Of a stretch of DNA of 64,000 bases, positions 1-64,000 are shown piece after piece (position 1 is the first letter of the stretch; every line of letters starts with the position of its first letter). Origin of the DNA: Candidatus Latescibacterota bacterium (lineage in GTDB: Bacteria > Latescibacterota > UBA2968 > UBA8231); contig OZ220089.1 of the NCBI GenBank assembly GCA_964291625.2, positions 2,336,001 to 2,400,000 of the forward strand, given 5' to 3'. The translations under genes were made by a program, and so were the position numbers. The notes under the pieces are model-generated. The model saw only the letters and a list, made by a program, of their open reading frames with translations. It did no database searches and was not told the DNA's origin.

Positions 1-81
1 AGGCGAGGAGCGGGTTGCCGGTCACGCGCGGAGGGTGCCCCGGCGCCGGCCTGTCGGCCCCCTGCGTACGCCGCCGTACAC

Positions 82-360
82 TTACAGGTAGTTCAGGCCG
101 AGCTCGGCGATCAGCTGGCGAGTGGGGTTGTGCAGCAGGGAACAGATGAGGGCGACGCCGAACTCGCGCTCCAGCCCGGCGGCGTAGGTGGACTGCTCGT
201 CGCGGTAGTTGAGCCGCTGGAAGCCGAGGACGGTGTCCTTGAACTGGTCGGTGCGCTCGCAGATCACCAGCTCCGCCAGCTCGGAGTGACGCAGGGCCTC
301 CTCGACGTAGTCCTCGCCGAAGATCTCCTCCAGGGCTGTTCGCAGCTGACGGTGAAGCAC
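82..360 (-). CDS. Hypothetical protein (92 aa)
   Basis: Protein-like composition with GC3-biased codons; last visible gene of the purC minus-strand run; no motif recognised. Confidence 0.65.
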   Translation of the reverse strand: MLHRQLRTALEEIFGEDYVEEALRHSELAELVICERTDQFKDTVLGFQRLNYRDEQSTYAAGLEREFGVALICSLLHNPTRQLIAELGLNYL

Positions 361-372
361 GGGGAGGCTCGC

Positions 373-648
373 TCAGAAGGGGAAGATCTCGTCGAGACGC
401 CGGAGGGTGCGGCTGCGGGCGTCCGTGGCGGGAGACGGCGCGATCGAGAGCAGGGAAGCCCCGGGGACCCGCGCCCGGTCCACGGGCATCTGGATCACCG
501 GCCGCCGCAGCCATGCCAGCAGGACGAGACCCGCGTCGATCGCCGGCAGCCGCAGCTCCAGTCGGAACACGAGCACGGCGCCCAGGAACCGGCCGAGAAC
601 CGACCGGCGGGCCGGCGCGCTCCGCAGCTCCGCGGCCCCGGTGCTCAC
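373..648 (-). CDS. Small hypothetical protein (~91 aa)
   Basis: GTG at 648 overlaps the purC stop (GTGA); the 5' extension in the ORF track overlaps purC and is rejected. Confidence 0.4.
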   Translation of the reverse strand: MSTGAAELRSAPARRSVLGRFLGAVLVFRLELRLPAIDAGLVLLAWLRRPVIQMPVDRARVPGASLLSIAPSPATDARSRTLRRLDEIFPF

Positions 649-1646
649 ACCGGTTTGCCCCCGGGAGCGAAGAACGGCTCGATCGCTCTTTCGATGCGGT
701 CCCTCACGGAACCGTCCTCCCCCAGGTCTGGCTCGAAGGCCCGCCCCGTCACCCGCTCGAAGAGATCGACGTAGCGTCCTGCCACCTCGACGCGGATATC
801 GTCGTCGAGATGGGGGATGTTGTCGTCGGAGATGCCCTTGTCCTTCAGCCACAGACGGAGGAACTCCTTGTCCAGGCTCTCCGGCTCGTCGCCGCGCCCG
901 TGGCGCTCCTCGTAGCTGTCCAGATTCCAGTAGCGGGAGGAGTCGGGCGTGTGGATCTCGTCGGCCACCGCGATCCGCCCCTCGGCGTTGCGGCCCATCT
1001 CGTACTTGGTGTCCACCAGGATCAGCCCCTGCTCCGCCGCCAGTTGTTGCCCCCGGGCGAACAACTCCAGGGCGATCTCTTCGATCCGGCGCCAGGTCCT
1101 CTCGTCGACCAGGCCGCGCTCGACGATCTGCTCTGCGGAGATCGGCTCGTCGTGGTCCTCGGACTTGGTGGTGGGCGTGATGATCGGCGCCTCGAATGGC
1201 TGGTTCTTGATCATGCCGTCGGGGAGCCGGTTGCCGCACAGCTCCCGCACCCCGCGCGCGTAGTGGGTCCAGGCCGAGGTCTCGGTGCTGCCCGTCAGGT
1301 AGCCCCTCACGACGACCTCCACGGGGAACATGTCCAGCTCCTCGGCAACGGTGACGCTGGCGTGCGGCACCTGGAGGACGTGGTTCGGCACGATGTCGGC
1401 GGTACGCTCGAACCAGTACTGGGCGATCCGGTTGAGAACCTGCCCCTTCAGGGGGATGGTGCCCAGGACGTGATCGAAGGCGCTCTGCCGGTCGGTGGTG
1501 ATCAGGATGCGGCGGTCCGCAATGCGGTAGATATCGCGGACCTTCCCCTGGTGGTAGGAGTCGGCCCAGCGCTCGAAGCGAGCTTCGAGCAGGCAGTCGT
1601 CAAGCAGGTTGCGGAGCTGTTCGCGGCTGACCAACAGTGCCTCCAT
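645..1646 (-). CDS. purC: SAICAR synthase
   Basis: GKVRDIY, TDRQSAFD, VEVVVRGYLTGS, LVDTKYEMG, ADEIHTPDSSRYW, SLDKEFLR. Confidence 0.97.
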   Translation of the reverse strand: MEALLVSREQLRNLLDDCLLEARFERWADSYHQGKVRDIYRIADRRILITTDRQSAFDHVLGTIPLKGQVLNRIAQYWFERTADIVPNHVLQVPHASVTVAEELDMFPVEVVVRGYLTGSTETSAWTHYARGVRELCGNRLPDGMIKNQPFEAPIITPTTKSEDHDEPISAEQIVERGLVDERTWRRIEEIALELFARGQQLAAEQGLILVDTKYEMGRNAEGRIAVADEIHTPDSSRYWNLDSYEERHGRGDEPESLDKEFLRLWLKDKGISDDNIPHLDDDIRVEVAGRYVDLFERVTGRAFEPDLGEDGSVRDRIERAIEPFFAPGGKPV

Positions 1647-1672
1647 CGGGTGCAGGTGAAGGGGGTTTGGTG

Positions 1673-1701
1673 AAGGTATCCCGGCCTCCGCAACCCGTCA
1701 A
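1673..1701 (-). promoter_or_regulatory. Sigma70-like promoter for purC
   Basis: TTGACG-N17-TACCTT on the minus strand upstream of the purC start. Confidence 0.5.
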
Positions 1702-1710
1702 CGAAGCGCC

Positions 1711-1740
1711 TTGCCTTCGGCTTTCGGGGCGTTGTATGTT
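1711..1740 (+). promoter_or_regulatory. Sigma70-like promoter for the lipoprotein gene
   Basis: TTGCCT-N18-TATGTT. Confidence 0.4.
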
Positions 1741-1827
1741 ACGGCCGAGCCCGTCATCGGCGGCGCCCCTGGCGCTGCCGGGCGGGCCCTCGCGTGGAAC
1801 CTGCACCACCTACGCCTGGAGGTCGAA

Positions 1828-2310
1828 ATGGTACGGGGGCTGCTGCTCACACTCACGTTGGCGGTGGGGCTGACCGGATGCGGCAGGGAGGAGGAGATCG
1901 CCGAACTGAAGCAGTATGTGAAGTCGATCCAGGAGTTTCAGGACTTCAACGAGCGCGTGGAGCGGACGATCCTGCGTTTCGACGATCCAAGCGTGCCGGT
2001 CACCAATGCCGACATCGAGGCAGCCAGGGCCATGCTCGACGAGTACGCCGACGCCGTGAACACCATCCCGGCCCTCGACGAGCGCACGATCCGCAACACC
2101 CACGACCTCTACCAGCGGGCCTTCGAGCAGGCCCGCCGCCTGGCGCGAGACGAGACCGGCGACACCCGGCGGCAGGCGCACTCCGTGGCCATCGGCCTGC
2201 GGAACCTGCGCCGCGACATCGAGCAGCGCGTCTACCCGTCGTTGATCGTCCTCCTGGCGCGGGAGCAACTGGAGGGCGGCGAGTACGAACTGGCCTGGCC
2301 GGAACTCTGA
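1828..2310 (+). CDS. Predicted lipoprotein, helical, unknown function
   Basis: GGAGG RBS before ATG 1828; hydrophobic signal with lipobox LTGC. Confidence 0.8.
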   Translation: MVRGLLLTLTLAVGLTGCGREEEIAELKQYVKSIQEFQDFNERVERTILRFDDPSVPVTNADIEAARAMLDEYADAVNTIPALDERTIRNTHDLYQRAFEQARRLARDETGDTRRQAHSVAIGLRNLRRDIEQRVYPSLIVLLAREQLEGGEYELAWPEL

Positions 2311-2490
2311 AGCGCTCATCCTGACGTAGGCCGTTACGCGGCCGGGCCCTCTGACCGGGTCCCGGCCGTCCCCCTCGTCCAGCGCGGCCCCCGCATTTCC
2401 CCTGGCCGAGCGCGCCTCGGCGGGCCCGCCGTGCCACGGCCGGTGCCCTCGACAATCCCGAACCTCAAGACCTGGAGGGCCCGCCGCCGA

Positions 2491-4047
2491 TCAGGCGCCG
2501 GCGGCTGAGCGCAGTCCTCTCCCATCCCTGGTCCTGGCACCGAGCCACCGCAGGCCCGCGAGACCCAGCCAGGGCTGCAGGCCGGAGAGCGTTCCGGTGT
2601 ACAGGAACCCCGCGTGAAAGAGCAGCAGGAAGGGGATCCCCAGGTAGAGCTGCGCCTCCAAGGCTCGAAGGATGACCAGCACGAAGTAGCCGGCCATCGC
2701 CAGCTCCGCCAGGGCCACCAGGGTTTTCGACCCCGCGTACTTCGCTCCGGGAAGGGAACCGCCGGAACCCACGCCGTACTTGGGCGTGCGCTGAAAACCG
2801 GTCCTGTAGCCCAGCAACCCTTCCAGGACCGCCCGGGCATTGTTGACGCACAGGCTGATGCCGATCGCCATCAGCAGCGGCAGGTATTTGATCGAGCTCT
2901 TCCAGTCTTCGTACAGGGCCTTCTGCGAGACCAGGTAGTAGCTCCCGATGGCCATCGTCGCCATCGAGAACAGGGGCAGGTCGATGAGAAACAACCGGTG
3001 CTCCCAGGGCATCGACTGCCGGATCCCGAGGACCGGCAGCATGAGCACCGCCATGAGCAGCATGAGCACGTAGCAGATGTTCGCCGTCAGGTGCACGGTG
3101 GCCTCCACCTTCACCTTCAGGGGCAGCCGTGCCCGCCACACGCGGGGCAGGATCTTGCGGGCGGTCTGCACCGCGCCCTTGGTCCAGCGATGCTGCTGGG
3201 TCTTGAAGGCGTTGATCTCCACGGGCAGCTCCGCCGGCACCTCGATGTCGGGCAGGTAGAGGAACCTCCATCCGGCGAGTTGCGCCCGGAAGCTCAGGTC
3301 GAGGTCCTCGGTGAGTGTGTCGTGCTGCCAGCCGCCGCCGTCGACGATCGCCTGGCGACGCCAGAGTCCGGCGGTACCGTTGAAATTGAAGAACCGGCCC
3401 GAGCGGTTGCGCGCGGTGTGCTCGATGACGAGATGGCCGTCGAGGAAAATCGACTGGATGCGGGTGAGCAGTGAGAAGCGCCGGTTGAGGTGGCCCCAAC
3501 GCAGCTGCACCATGCCGATGCGATCGTCGGTGAAGTGATGGATGGCCTTCTTCAGGACATCGGGGGGCGGCACGAAGTCGGCGTCCAGAAGGAAGATGAA
3601 CTCGCTGCGGGTCCGGGACAGGCCGGCCGCGAGGGCTCCGGCCTTGTACCCCTCGCGGTTGTCCCGGCGCAGGTAACGAGCGTCCACCCCCTGCCCCCGC
3701 AGGCGCTCCACGGCGGCCACCGCCCGTCCGCGGGTCTCGTCCGTCGAGTCGTCGAGGACCTGCACCTCGAGCCGGTCCTTCGGGTAGTGGAGGGCGCCGA
3801 TGCTGTCCACGAGGCGGTCGACGACGTGGTACTCGTTGTAGATGGGCAGCTGCACCGTCACTCGGGGCAGCTGGGGGAAGCGCCCCGGAGGCTCGGGGGT
3901 CTCCCGGCGGTGACGGCAGTAGAGGCGCAGCATGAACCAGCGGTGGAACCCGTACAGGCTCAGGAGGCCGACGGTGACGCAGTAGAGAGTGAGGAGGGCG
4001 ATCTGCGCCGCCGAAAGAGCCCCCAGGCCGTCGATCGTCTCAGCCAT
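2491..4047 (-). CDS. Membrane GT2 glycosyltransferase (cellulose-synthase-like)
   Basis: QLPIYNE, DDSTD, GYKAGAL, DADF, TEDLD and QQHRW (D,D,D,QxxRW); N- and C-terminal TM helices. Confidence 0.93.
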   Translation of the reverse strand: MAETIDGLGALSAAQIALLTLYCVTVGLLSLYGFHRWFMLRLYCRHRRETPEPPGRFPQLPRVTVQLPIYNEYHVVDRLVDSIGALHYPKDRLEVQVLDDSTDETRGRAVAAVERLRGQGVDARYLRRDNREGYKAGALAAGLSRTRSEFIFLLDADFVPPPDVLKKAIHHFTDDRIGMVQLRWGHLNRRFSLLTRIQSIFLDGHLVIEHTARNRSGRFFNFNGTAGLWRRQAIVDGGGWQHDTLTEDLDLSFRAQLAGWRFLYLPDIEVPAELPVEINAFKTQQHRWTKGAVQTARKILPRVWRARLPLKVKVEATVHLTANICYVLMLLMAVLMLPVLGIRQSMPWEHRLFLIDLPLFSMATMAIGSYYLVSQKALYEDWKSSIKYLPLLMAIGISLCVNNARAVLEGLLGYRTGFQRTPKYGVGSGGSLPGAKYAGSKTLVALAELAMAGYFVLVILRALEAQLYLGIPFLLLFHAGFLYTGTLSGLQPWLGLAGLRWLGARTRDGRGLRSAAGA

Positions 4048-4072
4048 GGCCTACCTTCCCGCCCCGCCCCCT

Positions 4073-7000
4073 TCAGCCCTTGCCGTGGCAATGCTTGAAC
4101 TTCTTGCCGCTGCCGCAGGGGCAGGGCTGGTTCCGGCCCACCTTCGGACCGGCCCGCACCGGCGCTCTCTTCGCCGGCCCGCCGCCCTCGCTGCCCGCCG
4201 CTACCAGCTCCTGATCGTCCCGGGGGGCCCCGGCCGGGCGCCCCAGGGGCATTCCGTCACCCGCGGGCGCACCCGGCGCCGAGGCCTCGGCGGGACCGGC
4301 CGGTGCGCCGCGGAAGCCGAGGTTCGTCGCCTCCCGATGGATGTCGCTGAACCGGCCCCGGCCGGCGGGCGCCCGTCTCTCCGGTACCGGCCCCGCCTCG
4401 ACGCGAAGCTGGAACAGGTTGCTCAGCGACTCGGTATCGATCCGCCCGATGAGACTCTCGAACATCTCGAAAGCCTCCTTCTGGTACACCAGCAGGGGGT
4501 CCTTGCCGCCCACCCCGGCGAACCCGACCCCCTCCTTCAACTCGTCCATCTCGTAGAGGTGTTCCTGCCAGCACGTGTCGATGGTGTGCAGCAGGATCGC
4601 CTTCTCCACCTCGTTGAAGGTGTTCTCGTCGACGGCCTGGCGGCGGTGCTCGTACGCGGCCCGGGCGGCCTCGAGGAGGCGCGCTTCCAGGGCGGAGGAC
4701 TCGACGCCGTCGCGCTCGGCCACCTCCACCGGGAAGGGGGTGTAGAACCGGGTCGAGAAGTCGTCGGCCAGGTCTTCCCAGGTCCACTCGGAGGAGTGCG
4801 TGTCGGCCTGGGCGTGGGCGGCGACCAGGCCGGAGACGGTCTCGGCGATGATGTCGAGCACCTGGTCCCGGGCGGTGTCCCGCTCGAGGATGTCGCGCCG
4901 ACGGTTGTAGATCACCTGGCGCTGCTGGTTCATCACGTCGTCGTATTTCAGCAGGTGCTTGCGGATCTCGAAGTTGCGCGCCTCCACTTTCTTCTGGGCC
5001 CGCTCGATGGAGCGCGTCACCATGCGGTGCTCGATGACCTCTCCCTCCTCTGCCCCGAGGCGGTCCATCACCGAGGCGATGCGCTCCGAGCCGAAGAGCC
5101 TCATCAGGTCGTCCTCGAGGGAGAGGTAGAAGCGCGAGCCTCCGGGATCGCCCTGCCGGCCGGCGCGGCCCCTCAGCTGCCGGTCGATGCGGCGCGACTC
5201 GTGCCGCTCGGTGCCGATCACCTGCAGGCCGCTCGGGTTCTCGGTGAGCTCCTCGGCCAGAGGGCGGCCGTCGACGGCATCCTCCAAGGTCGTCTCCGAC
5301 TCGATCAGCTCGCGGTCGATGTGGACGACACCGGGGTTCAGCTTTATGTCGGTACCCCGCCCGGCCATGTTGGTGGCGATGGTCACCGTGCCCGGCTGGC
5401 CGGCGTCGGCCACCACCTGCGCCTCCTTCTCGTGGAAGCGGGCGTTCAGCAGCTGGTGCTGGATCCCCTTGCGCTTGAGCATGCGCGACAGCAGCTCGGA
5501 GATCTCCACCGAGATCGTGCCTACCAGCACGGGCAGTCCGCGCTCGTGAAGCCAGCCGATCTCCTCAATGATGGCGGTGTACTTCTCGCGCTTGGTGCGG
5601 AAGATCTGGTCCTCGTGGTCGAGGCGGCGCACCGGCCGGTGGGTGGGGATGACGACGACGTCGAGCTTGTAGATCTCCCACAGCTCCGCTGATTCGGTCT
5701 CGGCCGTACCGGTCATGCCGGCCAGCTTGCGATACATGCGGAACAGGTTCTGCAGGGTGATGGTGGCCACCGTCTGCGTCTCCTGCTCGACCTTGACTCC
5801 CTCCTTCGCCTCCAGGGCCTGGTGCAGCCCGTCGGCGAACCTCCGCCCGGGCTGGGGCCGGCCGGTGGACTCGTCGACGATGACGACCTTCCTGTCCTCG
5901 GTCACCATGTACTGGACGTCGCGCTCGAAGAGGGTGTAGGCGCGCATGAGCTGGTTGATGTTGTGCACCGCCTCGGTGCGCTGCTGGTGGTCGCGGTAGG
6001 CTTCGTCCTCGGCCGTGCGCCGCTCCTCCTCGCCCCGCGACTCGTCCTTGCGGATGCGGCCGATCTCCTCGCTCACGTCGGGAAGGACGAACAGGGCCTG
6101 CTCGTCGGGGGACAGCAGGTCCCGCCCCTTGTCCATCAGGTCGATGGTGTGGGCCTTCTCGTCGACTGCGTAGAACAACTCGTCGTCGATCTCGGTCATG
6201 CGCTTGTCGCGCATGAAGTCGGCCTCCACACGGCCGATGAGGCGCTTCGTGCCCTCCTCCTGCAGCGTCTTCATGAGACGCCGGTTCTTCGGGGCGCCGC
6301 GGACCGCGCGCAGCAGGGCGATGCCGGCCTCGTACTCGCCGTCCGCCTGCTGGCGTTTGCTCTCGGCCTCGGCCACGAGCTTGTTGACGAGGTTCGTCTG
6401 CGCCCGCAGCAGCCTCTCCACCATGGGCTTGAACTCGGCGTAGCGGTTCGTCGCCTCGGGCACGGGACCCGAGATGATCAGCGGCGTGCGGGCGTCGTCG
6501 ATCAGGTTGGAGTCGGCCTCGTCGACGATGGCGTAGTTGAACTCCCGCTGCACCATGTGCTCGCGGCGGGTGGCCATGTTGTCGTAGAGGTAGTCGAACC
6601 CGACCTGGTCCTTGGTGGCGTAGACGATGTCGGCCCGGTAGGCCTCGTGCCGGGTGGCCGGCCGCCAGACGAACTCCTCCGGGGGCGACTCCGGCGCCGG
6701 CAGCAGGTAGGCCTCGGCGCCGCCGGTCTGGCGCTGATCCTGGATCACGCCCACGGACAGACCGAGGAAGTTGTAGACGCCGCCCATCCACATGGCGTCG
6801 CGCTTGGCCAGGTAGTTGTTGTGGGTGATCAGGTGCACGCCGCGGCCCGGCAGAGCGTTGAGATACAGGGGCATGGTAGCCACCAGGGTCTTGCCCTCGC
6901 CGGTGGCCATCTCGGCGATCTTGCCCTCGTGCAGCACGGTGCCGCCGAAGAGCTGCACGTCGTAGGGCACCATGAACCACTCCTCGGGACCCCCGACACC

Positions 7001-7378
7001 TTCCCAGGTGCGCCCCACCAGCCGGCGGCAGGCCTCCTTGACCAGGGCGAAGGCCTCCTCCTGGATCTCCTCGAGGGCCTCGCCCTCGGCGGCGTGAATC
7101 TCCTCGTTCAGGGCCTCGTGGCGATCGTTGAGATCCTCGCGCTCCCCGGGCTCGAGGTCGCTGCGCAGCTGCTCCTCGATCTCCCGCAGCTCCCCGGCGC
7201 GGGGGCCGACGTGATCGCGGATCCGCTCCCGGAACCCCGCCGTGCGGGCGAAGAGCTCGGCGTCGGAGAGCGTCCTCAGCCCTGCCAGTTCCTCGTTGAT
7301 GTCGGCGAGGGCCGGCGAGGCCTTCCTGAACTCCCGCTCCGCCTGGGAGCCGAAGAGCTTCTTTATTGAACCCAGCAT
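4073..7378 (-). CDS. secA: Preprotein translocase ATPase SecA
   Basis: EMATGEGKT, VDEADS, GMTGTA, ATNMAGRGTDI, RRIDRQLRGRAGRQGDPG, C-terminal CPCGSGKKFKHCH; start at ATG 7378. Confidence 0.98.
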   Translation of the reverse strand: MLGSIKKLFGSQAEREFRKASPALADINEELAGLRTLSDAELFARTAGFRERIRDHVGPRAGELREIEEQLRSDLEPGEREDLNDRHEALNEEIHAAEGEALEEIQEEAFALVKEACRRLVGRTWEGVGGPEEWFMVPYDVQLFGGTVLHEGKIAEMATGEGKTLVATMPLYLNALPGRGVHLITHNNYLAKRDAMWMGGVYNFLGLSVGVIQDQRQTGGAEAYLLPAPESPPEEFVWRPATRHEAYRADIVYATKDQVGFDYLYDNMATRREHMVQREFNYAIVDEADSNLIDDARTPLIISGPVPEATNRYAEFKPMVERLLRAQTNLVNKLVAEAESKRQQADGEYEAGIALLRAVRGAPKNRRLMKTLQEEGTKRLIGRVEADFMRDKRMTEIDDELFYAVDEKAHTIDLMDKGRDLLSPDEQALFVLPDVSEEIGRIRKDESRGEEERRTAEDEAYRDHQQRTEAVHNINQLMRAYTLFERDVQYMVTEDRKVVIVDESTGRPQPGRRFADGLHQALEAKEGVKVEQETQTVATITLQNLFRMYRKLAGMTGTAETESAELWEIYKLDVVVIPTHRPVRRLDHEDQIFRTKREKYTAIIEEIGWLHERGLPVLVGTISVEISELLSRMLKRKGIQHQLLNARFHEKEAQVVADAGQPGTVTIATNMAGRGTDIKLNPGVVHIDRELIESETTLEDAVDGRPLAEELTENPSGLQVIGTERHESRRIDRQLRGRAGRQGDPGGSRFYLSLEDDLMRLFGSERIASVMDRLGAEEGEVIEHRMVTRSIERAQKKVEARNFEIRKHLLKYDDVMNQQRQVIYNRRRDILERDTARDQVLDIIAETVSGLVAAHAQADTHSSEWTWEDLADDFSTRFYTPFPVEVAERDGVESSALEARLLEAARAAYEHRRQAVDENTFNEVEKAILLHTIDTCWQEHLYEMDELKEGVGFAGVGGKDPLLVYQKEAFEMFESLIGRIDTESLSNLFQLRVEAGPVPERRAPAGRGRFSDIHREATNLGFRGAPAGPAEASAPGAPAGDGMPLGRPAGAPRDDQELVAAGSEGGGPAKRAPVRAGPKVGRNQPCPCGSGKKFKHCHGKG

Positions 7379-7577
7379 GGTCTGTGTGCGGTTCGGTGTG
7401 ATGGGGAACAGATCGGGATTCCGAATGCCAGGCGCGCGGGGCCACCGGAGCATCTGCCGGCGGCCAGGTTCCTCACGGCAGGGGAAGGGGTCCCGCAACC
7501 GGACCTGCGGGAACCAGCGCGGTTAAGATACTCGACGCTCCCGAAAACGGCCACCGGCGCACCGGCCCCGGGGCGGG

Positions 7578-8036
7578 TCACAACCGGATGCCGCGGGCCC
7601 TCGCGATTCCGTCCAGAACCCCGTTCACGAAGGCATGCGACTGGCCTCCGCCGTAGGTGCGGGCCAGCTCTACGGCCTCGTCGATCGCCACCCGGCCGGG
7701 AACGTCGTCGAAGTAGAGCAGCTCGGCGGCCCCGAGCCGAAGCACGAGCCCGTCGAGGCGGGCGATGCGGTCGCTGGTCCAGTTGGTGGCGGTGGAGGAG
7801 ATCAGGCCATGGAGCTCCTCGGCGTGCTCCACGGCCGCCCGGGCCAGACGGCTGGCGAACTCGAGGTTCTCCCGCCGGAGGCCGGCGGCGGTCGCCCGCT
7901 GCCGCAGGGCCTCCTCGAGCTGTCCCGGTGAGGCCACTTCCCAGTAGAGGACCTCGAGAGCCAGCCGCCGGGCGCCGGTACGACTGTCCGGCAGTTCCTC
8001 CTCTTCCACTCCCCACTCGTCGGCGGCGCCGGTCAC
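7578..8036 (-). CDS. nusB: Transcription antitermination factor NusB
   Basis: RTGARRLALEVLY, NWTSDRI, VAIDEAVELARTY, FVNGVLD; follows ribH. Confidence 0.95.
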   Translation of the reverse strand: MTGAADEWGVEEEELPDSRTGARRLALEVLYWEVASPGQLEEALRQRATAAGLRRENLEFASRLARAAVEHAEELHGLISSTATNWTSDRIARLDGLVLRLGAAELLYFDDVPGRVAIDEAVELARTYGGGQSHAFVNGVLDGIARARGIRL

Positions 8037-8044
8037 GGCCTCTT

Positions 8045-8512
8045 TCAGTCCATCCCGGCCATCAGGTCGGCCATCTCGATGGCGTTCATCGCCGCGTCCC
8101 ATCCGCGGTTGCCGGAACGCACACCGGCCCGGTTGACGGCCTGCTCGGTATCGTCGGTGGTGATGACGCCGAAGGTCACCGGGGTGCCGCTGTCGAGGCC
8201 GACGCGGGCGATGCCGCGAGCCGTCTCGGCGGCGACGAAGTCGAAGTGAGGGGTCTCGGAGCGGATCACGGCGCCGAGGCAGATGACCGCGTCGAAGCGC
8301 CCGGTGACCGCCAGCCGGCGCGCCACCAGAGGCAGCTCGAAGGAGCCGGGGACCCAGGCGATCTCGACGTTGTCCTCCGGGCATCCGTGGCGCCGCAGGC
8401 AGTCCAGCGCGCCGTCGAGCAACCTGCCCGTGATCAGACTGTTGAAGCGGGCCACGACGATGGCGAAGCGCCGGCTGCCGGCCTCGAGCTTGCCCTCATG
8501 CACTTTCGGCAT
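8045..8512 (-). CDS. ribH: 6,7-dimethyl-8-ribityllumazine synthase
   Basis: [31 protein letters not shown]. Confidence 0.97.
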
Positions 8513-8521
8513 CGGGTCCCC

Positions 8522-9757
8522 TTATTCGGAGAGCAGGTTGGTGTGCCCCATGCGGTCTCGCTTGGTCCGCAGGTAGCGGATGTTGTGCCGGTTGGGCTCC
8601 GCCGCCAGCGACACTTCCTCGACCACGGTCAGCCCGTAGCCCTCGAGTCCGACGCGTTTGCGCGGGTTGTTGGTCAGCAGCCGCAACTGCCGCAGGCCGA
8701 GGTCGTAGAGGACCTGGGCGCCGATGCCGTAGTCCCGGGCGTCGGCGGGCAGGCCGAGGGCGTGGTTGGCCTCGACGGTGTCGAGACCCTGGCTCTGCTG
8801 CAGCTCGTAGGCCTTGAGCTTGTGAATCAGCCCGATGCCGCGGCCCTCGTGACTCTGGATGTAGACGATCACCCCCCGGCCCTCGGAGGCGATCAGAGAC
8901 ATGGCCCGCTCCAGCTGCTCGCCGCAGTCGCACAGGTGCGAACCGAGGGCGTCGCCGGTGACGCAGGAGGAGTGCATGCGCACCAGTGTCGGCGCGCCGT
9001 CGGCCACATCTCCCATGGCCAGGGCGATGTACGGACTGCCATCGACCAGGGAGCGGTAGGCGTAGACGGTGAACTCGCCGTGCCCCGTGGGCATGGGGGT
9101 CCGGGCCTGCAGCTCGATCAGCTTCTCGGACCGGCGCCGATGGGCGATCAGATCGCGGATGGTGGCGATCTTGAGGCCGTGGCGGGCTGCGAACTCGAGG
9201 AGGTAGGGGGTGGACGCCAGCTCTCCGTCGGCGTCGAGGACCGAGGCCAGGAGCGCTACCGGCTCGACGCCGGCCAGCCGGGCGAGGTCGACGGAGGCCT
9301 CGGTGTGGCCCGCCCTCCGCAACACGCCTCCGGGTTGGGCGGCGATGGGCGTCACGTGGCCGGGCTGCACGAAGTCGGCTCCGCGGCTGTCCGGATCGGC
9401 CAGCCGGCGGATGGTGAGGGCGCGTTCCTGGGCCGAGACCCCGGTGCCCGTCACCTCGCGGGCGTTGACCGAGGTCATGCAGGCCGCGCTCCGCGGGCCA
9501 CCGCCGCCGGGGCGGGCCAGCTCCAGGCCCGACGCCTCGAGCCGCTCGCGGTCGGCGGCGACGTAGACCGGGCCTCCCGCGTGCCGGGTGATGAAGTTGA
9601 CCGAGGCGGCGTCGGCAAGCTCGGCGACCATGACCAGCTCACCCTCGCCCACGACGTCGGACCCGTCCACGTCGACGGCGCGTTCGTCCACCAGGACCAC
9701 CATGCGGCCGGCGGCCAGGTCGTCGATGCTCTCTTCGATGTTGTTGAAGTCGGACAA
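8522..9757 (-). CDS. ribBA: RibBA fusion: degenerate DHBP synthase domain plus GTP cyclohydrolase II
   Basis: GGVLRRAGHTEA in the N half; VRMHSSC...CDCGEQL, EGRGIGL, DARDY, TNNPRK in the C half; TTG start inferred. Confidence 0.9.
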   Translation of the reverse strand: MSDFNNIEESIDDLAAGRMVVLVDERAVDVDGSDVVGEGELVMVAELADAASVNFITRHAGGPVYVAADRERLEASGLELARPGGGGPRSAACMTSVNAREVTGTGVSAQERALTIRRLADPDSRGADFVQPGHVTPIAAQPGGVLRRAGHTEASVDLARLAGVEPVALLASVLDADGELASTPYLLEFAARHGLKIATIRDLIAHRRRSEKLIELQARTPMPTGHGEFTVYAYRSLVDGSPYIALAMGDVADGAPTLVRMHSSCVTGDALGSHLCDCGEQLERAMSLIASEGRGVIVYIQSHEGRGIGLIHKLKAYELQQSQGLDTVEANHALGLPADARDYGIGAQVLYDLGLRQLRLLTNNPRKRVGLEGYGLTVVEEVSLAAEPNRHNIRYLRTKRDRMGHTNLLSE

Positions 9758-9789
9758 GGTCAGAAAACGCCCGGCCGAAGCCGGGCGTT

Positions 9790-10440
9790 TCAGGTGTATC
9801 CCAGGTCCCGGAGAGCGTCGAGGGTGAGGCCGCCGGGGATGGCGGAGCGGCCGGTCAGAAGGCGCTCCACATAACGGGCGACCACGTCGATCTCGAGGTT
9901 TACACGGGCACCCGCGCGCACCTGTGAAAGGTTCGTATGTACTAATGTATGCGGTATGATAGCGATGGTAAAGGTGCCGTCGGCGGCGACTTCGACGAGG
10001 GTCAGGCTGATGCCGTCGACGGCGACGCATCCCTTGGCTGCCAGGTAGCGTGCCAACTCCGCCGGGGGAGCCACCTGGAGGACGGTGTCGCCGGCGGCGG
10101 CGTCGAGCCGGCGCACGGTTCCGACCCCGTCCACGTGGCCGAGGACCAGGTGCCCCCCCAGCCGGTCGGTGGGCCGCAGCGAGCGTTCCAGGTTGACGGG
10201 CGATCCCGGCCGCAGCTCCCCAAGGGTCGTGCGCCGAAGGGTCTCGGCCACCGACTCGACGAGAAAGCTGCCGCCCTTCAGGTCCACGGCGGTCTGGCAG
10301 GCGCCGTTGATGTTGACGCTGTCCCCGGTCTTCAGGTCCTCGCAGATACCCGGGGCCTCGATCTCCAGGCGCCGCAGAGCTTCCCCCCGGGCCTCGACCC
10401 GTCGGACGGTGCCCACCTCCTCGATCAGTCCGGTGAACAT
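9790..10440 (-). CDS. ribE: Riboflavin synthase (alpha chain)
   Basis: MFTGLIEE, GDSVNINGAC, VNLER, GGHLVLGHVD, VDGISLT. Confidence 0.97.
   Translation of the reverse strand: MFTGLIEEVGTVRRVEARGEALRRLEIEAPGICEDLKTGDSVNINGACQTAVDLKGGSFLVESVAETLRRTTLGELRPGSPVNLERSLRPTDRLGGHLVLGHVDGVGTVRRLDAAAGDTVLQVAPPAELARYLAAKGCVAVDGISLTLVEVAADGTFTIAIIPHTLVHTNLSQVRAGARVNLEIDVVARYVERLLTGRSAIPGGLTLDALRDLGYT
9944..9972 (-). promoter_or_regulatory. Putative internal promoter inside ribE
   Basis: TTTACC-N17-TACATT on the minus strand, in an AT-rich patch of rare codons. Confidence 0.45.
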
Positions 10441-11522
10441 GGGTAGACCACCTTCCCGGTGTAGAGCAGATCCTCTCCCAGGCGCCGGGTTCGCGCCTGC
10501 TCGATGATCGGGGTCTCCGCCAGGGAATCCAGGCCCAGCTCGCCGACGCCGGGCAGGGCATCGCCGCCCAGCAGCCGGGGGGCGATGTAGAGCATGACCC
10601 GATCGACCGACCGGGTCCGCAGGGCGGCGCCCGCCAGCCCGCGGCCGCCTTCCACGAGGACGCTGGTCAGACCCGCCGCGCCGGCCCGGGCCCACAGCTC
10701 TCCCAACTCGAAGGTCCCGCCCCTGTCGGCCAGCGTCCAGACCTCGACGCCGCGCTCGGCGAACCGCCGGCGCTCCGCCTCCGGGGCCGATGCCGATGTC
10801 GCCAGGATCGGCTCCCGGCCCCCGAAGACCTTCGCCGTCGGCGGGCAGCGCAGGCGCCCGTCCACGACAATAGGCCGCGGGTCCCGGCCTTTCACGTGGC
10901 GCACCGTCAGGGCCGGATTGTCGGCGATCACGGTGCCGGCCCCCACGGCCACCGCGTCGGTCCAGGAACGCCAGCGGTGGGCGTGCCGCCGGGCCGGCTC
11001 GCCGGTGATCCACCGCGAGGCCCCCGAGGCCGTGGCGATGCGCCCGTCGAGGGACTGGCCCAGCTTGAGCACCACCAGCGGCCGTCCGGTCCGCCGGTGG
11101 TGCAGGTAGGCGGCATTCTGCTCCTCCGCCTCGGCCGCGCGGACGCCCACCTCGACCTCGATACCGGCCTCCCGGAGGCGCCGGAAGCCCCGGCCGTCGA
11201 CCCGCGGGTCGGGGTCCTGCAGGGCGCAGACGACCCGGCGCACGCCGGCGGCGGCCACCGCCTCGGCGCACGGGGGGGTTCGACCGTGAAAGGAGCAGGG
11301 CTCCAGGTTGCAGAACAGGGTGCCGCCGCGGGCCCTCTCGCCGGCCGCCCGCAGGGCTTCGACCTCGGCATGGGGGCCGCCGACCCTGCGGTGCCAGCCT
11401 TCGCCGACGACGGTTCCGGAACGGTCGGCGACGACGGCGCCGACGAGCGGGTTCGGGCTCACTCTGCCTCGGCCCCGGGCGGCCAGGACCAGGGCCCGGC
11501 CGAGTGCCTTGGCGTCGTCCAA
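10425..11522 (-). CDS. ribD: Riboflavin deaminase/reductase RibD
   Basis: PNPLVGAV, HAE, LEPCSFHGRTPPC, SLDGRIA, WITG, VEGG; TTG start inferred. Confidence 0.95.
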   Translation of the reverse strand: MDDAKALGRALVLAARGRGRVSPNPLVGAVVADRSGTVVGEGWHRRVGGPHAEVEALRAAGERARGGTLFCNLEPCSFHGRTPPCAEAVAAAGVRRVVCALQDPDPRVDGRGFRRLREAGIEVEVGVRAAEAEEQNAAYLHHRRTGRPLVVLKLGQSLDGRIATASGASRWITGEPARRHAHRWRSWTDAVAVGAGTVIADNPALTVRHVKGRDPRPIVVDGRLRCPPTAKVFGGREPILATSASAPEAERRRFAERGVEVWTLADRGGTFELGELWARAGAAGLTSVLVEGGRGLAGAALRTRSVDRVMLYIAPRLLGGDALPGVGELGLDSLAETPIIEQARTRRLGEDLLYTGKVVYPCSPD

Positions 11523-11529
11523 CCCGGGG

Positions 11530-13572
11530 CTACTCGACTTCCACGAGAATGCGGGCCACGCCGACGTTGTCGAGAGCGTCCCACGCCTGCACGGAGATGA
11601 CGTGCTCTCCCGGTTCCAGGTCCTCCACCCGGAAGGCCGCCTCCTCCCGCCCGCCGTCGAAGACCCCGTCGACGGCGGCCAGGCGCGTGCCCTCGTCGTC
11701 GTAATCGACGCAGTAGCGGGCCCCGTGGATCGCGGTGACGGCGTCCTCGATCTCCGCGTGGAGCCGGATCCCGCCACCCTCCCGGCTCGCCGTCAGACGG
11801 ACCCGGGGCGGGGTGTTGTCGATGGGGAAGGGAGCGCTCACGTAGTCGTCCTCAAGGGCCAGCTCCCGTGGGTTGTCCGGGGCGTCGGAAGCGACCACAC
11901 GCAGCTGCGTCGTGCCCTCGGGCATGCTCTCCGTGTCCCAGAACAGGGTGGTCTGGGCGATCCGGTCCTCCACCAGCTTCCACTCCCGCTGATTCTCGCC
12001 GCGCAGGTAGACGCGGTAGCTGAGCTCGTCGCCGTTCGGGTCCTGTGCCTGCCAGCGCACCAGACGCAGGCTCTTGCTCCGGGGGAGTCCCCGGTTTCCG
12101 TCGCGGGGTCCGTTCTGGGGCGGCGCAGGAGGTCCCTGGCCCTGGGGGTTGCCGCGATAGGCAAAGGTGCTCACCTCGGAGATGCGGGGAGGGAGGTTCG
12201 TCGGCCGGGCGGCGATCGATACCCTCCGGACCAGGGGCGAGTTCCGCGGGTCCCGCGACGACAGGACCAGGCGGTATTGCAGGTAGCGCGCCGGGGGGCT
12301 GGCGATCGCCGTGCCGGACTCCCCGACCCTCTCCGACCACTCGCTCCAGGTCTCGTCCGGCGTGGCGGTGTTGCCCGAGCGGGTCCGCAGAAAGAGCCGG
12401 GTGCCATCGGGGACCGTGGCCTCCCAGGTCACCGCCCCCCAGTGTCCGTGGCCCCCGAGGTCCTCCACCGGGGCGTCGAAGAACCCGCTGTCGGCGGCGC
12501 TGGGGGTCAGGCGCGACAGACGCCCCGTGAGCCCGTCGCCGAGGATCCAGTCGCCCCCATGGAGGAGAAGCGCGTTCGGCGACAAGGAATCGGCGGCGGC
12601 GAGGCGCTCGATCAACAACCCCTCGGTGCACACCCGCAGGGCCTGTGCCGGATCGCGCAGGACCGCGGCCAGCCAGCCGCCTCCGAGGTCGGCGATGCCG
12701 GCCCACACTCCACGGCCGCGCCACAAGGGGTAGGACCCCCCGTCCGGATCGATCCTCAGCAGAGTCGCCAGCGACTCCGGGCCTCCCCCCTTCGGGGCCG
12801 GTCCCGTGCCGACGACGGCGGCGAAGAGAGTGTCCCCCACGGCGAGGAGATGGGTCACCTCCTCTGCGTCGGTCTCAACCACCAGGCGGGCTCCCGATTC
12901 GGTGAGCTCGTAGATCCGGGCCCGGGCCGGTGGCCTCGAAGCGTCCTCTCCCGGCCCGGAGACGGCGGTGCCGGCATACCACCGCGAGCCGGCGCCCGCC
13001 AGGGCGCGCACATGGTCAGCGGTGCCTCCCTGGAACAGGGTGTCCACCTCGCCGCCGGCCAGGCGCAGCACACGCGCCGGTCCGCCGGCGGCGACGAGCA
13101 GCCGCCCCCGGCGGTCGAGGGCAAGATCCCAGACATAGCGGCTCCCCGAGCTTGTCTCCGAGGCCACCTCCCCCTGGGGGTCGAGGCGGTAGACGAGCCC
13201 GCCGGGTGAAGTGCCGGCGAAGAGCCCGCCCTCCGACGGCTGCAGGGCCTGTACCCCGACTTCGGGAGAGTCGAAGAGCAGATGGGGCCGGGTATCCTTG
13301 TCCGTGAACCGGAAAATGCGGCCGTCGTCTCCCGTGCCGACCCACAGATCGGCCCCGTGGGCCGCCAGGGTCCAGATGCGGCGGCCATCGACCTCGGCCA
13401 GGGGAACCAGGACCGGGCCGAGGGCGAGCTCGCCCTCGGAGAGCAGGGCGACGCCTTCGCCGGTGCCGGCCTCGAAGTCGGAGTACCGGGCCTGGTGGAG
13501 GGTGACCGGATCGACGCTCCACCCGGGGGCGGCCAGCAGGCAGAGGAGCAGTTGGCGAAGCAGTGGTTTCAT
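11530..13572 (-). CDS. Secreted beta-propeller protein with C-terminal Ig/FN3-like domains
   Basis: Signal peptide MKPLLRQLLLCLLAAPGWS; repeated beta blades (LWVGTG, LFAGTS, WYAGT); DPNGDEL and IDNTPP beta-sandwich signatures; ATGA-coupled to the S55 gene. Confidence 0.8.
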   Translation of the reverse strand: MKPLLRQLLLCLLAAPGWSVDPVTLHQARYSDFEAGTGEGVALLSEGELALGPVLVPLAEVDGRRIWTLAAHGADLWVGTGDDGRIFRFTDKDTRPHLLFDSPEVGVQALQPSEGGLFAGTSPGGLVYRLDPQGEVASETSSGSRYVWDLALDRRGRLLVAAGGPARVLRLAGGEVDTLFQGGTADHVRALAGAGSRWYAGTAVSGPGEDASRPPARARIYELTESGARLVVETDAEEVTHLLAVGDTLFAAVVGTGPAPKGGGPESLATLLRIDPDGGSYPLWRGRGVWAGIADLGGGWLAAVLRDPAQALRVCTEGLLIERLAAADSLSPNALLLHGGDWILGDGLTGRLSRLTPSAADSGFFDAPVEDLGGHGHWGAVTWEATVPDGTRLFLRTRSGNTATPDETWSEWSERVGESGTAIASPPARYLQYRLVLSSRDPRNSPLVRRVSIAARPTNLPPRISEVSTFAYRGNPQGQGPPAPPQNGPRDGNRGLPRSKSLRLVRWQAQDPNGDELSYRVYLRGENQREWKLVEDRIAQTTLFWDTESMPEGTTQLRVVASDAPDNPRELALEDDYVSAPFPIDNTPPRVRLTASREGGGIRLHAEIEDAVTAIHGARYCVDYDDEGTRLAAVDGVFDGGREEAAFRVEDLEPGEHVISVQAWDALDNVGVARILVEVE

Positions 13573-15290
13573 CGGCGGCCCTCCGGGTCCACCTCGAGGA
13601 CGAGGCTCTGCTCCCCGCGCAGGACGAAACCGGCGGGGACGCGTTCTTCCATCAGGACCCGCCAGGCCACCATGCGGGTGCTGCCCGCCACCGGCGACTG
13701 CGACAGCAGCCGGTGCACCGAGGGAGGCGGCGACGGCAGCTCGCGACCGTCCACGGTCAGACCCGGCTCGGCGACGGTCAGTTGCACGACCAGCTCGTCC
13801 TCCCGCCGGGGCCGGTTCAGACGCCTCAGCAACTCCTCGGAGTCTGCCGGCGGTCCGGCGCCCAGGCGCTCCTCCTCCCAGCCGTTGGCAGAGCGACCCG
13901 ACCCAACCCTCACCCCCAGCTCTCCGGCCGCGTCGGCCGGAACCCGCACCGGGACCTGCAGGACTCTCTCGGCGCTTCTGTAGGGTGACAGCCGCACCGA
14001 GACCGTGACCTCCTCCCCGGCGCGGACCCTTGGCCGGTCGAGGCTCGCCCCCGAGAGACGCGCGACACGCACCTCCTCCCTCACATCGGCCCGCATCCGC
14101 ACGCCGGCCAGGCGGACCCTTTCGAAGGAGGAGCGGACCAGGGCTCGCAGAGGTGTGCCGGCATCGATGGCGGCGCCGAAGGTGGCGTCGACCCCGCTGT
14201 AGATCTGGTCCCACGTCACCTTGCGGCCGTCGTCCAGCTCGATGTCGATGTTCAGATCGATCGAGGCCTCGCCCATCACCTTGGAGGTGGACTCCAGGGC
14301 CCCTATCAACGCCGACTGGATCAGGCCGGCGGTGAAGAACCGGTGACGGGCGACCTCGAACCGGAACTCCCGGGTCTCGCCCTCCGGGGCGATGGCCATT
14401 TCCACCGGGAGAACGCCCGCCCTCGCCCCGGTGAGGCCGGCGATCCCCCCGAAGCGGTCCTGCCGGACGGCACCGACGGTGGCCGTGGCCGCGCCCAGCT
14501 TGAAGGAGCGGAACCGGTGGTCGAGGACGCCGAAGATGTGGGCCCCCGTCATCGGCAGGTCGATGGCGCCGCTGCCGACGAAGTCGTGGCCGAAGGCGAC
14601 CAGGCGGTCTCCGTCCACATGGGTCACCGTGCCGATTCCGACCATGCTCAGATCGCCGCCGACCAACTGCACTCCCACGGCGCTGCCCGCCCGGAGCGGC
14701 GGCGTCTCCAGGGAGGGATCGTCTCCAGCCGGCGACAGGAGGGGCTCGAGGCCGAGGGGCGACAGGAGCTCGGTCATGCGTTGCGCGGTCCCGCGGCCGA
14801 CGCCCGACACCCAGACGGGCGCCGCCAGGCGCACCAGGCCGGAGGGCCGCGCCGGCGCCGGCGCCGCGGCGGATCCCCGGGCCGGGGTCGACAGGTCCCG
14901 CTCCATGACCGCGAGCATTTCGTGGATCGGGGTGAGCAGGCCCACCGGCTCGTCGGCGGCGAACCAGCCCCAGGCCACGGCCCCGACCAGGCGTCCTTCG
15001 ACGTACACCGGACTGCCGCTCATGCCGGCCACGAGACCCGTCTCCTCCAGCCCCAGGCCGGACAGCCGGACGAGGATGACGTCGCGCCCGGGAAGCATCG
15101 AGTTGCGCTCGACCCCCAGGATCTCCACGCCGAAGGTGTCGATGCGGGTGCCCTCGACGACGGTCAGGCCGTATCCGCGCATCCCCCGGGCGAGCTCCGA
15201 CACCGGCGCCAGCTCGACCGCAGGAGCCGGGGCATGGAAGAGCAGGATGCAGGAAGCGGCGCGAAGCAGACGGCGGGAGATCCCGCCCAA
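13569..15290 (-). CDS. SpoIVB-like peptidase S55 domain protein
   Basis: GMRGYGLTV, GLVAGMSGSPVY, LVGAVAWG, TPIHEM, AFGH; signal-like N-terminus; start uncertain. Confidence 0.85.
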   Translation of the reverse strand: MGGISRRLLRAASCILLFHAPAPAVELAPVSELARGMRGYGLTVVEGTRIDTFGVEILGVERNSMLPGRDVILVRLSGLGLEETGLVAGMSGSPVYVEGRLVGAVAWGWFAADEPVGLLTPIHEMLAVMERDLSTPARGSAAAPAPARPSGLVRLAAPVWVSGVGRGTAQRMTELLSPLGLEPLLSPAGDDPSLETPPLRAGSAVGVQLVGGDLSMVGIGTVTHVDGDRLVAFGHDFVGSGAIDLPMTGAHIFGVLDHRFRSFKLGAATATVGAVRQDRFGGIAGLTGARAGVLPVEMAIAPEGETREFRFEVARHRFFTAGLIQSALIGALESTSKVMGEASIDLNIDIELDDGRKVTWDQIYSGVDATFGAAIDAGTPLRALVRSSFERVRLAGVRMRADVREEVRVARLSGASLDRPRVRAGEEVTVSVRLSPYRSAERVLQVPVRVPADAAGELGVRVGSGRSANGWEEERLGAGPPADSEELLRRLNRPRREDELVVQLTVAEPGLTVDGRELPSPPPSVHRLLSQSPVAGSTRMVAWRVLMEERVPAGFVLRGEQSLVLEVDPEGRR

Positions 15291-15548
15291 GGGCTTGCCG
15301 GGTGCTCGTAACTGACTGTACCCCAAAGAGGTGCGTCTCCAGGAGAGGGAGCCGGTCAATGTACCCGGCCACTCCCTTCGCGTCAATCGCGGCAGCCGAT
15401 CCACCCTCTCGGATTGCTTGACACCTGCGCGGACCGGACGGCATTCTGTGTACCGACCCGCCCTCCAGGGAAGAAGCATGCACCCGACCCAACGACCCGC
15501 CGCCGGACGGGGTCACCGCCCGGTCCGCGGCTGAGGCGCCGGCCCGCC

Positions 15549-16457
15549 TTGCAGGGGTTTTTCGACCGCATCCGCGCCGGCCTGTCGCGCACGCGCTCCG
15601 CCGTGGTCGAGGCCGTCGCCGACGCCGTGGGCGACCGCCGCCTCGACGACGATCTCCTCGACGAGATCGAAGAGATCCTGATCTCGGCCGACGTGGGCGT
15701 CGACACCTCGGCGGCCATCGCCGGCGGCCTGCGCACCCGGGTGCGAGACTCGGAGGGGGACGCTCTCGAGCTGCTGGCAGCGGAGCTGGAGGCGATCTTC
15801 CCCCATGGAGAAGGCTTCGACGTCACCCACCTGCCGGCGCGCCCCTGGGTGATTCTGGTGGCCGGGGTCAACGGCGCCGGCAAGACGACCACCATCGGCA
15901 AGCTCGCGCAGCGCTACGCCGGCGAGCACCGCAAGGTGATGATGGCGGCCTGCGACACCTTCCGGGCCGGCGCCGTGGCCCAGCTTCAGGTGTGGGCCGA
16001 ACGCGCCGGCGCCGAGATCGTGCGCTCCCGGCAGGGGGCGGATCCGGGGGCGGTCGCCTTCGACGCAGCCCAGGCCGCCCGGGCCCGGGACGCGGACGTG
16101 CTCCTCGTCGACACGGCGGGTAGGCTCCACACCCACGTGAACCTCATGGAGGAGCTGAAGAAGATCCGCCGGTCCCTGGCCCGGTGCCTCGACGGGGCCC
16201 CCCATGAGAGGCTTCTCGTCCTCGACGCCACCACCGGCCAGAACGCCCAGGCCCAGGCGCGGGAGTTCCACTCGGCCCTGGAGCTGACGGGGCTGGCCCT
16301 CACCAAGCTCGACGGCACCGCCCGCGGCGGCATCGCCTTCGCGCTGCGCCGCGAGCTGGACGTGCCGATCCGCCTGATCGGCCTGGGCGAGGGCCTCGAC
16401 GACCTGCAGCCATTCGACGGCCGGGAGTTCGTTCGCGCCCTCCTGGATCGGGGCTGA
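15549..16457 (+). CDS. ftsY: SRP receptor FtsY
   Basis: GVNGAGKTTT, DTFRAGA, DTAGRL, DATTGQN, TKLDGTARGG, GLGE; short form without acidic domain; TTG start inferred. Confidence 0.96.
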   Translation: MQGFFDRIRAGLSRTRSAVVEAVADAVGDRRLDDDLLDEIEEILISADVGVDTSAAIAGGLRTRVRDSEGDALELLAAELEAIFPHGEGFDVTHLPARPWVILVAGVNGAGKTTTIGKLAQRYAGEHRKVMMAACDTFRAGAVAQLQVWAERAGAEIVRSRQGADPGAVAFDAAQAARARDADVLLVDTAGRLHTHVNLMEELKKIRRSLARCLDGAPHERLLVLDATTGQNAQAQAREFHSALELTGLALTKLDGTARGGIAFALRRELDVPIRLIGLGEGLDDLQPFDGREFVRALLDRG

Positions 16458-16512
16458 GCCGAGGCTGCCGCGAGCCCCGGTTTGGTGCGGTCCCCCCGGG
16501 CTGGCGGCGACG

Positions 16513-16542
16513 TTGACACGTTTTGCCATGGACCGTTAGACT
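16513..16542 (+). promoter_or_regulatory. Sigma70 promoter for gltA
   Basis: TTGACA-N18-TAGACT, then AGAAGAGG RBS. Confidence 0.55.
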
Positions 16543-16578
16543 GGTATCCCCTCTCCCCTACCTACAGAAGAGGCTCCA

Positions 16579-17865
16579 ATGCCGGAAACGGCCAACCTGC
16601 AGCTCGGCGAGAAGAAGTTCGACCTCCCCGTCGTCGTGGGCAGCGAGAACGAGCACGCCATCGACATCAGCAAGCTGCGCGACCAGACCGGGTACATCAC
16701 CCTCGACGAAGGCTATGGCAACACCGGCTCCTGCCAGAGTTCCATCACCTTCATCGACGGCGACCGGGGGATCCTCCGCTACCGCGGCGTCCCCATCGAG
16801 GACCTGGCCGAGCAGAGCTCCTTCATCGAGACCGCCCACCTGCTGATCTGGGGGCAACTGCCTTCGTCGGAGCAACTCGACAGCTTCAGCCGTCACCTGA
16901 CCCATCACCAGTTCCTGCGCGAGCAGCTCCGCCAGCACTTCGAGGTCTTCCCCCCGGGATCTCCGCCCATGGCGGTCCTGTCGGCGGTGCTCAACTCCCT
17001 CGCCTGCTTCTATCCCGAGCTGCTCGACACCGAGGACGAGGAGCTCTTCGAAGAGGCGGCGGCCCGGCTGATCTCGAAGGTGCGCACCATCGCCGCCTAC
17101 TCGTACAAGCACGACATGGGCCACTACCTGGTGTACCCGCACCCCGAGAAGGACTTCTGCGAGAACTTCCTGCACATGATGTTCTCCGAACCCTACAGGG
17201 ACTACGAGCCCGACCCGGCCCTGGTGCGGGCCCTGGACGTGCTGCTGCTGCTGCACGCCGACCACGAGCAGAACTGCTCCACCTCGACGGTGCGCATGGT
17301 GGGCAGCTCCGGGGCCAACCTCTTCGCCTCGGTGGCGGCGGGGGTCTCGGCCCTCTGGGGCCGCCTTCACGGCGGTGCCAACGTGGCCGTGGTGAGCATG
17401 CTCGAGTCGATCCTCGAGCAGGGGATCTCGGTGAAGGACTATGTGCAGCAGGTGAAGGACAGGAAGGCGGGCATCCGGCTCATGGGCTTCGGCCACCGCG
17501 TGTACCGCAACTTCGACCCGAGGGCGAAGATCATCAAGAAGCAGGCGGAAGCGGTTCTGGCGAAGATCCAGCGGGACGATCCGCTGCTGGGCCTGGCCGA
17601 GGAGCTGGAGGGCGCCGCCCTGGCGGACGACTACTTCAAGGAACGCAGCCTCTACCCGAACGTCGATTTCTACTCAGGCGTGATCCTCCGCGCCCTGGGC
17701 ATTCCGACGAGCATGTTCACGGTCATGTTCGCCATGGGTCGCATGCCCGGCTGGATCGCCCAGTGGTACGAGGACCGCTTCGTCACCAAGGGCCGGATCC
17801 ACCGTCCGCGGCAGGTCTACACCGGGCCGACCGAGGTCTGCTACGTGCCCTTGAACCACCGCTAG
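16579..17865 (+). CDS. gltA: Citrate synthase
   Basis: GILRYRG, HADHEQNCST, LHGGAN, GFGHRVY, YPNVDFYSG. Confidence 0.97.
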   Translation: MPETANLQLGEKKFDLPVVVGSENEHAIDISKLRDQTGYITLDEGYGNTGSCQSSITFIDGDRGILRYRGVPIEDLAEQSSFIETAHLLIWGQLPSSEQLDSFSRHLTHHQFLREQLRQHFEVFPPGSPPMAVLSAVLNSLACFYPELLDTEDEELFEEAAARLISKVRTIAAYSYKHDMGHYLVYPHPEKDFCENFLHMMFSEPYRDYEPDPALVRALDVLLLLHADHEQNCSTSTVRMVGSSGANLFASVAAGVSALWGRLHGGANVAVVSMLESILEQGISVKDYVQQVKDRKAGIRLMGFGHRVYRNFDPRAKIIKKQAEAVLAKIQRDDPLLGLAEELEGAALADDYFKERSLYPNVDFYSGVILRALGIPTSMFTVMFAMGRMPGWIAQWYEDRFVTKGRIHRPRQVYTGPTEVCYVPLNHR

Positions 17866-17927
17866 GAGCGGGCCTCGGCTTCGAGGGTGGACGCGTTGCG
17901 GCGTCCACTCCACTCCAGGAGCCCAAG

Positions 17928-18905
17928 ATGCAAACCAAGAAGCTCGGACGGACGGGCCTGGAGGTCTCCATCGTCGGTCTGGGAACCGCCTTCCTCGGCA
18001 TTCCCGGCGCCAACGAGGCGGCCCGGGCCTACTCCGTGCCCGGCGCCCCCTGGGAGGTGGAGGTCGATCCCGAGATGGGCGCCCAGGCCGTCATCGCGGC
18101 CATCGAAGGCGGCTGCACCCTCGTCGACACCGCGCCCCTCTACCTGGCCACCGGGTCGGAGAGGATGATCGGCGACGCCCTGCGCCAGCGCCCCGATCTG
18201 AAGTCCCGGGTCACCGTGACGACGAAGGTGGGCCAACTCTACAACGACATCGACCACTCCAGGGATGCGGTGCTGCGGCACGTGGAGGGGAGCCTCGAGC
18301 GCCTCGGCCTCGAGCGCTTCGACCTGCTCTACATCCACGACGCCATGGACGTGCCCATGGCTCGGGTCATGGCCGACGACGGCGCCCTCGGGGCCCTGCG
18401 CCAACTGCAGGACGAGGGCGTGGTCGCCTGGGTCGGCACGGCGTCCAATGTTCCCGCCACCAACGTGGAGTACATCGAGACCGGAGCCTTCGACGCCGCC
18501 GTGATCCCCGAGTGCTGGAGCCTGCTCAACCAGCGCGCCGCCGAGCGCATCCTGCCGGCGGCGCAGAAGCACGGCGTGGGACTCGTGGGGGCCACGCCCC
18601 TGGAGCGCGGACTGCTGGCCACCGGCCAGGTGCGGGGCCGCAGCTACCTCGCCAGGCGCTTCACGCCCGAGGTCATGGATCACGTCGCCCGCATCCAGGG
18701 GCTCTGCGCCGATCACGGGGTGGCGATGAACGCCGCGGCGCTGCAGTGGTGCACCCGCCATCCCCTGGTGGCCTCGACCATTCCCGGAGCGCGAACCACC
18801 GCCGAGGCCGAGGCCAACGCGGTGGCCGGATCCGCCTCGATCCCCGAGGCCTTCTGGCAGGACCTGGAGCCCCTTGTCCGGCACTTTCCCGTGAGCGAGG
18901 TGTGA
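17928..18905 (+). CDS. Aldo/keto reductase
   Basis: LGRTGLEVS, DTAPLY, TTKVG, SLERLG..DLLYIH, TIPGART. Confidence 0.92.
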   Translation: MQTKKLGRTGLEVSIVGLGTAFLGIPGANEAARAYSVPGAPWEVEVDPEMGAQAVIAAIEGGCTLVDTAPLYLATGSERMIGDALRQRPDLKSRVTVTTKVGQLYNDIDHSRDAVLRHVEGSLERLGLERFDLLYIHDAMDVPMARVMADDGALGALRQLQDEGVVAWVGTASNVPATNVEYIETGAFDAAVIPECWSLLNQRAAERILPAAQKHGVGLVGATPLERGLLATGQVRGRSYLARRFTPEVMDHVARIQGLCADHGVAMNAAALQWCTRHPLVASTIPGARTTAEAEANAVAGSASIPEAFWQDLEPLVRHFPVSEV

Positions 18906-18959
18906 CCCGCCGAGGCCGACCGCCGGCCTCGGACCTACACCATCGAAGAGGAGGACATC

Positions 18960-19265
18960 ATGGCTGTGCGAATCGACGCGAAGAGCACGAAGCTGTCCGA
19001 GTCGACGAAGGAGCACATCGAGGGGGTCTGCGCCAAGTTCGACCAGTTCTTCGACCGCATCGTCGACACCGAGGTCATCCTCGACACGCAGGCGAAGCAC
19101 CGGCACGCCACGTCGGTGGAGATCATCGTCAAGGTTCCCAACCAGCGCATCGTGGGCAAGGGAGAGACGGCGGACAACAACCTCTTCAAGGCCGTCGACG
19201 ACGCCGCCCACCGCGTCGAGTCCCAGCTCAAGAAGTACCACGACAAGCTCGTGGCCCGTCGCTGA
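18960..19265 (+). CDS. hpf: Ribosome hibernation factor (short HPF/RaiA)
   Basis: ~100 aa; KLSESTKEHI...KFDQFF, LFKAVDDAAHRVESQLKKYHDK; GAGGAGG RBS. Confidence 0.85.
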   Translation: MAVRIDAKSTKLSESTKEHIEGVCAKFDQFFDRIVDTEVILDTQAKHRHATSVEIIVKVPNQRIVGKGETADNNLFKAVDDAAHRVESQLKKYHDKLVARR

Positions 19266-19292
19266 CGCGCCGGGAAACCTCCAGCGGCTTCC

Positions 19293-20636
19293 ATGATCGG
19301 CCGGTTCCGGCTCGAAGAGCACGGCACCACCGTGCGGCGCGAGGTCCGCGCCGGGGTGACCACGTTCCTGACGATGTCCTACATCGTCGTCGTGAATCCC
19401 CTCATCCTGTCGCAGGCGGGCATGCCGGCCGACGGGGTCCTGGCGGCGACCTGCCTGGCGGCCGCGCTCGGCAGCGCCCTCATGGGCCTGCTGACCAACT
19501 ACCCCTTCGCCCTGGCCCCGGGCATGGGGCTGAACGCCTTCTTCACCTACACCGTCGTGCTCTCCCTGGGCCTGCCCTGGCAGGGAGCCCTGGCCGCGGT
19601 CTTCGTGTCGGGGGTGATCTTCCTGGGGCTGACGCTGACGCGGCTGCGCGAGGCGGTGGTCAACGCCATCCCCCTGGGCCTGAAGTGCGCCATCAGCGTC
19701 GGGATCGGGTTCTTCATCGCCCTCATCGGGCTGAAGAACGCCGGCCTCGTCGTGTTCCATCCGGGCACCGGCAGTCTCGGCCTGGTGGACGGCCGCTACT
19801 TCGACGACGCCGAGTTGCGCGCCCTGCTCCCGCCGGGCACCTCCATGGCCAGCATCGGCGTGGCCCTCGCGGGGCTGGCGGTCACCGCCGCCCTCGTCGT
19901 GCGCCGCGTCCGGGGAGCGCTGCTGTGGGGCATGGTCGTCACCACCCTCGTCGGCCTGCCCCTGGGGGTGACCGGAAGCGGCACGGGGGGTATCGTCAGC
20001 TGGCCCACGGGGCTGGGCGAGACCTTCCTCGCCCTCGACTTCGCGGCGCTCACGGGCGCCGGCCTGCTGACGGTGATCCTCACCTTCACCTTCGTCGACC
20101 TCTTCGACACCACCGGCACCCTCGTCGGCCTGGCGGGGAAGGCCGGCTACCTCGACGAGCAGGGACGGCTGCCGCGAGCCCGCCGGGCGCTGATGGCAGA
20201 CTCCCTGGCCACCATGGGGGGCGCGCTCTTCGGGACCAACACCACCACCACCTACGTCGAGAGCGCAGCCGGCGTCGCCGACGGGGGCCGCACCGGGCTG
20301 ACGGCGCTGACCACGGCGGCCCTGTTCCTCGTGGCCCTGTTCTTCGCGCCCCTCGTGGGCCACGTGCCGGCGGTGGCCACGGCGCCGGTGCTGGTGATCG
20401 TCGGCGTCTTCATGATGGAGCCGGTGACCCGCATCGACTTCACGGACTACGCCGAGGCCGTGCCCGCCTTCCTGACGATCGCCGCCATGCCCCTGACCTA
20501 CTCGATCTCCGAGGGCATCGCCGCCGGGCTCCTGTCCTACACGCTGCTGGCCGTCGTCCGCGGCCGGGCGGGCCGGCTGGGGCCGGCCCTCTGGGTGCTC
20601 AGCGCCCTCTTCGTCATCCGCTACGTCTTCACCTGA
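19293..20636 (+). CDS. NCS2/AzgA-type purine permease
   Basis: EVRAGVTTFLTMSYIVVVNP, LAPGMGLNAFF, DLFDTTGTL, TYVESAAG. Confidence 0.93.
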   Translation: MIGRFRLEEHGTTVRREVRAGVTTFLTMSYIVVVNPLILSQAGMPADGVLAATCLAAALGSALMGLLTNYPFALAPGMGLNAFFTYTVVLSLGLPWQGALAAVFVSGVIFLGLTLTRLREAVVNAIPLGLKCAISVGIGFFIALIGLKNAGLVVFHPGTGSLGLVDGRYFDDAELRALLPPGTSMASIGVALAGLAVTAALVVRRVRGALLWGMVVTTLVGLPLGVTGSGTGGIVSWPTGLGETFLALDFAALTGAGLLTVILTFTFVDLFDTTGTLVGLAGKAGYLDEQGRLPRARRALMADSLATMGGALFGTNTTTTYVESAAGVADGGRTGLTALTTAALFLVALFFAPLVGHVPAVATAPVLVIVGVFMMEPVTRIDFTDYAEAVPAFLTIAAMPLTYSISEGIAAGLLSYTLLAVVRGRAGRLGPALWVLSALFVIRYVFT

Positions 20637-20664
20637 CGGCGCGGGTGGACGCCGCCGCTCCCTC

Positions 20665-21240
20665 TCATCCCACGTAGATCGCCTCGTCCGGCCAGTCGGC
20701 GGCCAGTCGGGCTCCCTCCATGTTGACCGCGGGCAGGTAGTTGTGCTCGCGGCGGATGAGCCCGAGGACGCGCATGGTCCGCACCTCCTCGATGCAGTCG
20801 TCGCCGTGGTTGTTGCGGATCGACGGGATGATCTGGACCTGGAGGCTGTCGGTCACGTCGGAGTCGGAAGCTCCCTCCACGACCATCACCAGGGCGATGT
20901 GGCCATCGGTCTCGGCCAGGTAGCTGTCGCGGATCAGCTCGGAGAACACGTTGGCCACGTTGGGCTCCTCGCGGATCTCCTGCTCGACCTGGGCCCGGGT
21001 CACACCCAGCCGGAACTTGATGATGACCATGTGCCGGGTGGTACGCCCCGCGCCCGGGGAACCCTCCCGGTCGACGGCCGCGTAGTACTTCAGGACCCCC
21101 CGCTCCTCGAGCCGCTGGCGCTTGCGCCGCACCGAGCGCACCGGAACCCCGGTCTCCCTGGCGATACGGTTTTCCGGGGCCCTGGGACTGCGGATCAGGG
21201 CACGAAGGATGAGCCGCTCCTGCTCGTCGAGATCATGCAT
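20665..21240 (-). CDS. Lrp/AsnC-like transcriptional regulator
   Basis: N-terminal wHTH (LDEQERLILRAL...IARETGVPVRSVRRKRQRLEERGVL); divergent from gltB. Confidence 0.75.
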   Translation of the reverse strand: MHDLDEQERLILRALIRSPRAPENRIARETGVPVRSVRRKRQRLEERGVLKYYAAVDREGSPGAGRTTRHMVIIKFRLGVTRAQVEQEIREEPNVANVFSELIRDSYLAETDGHIALVMVVEGASDSDVTDSLQVQIIPSIRNNHGDDCIEEVRTMRVLGLIRREHNYLPAVNMEGARLAADWPDEAIYVG

Positions 21241-21349
21241 GGCCTTATTTGTACCTTTGAATAGGGGCGAACGACCAATTTAGGCCATATTTCGCCATTG
21301 TGGTAGACCTAACCAACCGATTCCACCCCGAATCCTGGCAAGAAGATCG

Positions 21350-21378
21350 TTGACATCATCCTCCGCCAGGGCTATGTT
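21350..21378 (+). promoter_or_regulatory. Sigma70 promoter for gltBD
   Basis: TTGACA-N17-TATGTT. Confidence 0.6.
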
Positions 21379-21453
21379 ACGCCGTTCACTTCGAGAAACG
21401 AGCCCTCCGCGCCCCTCCTCCCACGCAAGGGCGCCTCCCCAAAGGATCCCCAT

Positions 21454-26055
<4,602 letters not shown>

Positions 26056-26075
26056 CGAGAGGGCGATTCCCGGAC

Positions 26076-27563
26076 ATGGGCAAACCGACCGGATTCATGG
26101 AGTTCGAGCGCGAGCTGCCGGCCGACCGCGACCCCGTCGAGCGCCTGCGGGACTTCGACGAGTTCCACCGGCACCTGAGCGACGAGCGGGTCCGCGACCA
26201 GGGGGCCCGGTGCATGGACTGCGGGATCCCCTTCTGCCACACCGGGACGACCCTGCCCGAGGACTCGCCCTTCGCCTCGGGCTGTCCCATCAACAACCTG
26301 ATCCCCGAGTGGAACGACCTCGTCTACCGCGGCATGTGGCAGGAGGCGCTCGAGCGCCTGCACAAGACCAACAACTTCCCCGAGTTCACCGGGCGAGTCT
26401 GCCCGGCCCCGTGCGAGGGCTCGTGCGTGCTGGGCATCAACGAGCCGGCGGTGACGATCAAGAACATCGAGGTCTCCATCATCGACAAGGCCTGGGGCGA
26501 GGGCTGGGTCGTCCCGGAACCGCCGGAGCGGCGCACGGGCAAGCGGGTGGCCGTCGTCGGCTCCGGTCCCGCGGGCCTCTGCTGCGCCATGCAGCTGAAC
26601 CGCGCCGGCCACCGGGTCACCGTGTACGAGCGTTCCGACCGGGCCGGCGGGCTGCTGATGTACGGCATCCCCAACATGAAGCTGGACAAGCGCCTCGTGC
26701 AGCGGCGGATCGACCAGATGGCGGCCGAGGGCGTCACCTTCGTGACCAGCACCGAGGTCGGCGTCGACATCGAGGCGCAGCAACTCGTTGAGGACTTCGA
26801 CGCCGTGGTGCTGTGCACCGGGGCCCTGAAGCCGCGCGACCTCGACGTGCCGGGCCGCCAGCTCGAGGGCGTCCACCAGGCCCTGGACTTCCTCCACGTC
26901 AACACCAAGTCGCTGCTCGACTCGGGGCTCGCCGACGGCGAGTACATCTCGGCGAAGGACAGGAACGTCATCGTCCTGGGGGGCGGGGACACCGGCACCG
27001 ACTGCGTCGGCACCTCCCTGCGCCACGGCTGCAGGAGCCTCTTCCAGTTCGACATCATCCCGGCGCCGCCGGACGAGCGCACCGCCGGCAACCCCTGGCC
27101 GGAGTGGCCGAAGGTCTACAACCTCGACTACGGCCAGGAAGAGGCCGCCGCCCTCTTCGGCGACGACCCCCGCAAGTACCTGCTGAGCACCGTGGAGCTC
27201 CTCGACGACGGCGGCGGCCGCCTCCGCGGCCTGGTGACCCGCGACGTGGAGTGGGTGCCCGATGGCGGCCGCCCCTTCCGCGAGGTGCCCGGCACCGAGA
27301 AGGAGTGGCCGGCGGAGTTGGTGCTGCTCTCCATGGGCTGGCTGGGCCCGCAGGACACCCTGCCCGACGCCCTGGCCCTGGAGCGGGACCCGCGCTCGAA
27401 CGTCAAGGCCGAGGAGGGCCGGTACGCCACCAGCGTCCCCGGCGTCTTCGCCGCCGGCGACGTGCGCCGCGGCATGAGCCTGGTGGTCTGGGCCTTCAAG
27501 GAGGGCCGGGAGGCCGCCCGCGAGTGCGACCGCTACCTGATGGGCACCACCAGCCTGCCCTGA
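26076..27563 (+). CDS. gltD: Glutamate synthase small subunit
   Basis: [49 protein letters not shown]. Confidence 0.98.
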
Positions 27564-27611
27564 GGGCCGGCGGGCCCGACAGCCTTCTAACCCCCCAGAA
27601 GAAGGGTACAG

Positions 27612-28532
27612 TTGAAACGCCTCGGAAAGCTGGCACGGGTGGACCTTCGGGAAGTCTGGCCGAACGAAGCCGGTGACTTCACGCCATGGCTAGCAAGGGA
27701 GGAGAACCTCGAGTCCCTCGGTGATGCCCTTGGGATGGAGATAGAACTCGAGGCCACCGAAAAGAAGGCTGGTCCCTACTCCACAGATATCCTCTGCAAG
27801 AGCGAGGATGGGAACATCGTCATTGAGAACCAGCTTGAAACGACAAATCACGATCACTTGGGCAAACTCCTGACCTACGCTGCGCATTTCAACGCCCATA
27901 CCTTAGTGTGGGTCGCCAAGGAATTCACTGATCAGCACCGAGCGGCCATCGACTGGCTCAACGAGAACTCGACCCAGGGCACCCGATACTTCGGTCTCGA
28001 GATCGAAGTCTGGCGCATCGGGGAGTCAGAGCCCGCGCCCAAGTTCAACATTGTCGCTCGACCGAACGATTGGACCAGAGCCAGGAAGGCTCTAACCAAG
28101 GACCAGCAGCTTCGAGTAGAATTCTGGACCGGCTTCCGTGCCCACCTTGCTGCCAACGCAACGCGAGTAGAATCGACTTCCGATGCAAAGGGAGGCGGCC
28201 CTGTCCCGTGGATGAGACCCTGTCATGTGGCAGTTCCCGGCTTCAACCTCGTCGCGGCGACCTTTGTCAAGAAGAAAGAGATAAGGGCTACCCTGAGAAT
28301 CAGAAAGGGAGCCAAGACGGACGGTTACTTCTCGCAGCTTGAAGCCCAACGGGACCGCATCGAGCAGGAGATAGGCCGGGAACTGATTTGGGAGAAACCC
28401 ACCATCTATCTTCGACAGGACGGTGACCTTTACGATGAGGACGCTTGGTCCCAGCAGTATGCGTGGCTTCTCGATGGACTGGAAGACCTTCACCGGGGCT
28501 TTGAGAGCCCGGTTCGCGATCTTCCCACCTAG
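27612..28532 (+). CDS. DUF4268-like protein with N-terminal PD-(D/E)XK-type nuclease domain
   Basis: LREVWPNEAGDFTPWL, D-I-L...IENQL, HDHLGKLLTY; lower-GC codon usage. Confidence 0.8.
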   Translation: MKRLGKLARVDLREVWPNEAGDFTPWLAREENLESLGDALGMEIELEATEKKAGPYSTDILCKSEDGNIVIENQLETTNHDHLGKLLTYAAHFNAHTLVWVAKEFTDQHRAAIDWLNENSTQGTRYFGLEIEVWRIGESEPAPKFNIVARPNDWTRARKALTKDQQLRVEFWTGFRAHLAANATRVESTSDAKGGGPVPWMRPCHVAVPGFNLVAATFVKKKEIRATLRIRKGAKTDGYFSQLEAQRDRIEQEIGRELIWEKPTIYLRQDGDLYDEDAWSQQYAWLLDGLEDLHRGFESPVRDLPT

Positions 28533-28607
28533 CCGACAAACACATTGCAGCTAGGCCTCCTCACAGGGGCGCGCCTCTCGACAACCTACCCTTACTCCGC
28601 GCAAGAC

Positions 28608-29054
<447 letters not shown>

Positions 29055-29075
29055 GCCCGCCCTCCTCCCGAACCC

Positions 29076-29146
29076 CTGAACACGTTTAACACGCTGCTCC
29101 CGATCCCCTGTTGACACTGTGGGGACCTCCGGTTAACGTCGTTCAC
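29076..29146 (+). promoter_or_regulatory. Leaderless promoter with two candidate TetR operators
   Basis: TTGACA(29111)-N17-TAACGT ending 9 nt before the ATG; imperfect palindrome GTTAACgtcGTTCAC (29132-29146) over the -10; related inverted site CTGAACacgTTTAAC (29076-29090). Confidence 0.65.
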
Positions 29147-29148
29147 TC

Positions 29149-31221
29149 ATGGACCGGAGCGACATCCTCACGAGGGCCTGCGAGCTCTACCTGGAGGACG
29201 GCGTCGAAGCCGTCTCCATGCGCCGGTTGGCCCGCGATCTCGGGGTGACGGCCCCGGCCCTCTACCGCCACTACGCCAGCCGCGAGGAGATGCTCCTCGA
29301 CGTCGTCGCCGAAGCCTACCGGCGGCTGAGCGAGCGCCTCTACGGCGCCCTCTCGGGCCGCACCCCCGCCCAGCGGTTGTTCCTGGCGGGGCAGGCCTAC
29401 CTCGACTTCGCCCTCGATCAGCCGAAGTACTACGAGATGCTCTACACGCCAGCCCACACCCTCGGCGCCGAGGCCTTCCCGGAGCAGGTGACGGAGCAGG
29501 TCGCCAGCGTCGGCCGGTTCTTCAACGACCGCGTGCGCGAGTGCATCGACGCCGGCCTCTTCCAGCCCATCGATCCCGCCGACGTCTCCGGCACCCTGTG
29601 GGCCCACGCCCACGGCCTGATCTCCATCTACCTGCGCGGCTGCCTCGACATGGACGCCGAGGAGTTCCGCCGCCACTACCGGGCCTCGAGCCGGCGGGCG
29701 ATCACCGGCATGGCCACCCCCGCCTACGAGGTGGAGATGGACCGCGCCGTCGAGAGTCTGTCGCAGTCGACGGCCGCCCCCGCCTCCGGCGGCAGGGGCC
29801 GCCTGCGCGCCCGGGTCTCGTCCGCCCTGACCTGGCTCCTGGTGGGCTGGGGGGCGCCCGTTGCCGCGGAGGGCGCCTCCCCCGGCGGCGAGCTGCTGCT
29901 GGGCATCGACGAGGCCGTCGAGCTGGCCCTGGAGCGCAGCCGCGAGCTGGAGGAAGCCCGCCTGCTCCTGACCGAGGCCGAGGAGCAGAGCGCCGAGGCC
30001 TGGGGGGACGTCTGGCCGCGCGTCGACTTCTCGGCCAGCTACGTGCGCAACATCTCGCCGCCGGTCTCCTTCGTGCCGGCGAGGATCTTCAACCCCGGAG
30101 CCCCCCCCGGGGAGTTCATCTCCCTGGAGTTCGGCGCCGACAACAGCTGGCAGAGCGCCGTCACCCTGCGCCAGCCTCTCTTCGACCCGAGGGCCCTCGT
30201 CGGCCTCGGCGCCGCCGGTGAGTTCCTGCGGCTGCGCGCGGAGATGGTCCGCGGCCAGTCGCAGCAGGTGGCGACCCGGGTGCGCCTGCTCTGCTACGAC
30301 CTGCTGCTGCGGGGCGAGGAGGTGCGCCTCACCGAGCGGTCCCTCGACCGCCTGCGGCTGGCCCTGGAGGAGACGCGCGGCCGGGCCCGGGCGGGCCTGG
30401 CCTCCGACTACGACGTGCTGCGCCTCGAGGTCGAGCTGGCCAACCTCGAGCCGAGACTGCTCGAGGCCCGCAACGCCCGGGCCTCGGCGCGCCGCCGGCT
30501 GGGCCTGGAGCTGGCCCTCGACGAACCCGGCCGCCTGCGGTTGTCCGAGGCCACAACCCTCACGGCCGCGGAGTCGGCACCGGATCTGCCGGACGGGGAC
30601 CTCCTGCTGACGGCGCTGGCTCACCGCTCCGACGTGCGCCAGCTCGAGCAGACCGCCGAGCTGGGCCGGCGGCAGGTTCGGCTCGAGCAGGTGGAGTACC
30701 TGCCCAAGATCTCCCTCTTCGCCACCTGGGACGTGCAGGCGCAGCAGGACGGCCGACCGGACTTCTTCGGCAGCGCCCGCACCCGCGCCACCAGCAAGAT
30801 GGCCGGCCTCTCCGTGGAGCTGCCCCTGTTCAGCGGCCTGCAGCGGGACGCCCGCATCGACCAGAGGCAGGCCGCCCTGCGGCAGGTGCAGGTCCGGGCC
30901 CGGATGGCCCGCGACCAGGCGGCGGTCCAGATCCGGGATCTGGAGGAGGCCCTGGCCGAGGCCGACCGGCGCGAGGAAGGCCAGCGCCTCGCCGTGGCCC
31001 AGGCCCGGCGGGGGTGGGAGATCGCCAGCGCCCGCTTCCGCGAGGGAGTGGGAAGCCGGCTCGAGGTGACCGACGCCGAGGTCGCCCTGCGGCAGAGCGA
31101 ATTCAACATGGCCCGGGCGGCCCACGACCGGCTCGCCCGTCGGGCCCAGCTGGGCCTCGCCATCGGACGGGTGCCCCCCGTCGACGGCGAGGCCGCCATC
31201 GACCCGGAGGAGACGGAGTGA
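29149..31221 (+). CDS. In-frame fusion of a TetR regulator and a TolC-family outer membrane efflux protein
   Basis: HTH VSMRRLARDLGVTAPALYRHY and W-x-x-x-HG C-domain in the first ~195 aa; signal-like segment; OEP repeats (WPRVDF, YLPKISL, ELPLFSG, RFREG). Confidence 0.85.
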   Translation: MDRSDILTRACELYLEDGVEAVSMRRLARDLGVTAPALYRHYASREEMLLDVVAEAYRRLSERLYGALSGRTPAQRLFLAGQAYLDFALDQPKYYEMLYTPAHTLGAEAFPEQVTEQVASVGRFFNDRVRECIDAGLFQPIDPADVSGTLWAHAHGLISIYLRGCLDMDAEEFRRHYRASSRRAITGMATPAYEVEMDRAVESLSQSTAAPASGGRGRLRARVSSALTWLLVGWGAPVAAEGASPGGELLLGIDEAVELALERSRELEEARLLLTEAEEQSAEAWGDVWPRVDFSASYVRNISPPVSFVPARIFNPGAPPGEFISLEFGADNSWQSAVTLRQPLFDPRALVGLGAAGEFLRLRAEMVRGQSQQVATRVRLLCYDLLLRGEEVRLTERSLDRLRLALEETRGRARAGLASDYDVLRLEVELANLEPRLLEARNARASARRRLGLELALDEPGRLRLSEATTLTAAESAPDLPDGDLLLTALAHRSDVRQLEQTAELGRRQVRLEQVEYLPKISLFATWDVQAQQDGRPDFFGSARTRATSKMAGLSVELPLFSGLQRDARIDQRQAALRQVQVRARMARDQAAVQIRDLEEALAEADRREEGQRLAVAQARRGWEIASARFREGVGSRLEVTDAEVALRQSEFNMARAAHDRLARRAQLGLAIGRVPPVDGEAAIDPEETE

Positions 31222-32309
31222 GAGATCCCCTGCCCTGGGGGCGCCGAGTCCGCGGCGCCCTGTTGCCGGCCGCCGCCGCGGCCCTGCTCGCCCTCGGCGG
31301 CTGCGGAGAGGCGCCGGCCGCGGACGAGTCCGCCGCCATGGAGGACACCGACACCCGCCGCGTCATCAACGTCGAGGTCGAGACCCTGGCGCCGCGCCCC
31401 TTCACCGACATGATCCGCCTCACCGGCACGGTCAACGCCGACCGGGAGGTGACCGTGGCCGCCGAGGAGGGCGGGACCGTGGCCGCGATCCTGGCCGACA
31501 AGGGCGACGGGGTGCGCCGCGGGCAGGCCCTGGTCCGTCTCGACGACGAGCTGCTGCGCGCCCAGCGCGGCGAGGCCCAGGCCCAGGCGGCCCTGGCGGC
31601 CGACCGCTGGGCGCGCAAGAAGCAGCTCTACGAGGAGGAGGACATCGGCACCGAAGGGGAGTACGTCGAGGCCCGTCTCGCCGCCGAGCAGACCCGGGCC
31701 CGGCTGGAGCTGATCGAAGCGCGGCTCCGGCGCACCGTGGTGCGGGCGCCCTTCGACGGGCTCCTCGACCAGCGCCTCGTGGAGGTCGGCTCCGTCATCG
31801 CCCCTGGCCAGGCGGTGGCCCACATCCTCGACCTGGAGCCGCTCAAGGTGACCGCCGGCGTTCCCGAACGCTACGCGGCGGAGGTGAGCGCCGGCGACCC
31901 GGCGACGGTCGCCTTCGCCGATCTCGCGGACACCTGCGCGGCCGCGGTGACCTACGTGGGGGCCGCCATCGACGGCCGCCACCGCACCTTCCCCGTCGAG
32001 CTCGACCTCGAGCGTCCCGTGGCCGGGGCCAAGCCGGCCATGGTCGCCGAGGTGATGCTCGTCCTCGAGGTCCATCCCGGCGCCATCGTGGTGCCGAACC
32101 AGGCCCTTGTCCGCACCGAGGAGGGATTCTCCGCCTTCGTCGCGGCCGAGGGCGTGGAGGGCCCCGTCGCCCGGGCGCGTCCCGTCACCCTCGGCGCCTC
32201 CGGCGGCGACGAGGTGGTGGCCACCTCCGGCCTGTCCCCGGCGGACCGCCTGATCGTCGTCGGCCAGCAGCAGGTGGCCGACGGCGACCGCCTGCGCATC
32301 GTGCCATGA
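31218..32309 (+). CDS. RND periplasmic adaptor (MFP) lipoprotein
   Basis: Lipobox LGGC; GDGVRRGQALVRLD, VRAPFDG, VPNQAL; GTGA overlap with the upstream gene. Confidence 0.93.
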   Translation: MRDPLPWGRRVRGALLPAAAAALLALGGCGEAPAADESAAMEDTDTRRVINVEVETLAPRPFTDMIRLTGTVNADREVTVAAEEGGTVAAILADKGDGVRRGQALVRLDDELLRAQRGEAQAQAALAADRWARKKQLYEEEDIGTEGEYVEARLAAEQTRARLELIEARLRRTVVRAPFDGLLDQRLVEVGSVIAPGQAVAHILDLEPLKVTAGVPERYAAEVSAGDPATVAFADLADTCAAAVTYVGAAIDGRHRTFPVELDLERPVAGAKPAMVAEVMLVLEVHPGAIVVPNQALVRTEEGFSAFVAAEGVEGPVARARPVTLGASGGDEVVATSGLSPADRLIVVGQQQVADGDRLRIVP

Positions 32310-35300
32310 CCGACCGTCCCGGCGTCGACGCCTTCGACGAGCTGCCCCTCACCTCCTGGGCCGTGCGCCACGGCACCAGCGTGCTCGTGCTCTTCGCCAT
32401 CATCGCCCTGGCCGGCGTCGCGGCCTACCGCACCGTCCCCAAGGAGGCCTTCCCCCAGATCGAGATCCCCGTCATCGCGGTGAACACCATTTACCCGGGG
32501 GTGTCGCCGAAGGACATGGAGTCCCTGGTGACGCGCGAGCTGGAGCAGGAGCTCAAGACGATCCCGGACCTGAAGGAGCTGACCTCGACCTCCGTCGAGG
32601 GCTACTCCAGCATCGTCGCCGAGTTCAGCACCGATGTCGACCTCCACGAGGCCATGCGACTCGTGCGCGAGAAGGTCGACCTGGCCAAGGGCGAGCTCCC
32701 CGCCGACGCCGAGGAGCCCCGGATCTACGAGTTCGACTTCGAGGACGTGCCGATCCTGCAGGTGAACCTCTCCGGCGACTACGGGCTGGTCCGCCTCAAG
32801 CAGCTGGGCGAGGAGCTGCAGGACCGCCTGGAGCAGATCCCCTCGGTGCTGCGCGTCGACCTTCGCGGGGGGCGCGAGCGCGAGGTGCAGGTCGACGTCT
32901 CCCTGCCGCGCCTGCTCTACTACGGTCTGACCCTGAAGGACGTGGTCGAGACGGTGCGCGACGAGAACGTCAACATCCCCGGCGGCTCCATCGACGTGGG
33001 GGAGCTGAAGTTCCTGGTTCGCGTCGACGGCGAGATCGACGACCCCCGGTCGATCGGCGACCTCGTGGTCGCCGCCCCGGAAGGCCGGCCGGTCTACGTG
33101 CGCGACCTGGCCGACGTCGACTTCGGATTTGCCGAGCGCCGCAGCTACGCCCGCCTCGACGGCCGGCCGGTGGTGACCCTCGACGTGATCAAGCGGACGG
33201 GGGAGAACATCATCGAGACGGCCGACGCCGTGCGCGCCGTCATCGCCGGCATGGAGCTGGAGCTGCCGCCGACGACGGTGGTCAAGACGACCTCCGACAT
33301 GTCCCGCGACATCCGCATGATGGTCAGCAGCCTCGAGAACAACATCCTCTCCGGCCTGCTGCTGATCGTGGGGGTGCTCCTGTTCTTCCTCGGCGTGCGC
33401 ACCTCGGTCTTCGTGGGCGTCGCCATCCCCACGTCGATGCTGCTCTCCTTCCTCGTTCTCGGGCTGCTCGGCGTGACCATGAACATGGTGGTCCTGTTCT
33501 CCCTGATCCTGGCCCTCGGCATGCTGGTGGACAACGCCATCGTCATCGTCGAGAACACCTACCGCTACGTCGAGGAGGGCTGGGACCGGGCCGAGGCGGC
33601 TCGCAAGGCCACGGGCGAGGTGGCCCTGCCCGTCATCGCCTCGACGCTGACGACCCTGGCCGCCTTCAGTCCGCTCCTGTTCTGGTCGGGCACCGTGGGG
33701 GAGTTCATGAGGTACCTCCCCATGACCCTGATCGTCACCCTCGCCAGCTCCCTCTTCGTGGCCCTCGTCATCGTCCCGGTCCTGTGCAGCCGCTGGCTGC
33801 GGCTGGAGGGAGAGCGTCCCCCCGGGCTGCCGCGCACGGGGCGCCTGGCGCTGATCGGGCTGGCCCTTCTGGCCGCCGCGGGTCTGGCCGCGGTCAACGC
33901 CCTGACCGCGGCCCTGCTGGCCGCCACCGCCGCCGCGGCCATCCTCGCTCATCGACTGGTCCTCGGCCCCCTGGCGCACCGCTTCCAGGGGGCGGACCTG
34001 CCGTGGCTGATCGACCGCTACGAGGGGGCCCTGAGCTGGGCCCTCGGCCACCGCCTCGTCGTGGTCGCAGGGTCCGTGGCGGTGCTCGTGGTCATGGTCG
34101 CCGCCTTCGGCCGCTTCAACAGCGGCATCGTGTTCTTCCCGGAGGACATCCCGCCGAGGCAGGTCTGGGTCGACGCCCAGGCGCCGGTGGGCACCCGCGT
34201 CGAGTACCTCGACGGCATCGCCCGCGACCTGGAGCTGCAGGTGCGCGATGTCGAGGGCTTCGAGGACGCCGAGTCCGCGGTGACCACCGTGGGCGCCGGC
34301 GGCAGCCCCCTCATCGGCGGCACCAGCGGGGCCAACGACGCGCGCGTCATGGTGAACTTCACCGAGTACCACGAGCGGCGGTTCGACAGCTTCGAGACCC
34401 TGGCGCGCATGCAGGAGCGGGTGGGCCGCGAGATCGCCGGCGCCGAGATCTCGGTGGACAAGCCGGTCGACGGCCCGCCCCAGGGGGCGCCGGTGAACAT
34501 CGAGATCGTCGGCAAGGACCCCCGGGTGCTCAAGGACCTCTCCGACCGCGTGCTGCAGATCCTCAGAAGCTCCCCCGTGGCGCCGAAGCTCAGCGGCCTG
34601 GAGAGCGACCTCGACGAGGCCCGTCCGGAGCTGGCCGTGCACGTGGACCGGGAGAGGGCGGCCATGTACGGACTGTCCACGGCGAAGGTGGCCGGCGTCG
34701 TGCGCACCGCCGTGCAGGGCATGGAGGCGAGCCGCTACCGCACCGGCAACGACGAGTACGACGTGGTCGTGCGCCTCGCGGAGCCTTGGCGGAAGGACCT
34801 CGAGTCGCTGCGCGACCTGGTCGTTCAGAACGGTCCGGGCGAGCCGATCCCCCTGGTCTCGGTCGCCCACTGGACGGTGGGAGAGGGCCTCGGATCGATC
34901 CGCCGCAAGGACATGGACCGCATGGCCACGATCAGCTCGGACGTGCGCGCCGGCCTCAACAAGAACGCCGTCTTCTTCGAGGTGCAGGAAACCCTCGCCC
35001 CCTTCGTCGCGAGCGAGCTGCCGCCGGGCTACACGGTCCGCTACACCGGCCAGCAGGAGGAACAAGGCGAGGCCATGGAGTTCCTGGCCACCGCCTTCCT
35101 GGCCGCCCTGGGCCTGATCGCCTTCATCCTCGTGACCCAGTTCAACTCGGTGATCAAGCCCGTCATCATCCTCACGTCGGTGATCATGTCCACCGCCGGC
35201 GTCCTCCTGGGTCTCATGGTCTTCCGCATGCCCTTCGGCATCATCATGACCGGCGTCGGCGTCATCTCCCTGGCGGGCATCGTCGTCAACAACGCCATCG

Positions 35301-35701
35301 TCCTCGTCCACTACATCGACATCCTGCGCCGCCGCGACGGGCTCGACCGCCAGGCCGCCCTCCTCCGCGCCGGCCGCACCCGCCTGCGCCCCGTGATCCT
35401 GACGGCGGTCACCACCGCCCTCGGCCTGGTGCCGCTGGCCATCGGCCTCAACTTCGACTTCTTCGGCCTCTTCGGCAGCCTCGACCCCAACCTCTACTGG
35501 GGCGGCGAGCAGGCCGCCTGGTGGGGCCCCATGGCGATCGCCGTCATCGTCGGCATCCTCTTCGCCACCTTCCTGACCCTGATCCTCGTGCCGGTCATGT
35601 ACTCGCTGACCGACGACATGGGGCGGTTCCTGTCCCGCCACTTCTCGGCGGGCGGAGGTCAGGCGGAGACGGGGGGAGGCGCTCCGGTTCCGGGCGGTTG
35701 A
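32306..35701 (+). CDS. RND efflux permease (AcrB/AcrD/AcrF family)
   Basis: YPGVSP, STSVEG, GMLVDNAIVIVEN, GIVVNNAIVL, RLRPVILT. Confidence 0.96.
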   Translation: MTDRPGVDAFDELPLTSWAVRHGTSVLVLFAIIALAGVAAYRTVPKEAFPQIEIPVIAVNTIYPGVSPKDMESLVTRELEQELKTIPDLKELTSTSVEGYSSIVAEFSTDVDLHEAMRLVREKVDLAKGELPADAEEPRIYEFDFEDVPILQVNLSGDYGLVRLKQLGEELQDRLEQIPSVLRVDLRGGREREVQVDVSLPRLLYYGLTLKDVVETVRDENVNIPGGSIDVGELKFLVRVDGEIDDPRSIGDLVVAAPEGRPVYVRDLADVDFGFAERRSYARLDGRPVVTLDVIKRTGENIIETADAVRAVIAGMELELPPTTVVKTTSDMSRDIRMMVSSLENNILSGLLLIVGVLLFFLGVRTSVFVGVAIPTSMLLSFLVLGLLGVTMNMVVLFSLILALGMLVDNAIVIVENTYRYVEEGWDRAEAARKATGEVALPVIASTLTTLAAFSPLLFWSGTVGEFMRYLPMTLIVTLASSLFVALVIVPVLCSRWLRLEGERPPGLPRTGRLALIGLALLAAAGLAAVNALTAALLAATAAAAILAHRLVLGPLAHRFQGADLPWLIDRYEGALSWALGHRLVVVAGSVAVLVVMVAAFGRFNSGIVFFPEDIPPRQVWVDAQAPVGTRVEYLDGIARDLELQVRDVEGFEDAESAVTTVGAGGSPLIGGTSGANDARVMVNFTEYHERRFDSFETLARMQERVGREIAGAEISVDKPVDGPPQGAPVNIEIVGKDPRVLKDLSDRVLQILRSSPVAPKLSGLESDLDEARPELAVHVDRERAAMYGLSTAKVAGVVRTAVQGMEASRYRTGNDEYDVVVRLAEPWRKDLESLRDLVVQNGPGEPIPLVSVAHWTVGEGLGSIRRKDMDRMATISSDVRAGLNKNAVFFEVQETLAPFVASELPPGYTVRYTGQQEEQGEAMEFLATAFLAALGLIAFILVTQFNSVIKPVIILTSVIMSTAGVLLGLMVFRMPFGIIMTGVGVISLAGIVVNNAIVLVHYIDILRRRDGLDRQAALLRAGRTRLRPVILTAVTTALGLVPLAIGLNFDFFGLFGSLDPNLYWGGEQAAWWGPMAIAVIVGILFATFLTLILVPVMYSLTDDMGRFLSRHFSAGGGQAETGGGAPVPGG

Positions 35702-35733
35702 CCAAGCCGGGACTCGAAAGAGCATCACAAATC

Positions 35734-36774
35734 ATGGACGGCAATAGGAACAAAAAACGACTCGGTCTGGCCGTTGCGTTAGTCCTGGCAGCGACCTCGG
35801 CAGAGGCGGAGACCGCCAGCAAACTCCTGTTTTCCGGATGTGGGGGTCTGTGCCTTCTGGACCCCGACAACGTCGAAGCGGGCCCGACTCCCTTCCTGTC
35901 TCCAGACCATATCGACGAGTTTGCCCGGGATTTTGCGGGGTGGTGTTTTCAGCATGCATGGTCGCTTGACGGCGATAGAGTCGTGTTCGTAACTGCTACT
36001 GGATTGCCGCCGAACAGCGACATATGGAGTATCCGTTCAGACGGTACCGACCTGCGGCAGCTTGTGCGACAGAGACGCAAGTGTGAGGTTGATGGCTCCT
36101 GGCGTACCGAGGATGAGAGATACGATCTGTGCCTGCCCAGCTTTTACTATGGGATTTCCTGGTCGCCCCATGGATCGGAGATTGCTTTCATGGATTACAA
36201 GACTATCTCCTTCCTGAAGCCGCAGGACGAGATCCAGGAAGAACCATCGGATTATGTGGATGTCTTCATGTTTGCAAGGCGCACAGGAAAACTGCAAGGG
36301 TACGCTCATTCTGTCGATTGGGCTCCCAGTGGCCGCATCTATTACTGTAGTGGCGATTGGGACGGTCGGGAGATATGGTCTGTTTCCCGGGACGGAACAG
36401 ATTCTCAGTTCGTACACCAGGGATGCTCTCCTGAGGTGTCTCCGGATGGGACGATGATTTCCTTCCTTAGCGCCGATGGGCTTGAGACCACTGGCGTGTT
36501 CGTTGTGAACATCGACGGCTCCAATCCGAGATTTGTTTCGAAGGGTGTACGTTCCTCCTGGTCTCCTGATTCCAGACGCCTTGCCGTTATTGAGGTCACG
36601 GGGAGACGGAGTGGACTGATCAAGCTCATCAATGCCGATGGAGCCAACCCGGTTGTTGTGCATGAGTTTACGGACGACGTTGTGGATGATGTAGACTGGT
36701 CTCCCTGGCTGGGCGCTCCCACCAAGGTATCCCCAGCCTCCTGGGGCCATCTGAAACAGGGGCTGGCTCCATGA
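35734..36774 (+). CDS. Secreted TolB-like (PD40) beta-propeller protein with C-terminal WGxLK tail
   Basis: Signal peptide; repeated WSPDG-like blades; ends PTKVSPASWGHLKQGLAP; low-GC islet. Confidence 0.85.
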   Translation: MDGNRNKKRLGLAVALVLAATSAEAETASKLLFSGCGGLCLLDPDNVEAGPTPFLSPDHIDEFARDFAGWCFQHAWSLDGDRVVFVTATGLPPNSDIWSIRSDGTDLRQLVRQRRKCEVDGSWRTEDERYDLCLPSFYYGISWSPHGSEIAFMDYKTISFLKPQDEIQEEPSDYVDVFMFARRTGKLQGYAHSVDWAPSGRIYYCSGDWDGREIWSVSRDGTDSQFVHQGCSPEVSPDGTMISFLSADGLETTGVFVVNIDGSNPRFVSKGVRSSWSPDSRRLAVIEVTGRRSGLIKLINADGANPVVVHEFTDDVVDDVDWSPWLGAPTKVSPASWGHLKQGLAP

Positions 36775-36965
36775 CATTGTACCCATCCCAACACCAACGG
36801 TCCGTGTAGGCAGATCCGGACCCCCAGATTGTGGTTGCGGACGAGGTCCTTCACCTCAACCAACCGGATGCTTCTCAGCAGTTCGAAGGCTCCCCCCTAC
36901 AGGTCCGGTCCACGATTCGGGTCCAGCCCCACGCGGGCCAGACCGGAGTGCCGCGAGGTTCGGCC

Positions 36966-37316
36966 ATGAGATTCGGTGACTTCGTCGAGGATCAGGTGTT
37001 TTCGCCTGCGCTCGTCGCCAACGCGTTGCGCACCACCAAGTCGGAGATCGCAGGCACGTTGGGCCTCGAAGAGGACGCATTTTCGAGCGCATCTCGGGTC
37101 AGGGCCCGGAAGACACAGACTCGTCTGCGCCAGATGCTGGAGATTCTGAACCGCGTCGAAGACGCCTCCGCATCCCCGCTTGCCGCATACACCTGGTTCC
37201 GCGCCGAGCCACTGCCCGGATTCGGTGGCGCCACCCCGGATCAGCTGCTGCGCGAAGGCAGGGCGGATCAGGTGCATGCCTGTCTCGACCGGATCATGGC
37301 CGGGGGCTATGCCTGA
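36966..37316 (+). CDS. Xre/MbcA/ParS-type antitoxin (DUF2384-like)
   Basis: N-terminal HTH; AYTWFRAEPLPGFGGATPDQLL...GGYA C-terminus typical of RES-toxin antitoxins. Confidence 0.82.
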   Translation: MRFGDFVEDQVFSPALVANALRTTKSEIAGTLGLEEDAFSSASRVRARKTQTRLRQMLEILNRVEDASASPLAAYTWFRAEPLPGFGGATPDQLLREGRADQVHACLDRIMAGGYA

Positions 37317-37377
37317 GTCCCTGGCGGACCGTCTGATCGTCGGGAAGCCAGGCGGCTGCACCGGGACGGGCGACTGA
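37309..37377 (+). pseudogene. Possible 5' stub of the cognate RES toxin
   Basis: ATG overlaps the antitoxin end in toxin position, but the frame closes after 22 aa; identity inferred from position only. Confidence 0.3.
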
Positions 37378-37379
37378 CA

Positions 37380-37701
37380 CGCACCGCGGCTGCCGTACGG
37401 CTCCCGGGCTCCGGCCCAACGCGCCAGATGTTCCACAGGACCCCGGCGATTCCATCGGCGCATGTCCTCGGTGTAGTAGGCTGATGCGAAGGCCTGGACA
37501 GGCCTCCGAGATGGCCAGTCCCTTCTCCGCCGCCTCATCCTCGGACAGGCACAGCCGGCACCGACCCACCCCCCAGTCGTGATCACGGGACAGCTCGTCG
37601 TCCGTTCCCAGGCTGTCGGACCCGCCTCCCACGACGCCGGCGCTCAGCCGCTCCAGGACCCCGGGGAACTCCGACTCGAGGATGGGTACCTGGCAGTTCA
37701 T
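37380..37701 (-). pseudogene. Fragment of a DUF4037-like nucleotidyltransferase-fold gene
   Basis: AGVVGGGSDSLGTDDELSRDHDWG motif; similarity is lost after ~70 codons; 3' boundary approximate. Confidence 0.6.
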
Positions 37702-37845
37702 TCCCCCGTTCTCCTTGGTTCGCCGAGACCACAAACGGTCCTGAAATGAGACGGAAACGAGACGTGTGCATCCCTTGCATCTTGACATGAAAAACAATGA
37801 CTTAGGAATGGATGGATCCCGAATCGGGACGGAAATGAGCCGAAA

Positions 37846-39093
37846 ATGGAGACCCCGGCCATCAGCCGCTACACGGTACCGCAGCGGTGGATCCGCTACG
37901 ACCCCACGGGGGTCTTCGATCTGCTGGTTCAGGCCAAGGCCGCCGCCGGAGTCCTGAATCGAATGCCGTATCTGCCCCGATGGATCGAGCAGGTCCACGA
38001 GGAACAGTTGCGGCTGGAGGCGGCCGGCACCTCGCGCATCGAAGGCGCCGAGTTCACGCAGAGGGAGCAGGAGGAGGCCCTCGCTCCCGACCCTCCCGCA
38101 CACGCCGGCCTGACCCATTCCCAGCGGCAACTGCGAGCCGCCGACGCCACCTACCGCTGGATGCGCTCACAGCCGGCCGACCGGTGGATCACCACCGACT
38201 TCATCCTGGACATTCACCGGCGCATCGTGACCGGCTGCGACGACGATCACTGCGATCCCGGAGCGCTGTGCCCCCAGGGCTGGAACGTCGCCTTCGGCAC
38301 GCCACCCTGCCGGGGGGCCGAAGGCGGCGCCGAGTGCCGCTTCGCCTTCGATTCTCTCTGTGCCGCCATCGCCGGCGAGTTCAGGCAACACGACCGGATC
38401 ATCCAGGCCATCGCCATCCACTACCACCTGGGATCGATGCACCCCTTCGGCGACGGCAACGGCCGCACCGCCCGCGCGCTGGAGGCGTTCATGCTGCGGC
38501 AGGCCGGGGTCAACGACATGGTGATGGTCAGCCTCTCCAACTACTACTACGAGCACAAGGATGAGTACCTGGCGGCCCTCTTCGCCTCGCGGAGCGGAGG
38601 ACACGACCTGACTCCCTTCCTCCGATTCGCCCTCGGGGCGGTCGCCGAGCGCTGCCACGCGGTCGTGGAGGCGATCGCCATCTACCACCGGCGCACCCTG
38701 TTCCGGGAGTTCGCCCGATCCTTGTTCGGACAGCTCCGCAGTCCCCGCCGCCGGGTCCTGGCTGGGCGCCAACTGAGAGTCCTGGATGTCCTGCTGGAGG
38801 GCGGTTCCATCAGCGTGAATGAACTGGCGGACACGGTCCGGGGCGACTACGACGGCCTCAAGTTCCCTCTGCGCGCCTTTGTGCGGGATCTCGTCGGGCT
38901 GCTCGAGCTGTCCGCGATCACGCTTGACAACAACCGGGTCGCGGCCAATCTGGACTGGCCAAGGCAGTCTTCGGAATCGGAGCTGTTGGAACGGTTGGAG
39001 AGCATGCCCGCCGCGGCATCGGCCAGGAATCCGGCTATGGCGAAGTTGTCCCGGCTGCTGGGCCGGGACCGTGGGCTCGGTCCTCCCAGGTGA
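37846..39093 (+). CDS. Fic family protein (class II-like)
   Basis: HPFGDGNGRTAR catalytic motif; N-terminal TSRIEG inhibitory motif; probable C-terminal wHTH. Confidence 0.93.
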   Translation: METPAISRYTVPQRWIRYDPTGVFDLLVQAKAAAGVLNRMPYLPRWIEQVHEEQLRLEAAGTSRIEGAEFTQREQEEALAPDPPAHAGLTHSQRQLRAADATYRWMRSQPADRWITTDFILDIHRRIVTGCDDDHCDPGALCPQGWNVAFGTPPCRGAEGGAECRFAFDSLCAAIAGEFRQHDRIIQAIAIHYHLGSMHPFGDGNGRTARALEAFMLRQAGVNDMVMVSLSNYYYEHKDEYLAALFASRSGGHDLTPFLRFALGAVAERCHAVVEAIAIYHRRTLFREFARSLFGQLRSPRRRVLAGRQLRVLDVLLEGGSISVNELADTVRGDYDGLKFPLRAFVRDLVGLLELSAITLDNNRVAANLDWPRQSSESELLERLESMPAAASARNPAMAKLSRLLGRDRGLGPPR

Positions 39094-39105
39094 GTGGCAG
39101 GGAGA

Positions 39106-39843
39106 CTACTCCCCCTCCAGCGCCTTCAGCTCCGCCACCGCCCGTTCGTGGACGAACCCGTCGTAGACATCTCGCGCCGGGATTTCGACCGCCTTCTCCA
39201 GCAGCTCCCTCGCCCGTTCCCTGCCCTTCCTGCCGGCGAGCTTCGGCAGCCTGAGCGCATAGTCGAACAGCACCACCTTCGACCCCGGCGCCAGCTCCAG
39301 GGCGCGCTCGAAGTGGGCGGCCGCCTCCTTCTTGGTCGCCCCGTACATGACCCGGGCCATCATGCGCCCGGCGCGGCTGACGATGTCGGCGTTCCAGCCG
39401 CCGAGGGCCAAGTGCGCCAGGGCGTGGTCGGGATCGCGGGCGAGGGTGGCCTCGAACATCTTGCGAGTCTTGCCCCCGAGGCCCTTCCGGAGCGCCGTCA
39501 TGGTGCCGATGCTCTGCGCGTAGCGGCCGAGGGCGTGGCCCGACTGGAAGTACCCCTCGGGGTTGGCCGTATCCGCGCGCACCGCCTCCTCCCCCAGCTG
39601 CAGGGCGCGCTCGAACAGCTCCTTCTTCTCTTCCTCGGGAGCCGCGTAGTGCCCGTACACGGCGAGCGATCGCGCCGCCAGTGCATAGCCTTCCGTGGTC
39701 CCGGCGGCCTCGGCGATACCGGCCGCTTCGACGAAGCGGCCCTCCGCGAAAGCAGTCCTTGCCCCATCGATCGACTGCGCGTGGGCACCTGCCGCGAGCA
39801 CGAGCCCGACCGCGGCGACGCGGGCGAATCGGGAGTGGTTCAT
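39106..39843 (-). CDS. Secreted TPR-like helical protein
   Basis: Signal peptide ending AHA; helical repeats (ARDPDHALAHLALG, FERALELAPGS). Confidence 0.8.
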   Translation of the reverse strand: MNHSRFARVAAVGLVLAAGAHAQSIDGARTAFAEGRFVEAAGIAEAAGTTEGYALAARSLAVYGHYAAPEEEKKELFERALQLGEEAVRADTANPEGYFQSGHALGRYAQSIGTMTALRKGLGGKTRKMFEATLARDPDHALAHLALGGWNADIVSRAGRMMARVMYGATKKEAAAHFERALELAPGSKVVLFDYALRLPKLAGRKGRERARELLEKAVEIPARDVYDGFVHERAVAELKALEGE

Positions 39844-39958
39844 CAGTGTAGCCTCCGTGTTCGGGCTGTTGGACGCGACACTCGCATCGGGAATAGCGTT
39901 CTGCCGCAATCTATGCCGGAACGAAACCAGAGGATAGACGGTCAGGAGACCTTCACCG

Positions 39959-41203
39959 ATGTCTGACGCAACCAGGTCACTCCTCGCCTTCCTGCTCGCG
40001 GCGTTCCTGGCAGGATGCGGCGGGGACAAACCCCTCCGCTTCGAGGCCGGGCCTCTCGGCGCTGTCGAGGTCGGCCCGGCCGATGCGGTGCAAGTGCGCT
40101 CCATGCTGCCGCTCCCGGGCCTGCAGGACGTCTCCGAATCGATCCGGAAAGCGATCGAGCTGGCCATCGAGGACTTTGGCCCCATTCATGGCCGCACGGT
40201 GTCGCTCGGGCAGCCGGTGGATACCATGTGCTCGAGAGAAGGCGGCGAAGAGGGCGCGCGGCGCATCGTTGCCGACCCCCAGGTGGCCGGCGTCATCGGC
40301 CCGGCCTGCTCCGAGGCGTCGGTGGGTGCCTCCCCCGTGCTCAGCGCCGCCGGGCTGGTGACGATCTCCCCGGCAAGCGCCTCCCCCGGTCTCACGTCGG
40401 ATCTCGCCGGAAACCCCGGACCCGACTACCACCCCGGCTTCTACCGCGTGTACAGCAACGGCCTCTACCAGGCCCGGGCGGTCGCCCGGTTCGCCCACGG
40501 CGAGCTGGGCCTGCGGCGGATGGCGACCGTCCACGACGGCGACTCGTTCACCCACGGGCTCGCCACCTCCTTCGCCAACGCTTTCGCCGCGCTCGGCGGG
40601 GAAGTCGTCGCCATCGCCTCGGTCGGCAAGGGGGACACGGACATGAGTGCCGTGCTGGAGGATCTCGCCGATTCCGGGCCCGACGGCATCTTCCTGCCCC
40701 TCTTCGCGGCCGAGGCCGCTCACCTCGTCAGGCAGCTGAGGGAGCTCGTCGCCCTGAGAGGGGCCACCCTCATCGCCGGCTCGGCTGCGGGCACGTCGGA
40801 GTTCCTCGGGAGCCCGCCATCGGAAGGGGTCTACCTGTCCGGGCACGACTCGGACTTCGGCTCCAACGTCAACGAAGTGACCGGCAAGAACGCGGCCGCC
40901 CTCGCGGCCGCGTACGAGGCCGCGACGGACGCCAACTTCTTCTTCCACGCCTACGACGCCGCGACGCTGCTCCTCAAGGCCATCGAATCGACTGCGGTCG
41001 AGGAGGGTGGAGTGCTGCACATGGACCGCGCCGCCCTGCGCGAGGAGATCGGGGCTGCAGCGGGATTCCAGGGGATCATCGGCAAGCTCAGCTGCGACGA
41101 GTTCGGAGACTGCGGCACCGGAAGGGTGAACATCTACTTCCACGCGGACTCCAGCATCACCGACGTGGCGCAACTGCCGGTGGTCTACCGGTACGAGCCT
41201 TGA
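39959..41203 (+). CDS. LivK-like ABC substrate-binding lipoprotein
   Basis: Lipobox LAGC; VIGPACS, ISPASASPGLT, FYRV, AYDAA; no permease genes alongside. Confidence 0.9.
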   Translation: MSDATRSLLAFLLAAFLAGCGGDKPLRFEAGPLGAVEVGPADAVQVRSMLPLPGLQDVSESIRKAIELAIEDFGPIHGRTVSLGQPVDTMCSREGGEEGARRIVADPQVAGVIGPACSEASVGASPVLSAAGLVTISPASASPGLTSDLAGNPGPDYHPGFYRVYSNGLYQARAVARFAHGELGLRRMATVHDGDSFTHGLATSFANAFAALGGEVVAIASVGKGDTDMSAVLEDLADSGPDGIFLPLFAAEAAHLVRQLRELVALRGATLIAGSAAGTSEFLGSPPSEGVYLSGHDSDFGSNVNEVTGKNAAALAAAYEAATDANFFFHAYDAATLLLKAIESTAVEEGGVLHMDRAALREEIGAAAGFQGIIGKLSCDEFGDCGTGRVNIYFHADSSITDVAQLPVVYRYEP

Positions 41204-41216
41204 ACTGCGCCCCCCT

Positions 41217-42263
41217 TCAGCGGCCAGCCCTCTCGAAGGGGGACGGCTCCGGCAGCGTATCCAGGAGCACCTCCACCGGGGGCGTGAGCCACTCCGCCCG
41301 CGCGGCGGGGAGCACCGCCGTCAACCGGGCCCGGCCGTTGCGCACGTAGCGCTCCCCCGCGGCGGCGGCTCCCCCGACCTCCAGCACGTCGCGCACCCCC
41401 TCCTCGTCGGTCAGCTCCACCCTCGCGGCGCCGAAGCCGTATCCGGCGGAGGCCGCCGGGTCGACGAGGCGCTCCACCCGCACCTGCCGCAGGTAGGTGA
41501 GGTACTCCCAGACGCTGGCGTCGACGCAGTCCTCCTCCACCCCCGGCTCCCGCTCCAGCAGCCAGCGGTAACGCTCGCGCTCGCCCGCGGGCAGGGGCAG
41601 GGCCGGTGCATCTTCCGGCAGGGGGGCCAGCACCCGCCGCAGCCGGTAGGCCCCCTCCGGCGGCGCCGTCACCCGCACCTCGACCACGGGACCGCCGCGC
41701 TCGTCGCGGGGCAGCAGGTGGGGGTCGAGCATGGGGGGGCGGGCGGCGCCCACGGTGAGCAGGGGGTTGGCGTGCAGATGGAGGACGCTGTCCGAGCCGG
41801 CCCTGCGGACGTAGCTCTCGTCGCCGGACGGCCCCGGGACCCCCCTTCCGATCCAGATCTCCCCGAGGGACTCCCCGGCGTTGCCGGCCAGGGTCAGGCG
41901 CACGGCGCTCTGCTCGGAGAGCCCGAGGTCGTCGAAGTCGTCCTCGTCGGTGGTGACCAGCGTGCCGGCGGCGCCGAGCACCCCGTGGAGGAGCCGGTCC
42001 ACGCGCCCGGAGTGGGCGTAGGCGCCGAAGTAGGCGGGGAAGCGCCAGGTGCCGCCGCGGCGCTCGTAGACCCAGGGGGACGACCCCGGGACCTGCAGGG
42101 AGAGGGTGCGGACCCGGTCGGGCTCGACCTGCCCGGAGGCCGGCAGGATCGTCCGCAGGACCGCCGCCTCGGCGCGGCCGCTGTCCCGGGCCCGGCGCAG
42201 CCAGCCGTCCGCAGCGGCCAAGGCGGCCAGGACCGCGGCCAGCAGCAGCAGGTGGCGGATCAC
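41217..42263 (-). CDS. DUF4340-like protein of the Gld-type ABC cluster
   Basis: N-terminal TM at GTG 42263; two repeats ending IWIG..SYVR and LEVG..RYVR; standard position after gldG. Confidence 0.75.
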   Translation of the reverse strand: MIRHLLLLAAVLAALAAADGWLRRARDSGRAEAAVLRTILPASGQVEPDRVRTLSLQVPGSSPWVYERRGGTWRFPAYFGAYAHSGRVDRLLHGVLGAAGTLVTTDEDDFDDLGLSEQSAVRLTLAGNAGESLGEIWIGRGVPGPSGDESYVRRAGSDSVLHLHANPLLTVGAARPPMLDPHLLPRDERGGPVVEVRVTAPPEGAYRLRRVLAPLPEDAPALPLPAGERERYRWLLEREPGVEEDCVDASVWEYLTYLRQVRVERLVDPAASAGYGFGAARVELTDEEGVRDVLEVGGAAAAGERYVRNGRARLTAVLPAARAEWLTPPVEVLLDTLPEPSPFERAGR

Positions 42264-42762
42264 GGGCGCGGCCTCCCGGCCGCCGCGCCAGGGCCAGACC
42301 GCCAGGGCGAGGGGAGCGCCGGTCGAGGCCGCGGCCTCCGGACGGACGGACGCCGCCGCCAGAGCCCCGCCAGCGCGGGCAGAGCGCCGTTGAGCACGGC
42401 CGCCGCCCCCGGGGCGAGAGGGCGCCACCACCCCCTGAGCCCACCAGCGCGAGAGAGGCGCCGTTGAGCACGGCCACGCCCGCTGGACGCCCGCCACCTC
42501 CAGAGTCCCGCCAGCGCGAGCGAAGCGCCGTCGAGCACGCCACCGCCCCCGGCCGAGAGGGCGCCACCACCCCCAGAGCTCCACCTGCGCGAGCGAGGCG
42601 CCGTTGAGCACGGCCGCGCCCGCTGGAAGGGACGCCCGCCACCCCCCGGAACCCCCGGCGCGAGCGGAGCGCCGTCGATCATGGCCGCCGCCCCCGGTGC
42701 AAGGACCGCCGCCAGCGCCAGAGCCCCACCAGCGCGAGGGCCAGCGGAGCCCCGCCGATCAC
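42264..42762 (-). repeat. Degenerate tandem array (~67-80 bp unit) copied from the 3' end of the GldG-like gene
   Basis: GCGCCG(T/G)-anchored cores at 42316, 42384, 42458, 42525, 42598 and 42669, with the in-gene parent at ~42749. Confidence 0.85.
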
Positions 42763-45700
42763 CGCCAGACGCCAGACGGCGCGGTCGCCCCCACCCTGCA
42801 CCGGGAAGCCCCTGGCCGGCGCGCGGGCGCGCCCCTGCAACTCCGCCATCCGCGGTCCGAGAGCGGCCATGGCGGCAGCGTTCAGCAGCAGTTGGTCGTG
42901 GGCGAAGCCGGCGCTGAAGAGGCGGTGGCTCTTGAACATCTCCGAGGAGCCGAGGAGCAGCATCCAGCCGTCCCGGGCCCCGTCGACGGGAACCACCTGC
43001 AGGCGGGTGCCGCCACCCTCGGTCTCCACCGCCTCCACCGCGGGAAAGCGGCCCTCCAGGGTCAGGGCGAGGCTCTGCCGGCCGGGCAGGTAGCCGCCGG
43101 TCTCGCGGAGATCCTCCTCCTTCAGGAAGCCGCCGTTCCAGTCGTAGGACCAGGCGCGGTCCGTGGTCGTGGCCAGGACCTGCGCCCGCAGGCCGGCCTC
43201 GCCCAGGGCGCTGGGGTCCAGGCGGAAACGGTTCCCCCAGATGAACAGCAGGTCGCCGAGCCGGCCCGTCACCGGCGAGGAGCTGGAGTGGTTGGCCCCG
43301 AGGGCGCGGATCAGAAAGGGCAGGGCCACGCGCTGCGGATCGTACTCGCGCACGGCGGTGCGGTTCACCTGCGTGGCCAGCTCCAGGTGGTGGCGGCTGC
43401 GGTCCATCAGCACCTCGCGCACCTGCTCGACGCCGAAGAGCTCCAGGTAGCGGTCGAAGTCCTGGAACTGTGGCTGCGGCCAGTGCACGGTGCCGAAGCC
43501 GGTGCCGCGGTACTGGCGCTGCTGGATGTTGAAGTGCTGCATGGCCACCACGGCGCGCCCGCCCCCGGCCAGGTGCCGGCTCAGCCAGGTCAGGACCGGC
43601 GTCGAGTCCCGCCGCGGCTGGAACCAGATCACGGCTCCCGGCCGCTCCGGGAAGACCGGCTCCCGCAGCGGCACGTGCCGCACCTCGTACCCGTACTGCC
43701 GCAGCAACTCCTTGGCGCGGGCGTAGACGTCCACCCCCTGGGGCGCGCTCAGGCCCTTCTTCTGGTAGTCCTCGTGGGCCTCGGCCGGCGACAGGCGCGG
43801 CAGGTCCGAGACCACCGTGACCACGGGGGCGCGGCCCTCGTCGAGCCGCTTCAGGGCCGCGGCGAGGAGGAAGTCCAGGTGGGTGCCGGTGTGCCGGTCG
43901 AGGCGGGGGATCGTCGTCGAACGGCTGTCCTGGCGCAGCACGAGCCCGCTGTGGATCTCGGTGGTCACGCTCGTGTCCCGCTGTACGCGCTCCACCTCGA
44001 AGGCGGGCACCCCGGCGGCGCGGCCCTCCACGGGATGGCGCACCTCCACCCCGACCCCGGCCCCGGAGAGGATCTCCCGGAGGCGGTCGGTCACGTCGCG
44101 CACCCCCGGGGGCAGCTGCGACCGCAGCGACAGCACCAGTTCGGCCTTCAGCCTCCCCACCCGGCTGCGCAGGTCCGAGACCACCGAGTCGTCCGGGGTG
44201 TGCACACCGGCGGCCGTCAGGTCCCAACTCAGGCCGGACAGGGGTCCGCGCAGCGCCAGGAAGACCACGGCCGCCGCTGCCACCGCCACTCCGGCCGCGA
44301 GGGCCGGCCCGCGAGCCCGGCGATGGCGGGACCCGCCGGGACGGATGGAGCCGCGCAAGCTCCGCACGGCCAGCCCCACCCATAGCAGGGGCACGAGCCC
44401 CGCCACCGCCAGACGCCAGCCCACGCGGGCCCCGCCCGACAACGGCGGCAGACCCGCCGGCAGTCCCCGGTCGACCCGCAGCCGCGCCAGCCGCTCCGGG
44501 TCGGCGAAGGTGCGCGCCAGGTCGCGGACGAAGACGGCGTGGCCGTACCCGGGTTGCTCGAGGATCTCGTCGCGGAAGAGGCTGGCCGAGGCCAGTACCA
44601 GCAGCTGCCCCGCCCACGGGTCTTCCGGGGTGAGCAGGACCATCAGGCTCTGCTTGGGCACCCGCAGGTCTTCGGTCAGGTCCTCCAGGCCGAACTCGCC
44701 CTCCGGCAGCGGGCGCACCCGGGCGTGCTCGGTGGTGGTGGCCGCCACGTGGGCCTGGTACCCGGCCGCCGCCACCCGGCGCGGGTCGACGCGCAGGGGG
44801 CTGGCGGCGGTGAAGCTCAGGCCGCCCCGGGCCGGGGTCCGGAAGGGGCGGAAGTCCCGGAAGGCGGGCAGGTTGCGCAGGTGGAAGGGCGCGTCCACCT
44901 CACGCTGCACCCCGCCAACGGAGACCGTGACCGGGCCCGAGTTGCGGTCCATCAACAGGTCGGCCACCGGCTCCAGGCCGAAGGGCTCCAGGAGCCGTTC
45001 CCAGGCGCTGCCCATCCCCTCGACGCGGAAGCGGACCTCGCCCTCCTCGCCGTCGGAGTAGCCGACGCGATAGGCGCTGCCCGCCAGGACGGCGGTGCGC
45101 CCAGAGGCGAGGAAGCGGCGCAACTCGGCGATGTGCTGCCGCGTCACCCGTCGCGGCTCCAGCCAGAACAGGACGTCCACGTCGCGGGGGATGAAGCCGC
45201 CGCCGTCGACGTCGATCTCGACGACGGGGCCGTGCTGGCTCAGGTAGCGGGGGAACTTCCCGTACCCCGGCGGCGCCGAGAGGGCGAAGGAGGCCTGCGG
45301 CGCCGACTCCCCCGCGGTCAGGCGCGCCGCCACCAGGCGGGCCAGGTACGGCAGGTGGGCGTTCTCGATCCCCTGTATGAGGACGTCCTCCCGCCGCGGC
45401 CTCCCCTCCCGGGAGAAGACCAGGGACGACCAGATCTCCGCCTGGCTCTCGGCGTCGTCGACGACCCGGCGCACGCGGATCGGACTCGCCCGGCGCGAGG
45501 CGGCGTAGCGGGCGCCCGCCGCCCCGGAGAGGCCGGGATCGATGACCCGGTAGCTGAAGCGCCCCCGGGCGGCGTCCTCCATCTCCTCGAGCAGGGCCCG
45601 GGCCGTCTCCTCCACGTCCCTGAGATGCGACGGCATGACGTCGCGCCCGCTGACGAAGAGGGTGGCCGCCAGCTCGCCGTCGAGGCCGCGCAGGAAGCGC

Positions 45701-45852
45701 CGCAACTCGGCGGGCACGGTGGCCGGATGGCGCCCCCCGAGATCGATGCGGACCGCCGACCCGGCGGCGCCCAGCAGCCGGCCGGCGTAGACCGTGACCC
45801 CCAGGAGGAGGACGGCACCGATCAGGGCCTGGAGCAGGAAGGTCCGCTTCAA
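42679..45852 (-). CDS. GldG-like ABC auxiliary protein with two tandem GldG modules
   Basis: Two units, each with a TM, DL(T/G) segment, L..G(R/G)..V/L, (LM)DR and GSS/ASA-xxF-x motif, and a closing TM. Confidence 0.8.
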   Translation of the reverse strand: MKRTFLLQALIGAVLLLGVTVYAGRLLGAAGSAVRIDLGGRHPATVPAELRRFLRGLDGELAATLFVSGRDVMPSHLRDVEETARALLEEMEDAARGRFSYRVIDPGLSGAAGARYAASRRASPIRVRRVVDDAESQAEIWSSLVFSREGRPRREDVLIQGIENAHLPYLARLVAARLTAGESAPQASFALSAPPGYGKFPRYLSQHGPVVEIDVDGGGFIPRDVDVLFWLEPRRVTRQHIAELRRFLASGRTAVLAGSAYRVGYSDGEEGEVRFRVEGMGSAWERLLEPFGLEPVADLLMDRNSGPVTVSVGGVQREVDAPFHLRNLPAFRDFRPFRTPARGGLSFTAASPLRVDPRRVAAAGYQAHVAATTTEHARVRPLPEGEFGLEDLTEDLRVPKQSLMVLLTPEDPWAGQLLVLASASLFRDEILEQPGYGHAVFVRDLARTFADPERLARLRVDRGLPAGLPPLSGGARVGWRLAVAGLVPLLWVGLAVRSLRGSIRPGGSRHRRARGPALAAGVAVAAAAVVFLALRGPLSGLSWDLTAAGVHTPDDSVVSDLRSRVGRLKAELVLSLRSQLPPGVRDVTDRLREILSGAGVGVEVRHPVEGRAAGVPAFEVERVQRDTSVTTEIHSGLVLRQDSRSTTIPRLDRHTGTHLDFLLAAALKRLDEGRAPVVTVVSDLPRLSPAEAHEDYQKKGLSAPQGVDVYARAKELLRQYGYEVRHVPLREPVFPERPGAVIWFQPRRDSTPVLTWLSRHLAGGGRAVVAMQHFNIQQRQYRGTGFGTVHWPQPQFQDFDRYLELFGVEQVREVLMDRSRHHLELATQVNRTAVREYDPQRVALPFLIRALGANHSSSSPVTGRLGDLLFIWGNRFRLDPSALGEAGLRAQVLATTTDRAWSYDWNGGFLKEEDLRETGGYLPGRQSLALTLEGRFPAVEAVETEGGGTRLQVVPVDGARDGWMLLLGSSEMFKSHRLFSAGFAHDQLLLNAAAMAALGPRMAELQGRARAPARGFPVQGGGDRAVWRLAVIGGAPLALALVGLWRWRRSLHRGRRP

Positions 45853-45862
45853 CGCGACTCTC

Positions 45863-46645
45863 TCAGTACTTGAGGCGCTGCAGGCCGATCCGCGTCATCC
45901 ACAGGAAGAAGGCGCACAGGAGGGCGAAGTAGAGGAGGTGGTCGAGGCCGACCAGACCGCCGGTGAAGGCCTGGTAGTGGGGCAGGCAGGAGACGGACTC
46001 GGCCAGCCAGGTCCCCGGCTGCCAGGCCGGGGCCAGGCCGTCGAGGATCTCCACCACCCGGGGATGGCCGCTGAAGACGAGGAGGAAGGCGACCATGGCG
46101 GCCAGCACGAAGGCGACGATCTGGTTGTGGGTCAGGCTGGAGAGGAACTGGCCCGAGGCGAGGAAGAGGGCGCCGAGGAGCAGGGCCCCCAGGTAGCCGG
46201 ACAGGATCAGGCCCAGGTCGGGCTCTCCCAGCCACGCCAGCATGGCCACGATCGGCAGCGACCCGGCGATGACGACGACGAAGTAGAGGAGGGCCGCCGC
46301 GTACTTGCCGGCCACCACCTGCAGGGGCTCCAGGGGCAGGGTCAGCAGCAGCTCCACCGTCCCCTGGGCGTGCTCCTCCGACCAGGAGCGCATGGTGATG
46401 GCGGGCACGAAGGGGATCAGCAGGAAGGGCAGGACCTCGAACCAGGGGGACATGTCGACGACGCCCTCGAGAAAGAAGGCGTTCATGAAGGTGGTCCCCG
46501 AGAGCACGAGGAAGACGCCCGCATAGATGTAGGCGATGGGAGAATCGAAGATGGCGCGCAGCTCGCGGCCGGCCACCAGACCCGCGCCGGCGCCAAACTC
46601 GCGGAGGGCGCCGAGCCGCCCGCCGGTCTTAGCGTCCGATGCCAT
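45863..46645 (-). CDS. ABC-2 permease (GldF-like)
   Basis: RELRAIFDSPIAY, PAITMRSWSEE..GTVELLLTLP, SSLTHNQIVAF. Confidence 0.92.
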   Translation of the reverse strand: MASDAKTGGRLGALREFGAGAGLVAGRELRAIFDSPIAYIYAGVFLVLSGTTFMNAFFLEGVVDMSPWFEVLPFLLIPFVPAITMRSWSEEHAQGTVELLLTLPLEPLQVVAGKYAAALLYFVVVIAGSLPIVAMLAWLGEPDLGLILSGYLGALLLGALFLASGQFLSSLTHNQIVAFVLAAMVAFLLVFSGHPRVVEILDGLAPAWQPGTWLAESVSCLPHYQAFTGGLVGLDHLLYFALLCAFFLWMTRIGLQRLKY

Positions 46646-47387
46646 GATCGTCGCCGGAGGTGGAGACGAGGTGGGCGAAGAGGGTCTCCAGGTCCGCCCC
46701 GGGAATGCCGGCGGCCTCGGCCTGCGCCGCCAGGGGGCCGTCGCCGAGAAGGCGGCCCTGGTGGATGATGAGGACGCGGTCGCTCACGGCCTCCACGTCG
46801 GGGATGATGTGGGTGGAGAACAGGATGGCCCGGTCCTCCTTGAGGCCGGCAAGCTGTTGGCGGAAGGCGATCACCTGCAGCGGGTCGAAGCCGTGGGTCG
46901 GCTCGTCGAGGAGCAGCACCGGCGGGTCGTGGACCAGGGCGATGGACAGGCCCACGCGCTGGCGGAACCCGGTCGAGCACTGGCGCACCCTCAGGCTCCG
47001 GACCGGCTCGATGCCGCAGAGGTCGACGGTGCGCTCCACCGCCTCCTCGAGGCGGTCCCCGCGCAGGCCGTGGGCGCGCGCCGCGAAGCGCAGCAGGTCC
47101 TCGACCACCATGTCGCCGTAGAGGGGCGTGTCCCCCGGCAGGTAGCCGATGCGCCGGCGCACCTCCAGGGGGTCCTCGGCCGCGTCGTACCCGTCGACGG
47201 AGATGCTGCCCGAGGTGGGGAGCAGGTAGGTGGCCAGCATCTTCAGCATCGTCGACTTGCCGGCGCCGTTGGGCCCCACGAAGCCGACGACCTCCCCCCG
47301 CTCGACGCGGAAGGAGACGCCGTCCACGGCGGTGATGGCGCCGGCACCCGACCCGAAGACGCGGGTGACCGCTTCCACCGCGATCAC
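46629..47387 (-). CDS. ABC ATP-binding protein (GldA-like)
   Basis: GPNGAGKST, CSTGFRQRVG, LLLDEPT, STH. Confidence 0.93.
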   Translation of the reverse strand: MIAVEAVTRVFGSGAGAITAVDGVSFRVERGEVVGFVGPNGAGKSTMLKMLATYLLPTSGSISVDGYDAAEDPLEVRRRIGYLPGDTPLYGDMVVEDLLRFAARAHGLRGDRLEEAVERTVDLCGIEPVRSLRVRQCSTGFRQRVGLSIALVHDPPVLLLDEPTHGFDPLQVIAFRQQLAGLKEDRAILFSTHIIPDVEAVSDRVLIIHQGRLLGDGPLAAQAEAAGIPGADLETLFAHLVSTSGDDHGIGR

Positions 47388-49141
47388 GCCGGGACCTCCT
47401 CCGGGTGGCGCACCCGCAAGGTGCGCAGCCGGTTGAGGGCGGCGGCCAGCTCGAAGCGGCGGAAGCCGGCCAGGTCCCCCGAGGGCCGGGAGGAGAGGGC
47501 GTCGAGCCCCCCGGCGTCCACGTCGGCCATGAGCCGGTCGAGGATCTCGGCGAGGCTGCGCCGGCCATCGATGTAGCGTTCCCGCGCCCGAAGGATCGCC
47601 TCGGCGATGGCCCGCGTCTGGCCGGCGTCGACCAGCTGCCCCACGGCGGACAGGTCGATGCTCTCCTCCCCGAAGCGCAGCTCGAAGGGCCCCATCGCCT
47701 TCCAGCTCACCTCCCGGCGCCCGCGCCTCGGGTCGATGCTTTCGGGCAGGGGCACGCGCGAGGCGGCCCCCGCCACGGGTCCGTCGGTCTCGCGGGTGCG
47801 GTCCCCCCGGTGGGCGCCGGCGATGGCGTGGGCCCGGCCGGTCACGTCGACGGGTTCGTAGCGCTCCATGGCGATCACCGTGTCGGCCTCGCCGAAGTAG
47901 TCGCCGCTGCCGCCCATGACCAGGATCGTGGAGACGCCGGCCTCCTCGTGGAGCTGGCGCACCCGGTCGATGAAAGGCCGCACCGGCTCCTGCTCCCGGG
48001 CCACGAGCTGCTGCATGCGTCCGTCGCGGATCATGAAGTTGGTCGCCGCCGTGTCCTCGTCGATCAGCAGGCACCGGGTGCCGGCTTCCAGGGCCTCGAC
48101 GATCGCCGCCGCCTGCGACGTCGATCCCGAGGCGTGGCCGGTGCAGAAGAAGGCGTTGTCGTGGTTGAAGGGAAGGTCGCCGATGAAGGGGCTCAGGTCG
48201 ACGCCGGCGGTGCTGCGGCCGTCCTCGGCGCGCACGGCCACCGCCGTCGGGTCGGTGACCACCCGCTCGCGCCCGTCCCCGGGCCGGTGGTCGTAGACGC
48301 CGCGGGCCAGGGCCGACAGCAGCGTCGACTTGCCGTGGAACCCGCCCCCCACGATCAGGGTCACGCCCTCCGGCACGGCCATGCCCGTCACCGGACCCGC
48401 GTTCGGCGTCTCCAGCTCCACCCGCAGCGACGGGGGGGAGCTGAAGGGGACGGCGCCGCTCAGCGGGCGGTCGTCGACCCCGGACCGGCGGGGCAGCACC
48501 GCCCCGTCGGCGACGAAGGCGGCCCAGCCGCCCCCGGCCAGGGCCTGGCGCAGGGCGGCGGCGTCCTCGGCGGTGCGGGTCCACGCGTCGATCTCGTCCC
48601 CGTCGCAGCTCTCGCAGCGCAGGGCGGCGGCGACGATCCCGGGCAGGCGGCGGCACAGCAGGTCGGCGGCGGCCCGTCCCAACACCCGGCGGCCGGCCGC
48701 GGGCAACCCGACGACGAAGCGGGCCTCCACCCGGCCCTCGTCGTCGACGAGGACGCAGGTCCGCTCCAGCACCTGCTGTCCCGGGCGGTCGATGGCGATC
48801 AGGCCGGAGGTGGCCCGATCCGGCGCCCCGGCGCCCGAATCACCGGCCTCGTCGGAGAACCGTAGCGCCAGGTAGTTGCACAGGGCGCGCCGCCTCGGTC
48901 CGGGTGCGAAGGTGTGGCCGGGGAAACCGGCCACGTCTGGATCGATCTGGACGCGCATCCGGCTCGGGGCCGCGAAGGGATCGGCCTGCACGTGATCGAC
49001 GAGCAAGCGGAAGGGGGTCCCCGCCCGGTCGAGGGTCCAGGCGCCGCGCAGGTCGCGGTAGGCCCGGTAGCCGGAACCGTCGATCCGCTCCAGCAGGGCC
49101 CCCAGCCGTCCGGCGTCACGCGTATCACAACTCTCAGACAC
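47384..49141 (-). CDS. ABC-class ATPase domain protein (PF09818-like)
   Basis: HVQADPFAAPS, GGGFHGKSTLL, RAEDGR, ASGSTSQAA, DEDTAATNFMIRD, NRLR. Confidence 0.9.
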   Translation of the reverse strand: MSESCDTRDAGRLGALLERIDGSGYRAYRDLRGAWTLDRAGTPFRLLVDHVQADPFAAPSRMRVQIDPDVAGFPGHTFAPGPRRRALCNYLALRFSDEAGDSGAGAPDRATSGLIAIDRPGQQVLERTCVLVDDEGRVEARFVVGLPAAGRRVLGRAAADLLCRRLPGIVAAALRCESCDGDEIDAWTRTAEDAAALRQALAGGGWAAFVADGAVLPRRSGVDDRPLSGAVPFSSPPSLRVELETPNAGPVTGMAVPEGVTLIVGGGFHGKSTLLSALARGVYDHRPGDGRERVVTDPTAVAVRAEDGRSTAGVDLSPFIGDLPFNHDNAFFCTGHASGSTSQAAAIVEALEAGTRCLLIDEDTAATNFMIRDGRMQQLVAREQEPVRPFIDRVRQLHEEAGVSTILVMGGSGDYFGEADTVIAMERYEPVDVTGRAHAIAGAHRGDRTRETDGPVAGAASRVPLPESIDPRRGRREVSWKAMGPFELRFGEESIDLSAVGQLVDAGQTRAIAEAILRARERYIDGRRSLAEILDRLMADVDAGGLDALSSRPSGDLAGFRRFELAAALNRLRTLRVRHPEEVPA

Positions 49142-49156
49142 GGCTATATTCTACCC
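49142..49156. promoter_or_regulatory. Bidirectional leaderless promoter
   Basis: Plus strand TATATT-N6-ATG(49157); minus strand TAGAAT-N6-GTG(49141). Confidence 0.6.
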
Positions 49157-49816
49157 ATGGCCAGCGACGAAGGCAGGGACGGCGACAAGCTCAGCGGACT
49201 GCAGTGGCTGTCGCGGGAGCGCCCCGAGGCGATGGGACACCTCCTCGCCTTCTTCCGCGAGTCGGGGCGCCACCTCGACCCCAAGACCCGCTTCCTGATC
49301 TCCATCGTCACCAAGGTCGTGCGCCTGTCGCCGCGCGGCCTGCGCCAGTACATCCCGCGCGCCATTCGCGAGGGGGCCACCCGCGACGAGGTCCTCGACG
49401 CCATCCTCTGCGCCTACCCCGCGGCGGGGCTGACCAACGTGATCGAGGCGGTGCAGGTGCTGCGCTCCCTCGACCTGCCGGCCCCCGCGGAGGACGCCGA
49501 GCCGGAGGGAGACCCCGAGTGGACCACGGTGGCCCGGGCCGGCGACCTGCCTCCGGGGCGCGCCGCCGTGGTCGAGGCCCGGGGCCGCTCCCTGGCCCTG
49601 TTCAACGTGGACGGCACCTTCCACGCCACCTCCAACACCTGCCTCCACGAGGGGAGCGAGCTGGGCTGCGGCTCCCTGGACGGCAGCGTCGTCACCTGCT
49701 ACCGCCACGGCTGGACCTTCGACGTCACCACCGGCGCCTGCCTCACCCGACCCGGGCGCAGCGTGGCCAGCTACCCGGTGCGCGTCGAGGACGGCGAGGT
49801 GCGGGTCCTGGCCTGA
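49157..49816 (+). CDS. CMD/AhpD-like domain fused to a Rieske [2Fe-2S] ferredoxin
   Basis: LDPKTRFLISI...AIREGATRDEVLDAI; Rieske CLH and CYRHGWTFD motifs. Confidence 0.87.
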   Translation: MASDEGRDGDKLSGLQWLSRERPEAMGHLLAFFRESGRHLDPKTRFLISIVTKVVRLSPRGLRQYIPRAIREGATRDEVLDAILCAYPAAGLTNVIEAVQVLRSLDLPAPAEDAEPEGDPEWTTVARAGDLPPGRAAVVEARGRSLALFNVDGTFHATSNTCLHEGSELGCGSLDGSVVTCYRHGWTFDVTTGACLTRPGRSVASYPVRVEDGEVRVLA

Positions 49817-49834
49817 GGGTCCCCGGCGGAGCAC

Positions 49835-50005
49835 TCGCGCCGGCCCCGCCCTTCGAGTCGCCGCGGCACAGCCGGGCTCGATTCGGCCCCCAACACTCCG
49901 GCCGAGCCCGCCCGGACCCACCCGGGATCGATTCGGCCCGGCCTGCAACCCCGCCGCGCCGAGCCCGCCGTCACTCCGCGAAACAACCAGGATCGATCCG
50001 CCCCG
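49835..50005 (-). repeat. Degenerate copies of the NUDIX gene 3' end
   Basis: CC(G/A)GG(A/C)TCGAT(T/C)CG core with TCG at 49878, 49928 and in-gene 49993. Confidence 0.55.
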
Positions 50006-50633
50006 TGCGCGCCCAGCCCCGGATGGAGGCGAGGCTGCGCCGGAAGGTGTCGAGGATCTCGTCCGGATAGCCGGTCACCGCCGCCCTCGGCAACTCCTGC
50101 TCGATGACCTCCTCCTCCTCGCCGGCGAAGCGAACCCGGCCCCGCAGGCTCGCCCGCCGCCCGAGGACCAGCTCCGAGAACTCCTCCAGGTCGACCTCGG
50201 CCAGCCCGTCCACCTCGTCGCTGAACCGCAGCCGCTCCAGGTCGAGGGGAACCGGATACAGCAGTAGATGCTGCAGGATGCTGCGGCAGTCGCCCATGGG
50301 CCGCTCCTTGCGGCTCGACCCCAGGTAGAGCAGGTCCGCCGGGGCCGCCGCCAGACCCACCTCCTCCAGCAGCTCCCTCCGCCCGGCGTCCACGGGGGTC
50401 TCGCCGGCGAGGATGTGACCTCCCGCCAGGGCGTCGACCTGGCCGGCGTAGGGGTCCCCCGGGCGCCCGCGGCGTTGCAGGACCATCACCGGCCGCTCCC
50501 CGCGGACGAAGGCGGACCACACGAAGACGAGTCCGTGCAGGTCGTGGTCCCGGTGCACGAGGTGGCGCGGTTTCCGGCCTACGACGCGGCCGTCCTCGGC
50601 GAGCACGTCGAGCAGCTCGGGGGCGGTGCTCAA
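49971..50633 (-). CDS. NUDIX hydrolase (IDI-like)
   Basis: GGHILAGETPVDAGRRELLEEVG Nudix box; TTG overlaps the rhomboid stop. Confidence 0.88.
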   Translation of the reverse strand: MSTAPELLDVLAEDGRVVGRKPRHLVHRDHDLHGLVFVWSAFVRGERPVMVLQRRGRPGDPYAGQVDALAGGHILAGETPVDAGRRELLEEVGLAAAPADLLYLGSSRKERPMGDCRSILQHLLLYPVPLDLERLRFSDEVDGLAEVDLEEFSELVLGRRASLRGRVRFAGEEEEVIEQELPRAAVTGYPDEILDTFRRSLASIRGWARTGRIDPGCFAE

Positions 50634-51436
50634 GAGCTGATGGCGGCGAAGAACTGGAAGAGGAAGGCGAGGACCGTGGCCACGGCGCAGAGGCCGGCCA
50701 GGAGGTAGGTGCCGATGCCCTCGCGCTCGTCCGGCGAGCGGCTGAACATCCAGGCCGCGGCATAGCCGCCGACGAAGCCGCCGCCGTGGGCCCAGTTGTC
50801 GATGTTCGGCATGAGGAGGCCGAAGATGAAGAGCAGCACCGCCCACTGCAGGTACTGGCGGGTGAACAGGTCGGCGCCCCGCCGGCGGCCGTAGGCGATG
50901 GCGGCGGCCAGGAGGCCGAAGATCGACCCCGAGGCTCCCAGGGTGGCGGCGCTGCCCATGGCCACCGAGGCGATGAAGCCGACCGTCCCGGAGATGGTGA
51001 AGATGGCGAACAGCCGCCACGGGCCGAAGAGCTCGCCCACCAGGGGACCGAGCTGCCGCACCCACATGAGGTTGAAGAAGATGTGGAGCAGGCTGCCGTG
51101 GAGGTAGATGGCGGTGATCACCGTCCACCAGCGGCCGAGGTAGAGCACCGGGTACGCGCCCGTCATGCCCGCCTCCAGGGAGGCCCTCGACGACGGCGCC
51201 AGGATGCTCATCAGGCCCCGCGGCTGCAGGACGGCGCCAGGGTCCAGGGCCAGGCACAGCAGGTAGAGGCCGGCGCAGACCACCGTGATCACATGGGGGA
51301 AGTCGAGGCTCAGGCCGAGCTGCCGCATGCGGCTGGCGAGGCCGAACATGCCGGGGCGGATCTGGCCGCAGTACGGACACCGCGGCTCGTCGGCGCTGAT
51401 CAGCTTGTGGCAGCGGGGGCAGAGGATGGCGGCCAT
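50630..51436 (-). CDS. Rhomboid intramembrane protease with N-terminal zinc ribbon
   Basis: CPRC...CPYC; HGSLLHIFFN, GASG, AHGGG. Confidence 0.93.
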   Translation of the reverse strand: MAAILCPRCHKLISADEPRCPYCGQIRPGMFGLASRMRQLGLSLDFPHVITVVCAGLYLLCLALDPGAVLQPRGLMSILAPSSRASLEAGMTGAYPVLYLGRWWTVITAIYLHGSLLHIFFNLMWVRQLGPLVGELFGPWRLFAIFTISGTVGFIASVAMGSAATLGASGSIFGLLAAAIAYGRRRGADLFTRQYLQWAVLLFIFGLLMPNIDNWAHGGGFVGGYAAAWMFSRSPDEREGIGTYLLAGLCAVATVLAFLFQFFAAISS

Positions 51437-52710
51437 CAGATCCCCAGACTCTCGTTGATGTCGTCCTGGTACTCGTGCAGCCGGTCCTGCAGGACCTCGT
51501 CCACCGAGACCGCCCGCCCGGCCGCCTGCGACTCCATCCGGGCGTAGGCCAAGGCCACCGAGCGGGCCCCCAGCCCGCCGTCGACCTCGGGGCGTCCGGC
51601 CTCGCCGGCGATGGCGGCGCCGAAGTCGGCGTACTCCACGGCGATGACCTTGCGGTCGATCACCGCGAACTCGAAGCCGTACTCCCCTAACCGGTCGCCG
51701 CCGAAGAGGGCCGCCGTGGGCCCGTCGAGGCGGAACCCGGGCACCAGGTCGAGCAGCGCGGAGCCGCTCACCGGGTCCTGCCCGGGCAGGTGCAGGGTGA
51801 CGGGCCGGCCGCTGCGGTCGCCCGGCAGGTCCAGCGAGCCGAGGGAGCCGTAGATCGCCCGCTTGCCCAGGTCCTGGCCGCGGGCGGCGTGGTCCTCGAT
51901 GTAGGAGGCCACGGCCCCCGACTGGAAGAGAATCGTGGCGTAGGCGGCGTCATCGGCGGTGGCCTCGAACTCGGCGGGCATGTCCTTCTGCCAGCGGCCG
52001 TACACACCGGCGGGTCCGCCATCGCCGGGCTCCCGGCCCGCGGCCGGGTTCTTGCGCACCGGCTCGTGGAGCCGCGTCTGGGCGTAGACGGTGGTCGCCG
52101 GACCGAGGTAGTACTCGAGGATGTCGGCGAAGTGGACGCCCACGTCGAGCAGCACGCCGCTGGCGTCCTTGCGGTGGCGCCAGACCGAGATCAGCATGCG
52201 GTCGCCGCCGCCGAGGGAGTGCTGCAGCATCAGCCGGGGCTCGCCGATGACGCCGGCGTCGAGGAGCGCCTTGCCGAGGCGGTTCATCGGGTCGCGGCGG
52301 TAGTTCTCGGCCGTGGACAGGACCCGCCCCGCCGCCTCCGCGGCGTCGACCATGATCCGGCAGGCGCGGGCCGTCAGCCCCAGGGGCTTCTCGCACATGA
52401 CGTGCCAGCCCCGGCCGAAGGCCTCCGCCGCGACGGTGTGGTGGGCCCGCGGCGTCGTGGTCAGGTCGATGGCGTGCACCTCGGCGACGGCCGCCAGGGC
52501 CTCCAGCGAGCCGGCCGCCTCCGGGCGCCGGCCGAGCAGCTTCTCCGCCTGGTCCGCCAGGGATGCCGCGTTCTCCTCCACCGGGTCGCAGGCGCCCACC
52601 AGCTCGAAGGGGGACAGACCGGCGCGGGCCAGCTCCGCGAGCCCGTAGAGGTGCCGGTGGCCCATGCCGCCGCAGCCGACGATGGCCAGATGGATGCGCG
52701 ACTCGCTCAT
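51436..52710 (-). CDS. Gfo/Idh/MocA oxidoreductase
   Basis: IVGCGGMG, HVMCEKP, ENYRRDP, DVGVH. Confidence 0.92.
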   Translation of the reverse strand: MSESRIHLAIVGCGGMGHRHLYGLAELARAGLSPFELVGACDPVEENAASLADQAEKLLGRRPEAAGSLEALAAVAEVHAIDLTTTPRAHHTVAAEAFGRGWHVMCEKPLGLTARACRIMVDAAEAAGRVLSTAENYRRDPMNRLGKALLDAGVIGEPRLMLQHSLGGGDRMLISVWRHRKDASGVLLDVGVHFADILEYYLGPATTVYAQTRLHEPVRKNPAAGREPGDGGPAGVYGRWQKDMPAEFEATADDAAYATILFQSGAVASYIEDHAARGQDLGKRAIYGSLGSLDLPGDRSGRPVTLHLPGQDPVSGSALLDLVPGFRLDGPTAALFGGDRLGEYGFEFAVIDRKVIAVEYADFGAAIAGEAGRPEVDGGLGARSVALAYARMESQAAGRAVSVDEVLQDRLHEYQDDINESLGI

Positions 52711-52900
52711 GCTCGATCCGGGAATAGAGAAACAGCCCTGCCCACCGGGGGTGAGAAGGGCTGCGCCACCTGCGCTGCCAGAAAATAGGGGGCCCGGGGG
52801 ATTCACTCCAGCAGCACCCCCCGGAAAGAGGCCCCGTTGCCTATACTCCTCTGCCTCCTCCACCCGGCCCTCTTCACGGCTGAAGACAGCCGCCAAGTGC

Positions 52901-55825
52901 ATGCCTGATCTCACCCTCCTGGTCGGCGGTCCCGGCAGCGGCAAGACGGACCGGATCATCTCGAGGCTGGCCGCCCGGTACGAAGCCGACCCCTTCTCCG
53001 AAGCGGCCGTGCTGGTCCCGACGGTGCGCCACGGAGACCAGTTCCGCCGCCGTCTCGTCGGCCGATGCGGGGTGGCCCTGCGGCTGCGTGTCGAGACGAT
53101 CGCCCAGTTCAGCCGCTCCCTGGCCTCCAACGCGAGGGTCCCCTCCCACTCGCTGGCCGAGGAACTCCTGCGGCGGACCATCCGCCGTGCGATCGAGAGC
53201 GGGCCCGCCGCCTACTTCAAGCCTGTGGCCGAGACCCGGGGGCTGGGGAGCCTCCTCGGCGGCGCCATCGGCGACCTGCTGGCGGAGGGCGTGGATCCCC
53301 GGTCCCTGTCGGAAGCCGCCGGGAGGTCGGGATCACGAAGCCTGCAGGCACTCGGTGCCATCTACGGGGAGTACAGCGACGAACTGAGAGAGGGAGGCTG
53401 GACTCACCCGGTGCAGCTCGGCGCGGCGGCAGCGGACGCCGTCAGGGCGGGTGCGGCCCTGCCCGGCACGATCCTGCTCGACGGCTTCCATCTCTTCCGA
53501 GCGACGGAGATGGACCTCCTCGAAGCCCTCGCCGGGAAGGCCGATGTCGTCGTCACGCTGGACCCGGGTGCTGGCGAGCGTGCGGCGCACGACTGCGAGC
53601 GCCTGCGCCGGCGGTTCCCGAAGGCGGAAGTGACAGAGCTCGCGGAGGATGGTGCAGCACCCCCAACCGTCGTGGCCGGCGCCGCGGCCGACAGGGAAGC
53701 CCAGCTGCGGGCCATGGCGCGCCAGGTCAAGCAGCGCCTGGCCGACGAGCCGTCCCTGCGCCCTTCCGACTTCGCCGTCGCCTTCCGGCAGGCATCGCCC
53801 CACCTGGGCATGGCCCGGCAGGTGTTCTCCGAGTACGACCTGCCCCTCGACCCGGCCGCCGGAGAGCCGTTGAGCGCCCGCCCCCTGGGGGCCTGGCTGC
53901 GCCGCCTGATGCACCTGGCCCGGGACGGCTGGCGCCTGCGCGACGTCGTCGCCGTGCTCTCCAGCGGCTTCGTCGATCGCCGCCGCTGGGGGCTCTCCCG
54001 CGGAGACCTGGCCGCCTTTGCCCGCCGGGCGCGCGGGAACAACCTCTGGGCGAGACTCGACGCGCTGGGCCGCGCCGTGGACGGGCTGCGCACGGAGGCG
54101 GAGGACCCCAAGAGGAGCGACCGGGACCGCGAGTGGCGCCGGGGAGCTGCATCGGCCATGTCGGCCGCCCTGGAGGATCTGCGCACGCTGCTGGAGCGGC
54201 CGGGCGGGACGATGGCGGAGCACGCGCGCCATCTCGACGAAGCGCTCTTCGGCGCTCAGGCCCTGGTCGATCCCCGCTCCAGGAAGGAGCCCGGCGTCGA
54301 CGTGGAGCTCGACGCGCTGCGAGGCCAGCTTCGGGAGCTGATCCATACGCACGAGGTGTTGGGAGGCGGGCCCGAGTCCTTCGAGTCGTTTCTGGCGCGG
54401 CTCGAAGGGAAGTTCGACGCGCCGACGGTGTTGCTGCGCGAGCCCGGCGGCGTCCTCCTCGCGCCGATGCACACCCTGCACGGCCTGCGCTTCGACTTCG
54501 TGGCCATAGGGGGCCTGGTGGAGGGAGAGTTCCCGGCGCCGAGGAGCCACCACTCCCTTCTCGACAGAGAGGCCATCGAGGCGCTGAATCGCTGCGGCCT
54601 CGGAGTCCCCCCGCTGGCCCGGCTCTCGGAGGATGAGCTGTGGAAGTCGGTCTCCACTCGCGCCGACCGTGTGCTGTCCCTGTGGAGGACCCGGCTCAAC
54701 GAACGCGGCCGATCGGTGGCGGCTTCCTACTACTACGACAGCCTGCCGTCCGACGCGCGCATCGAGGCGGGAACGTCCACGCCCGAAACAGCCGGCTCGG
54801 CGCGCGAGCTGGCCATCGCCTGCACCTGGCAGTGGCCGAACCATGGCCGGCTGCGGCCGCGTGCGGAGCCCGCCTGGCCCATCGTGCGCTCTGCCGTCGC
54901 GGTCGAGCAGCTCCGCCGTTCGTTCTCGGATGCGGGTGAGTACGAGGGCCGCCTGACCGATGGATTGGTGCCCAGGCTCACGGGTGCCTGCGCCACCTGG
55001 AGCGCCAGCCGGATCGAGTCCTACCAGACCTGCGCCTTCCAGTTCTTCGGCCAGTACGCCCTCCGCCTGCGGGAGGTCGAGGAGGAACTGGAGAGCGCTG
55101 ACGCCGCCATCCGGGGCAGCGTCGTTCACGACATCCTGCAGGACGCAGTCGCTCCCCTTGTGGAGCAGGGCCGCCCGCTGGTTTCCGATACACTTCCCGA
55201 GGTGCTGGCGCGTCTCCGGGCCAACGGCCCCGGCCTGTGGAACAGCGCCCCCGCGCGGATGGGCTTCGGCCGGGCCGCCCTCTGGCGGCTGGATGCGGAG
55301 GACACCTTCCGGAAGATGGAGCTGCTCCTGCAGCGGGAGGCCGAGCGGAGCGGGCAGTCGGGAGTGACACGGATCATCGGCGCCGAGCAGGAGGTCGAGG
55401 CCTCGCTCCCGCTGGATCCGCCCTTGCGCCTGAAGGCCACCATCGACCGACTGGAGGAGGGCGAGGGAAAAGTGGTGATCGTCGACTACAAGTCAGGCAG
55501 ACCGTTCTCGCGGGCCGACCTCGCGGAAGGACGCCGTGTCCAGCTTCAGCTCTATGGGTACGCCGGACGCGACGGGACAGGGGCGGAGAGGATCATCGCC
55601 CGCTACGCCTGGCTCGATCCCCAGGCCAGGGAGTGGGATCTCGACTCCTCGCGCCCCGAGGACTCCCTGCTGCTGGACCATGTCGCCGAGGTCGCCCGGC
55701 AGGTTCGCGATGCCGTCGACTCGGGCGACTTCCGAGTCAACCCAAAGGTGAAGCCCTGTCCGACCTACTGCTCGTTCCGCCACGTCTGCCGGGTCAACGG
55801 ATTCAGTCGATGGAAATGGGAGTGA
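52901..55825 (+). CDS. addB: AddB-like subunit with C-terminal Fe-S PD-(D/E)XK nuclease
   Basis: GGPGSGKT; WSASRIESYQTCAF; ATIDRL, IVDYKS, QLQLY; CPTYCSFRHVC. Confidence 0.85.
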   Translation: MPDLTLLVGGPGSGKTDRIISRLAARYEADPFSEAAVLVPTVRHGDQFRRRLVGRCGVALRLRVETIAQFSRSLASNARVPSHSLAEELLRRTIRRAIESGPAAYFKPVAETRGLGSLLGGAIGDLLAEGVDPRSLSEAAGRSGSRSLQALGAIYGEYSDELREGGWTHPVQLGAAAADAVRAGAALPGTILLDGFHLFRATEMDLLEALAGKADVVVTLDPGAGERAAHDCERLRRRFPKAEVTELAEDGAAPPTVVAGAAADREAQLRAMARQVKQRLADEPSLRPSDFAVAFRQASPHLGMARQVFSEYDLPLDPAAGEPLSARPLGAWLRRLMHLARDGWRLRDVVAVLSSGFVDRRRWGLSRGDLAAFARRARGNNLWARLDALGRAVDGLRTEAEDPKRSDRDREWRRGAASAMSAALEDLRTLLERPGGTMAEHARHLDEALFGAQALVDPRSRKEPGVDVELDALRGQLRELIHTHEVLGGGPESFESFLARLEGKFDAPTVLLREPGGVLLAPMHTLHGLRFDFVAIGGLVEGEFPAPRSHHSLLDREAIEALNRCGLGVPPLARLSEDELWKSVSTRADRVLSLWRTRLNERGRSVAASYYYDSLPSDARIEAGTSTPETAGSARELAIACTWQWPNHGRLRPRAEPAWPIVRSAVAVEQLRRSFSDAGEYEGRLTDGLVPRLTGACATWSASRIESYQTCAFQFFGQYALRLREVEEELESADAAIRGSVVHDILQDAVAPLVEQGRPLVSDTLPEVLARLRANGPGLWNSAPARMGFGRAALWRLDAEDTFRKMELLLQREAERSGQSGVTRIIGAEQEVEASLPLDPPLRLKATIDRLEEGEGKVVIVDYKSGRPFSRADLAEGRRVQLQLYGYAGRDGTGAERIIARYAWLDPQAREWDLDSSRPEDSLLLDHVAEVARQVRDAVDSGDFRVNPKVKPCPTYCSFRHVCRVNGFSRWKWE

Positions 55826-58800
55826 CATCGGAGCAGGCGGGGATCCTGGCCGAGCGCGGCCGTGACGTGCTGGTCACCGCCGGCGCCGGCAGCGGCAAGA
55901 CGAGTGTCCTCGTCGATCGCTACGTCTCCCTCCTCGCGGAGCACCGCATCTCCGAGATGGCGGCCGTCACCTTCACCGACGCCGCCGCCACCGAGATGCG
56001 CGAGCGCGTGCGGCGGGAGGTGCTCACGAGGGAGGAGCTGAGCCATCACCGGGCGGAGATCGACGACGCCATCATCGGCACCATCCACTCCTTCTGCCTC
56101 CGGATCCTGCGGGAGCATCCCGTGGAGGCGGCCATCGATCCGGCCACGAGGGTCCTCTCCGATGACGAGGCCGAGTTCGAGCTGACCAGGGCCTGCATCG
56201 ATGCCCTGGAGGCGGCCGCCGACGCCGACGACCAGCGGGCCCTGGCGCTGCGGGAGCTCGGTCTGTACGCGGCGACCCTCCAGCTTCCCCTGATGGTTGC
56301 CCGACGCGACGAGGTCGAGGACGCGTACCAGGCGCTTCCGGGAGACTCGGTGGAGGAGTGGGCGGACCATGTCCGGGGGCTGCTGGACGAGACGCTCCGG
56401 GCGGCGGTGGAAGAGGCGCGCCCGCAGCTGGCGGAGCGGGCGGCGTGGCTGAGAGCTGCCCTTGAAGGCTCCGGAGACGATGCCCTGTCCTCGCGCCTGC
56501 GCGACTGTCTGGCGGCCTTGGGCGACCCAAATGCCGGAGACTGGTCCGAGCTGCTGGCCCGCGTCGAGGAGGCGGGGGGCAGAGTCAACCTGAGAGGCGG
56601 CAGTGCGCGGAACTGGGCGGTGGACATCAAGGAGGTCAAAGAGGCCATGGGCTCGATCCGGGACATGGTCAAGGGGTTCAATGCCCTCCCTCGCTGGAAC
56701 GAGCACGACCAGATCGCCCTCGAGGCCCTCGCATCCCTGCGGACTCTCTTCAGGGACGCCTGCCATCGCTACGCCGCCCGCAAGCGGGAGCTGGTGGCCC
56801 TGGACTATCTCGACCTCGAGATCATGGCCACGCAGCTGCTCGGCTCCCATCCGGAGATCGCCGCCTCCTACGGGTCCCGCCTGCGCCACCTGATGGTGGA
56901 CGAGCTTCAGGACACCAACCCCACCCAGATCGCATTCCTCGACCTCCTGAAGGGACCCGAGCGGTTCTTCGTCGGCGACGTGAAGCAGGCGATCTACCGC
57001 TTCCGCGGAAGCGATGTCCGCAACTTCACGCGCCTCCACAAACAGATCGCGGCCTCCGGCGCCATCCACTCCCTGAGCCAGTCCTTCCGCGCCCACGACC
57101 CGCTCGTCGACTCGCTCAACACCCTCTTCGAGCATGTCTTCGCGGACCCGCGGGAGGAGTTCGAGGCGCCGATGCAGGCGATGACCGGACGAGGGGATGA
57201 TGCGCCCCAGTCGCCGCACCTGGTGCTGCTGCCGGTCGCCAATCAAACGCCCGCGGGCGACAAGACCGGCGACGACGACCGCCGAAGGGTCGAGGCGGAT
57301 GCCGTGGCCGCCGAGGTGGCGAGGCTGCTGCGCCGTCCCGCCATCGTGTGGGACAGGGACGAGGGCGGACACCGCCCTGCACGGGCGTCCGACGTGGCGG
57401 TCCTGCTCCGCCGCCTGACGAACGTCCACCTCTTCGAGCAGGCCCTGGAGAGCCACGACGTCTCCTGCCGCACCGTGGCCGGCGCCGGGTTCTTCACCAG
57501 GCAGGAGGTCCTCGACCTCACCAACCTCCTGGGGTGGCTGGCCGAGTCGGACGACACCATCGCCCTGGCGGGAGCCCTGCGGTCGCCGCTGTTCACGATC
57601 GACGACCAGTCCCTGCTGGCGCTCCGGTCCCATGGCCCGAATCTCCTCAGAGCGCTCGGGGACCCGCCCGAGTCCCTGCCCCCGGAGGTGCGCCAGCTCT
57701 GCCGGCATGCCACCGAGGTGCTCCAGGAACTGCGACGCGGTGTCGCATTCCTGCCGGCCGACGCGCTCCTCGAGAGAGCCCTGGCCCTCACGGGATTCGA
57801 GGCCGCGTGGGCGCCTCTGCAGGGAGGCGATCAGGCGCTGGCCAACATCCGCAAGTTCGTGGACCTGGCCCGGCAGCTGGCCGGCAACTCCCTCGACGAG
57901 TTCGTGACCTACGTCCGGCGCCGGCGGGACGAGCTGCAGGCCCGCGAAGGCCAGGCCGTCCTCGACCAGTCCGACGCCGTGCGGCTGCTGACCGTGCACG
58001 GAGCCAAGGGCCTCCAGTTCCCCATCGTCTTCGTGCCGGAAGCCCATCTGCCGTCGCGTGTGAGCTACGAGGCGGTCCGCTGGCGTACCGGGGAGGGCAT
58101 CTCCGTCACGCTGCAGAAGGAGGTCGAGTCGGACGAGACCAGCCGCCGGCGCCCGGGGTTCTACTCCTACCTCGTGGAACGGGACAAGGCGGAAGAGGCG
58201 GCCGAGCACAAGCGGCTGTTCTACGTGGCGGCCACCCGTGCGGCCGACGTGCTGTACATCACCGGCGATGATTCGACACGGTCCGATGCATGGCTCACGG
58301 CCGCTCGGAGTGCCCTCGGCGCGGCCCCGGGAGGAGTGGAGATCCGTTCACCCATGCCCGTGGACCTCAAGGCGGTCGCCGACCGGGTGCCGCCCAGGTC
58401 GGTGGAGGTCCCCCCGGAGGACGAGGAAGAGGACTTCACGGCGCCGCTGGCGGCCCGGCCGCCGGTGATCCCCCTGCGCTCCAGCACCCCGGTGACCTCC
58501 CTGCGACTGGAGGAGCCCTCCCGCGGCGGCTACTTCCACCACGGCGACGGTCTCGGCCTGGTCCGCGGCAGCCTCGCCCACGATGCCATCGAGGACTGGT
58601 TCAGGACCGGAGAGCGTCCCGCCCTGGACGAGTTGACCCGCAAGATCGACAGCGGTCTGGGAGAGCAGGCCGTGCGCAGGGTTGCCGCCGAAGTCGACGG
58701 CATGCTGGACATCTTCGACGCCAGCCCGCTGGCGGAGACCCTGCGGGACGGGGGTACCCGCGCCTGGTGCGAGCTGCCCTTTTCGTGGAACTGGGACGGC

Positions 58801-59121
58801 GTGCCGGTACACGGCACCATCGACCTCGCCTACGAGACCGAGGGCACCTGGCATGTTCTCGACTTCAAGACCGACGATCTGCGGGGCCGGTCGCTGGCCG
58901 AGGCTTCGCAGGCCTACCTGCCTCAGCTAGCCCTCTACGCTGCCGCCCTGGAGAGGGCCGTCGGTGGCTCCCCGGTCCCGGGGCTGATGTTCCTGCGGAC
59001 CGGCGATGTGTACCTCCCGCCGCCCGCGGACCTGGTCCAGGCGCTGGCAACCACCCGCGGCCGGATCGATCACGGGGACCTGGTCGATGCGCCACCACAG
59101 GATCGCGATCATGTCATCTGA
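55810..59121 (+). CDS. addA: AddA-like UvrD helicase-nuclease
   Basis: AGAGSGKT, TFT, TIHSFC, VDELQDTN, VGDVKQAIYRFRG, TVHGAKGLQF, YVAATRA; nuclease GTIDL..DFKT..QLALY. Confidence 0.9.
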   Translation: MEMGVTSEQAGILAERGRDVLVTAGAGSGKTSVLVDRYVSLLAEHRISEMAAVTFTDAAATEMRERVRREVLTREELSHHRAEIDDAIIGTIHSFCLRILREHPVEAAIDPATRVLSDDEAEFELTRACIDALEAAADADDQRALALRELGLYAATLQLPLMVARRDEVEDAYQALPGDSVEEWADHVRGLLDETLRAAVEEARPQLAERAAWLRAALEGSGDDALSSRLRDCLAALGDPNAGDWSELLARVEEAGGRVNLRGGSARNWAVDIKEVKEAMGSIRDMVKGFNALPRWNEHDQIALEALASLRTLFRDACHRYAARKRELVALDYLDLEIMATQLLGSHPEIAASYGSRLRHLMVDELQDTNPTQIAFLDLLKGPERFFVGDVKQAIYRFRGSDVRNFTRLHKQIAASGAIHSLSQSFRAHDPLVDSLNTLFEHVFADPREEFEAPMQAMTGRGDDAPQSPHLVLLPVANQTPAGDKTGDDDRRRVEADAVAAEVARLLRRPAIVWDRDEGGHRPARASDVAVLLRRLTNVHLFEQALESHDVSCRTVAGAGFFTRQEVLDLTNLLGWLAESDDTIALAGALRSPLFTIDDQSLLALRSHGPNLLRALGDPPESLPPEVRQLCRHATEVLQELRRGVAFLPADALLERALALTGFEAAWAPLQGGDQALANIRKFVDLARQLAGNSLDEFVTYVRRRRDELQAREGQAVLDQSDAVRLLTVHGAKGLQFPIVFVPEAHLPSRVSYEAVRWRTGEGISVTLQKEVESDETSRRRPGFYSYLVERDKAEEAAEHKRLFYVAATRAADVLYITGDDSTRSDAWLTAARSALGAAPGGVEIRSPMPVDLKAVADRVPPRSVEVPPEDEEEDFTAPLAARPPVIPLRSSTPVTSLRLEEPSRGGYFHHGDGLGLVRGSLAHDAIEDWFRTGERPALDELTRKIDSGLGEQAVRRVAAEVDGMLDIFDASPLAETLRDGGTRAWCELPFSWNWDGVPVHGTIDLAYETEGTWHVLDFKTDDLRGRSLAEASQAYLPQLALYAAALERAVGGSPVPGLMFLRTGDVYLPPPADLVQALATTRGRIDHGDLVDAPPQDRDHVI

Positions 59122-59944
59122 ACCGATGCTGTACGAAATGCACATGCACACCCCGCTCTGCAACCACGCCCGCGGCGAACCGGAGGAGTATGCCGAAGTG
59201 GCCCTGCAACGGGGCCTGAAGGGGATCGTGGTCACCGACCACAACCCCACGAACGACGGCTGGTCGCCGGAGGCGCGGATGGGCGTGGACGAACTCGACG
59301 ACTACGTGGCCATGGTCGAGCGCGCCCGCCAGGCCTGGGCCGGCCGGGTCGATGTCCGCCTTGGCATGGAGAGCGATTACGTGCCCGGCATGGAGCCCTG
59401 GCTGGAGAAGCTGCACGGCATGGCCGGATTCCACCACGTGCTCGGTTCGGTCCATCCCCAGCTCCCTCAATACCTCGACCGCTTCGACCGGGGGGATGTG
59501 GACGCCTTTCGCGGCACCTATTTCGAGCATCTGGCCCTGGCCGCCGAGACCGGCCTGTTCGACACCCTCGCCCATCCCGATCTGGTCAAGAATTCCTCGC
59601 CGTCGGACTGGTGCCCGGAGCGGGCCATGGACCATATCCTCCCCTGTCTCGACCGCATCGCCGCCACCGGCGTGGCCATGGAGCTGAACACCTCGGGCCG
59701 CAACAAGGCGTATGCCGAGATGAACCCGGGACCGGCCATGTTGGCGGAGATGGCGAGGCGCCGCATTCCGGTGGTCATCGGCGCGGACGCCCACGACCCC
59801 CGGCGGGTCGGCGACGGTCACGTCGACGCCCTCGGCATGCTCCAGGAGGCCGGATACAGCCATGTGAGCATGTTCCTCCACCGGCGGCGTCAGGACCTGC
59901 CCATCGACCGGGTGCGAGCCAGTCTGACCCCGGGGCCGCGTTAG
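59111..59944 (+). CDS. PHP-family histidinol-phosphatase-like (HisJ/HisK)
   Basis: HMHTPLCNHA, TDH, GSVH, AHPDL, ELNTSG, GADAH. Confidence 0.88.
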   Translation: MSSEPMLYEMHMHTPLCNHARGEPEEYAEVALQRGLKGIVVTDHNPTNDGWSPEARMGVDELDDYVAMVERARQAWAGRVDVRLGMESDYVPGMEPWLEKLHGMAGFHHVLGSVHPQLPQYLDRFDRGDVDAFRGTYFEHLALAAETGLFDTLAHPDLVKNSSPSDWCPERAMDHILPCLDRIAATGVAMELNTSGRNKAYAEMNPGPAMLAEMARRRIPVVIGADAHDPRRVGDGHVDALGMLQEAGYSHVSMFLHRRRQDLPIDRVRASLTPGPR

Positions 59945-59976
59945 GACATGTTCAGGGCAGGGAGTATCGTTCCCCC

Positions 59977-60738
59977 ATGCGAGCACTGATCCTGGGAGCG
60001 GGCCGGGGCCGCCGCCTCAAGGCCCTCACCGACGAGCAGCCGAAGCCGTACGCCCCCATCGGCGGCCGGCGCATCCTCGACTGGCTGCTGCAGGCCCTGG
60101 GCGAAGCCGGCGTCAGCGACTTCGTCTTCATCGGCGGTTACCGCATCGACCAGGTCCGCGGCGACTACCCGCACCTGACCTTCTGCCACAACCCCGACTG
60201 GGAGAGCACCAACATCCTCGCCTCCCTCATGTGCGCCGAGGATCACATGGACGGCGGCTTCCTCGTCACCTACGCCGACATCCTCTACCGGTCCTCCGTC
60301 GTGGGCCGGGCCCTCGACCATCCCGGCGACGCCGTCCTCTGCGTCGACACCCGCTGGCGGGAGCGCTACGCCGACCGCAGCCAGCACCCCGAGGACGACG
60401 CCGAGAAGGTCCTCGCCGAGGGCGACCGCGTGCTGCGGATCAGCCGCGGGCTCCCCTCCTCCGAGGCCTGCGGCGAGTACATCGGCGTGGCCCGGTTCTC
60501 GGCCGCCGGCGCCGCCGCCCTGCGCCGCCACTACCACCGGGTGCGGGCCAGCTACAACGGGCAGGTCTGGAAGGACGGGACCACCTTCCGCCAGGCCTAC
60601 CTCATCCATCTCTACGAGGACATGCTCGAACAGGGAGAGAGGTTCCACATGGTGACCACCGGAGGCGAGTACGCCGAAGTCGACACCGAGGAGGACTACG
60701 CCCTCGCCAACGAGAGCTGGCCCCGGAGGTACTCCTGA
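59977..60738 (+). CDS. LicC/PntC-like cytidylyltransferase
   Basis: ILGAGRGRRL..LT..PK, GYR, TNILASL, YADI, GEYIG, EVDT; TATCGT 6 nt before the ATG suggests a leaderless start. Confidence 0.85.
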   Translation: MRALILGAGRGRRLKALTDEQPKPYAPIGGRRILDWLLQALGEAGVSDFVFIGGYRIDQVRGDYPHLTFCHNPDWESTNILASLMCAEDHMDGGFLVTYADILYRSSVVGRALDHPGDAVLCVDTRWRERYADRSQHPEDDAEKVLAEGDRVLRISRGLPSSEACGEYIGVARFSAAGAAALRRHYHRVRASYNGQVWKDGTTFRQAYLIHLYEDMLEQGERFHMVTTGGEYAEVDTEEDYALANESWPRRYS

Positions 60739-61826
60739 TGCCCACCCTCGTCGAACGTCGCGGAAGCCTCTTCCCCACATCGGTCGTCGGCTCCCTGCCC
60801 AGGCCCGGGTACGTGCGCGAGATCGTCGTCGACGGACGCCGGGACGAAGGCTGGCAGCGGCGCCTCGACACCGCCGTGGCCCACGCCGTCTCGCTGCAGG
60901 AGGCGGCCGGCCTCGACGTCGTCTCCGACGGCGAGTGGAGGCGCGCTTCCTACATCGGGATCATCGCCGAGCTGGCCGACGGCTTCGAGGTGAGCCAGAC
61001 CGAGGACGGCCGCCCGTGGACGGTGGTCACCGGGGCGGTGGAGGTCCGGGACCAGGGAGTCGTGGCCGCCGAGGTCGAGCACCTGCGCTCGCTGACCGAC
61101 CGCCTGATCAAGGTGGCCTTGCCGTCGCCGGCCCTGCTGGCCGAGCGCATGTGGGACGAGGATCTGTCCATCGAAGCCTACGAGACGCCCCGCGCCTTCG
61201 CCGAGGCCGTGGCGCCGGTCCTGCGGCGCGAGGCCGAGCTGGTCGTCGAAGCCGGCGCCGACATCGTGCAGGTCGACGACCCCCACCTGTGCCTGCTCGT
61301 CGACCCCGAGGTCCGCGCCCACTACGACGACGAGGATTGGGACGCCGACGAGGAGGCCGCCTTCTCGGTGGACATGGACAACGAGGTCCTCGTGGGCATC
61401 GCCGGCGAGGCCGTGCGCGCCGTGCACCTCTGCCGCCGCGCCGGCGCCCGCGTCCGCGGCGAGGCCTACCACAGCGGCGACTACACCGCCATCGTCCCCG
61501 CCCTGGAGCAGCTCGACACCGACCACCTGACCCTGGAGTTCACCAACCCCGGCGCCGGCGCCGTGGAAGTCCTGGAGCAGTTACCCGATCACCTGGAGAT
61601 CGGCCTCGGCTGCGTCAGCGTCCACCCCGGCGAGATCGACGACGCCGCCCAGATCGTGGAGCGAGTGGAGCAGGCCGTGGAGGTGATCGGCGCCGAGCGC
61701 ATCGTCCTCAACCCCGACTGCGGCTTCGCGCCGGGGTCGGCGGCGCGGGTGGATCTGGATGAGGTTTATCGGAAGCTGCAGTACCAGGCGGAGGCGGCGC
61801 GGCGGTTGAGGGGGATCTACGGGTGA
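60738..61826 (+). CDS. Core (single-barrel) cobalamin-independent methionine synthase family protein
   Basis: VVGSLPRP, SDGEWRR, VQVDDP, HLC, LE, NPDCG zinc ligands; TGATG coupling. Confidence 0.88.
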   Translation: MPTLVERRGSLFPTSVVGSLPRPGYVREIVVDGRRDEGWQRRLDTAVAHAVSLQEAAGLDVVSDGEWRRASYIGIIAELADGFEVSQTEDGRPWTVVTGAVEVRDQGVVAAEVEHLRSLTDRLIKVALPSPALLAERMWDEDLSIEAYETPRAFAEAVAPVLRREAELVVEAGADIVQVDDPHLCLLVDPEVRAHYDDEDWDADEEAAFSVDMDNEVLVGIAGEAVRAVHLCRRAGARVRGEAYHSGDYTAIVPALEQLDTDHLTLEFTNPGAGAVEVLEQLPDHLEIGLGCVSVHPGEIDDAAQIVERVEQAVEVIGAERIVLNPDCGFAPGSAARVDLDEVYRKLQYQAEAARRLRGIYG

Positions 61827-61964
61827 GGGAAGGCTGGACGTACCATGGCCAGCGCGGATTGGTCGACGGCGATTTCGCGAATGGGGTCGTTCTACGACAA
61901 TCTCTCGCGGAATCTCAGGTCACTCTGCGGTAAACTCTCGCCAAATCCCAGGAGGTATGGGCGT

Positions 61965-62324
61965 ATGACCTGCGGCACCTGCAACGAGACCGTGAAGTCT
62001 GTGGGCACCATCCGGGTGGATCTGTCGACGGACCAGAAGATCTACTTCTCACCAAACGCTGAACACTCTGCTTCGGGCAACGGCAAGCACTACGCAGTGT
62101 TCCTTCCGGACGGCGGATGCACGAACGGGGTCGCAATCCCTTTCTGCGACCCGCTCCGAGGTCTTCCGATTAAGTTGGGATGCTCCCCTAAGCTGTCCGA
62201 CCTTGTCGCAGCCGCTGCGCAGCAGACAGCGGTCGAAGTCAAAGTCAAAGCCAAAGTCACCAAGAAGGCAGAGAACTTGACTTTGGAGAGCATCGTCATT
62301 CCTGGCCCCCGTACGAAGAGATGA
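61965..62324 (+). CDS. Small Cys-rich hypothetical protein (119 aa)
   Basis: AGGAGG at 61950-61955 before ATG 61965; begins MTCGTC; stop overlaps the next start (ATGA); low-GC codons. Confidence 0.65.
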   Translation: MTCGTCNETVKSVGTIRVDLSTDQKIYFSPNAEHSASGNGKHYAVFLPDGGCTNGVAIPFCDPLRGLPIKLGCSPKLSDLVAAAAQQTAVEVKVKAKVTKKAENLTLESIVIPGPRTKR

Positions 62325-64000
62325 GATCCCGCTCCCCAACGGTCCTGTTCTGGGGGGCCGGTGCGACTGCATCCCTCGGGATTCACATGACGGAGCACCA
62401 AGGGCAATTCCTCCGTGCGCTCACACCCCTTCCTGAACGGTCGGAGAGACTCGAGGACCGAGTTCGCAGTGCCCTCGCGGAAGACATTTCGGACAAGTGG
62501 GTATCGGCGTTCTGCGACCTCCTCAAGATTCTCGGAGACAGCGAGGAGGGCACCGAGGACAGGCTCTCAGCTGCTGACGTCCGCACCGAGCAGATAGAGG
62601 CGATGAAGGACAACTGGGAATCCCAAGAGGATGAGGCGCTCCGCCAACGCATTGTCGAGCTGCGCGGCCTTTACGACTGGCCAGCGCTGGTGGCCGCCAT
62701 CAACGTGTGCCCAAGGGGCGTCCCCCGCGACGCCGGGGGCGAGCGGCATGAGCCCCAATTCAAGCTAGTTGACCTCTTCAACCTTCTGGACATGCACGAG
62801 CAGAGCGGTCATGGGTTCCCGGACCGACAGCAGAGGTTTCTCCCCCCGCAACGGGTCATCGGTGCCCGGGGGGCATTGGTACTGCTCATCCAAGCCCTGA
62901 TCTACGTTGACTGGCATTCCCGCGCCCGAGACTGCCCGGACCTTCAGCACCACTTGGCGTTCGGCCTCGAGCTCGGTCGCAAGGTGCAACGTGAAGGCCT
63001 GAGGTTCGACACGGAGGCTGGACCTGACGACTTCGAGCTGGACGACTTCATCCAGGGGGACGTGAGCGTCGTGAGCATGAACTGGGACCCGGTAGGGCTA
63101 TGGGCCCAATTCTTGGCGAATCGCTCCCTAAACCAAGCTTCCAATGTGCCGCACGTCGGTTGTCCGGCCTATAGGCTACAGCTCTACCACGATCTCGGCT
63201 ACTTCGTGGCGGGGCCCAGAGTTGACAAGGGGCACGCCGGAAACAGCGTCTGGCAACCCATGAACATCTCGTCCGCCAGGCAACTCAATGATCGCACCCA
63301 CGGAGCGAACCTGCGGATTCGCGTGAGCAAGTATCTCTTTCCGCACGGGTGCCTGTGGTGGCGCGAGTGCCCGAACTGCGGAAAGCTGTCATCCTACATT
63401 GGGGACAAGTGGGAGATGAGTTCGGAATCGCTGCTCCCCCCGCCCCCGCTCAGGGCCTTCGTGCAAGACCGGCACTTTGAGAGCTGGCTCGAAAATGACA
63501 AGGAGAGATGTAGATGGCACATGGGTGAAGTTGATGTCCGCGCTTGCGTCCATTGCAGGCACTTGACCTATGCGCACCACACACCCCTGATGATGCAAAC
63601 GAGCTTCAAAACCGCGCCACCGCCTTTCCTTGAGGAGATACAGCGCGAAATGCGTGTGGTAGTGCAGGAAGCAAAACACGTCGTTCTAGTCGGATACTCC
63701 CTGCCTCCCGACGACGTCACCTACCGCGCCTTCCTCGCTGCAAGAATCCGTAAGAGTTCCGAGCACGGAGAGGACGCGGTTCGGTGCAGCGTGATCGGCA
63801 AGGAAGTCGGCTACGAGAGCCGATGGCTCTATCCCGAAGAGCTCGATACCAAGGGCAGACTCCCTGATGCGGTGAAGCACGCACGTGAGGTTTTCCAGGC
63901 CAAGAACGTCAGATTTTTCGGTTCCGGGGTCCCTGATGTCTTCCTGGACGGCGCCGAAGGCGTCTCCCAAAGTGCTGTCGAGCGAGTGCTCACTTGGGAA
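62321..64000 (+). CDS. SIR2-like (sirtuin-fold) protein, 3' end outside the window; absent from the ORF track
   Basis: Manual translation gives 560 codons without a stop: VLFWGAGAT, VVSMNWD, FPHGCL, CPNC...CVHC, VLVGYSLPPDD. Confidence 0.85.
   Translation, partial: MRSRSPTVLFWGAGATASLGIHMTEHQGQFLRALTPLPERSERLEDRVRSALAEDISDKWVSAFCDLLKILGDSEEGTEDRLSAADVRTEQIEAMKDNWESQEDEALRQRIVELRGLYDWPALVAAINVCPRGVPRDAGGERHEPQFKLVDLFNLLDMHEQSGHGFPDRQQRFLPPQRVIGARGALVLLIQALIYVDWHSRARDCPDLQHHLAFGLELGRKVQREGLRFDTEAGPDDFELDDFIQGDVSVVSMNWDPVGLWAQFLANRSLNQASNVPHVGCPAYRLQLYHDLGYFVAGPRVDKGHAGNSVWQPMNISSARQLNDRTHGANLRIRVSKYLFPHGCLWWRECPNCGKLSSYIGDKWEMSSESLLPPPPLRAFVQDRHFESWLENDKERCRWHMGEVDVRACVHCRHLTYAHHTPLMMQTSFKTAPPPFLEEIQREMRVVVQEAKHVVLVGYSLPPDDVTYRAFLAARIRKSSEHGEDAVRCSVIGKEVGYESRWLYPEELDTKGRLPDAVKHAREVFQAKNVRFFGSGVPDVFLDGAEGVSQSAVERVLTWE

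Follow-up and report, generated by a model that had tools for sequence, protein, structure and literature searches.

Organisation of the locus

Two genes on the forward strand lie at the end of the window (the whole 64,000-nt stretch of Candidatus Latescibacterota contig OZ220089.1 analysed here): a small gene and, overlapping its end, a longer gene encoding a SIR2-fold protein (Table 1). The overlap is as described in the first-pass annotation, with the ATG of the long gene and the TGA of the small gene sharing an ATGA at 62321. Translation recovers the 119-aa, five-Cys ORF that it had reported at 61965 (C3, C6, C52, C61, and C73), and the strong ribosome-binding site assigned to this gene is present as AGGAGG at 61950-61955, 9 nt before the ATG. 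An alternative start at 61845, which would lengthen the small ORF to 159 aa, was rejected, as relatives give it no support.

The 560-codon frame from 62321 holds both on translation and on reading the genome onward, which places the stop codon 1-3 nt beyond the window, so that the 560 aa represent the entire protein. The genome's own gene call (P0003) is 538 aa long and starts at M23. We consider 62321 the better start, since alignments of relatives begin at approximately residue 7 and include the GAG motif.

Table 1. Features of the two-gene locus (window coordinates; residues refer to the 560-aa protein).
Feature	Coordinates	Strand	Description
5' leader of inserted cassette	61828..61964	+	Same-genus similarity stops at L002 1827-1836
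Small partner gene	61965..62324	+	119-aa ORF; predicted beta-barrel, no known family; IPGP-RTKR tail at end
SIR2-fold gene	62321..64000	+	560 aa; stop codon at 64001-64003, just past the window edge
GAGAT, NAD-binding glycine motif	62354..62368	+	Residues 12-16; G12 and G14 invariant
Helical insert	62390..63016	+	~210 residues (24-232); from predicted secondary structure and conservation among 30 relatives
SMNWD	from 63074	+	Residues 252-256
N254-W-D256, sirtuin NxD-type catalytic motif	63080..63088	+	From conservation
PHGCL	from 63341	+	Residues 341-345
H342-G343, catalytic-type His	63344..63349	+	Invariant
Putative zinc-ribbon module, C350-x2-C353 ... C409-x2-C412	63368..63556	+	Four Cys invariant in 54 sequences; CPNC, residues 350-353 (63368); CVHC, residues 409-412 (63545)
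GYSLPPDD	63692..63715	+	Residues 458-465; G458 invariant

The SIR2-fold protein

The sirtuin motifs read from the long frame in the first-pass annotation match the translation exactly, in both order and position. Across 54 relatives, some with as little as 22% identity, G12, G14, N254, H342, C350, C353, C409, C412, and G458 show no variation, and the protein has a predicted SIR2 fold; the motifs therefore go beyond chance. D256 is invariant only among the 30 closer sequences, and Y459, S460, P462, D464, and D465 of the GYSLPPDD motif are kept in at least 90%. The Rossmann-type NAD-binding fold of the predicted model superposes on solved sirtuins, and the GAG glycines, the catalytic-type Asn, and the catalytic-type His occur in sirtuin order. 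After this His comes a putative four-Cys module, as in classical deacylase sirtuins; its wide spacing, which had been pointed out earlier together with the catalytic-type residues, is supported by the model and by conservation in the 54 sequences. The spacer is 55 residues long and conserved (with PPPP at 373-376), each Cys pair lies at a short strand pair in the predicted model, and Pfam Zn_ribbon_3 weakly matches 6 of the 54 members. The helical insert has invariant patches of its own among 30 relatives (YDWP 118-121, DxFN 151-154, and HGF 164-166). Judging by the description of PsSIR2 in excerpts of PMC11472057, it probably sits where sirtuins have their helical small domain.

The long gene had been called unannotated, and this proved correct: Pfam, PADLOC, and NCBIfam give no match. 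For Pfam this extends to E values up to 0.1. Neither protein is matched by any curated defence model (PADLOC, E up to 0.1), which we count against an immune role. Across the family, Pfam SIR2 (PF02146) matches 0/54 members at E up to 0.01, while SIR2_2 (PF13289) matches three (best E 5.1e-5, under the curated cut-off), the PADLOC model SIR2 (PDLC04092) six (best E 9.9e-5), and Aga_SIR2 one, weakly (E 0.0022). The nearest cluster to the enzyme in the protein atlas is named 'SIR2-like domain-containing protein'. PDB sequences searched with profiles of the enzyme and small-protein alignments gave nothing meaningful (best E 0.43 and 1.5). The family numbers 690 proteins at E up to 1e-3; a separate count gives 304 clusters at 50% identity.

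The small partner protein

The small protein has no family match in Pfam, PADLOC, or NCBIfam, and the protein atlas held nothing usable for it (best score 0.86). Its predicted model (pLDDT 87.6) contains eight strands and one helix. A word-based search gave only two relatives, and a profile built from the ORFs upstream of enzyme genes was used instead. The description 'Cys-rich' does not extend to the family: Cys counts range from 0 to 10 in 25 relatives, and a Cys-rich peptide or metal binder was rejected on this ground. A conserved ssDNA-binding role was also rejected, as the pI spans 4.8 to 10.4 across relatives and the OB-like fold matches of the model are weak, at noise level; both points also weigh against the immune reading.

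Pairing and co-divergence

Coupling of the two genes, proposed from the overlap in this one locus, is borne out across phyla. A six-frame profile search detects a homologue of the small gene immediately 5' of the enzyme gene, in the same orientation, in 29 of 47 loci. Of the 18 misses, three offer less than 200 nt of upstream DNA, leaving 44 testable loci; the small gene is thus found in 29/44, from many phyla, with no detectable copy in 15/44 (a result that counts against the immune reading). In L041 and L046, among the latter, ORFs resembling the small gene can be seen by eye. The profile has no matches elsewhere in the six-frame translations of these loci at E up to 1. Of 25 loci, 16 have a 4-nt overlap between the stop and start codons and five a 1-nt overlap (some starts were placed by hand). 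Distances of the small protein and the enzyme correlate (Mantel r 0.77; none of 2000 permutations reached this value), and pairwise identity averages 25% for the small protein versus 50% for the enzyme.

In nine loci (L017, L018, L026, L027, L031, L034, L040, L044, and L045), the enzyme gene is intact and full-length but no small gene is detectable. This is evidence against the small protein being an obligate inhibitor, as in one half of the earlier proposal of a 'sensor or inhibitor'; a sensing role is kept below as a candidate. An apparent fused form in L018 was discarded: the 737-aa ORF arises by reading through a GC-rich spacer, which yields an Arg-rich stretch, and the true start is MARIPRT.

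Module limits and insertion site

Similarity to same-genus genomes ends just after a MetE-like stop codon at 61824-61826. In the same-genus genome G007, the MetE-like stop is followed after 27 nt by the ATG of a restriction enzyme, with the pair missing between them; as these flanks abut, the pair is a 2.4-kb insertion. Two further genomes (G002 and G006) have different DNA between the same flanks. A GC scan agrees with the lower GC content noted for both genes relative to the host, giving 0.58-0.64 across 62000-63999 and 0.67-0.75 across 50000-61499 (surroundings about 0.70). The pair was not found in 36 same-family genomes, and the enzyme gene tree cuts across phyla and is incongruent with taxonomy. 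The pair is foreign, horizontally acquired DNA in a variable, defence-type hotspot. No terminal repeats were found at the insertion borders and no sigma-70-like promoter site in the leader; a single terminator-like site, on the minus strand, is below the shuffled mean of 1.8. Searches of plasmid and phage collections found no copy, which again counts against an immune function.

Next to the pair in this genome are genes for an MmeI-type IIG restriction enzyme (PADLOC 2.6e-297) and a TIR-like protein (2.4e-10). The restriction enzyme stands at the same site without the pair in G007, where the TIR-like gene is unmatched, and neither gene is kept with the pair elsewhere; both were therefore rejected as parts of the module, which we limit to two genes. 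No third gene is conserved: every other neighbour family is limited to 5/47 loci or fewer. The first-pass annotation had allowed for possible further genes beyond the window, and this is not supported: the genome was read past the window, and the downstream genes are not conserved with the pair. By raw count, 19/45 other loci have a defence- or mobility-type gene nearby (restriction-modification, toxin-antitoxin, integrase, transposase, or similar). The remaining 26/45 have metabolic or unknown neighbours only, which counts against the immune reading. These counts cover the four nearest ORFs per locus, by family names and without a background set.

Comparison with known SIR2 systems

SIR2 domains are among the commonest effectors in bacterial immunity. 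To our knowledge, every characterised SIR2 immune system has a known sensor partner (TIR, HerA, Argonaute, STAND, or long fused domains). The partner described here had been judged unlike those of Thoeris, DSR, SIR2-HerA, and SPARSA, and we agree, as none of these is conserved beside the enzyme gene. A SIR2 system partnered by a small barrel protein was not named in the full-text literature searched, large predicted catalogues excepted.

The SIR2 subunits of SIR2-HerA (Nezha) systems, such as PsSIR2 (8w9l) and E. coli Sir2 (8j4u, 8sub), are among the closest known proteins, at 12% identity. No HerA-type ATPase occurs among 164 nearest-neighbour ORFs or in the pair's own locus. The enzyme also differs from SIR2-HerA in its helical insert of ~210 residues, and its partner is instead a barrel protein of 100-130 aa. 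According to excerpts of PMC11472057, N163, D165, and H212 are putative NADase residues of PsSIR2, whose helical small domain is autoinhibitory; these residues are the counterparts of the NxD-type and His positions of the enzyme. The same excerpts report that bacterial defence SIR2 proteins, including those of SIR2-HerA, lack the four-Cys zinc module, which is tied to deacetylase function; the enzyme described here keeps one. Unlike the classical deacylase sirtuins (Sir2-Af1 [1ici], Sir2Tm, SIRT1-7, and CobB), however, it has no Pfam SIR2 match, Cys pairs 55 residues apart, and a much larger helical domain, and its gene is accessory, horizontally moved, and accompanied by a dedicated partner.

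Thoeris pairs ThsA (SIR2-SLOG) with ThsB (TIR), whereas the enzyme matches no ThsA model and has no SLOG domain; sirtuin alignments span residues 3-555, leaving no room for such an extra domain. The TIR-like gene here lies beyond the restriction gene, and no TIR gene is conserved in 46 other loci. DSR1 and DSR2 are single genes joining SIR2 to a long C-terminal sensor, in contrast to a 560-aa protein without a PADLOC match at E up to 0.1. In DSR1/DSR2, Avs5, and SPARSA, large sensor parts are fused or paired; here there is no STAND NTPase, APAZ, or Argonaute (for SPARSA, no APAZ domain and no short Argonaute neighbour was found in the loci examined), the protein consists of a single SIR2 domain plus inserts, and the sensor candidate is encoded separately as a small protein. 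The SirTM operon with its macro domain and GcvH-L also differs, as a macro domain, a lipoate ligase, and a GcvH-like neighbour are all missing and the small protein is a predicted beta-barrel without a lipoyl-carrier match.

Proposed function and alternatives

We propose that the pair is a self-contained, horizontally mobile, two-gene anti-phage immune module with an NAD-consuming, sirtuin-fold enzyme, a reading to which we give about even odds (approximately 50%), and that it is a candidate for an undescribed variant of SIR2-based immunity. We infer protein binding, NAD+ hydrolysis, a phage trigger, and a defence outcome as follows. The 560-aa protein would be an NAD-using enzyme whose enlarged helical small domain keeps it switched off; the small beta-barrel protein, its production coordinated with that of the enzyme by way of the overlapping stop and start codons, would bind it as a fast-evolving sensor or gate. 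A phage component may then bind or displace the small protein, whereupon the enzyme would open or oligomerise and consume NAD+, halting the infected cell and the phage with it.

Retention of a zinc module tied, in excerpts of PMC11472057, to deacetylase function makes a protein-directed reaction possible. The enzyme might accordingly modify proteins or nucleic acids by ADP-ribose transfer or acyl removal on a macromolecule rather than deplete NAD+, with the small barrel acting as a targeting subunit or as the substrate, its conserved tail ([IV]PAP ending in Lys or Arg in the family) lying in the peptide cleft; such an enzyme could still act in phage conflict. We regard this as unlikely, although it is the alternative that we would rank highest: the closest structures to the model are NADase effectors, the tail is short, variable, and missing in part of the family, the small gene is missing beside nine intact enzyme genes, and the neighbourhood shows no conserved macro domain, lipoyl-carrier, or further SirTM partner of the known kinds. 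We would be more doubtful of a new cross-phylum, two-component immunity in which the rapidly evolving barrel is a phage sensor gating a sirtuin that retains the zinc module of the peptide cleft and, beyond consuming NAD+, ADP-ribosylates a specific phage or host macromolecule; if true, this would parallel DarT-type targeted modification, with a sirtuin as the modifying enzyme.

The arrangement of a small gene placed first and overlapping a larger enzyme gene, as in type II toxin-antitoxin systems, would also fit an addiction pair in which the SIR2 protein acts as a toxin that destroys NAD+ constitutively, countered by the small protein as labile antitoxin, and which stabilises the island whether or not it also acts against phages. 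Fast divergence of the small protein, its co-divergence with the enzyme, and the location of the pair in mobile, patchy DNA are consistent with this idea. We nevertheless find it rather improbable, since a type II toxin would not be expected intact without its antitoxin, and nine solo enzyme genes are hard to square with a constitutive toxin. The small protein also lacks a DNA-binding domain for autoregulation, and autoinhibition of the related PsSIR2 comes from within, through its small domain (excerpts of PMC11472057). Least probable in our estimate is a sirtuin with a routine regulatory role and an accessory subunit, unconnected to phage defence and in a variable region by chance. The classical zinc module, the lack of phage or plasmid copies in our searches, and the 26/45 loci with only metabolic or unknown neighbours favour such an enzyme, but its foreign GC content, the failure to find it in 36 same-family genomes, its clean insertion into a hotspot with other cargo in sister genomes, a gene tree at odds with taxonomy, and the lack of a conserved metabolic neighbour all argue against it.

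The locus belongs to a sizeable sirtuin family that Pfam, PADLOC, and NCBIfam do not recognise and whose partner falls into no known family. Should phage defence be its function, the pair would represent a new sensing logic for NAD-based immunity. As the zinc module lost in other defence SIR2 proteins is kept, the family may bridge housekeeping deacylase sirtuins and immune NADases. It has cultured carriers in Paenibacillus, including Paenibacillus sp. DMB5 and P. sinensis, as well as in Massilia, Sporolactobacillus, and Dendrosporobacter, which makes the pair directly testable.

The gene pair

Each element of the pair described in the first-pass annotation was found again when the window (G000:C1:2336001-2400000) was re-read: the small ORF with its five cysteines, its ribosome binding site (AGGAGG, 9 nt 5' of the ATG), the overlap between its TGA and the long ORF's ATG at 62321, the position of each enzyme motif, and the lowered GC content, which is 0.58-0.64 across the pair versus 0.67-0.75 upstream. 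When the genome is read past the window end, the stop of the long ORF lies at 64001-64003, which makes the protein complete at 560 residues and leaves no hidden domain past the window.

Features of the pair and genes nearby, at its own locus (window numbering; L002 is the stretch covering this locus) and at other loci with enzyme relatives
Feature	Position	Strand	Details
Small ORF	61965-62324	+	119 aa, five Cys
Enzyme (long) ORF	62321-64000	+	560 aa
Motif GAGAT	enzyme residues 12-16
Motif SMNWD	enzyme residues 252-256
Motif PHGCL	enzyme residues 341-345
Motif CPNC	enzyme residues 350-353
Motif CVHC	enzyme residues 409-412
Motif GYSLPPDD	enzyme residues 458-465
MmeI-family type IIG restriction-modification enzyme	L002 4239-7079 (64239-67079, past window end)		PADLOC PDLC03627, 2.6e-297; Pfam MmeI domains
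TIR-like gene	L002 7144-8139 (67144-68139, past window end)		331 aa; PADLOC 'Effector TIR' 2.4e-10
Bpu10I and methylase	L009
Eco57I-type enzyme	L004, L019
C5 methylase	L018
GmrSD	L031
ThiF/JAB with DUF6527	L027

Enzyme fold and family

The large protein is predicted to be a SIR2-fold enzyme that sequence libraries miss. Neither protein of the pair has a match in Pfam, PADLOC or NCBIfam at E up to 0.1, and a profile of 30 enzyme relatives found nothing meaningful among PDB sequences. A 30-sequence alignment gave a confident AlphaFold2 model (pLDDT 82.8, pTM 0.86). SIR2 chains from entries for SIR2-HerA/Nezha rank first among its Foldseek matches (E 1e-6 to 7e-4), ahead of PsSIR2, KomBC, classical sirtuins and SPARSA. 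Across 54 family members, down to 22% identity, 12 residues are invariant: G12, G14, N254, N323, H342, C350, C353, C409, C412, Q426, G458 and G536. The structural matches and four of these residues (G12, G14, N254 and H342) support the sirtuin assignment first read from the motifs.

Sirtuin structure alignments cover residues 3-555, so the enzyme consists of one SIR2 domain carrying two enlarged inserts. A helical insert of about 210 residues (24-232) follows the GAG motif and has invariant patches of its own among 30 relatives (YDWP, DxFN and HGF). A zinc module lies directly after the catalytic-type His, with its CxxC pairs 55 residues apart; the invariance of the four cysteines and the short strand pairs around them suggest that they cluster together. 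According to PMC11472057, PsSIR2 has a small helical domain that autoinhibits its NADase pocket, and its putative catalytic residues are N163, D165 and H212; bacterial defence SIR2s are described there as lacking the zinc finger found in sirtuins of archaea and eukaryotes. The family thus unites the enlarged helical domain of the defence type with the zinc module of deacylases.

The family is large and anonymous: 690 proteins score at E up to 1e-3 (among 8000 candidates scored), with 304 representatives at 50% identity. Among the matches listed, none of 120 relatives has a precomputed Pfam domain, and the three named entries are all 'hypothetical protein'. Weak sequence matches come from distant members and involve PADLOC SIR2 PDLC04092 (6/54, best E 9.9e-5), Pfam SIR2_2 (3/54, best E 5.1e-5) and Zn_ribbon_3 (6/54); the nearest protein-atlas cluster is named 'SIR2-like domain-containing protein'. 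In one representative, P0269 (824 aa), the C-terminal half of the SIR2-like protein (query residues 362-542) is joined to a long ankyrin-repeat region, either as a true fusion or through an error of assembly.

The small partner

The small gene is genuinely paired with the enzyme gene, and the pairing is conserved. A word-based search retrieved only two relatives of the small protein. Same-strand ORFs upstream of the enzyme in the 46 loci returned by a genome scan have a common pattern: GT[IV]x[IV], FxPxx[DE][HY]S, [YF]AVF, and [IV]PAP after the last strand. A profile seeded with 17 of these ORFs, and then remade with the sequences it had matched, scores in 29 of 47 loci (the 46 and the own locus) and, at E up to 1, nowhere else in their six-frame translations. 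The match ends -14 to +33 nt from the enzyme match in 28 of the 29; in L032 the copy is truncated and lies 159 nt away. The small gene's stop codon overlaps the enzyme's start by 4 nt in 16/25 loci and by 1 nt in 5/25; some of the enzyme starts counted here were placed at the overlap by us, so that the truly conserved feature is the relative reading frame. Divergence is correlated between the two proteins (Mantel r 0.77, a value that 0 of 2000 permutations reached), and the small protein evolves about twice as fast (25% mean pairwise identity, versus 50% for the enzyme). The proposed coupling is borne out by this correlation and the profile matches.

Eighteen loci have no small-gene match. Three have less than 200 nt of upstream DNA (L021, L023, L029), five adjoin broken enzyme genes (L036, L041, L042, L047, L048), nine have an intact enzyme (L017, L018, L026, L027, L031, L034, L040, L044, L045), and L046 has an ORF that looks alike by eye. 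At L031, a 152-aa ORF with hydrophobic, membrane-like stretches (5516-5974) overlaps the enzyme start and is a possible alternative partner.

The confident model of the small protein (pLDDT 87.6, pTM 0.79) has eight strands and one helix, in agreement with its earlier description as beta-rich; its fold matches are OB-like only and do not rise above noise (best E in Foldseek: 0.013 against the PDB, 0.004 against viral models). The family is defined by neither cysteines nor charge: relatives contain 0-10 Cys, so that 'Cys-rich', as the window's gene was first described, is not a family trait, and their pI ranges from 4.8 to 10.4. In the small protein of the closest relative (L008 5594-6004, 50% identical to that of the window), the C-terminal KSITIPAP segment is duplicated in tandem.

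Insertion site and spread

Sequence comparison indicates a mobile module of two genes. In the same-genus genome G007, the type IIG enzyme (MTPGDF...) has its ATG 27 nt past the stop of a MetE-like gene. Similarity to G007 breaks at L002 1827 and resumes at 4249; the pair, its leader and its 3' spacer therefore form a 2.42-kb insertion (window 61828-64248). With similarity resuming only there, the ATG at L002 4251 (MTPGDF...) is probably the true start of the type IIG gene, in place of 4239. Within the genus, the site that runs from the MetE-like gene (window 60231-61826) to L002 about 8160 is a variable hotspot: between its flanks G007 holds the restriction enzyme only, and unrelated DNA fills about 8 kb in G002 and about 13 kb in G006.

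Two defence-type genes follow downstream of the pair, the type IIG enzyme and the TIR-like gene. The latter, which has no match in G007 and the lowest GC content of the island (0.54-0.56), looks like a separate single-gene insertion in this hotspot. Its product has an N-terminal CxxC...CxxC zinc ribbon and a TIR-like or nucleoside-deoxyribosyltransferase-like C-terminus (Pfam Nuc_deoxyrib_tr 1.6e-5, below cut-off; ThsB models only at E about 0.03).

A search of 36 same-family genomes did not find the enzyme gene, and 24 same-class genomes gave only a 75-aa remnant, in one of them. A quick maximum-likelihood tree of 36 full-length copies, from which eleven loci were dropped as having no single open frame across residues 15 to 530, mixes phyla freely: the own copy clusters with one from Latescibacterota, and a copy from Chloroflexota with one from Pseudomonadales. 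Copies with the small gene occur on either side of the midpoint root and 4-6 changes are needed (L029 scored 'none' although untestable, its upstream DNA being short), which fits an old pairing with several losses.

Predicted function

The enzyme carries the residues of an NAD-using sirtuin and is structurally closest to autoinhibited immune NADases. It moves in a cassette together with a stoichiometrically coupled, fast-evolving partner, and the cassette inserts in defence hotspots. Our preferred reading, at a probability of about 0.5, is an abortive-infection module in which the sensor or gate would be the small barrel protein, and the sirtuin, once released, would deplete NAD+. Because intact solo enzyme genes exist, the enzyme would be self-inhibited, and its partner would tune triggering and not be an essential antidote. 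A plain toxin-antitoxin addiction pair seems doubtful. Targeted modification of a macromolecule, by ADP-ribosylation or deacylation, is favoured by the retained zinc module and by the conserved tail of the small protein, and is unlikely but somewhat better placed than addiction; a sirtuin with a non-defence role is the least probable of these readings.

The abortive-infection module would work like SIR2-based immunity, but it lacks the partners or domains that define SIR2-HerA, Thoeris, DSR, SPARSA and SirTM; for the first four, this agrees with the architecture having been called unfamiliar at first pass. In the full texts covered by our literature searches, no sirtuin system with a small barrel partner appeared; large prediction catalogues may already list the module unnamed. 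Having cultured carriers, the module makes a solid and testable candidate, one among many unvalidated candidates.

Neighbouring genes at other loci

The first-pass suggestion of further module genes beyond the window found no support: in an all-against-all neighbour comparison, no other family is common to more than five loci. The one reaching five, an FGE-sulfatase-domain gene, does so in closely related genomes. In three related genomes of Gammaproteobacteria (L012 7690-8754, L013 7665-8810, L014 7509-8657) it is the next gene 3' of the pair, in the same orientation, and the domain is present elsewhere in L022 and L025; its place beside the pair may reflect simple synteny or mark it as a local third component.

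Up to four nearest ORFs per locus were scanned (164 ORFs from 45 loci; the contig of L039 holds no neighbour). Restriction-modification, toxin-antitoxin, integrase, transposase or comparable families occur at least once in 19/45 loci (13/23 and 6/22 by batch), a raw count, read from Pfam names, that is only suggestive of a defence context. Besides those in the table, neighbours include Phd and HI1420-type antitoxins, PIN domains, integrases and IS200/IS605 elements; at the remaining 26 loci they are metabolic or of no known function. At L027, a DUF6527 gene and a ThiF plus prokaryotic-JAB gene (7682-9438, minus strand) adjoin a solo enzyme copy, with a UvrD/PIF1-type helicase and DUF5131 upstream; we take the former two to resemble ubiquitin-like conjugation defence operons.
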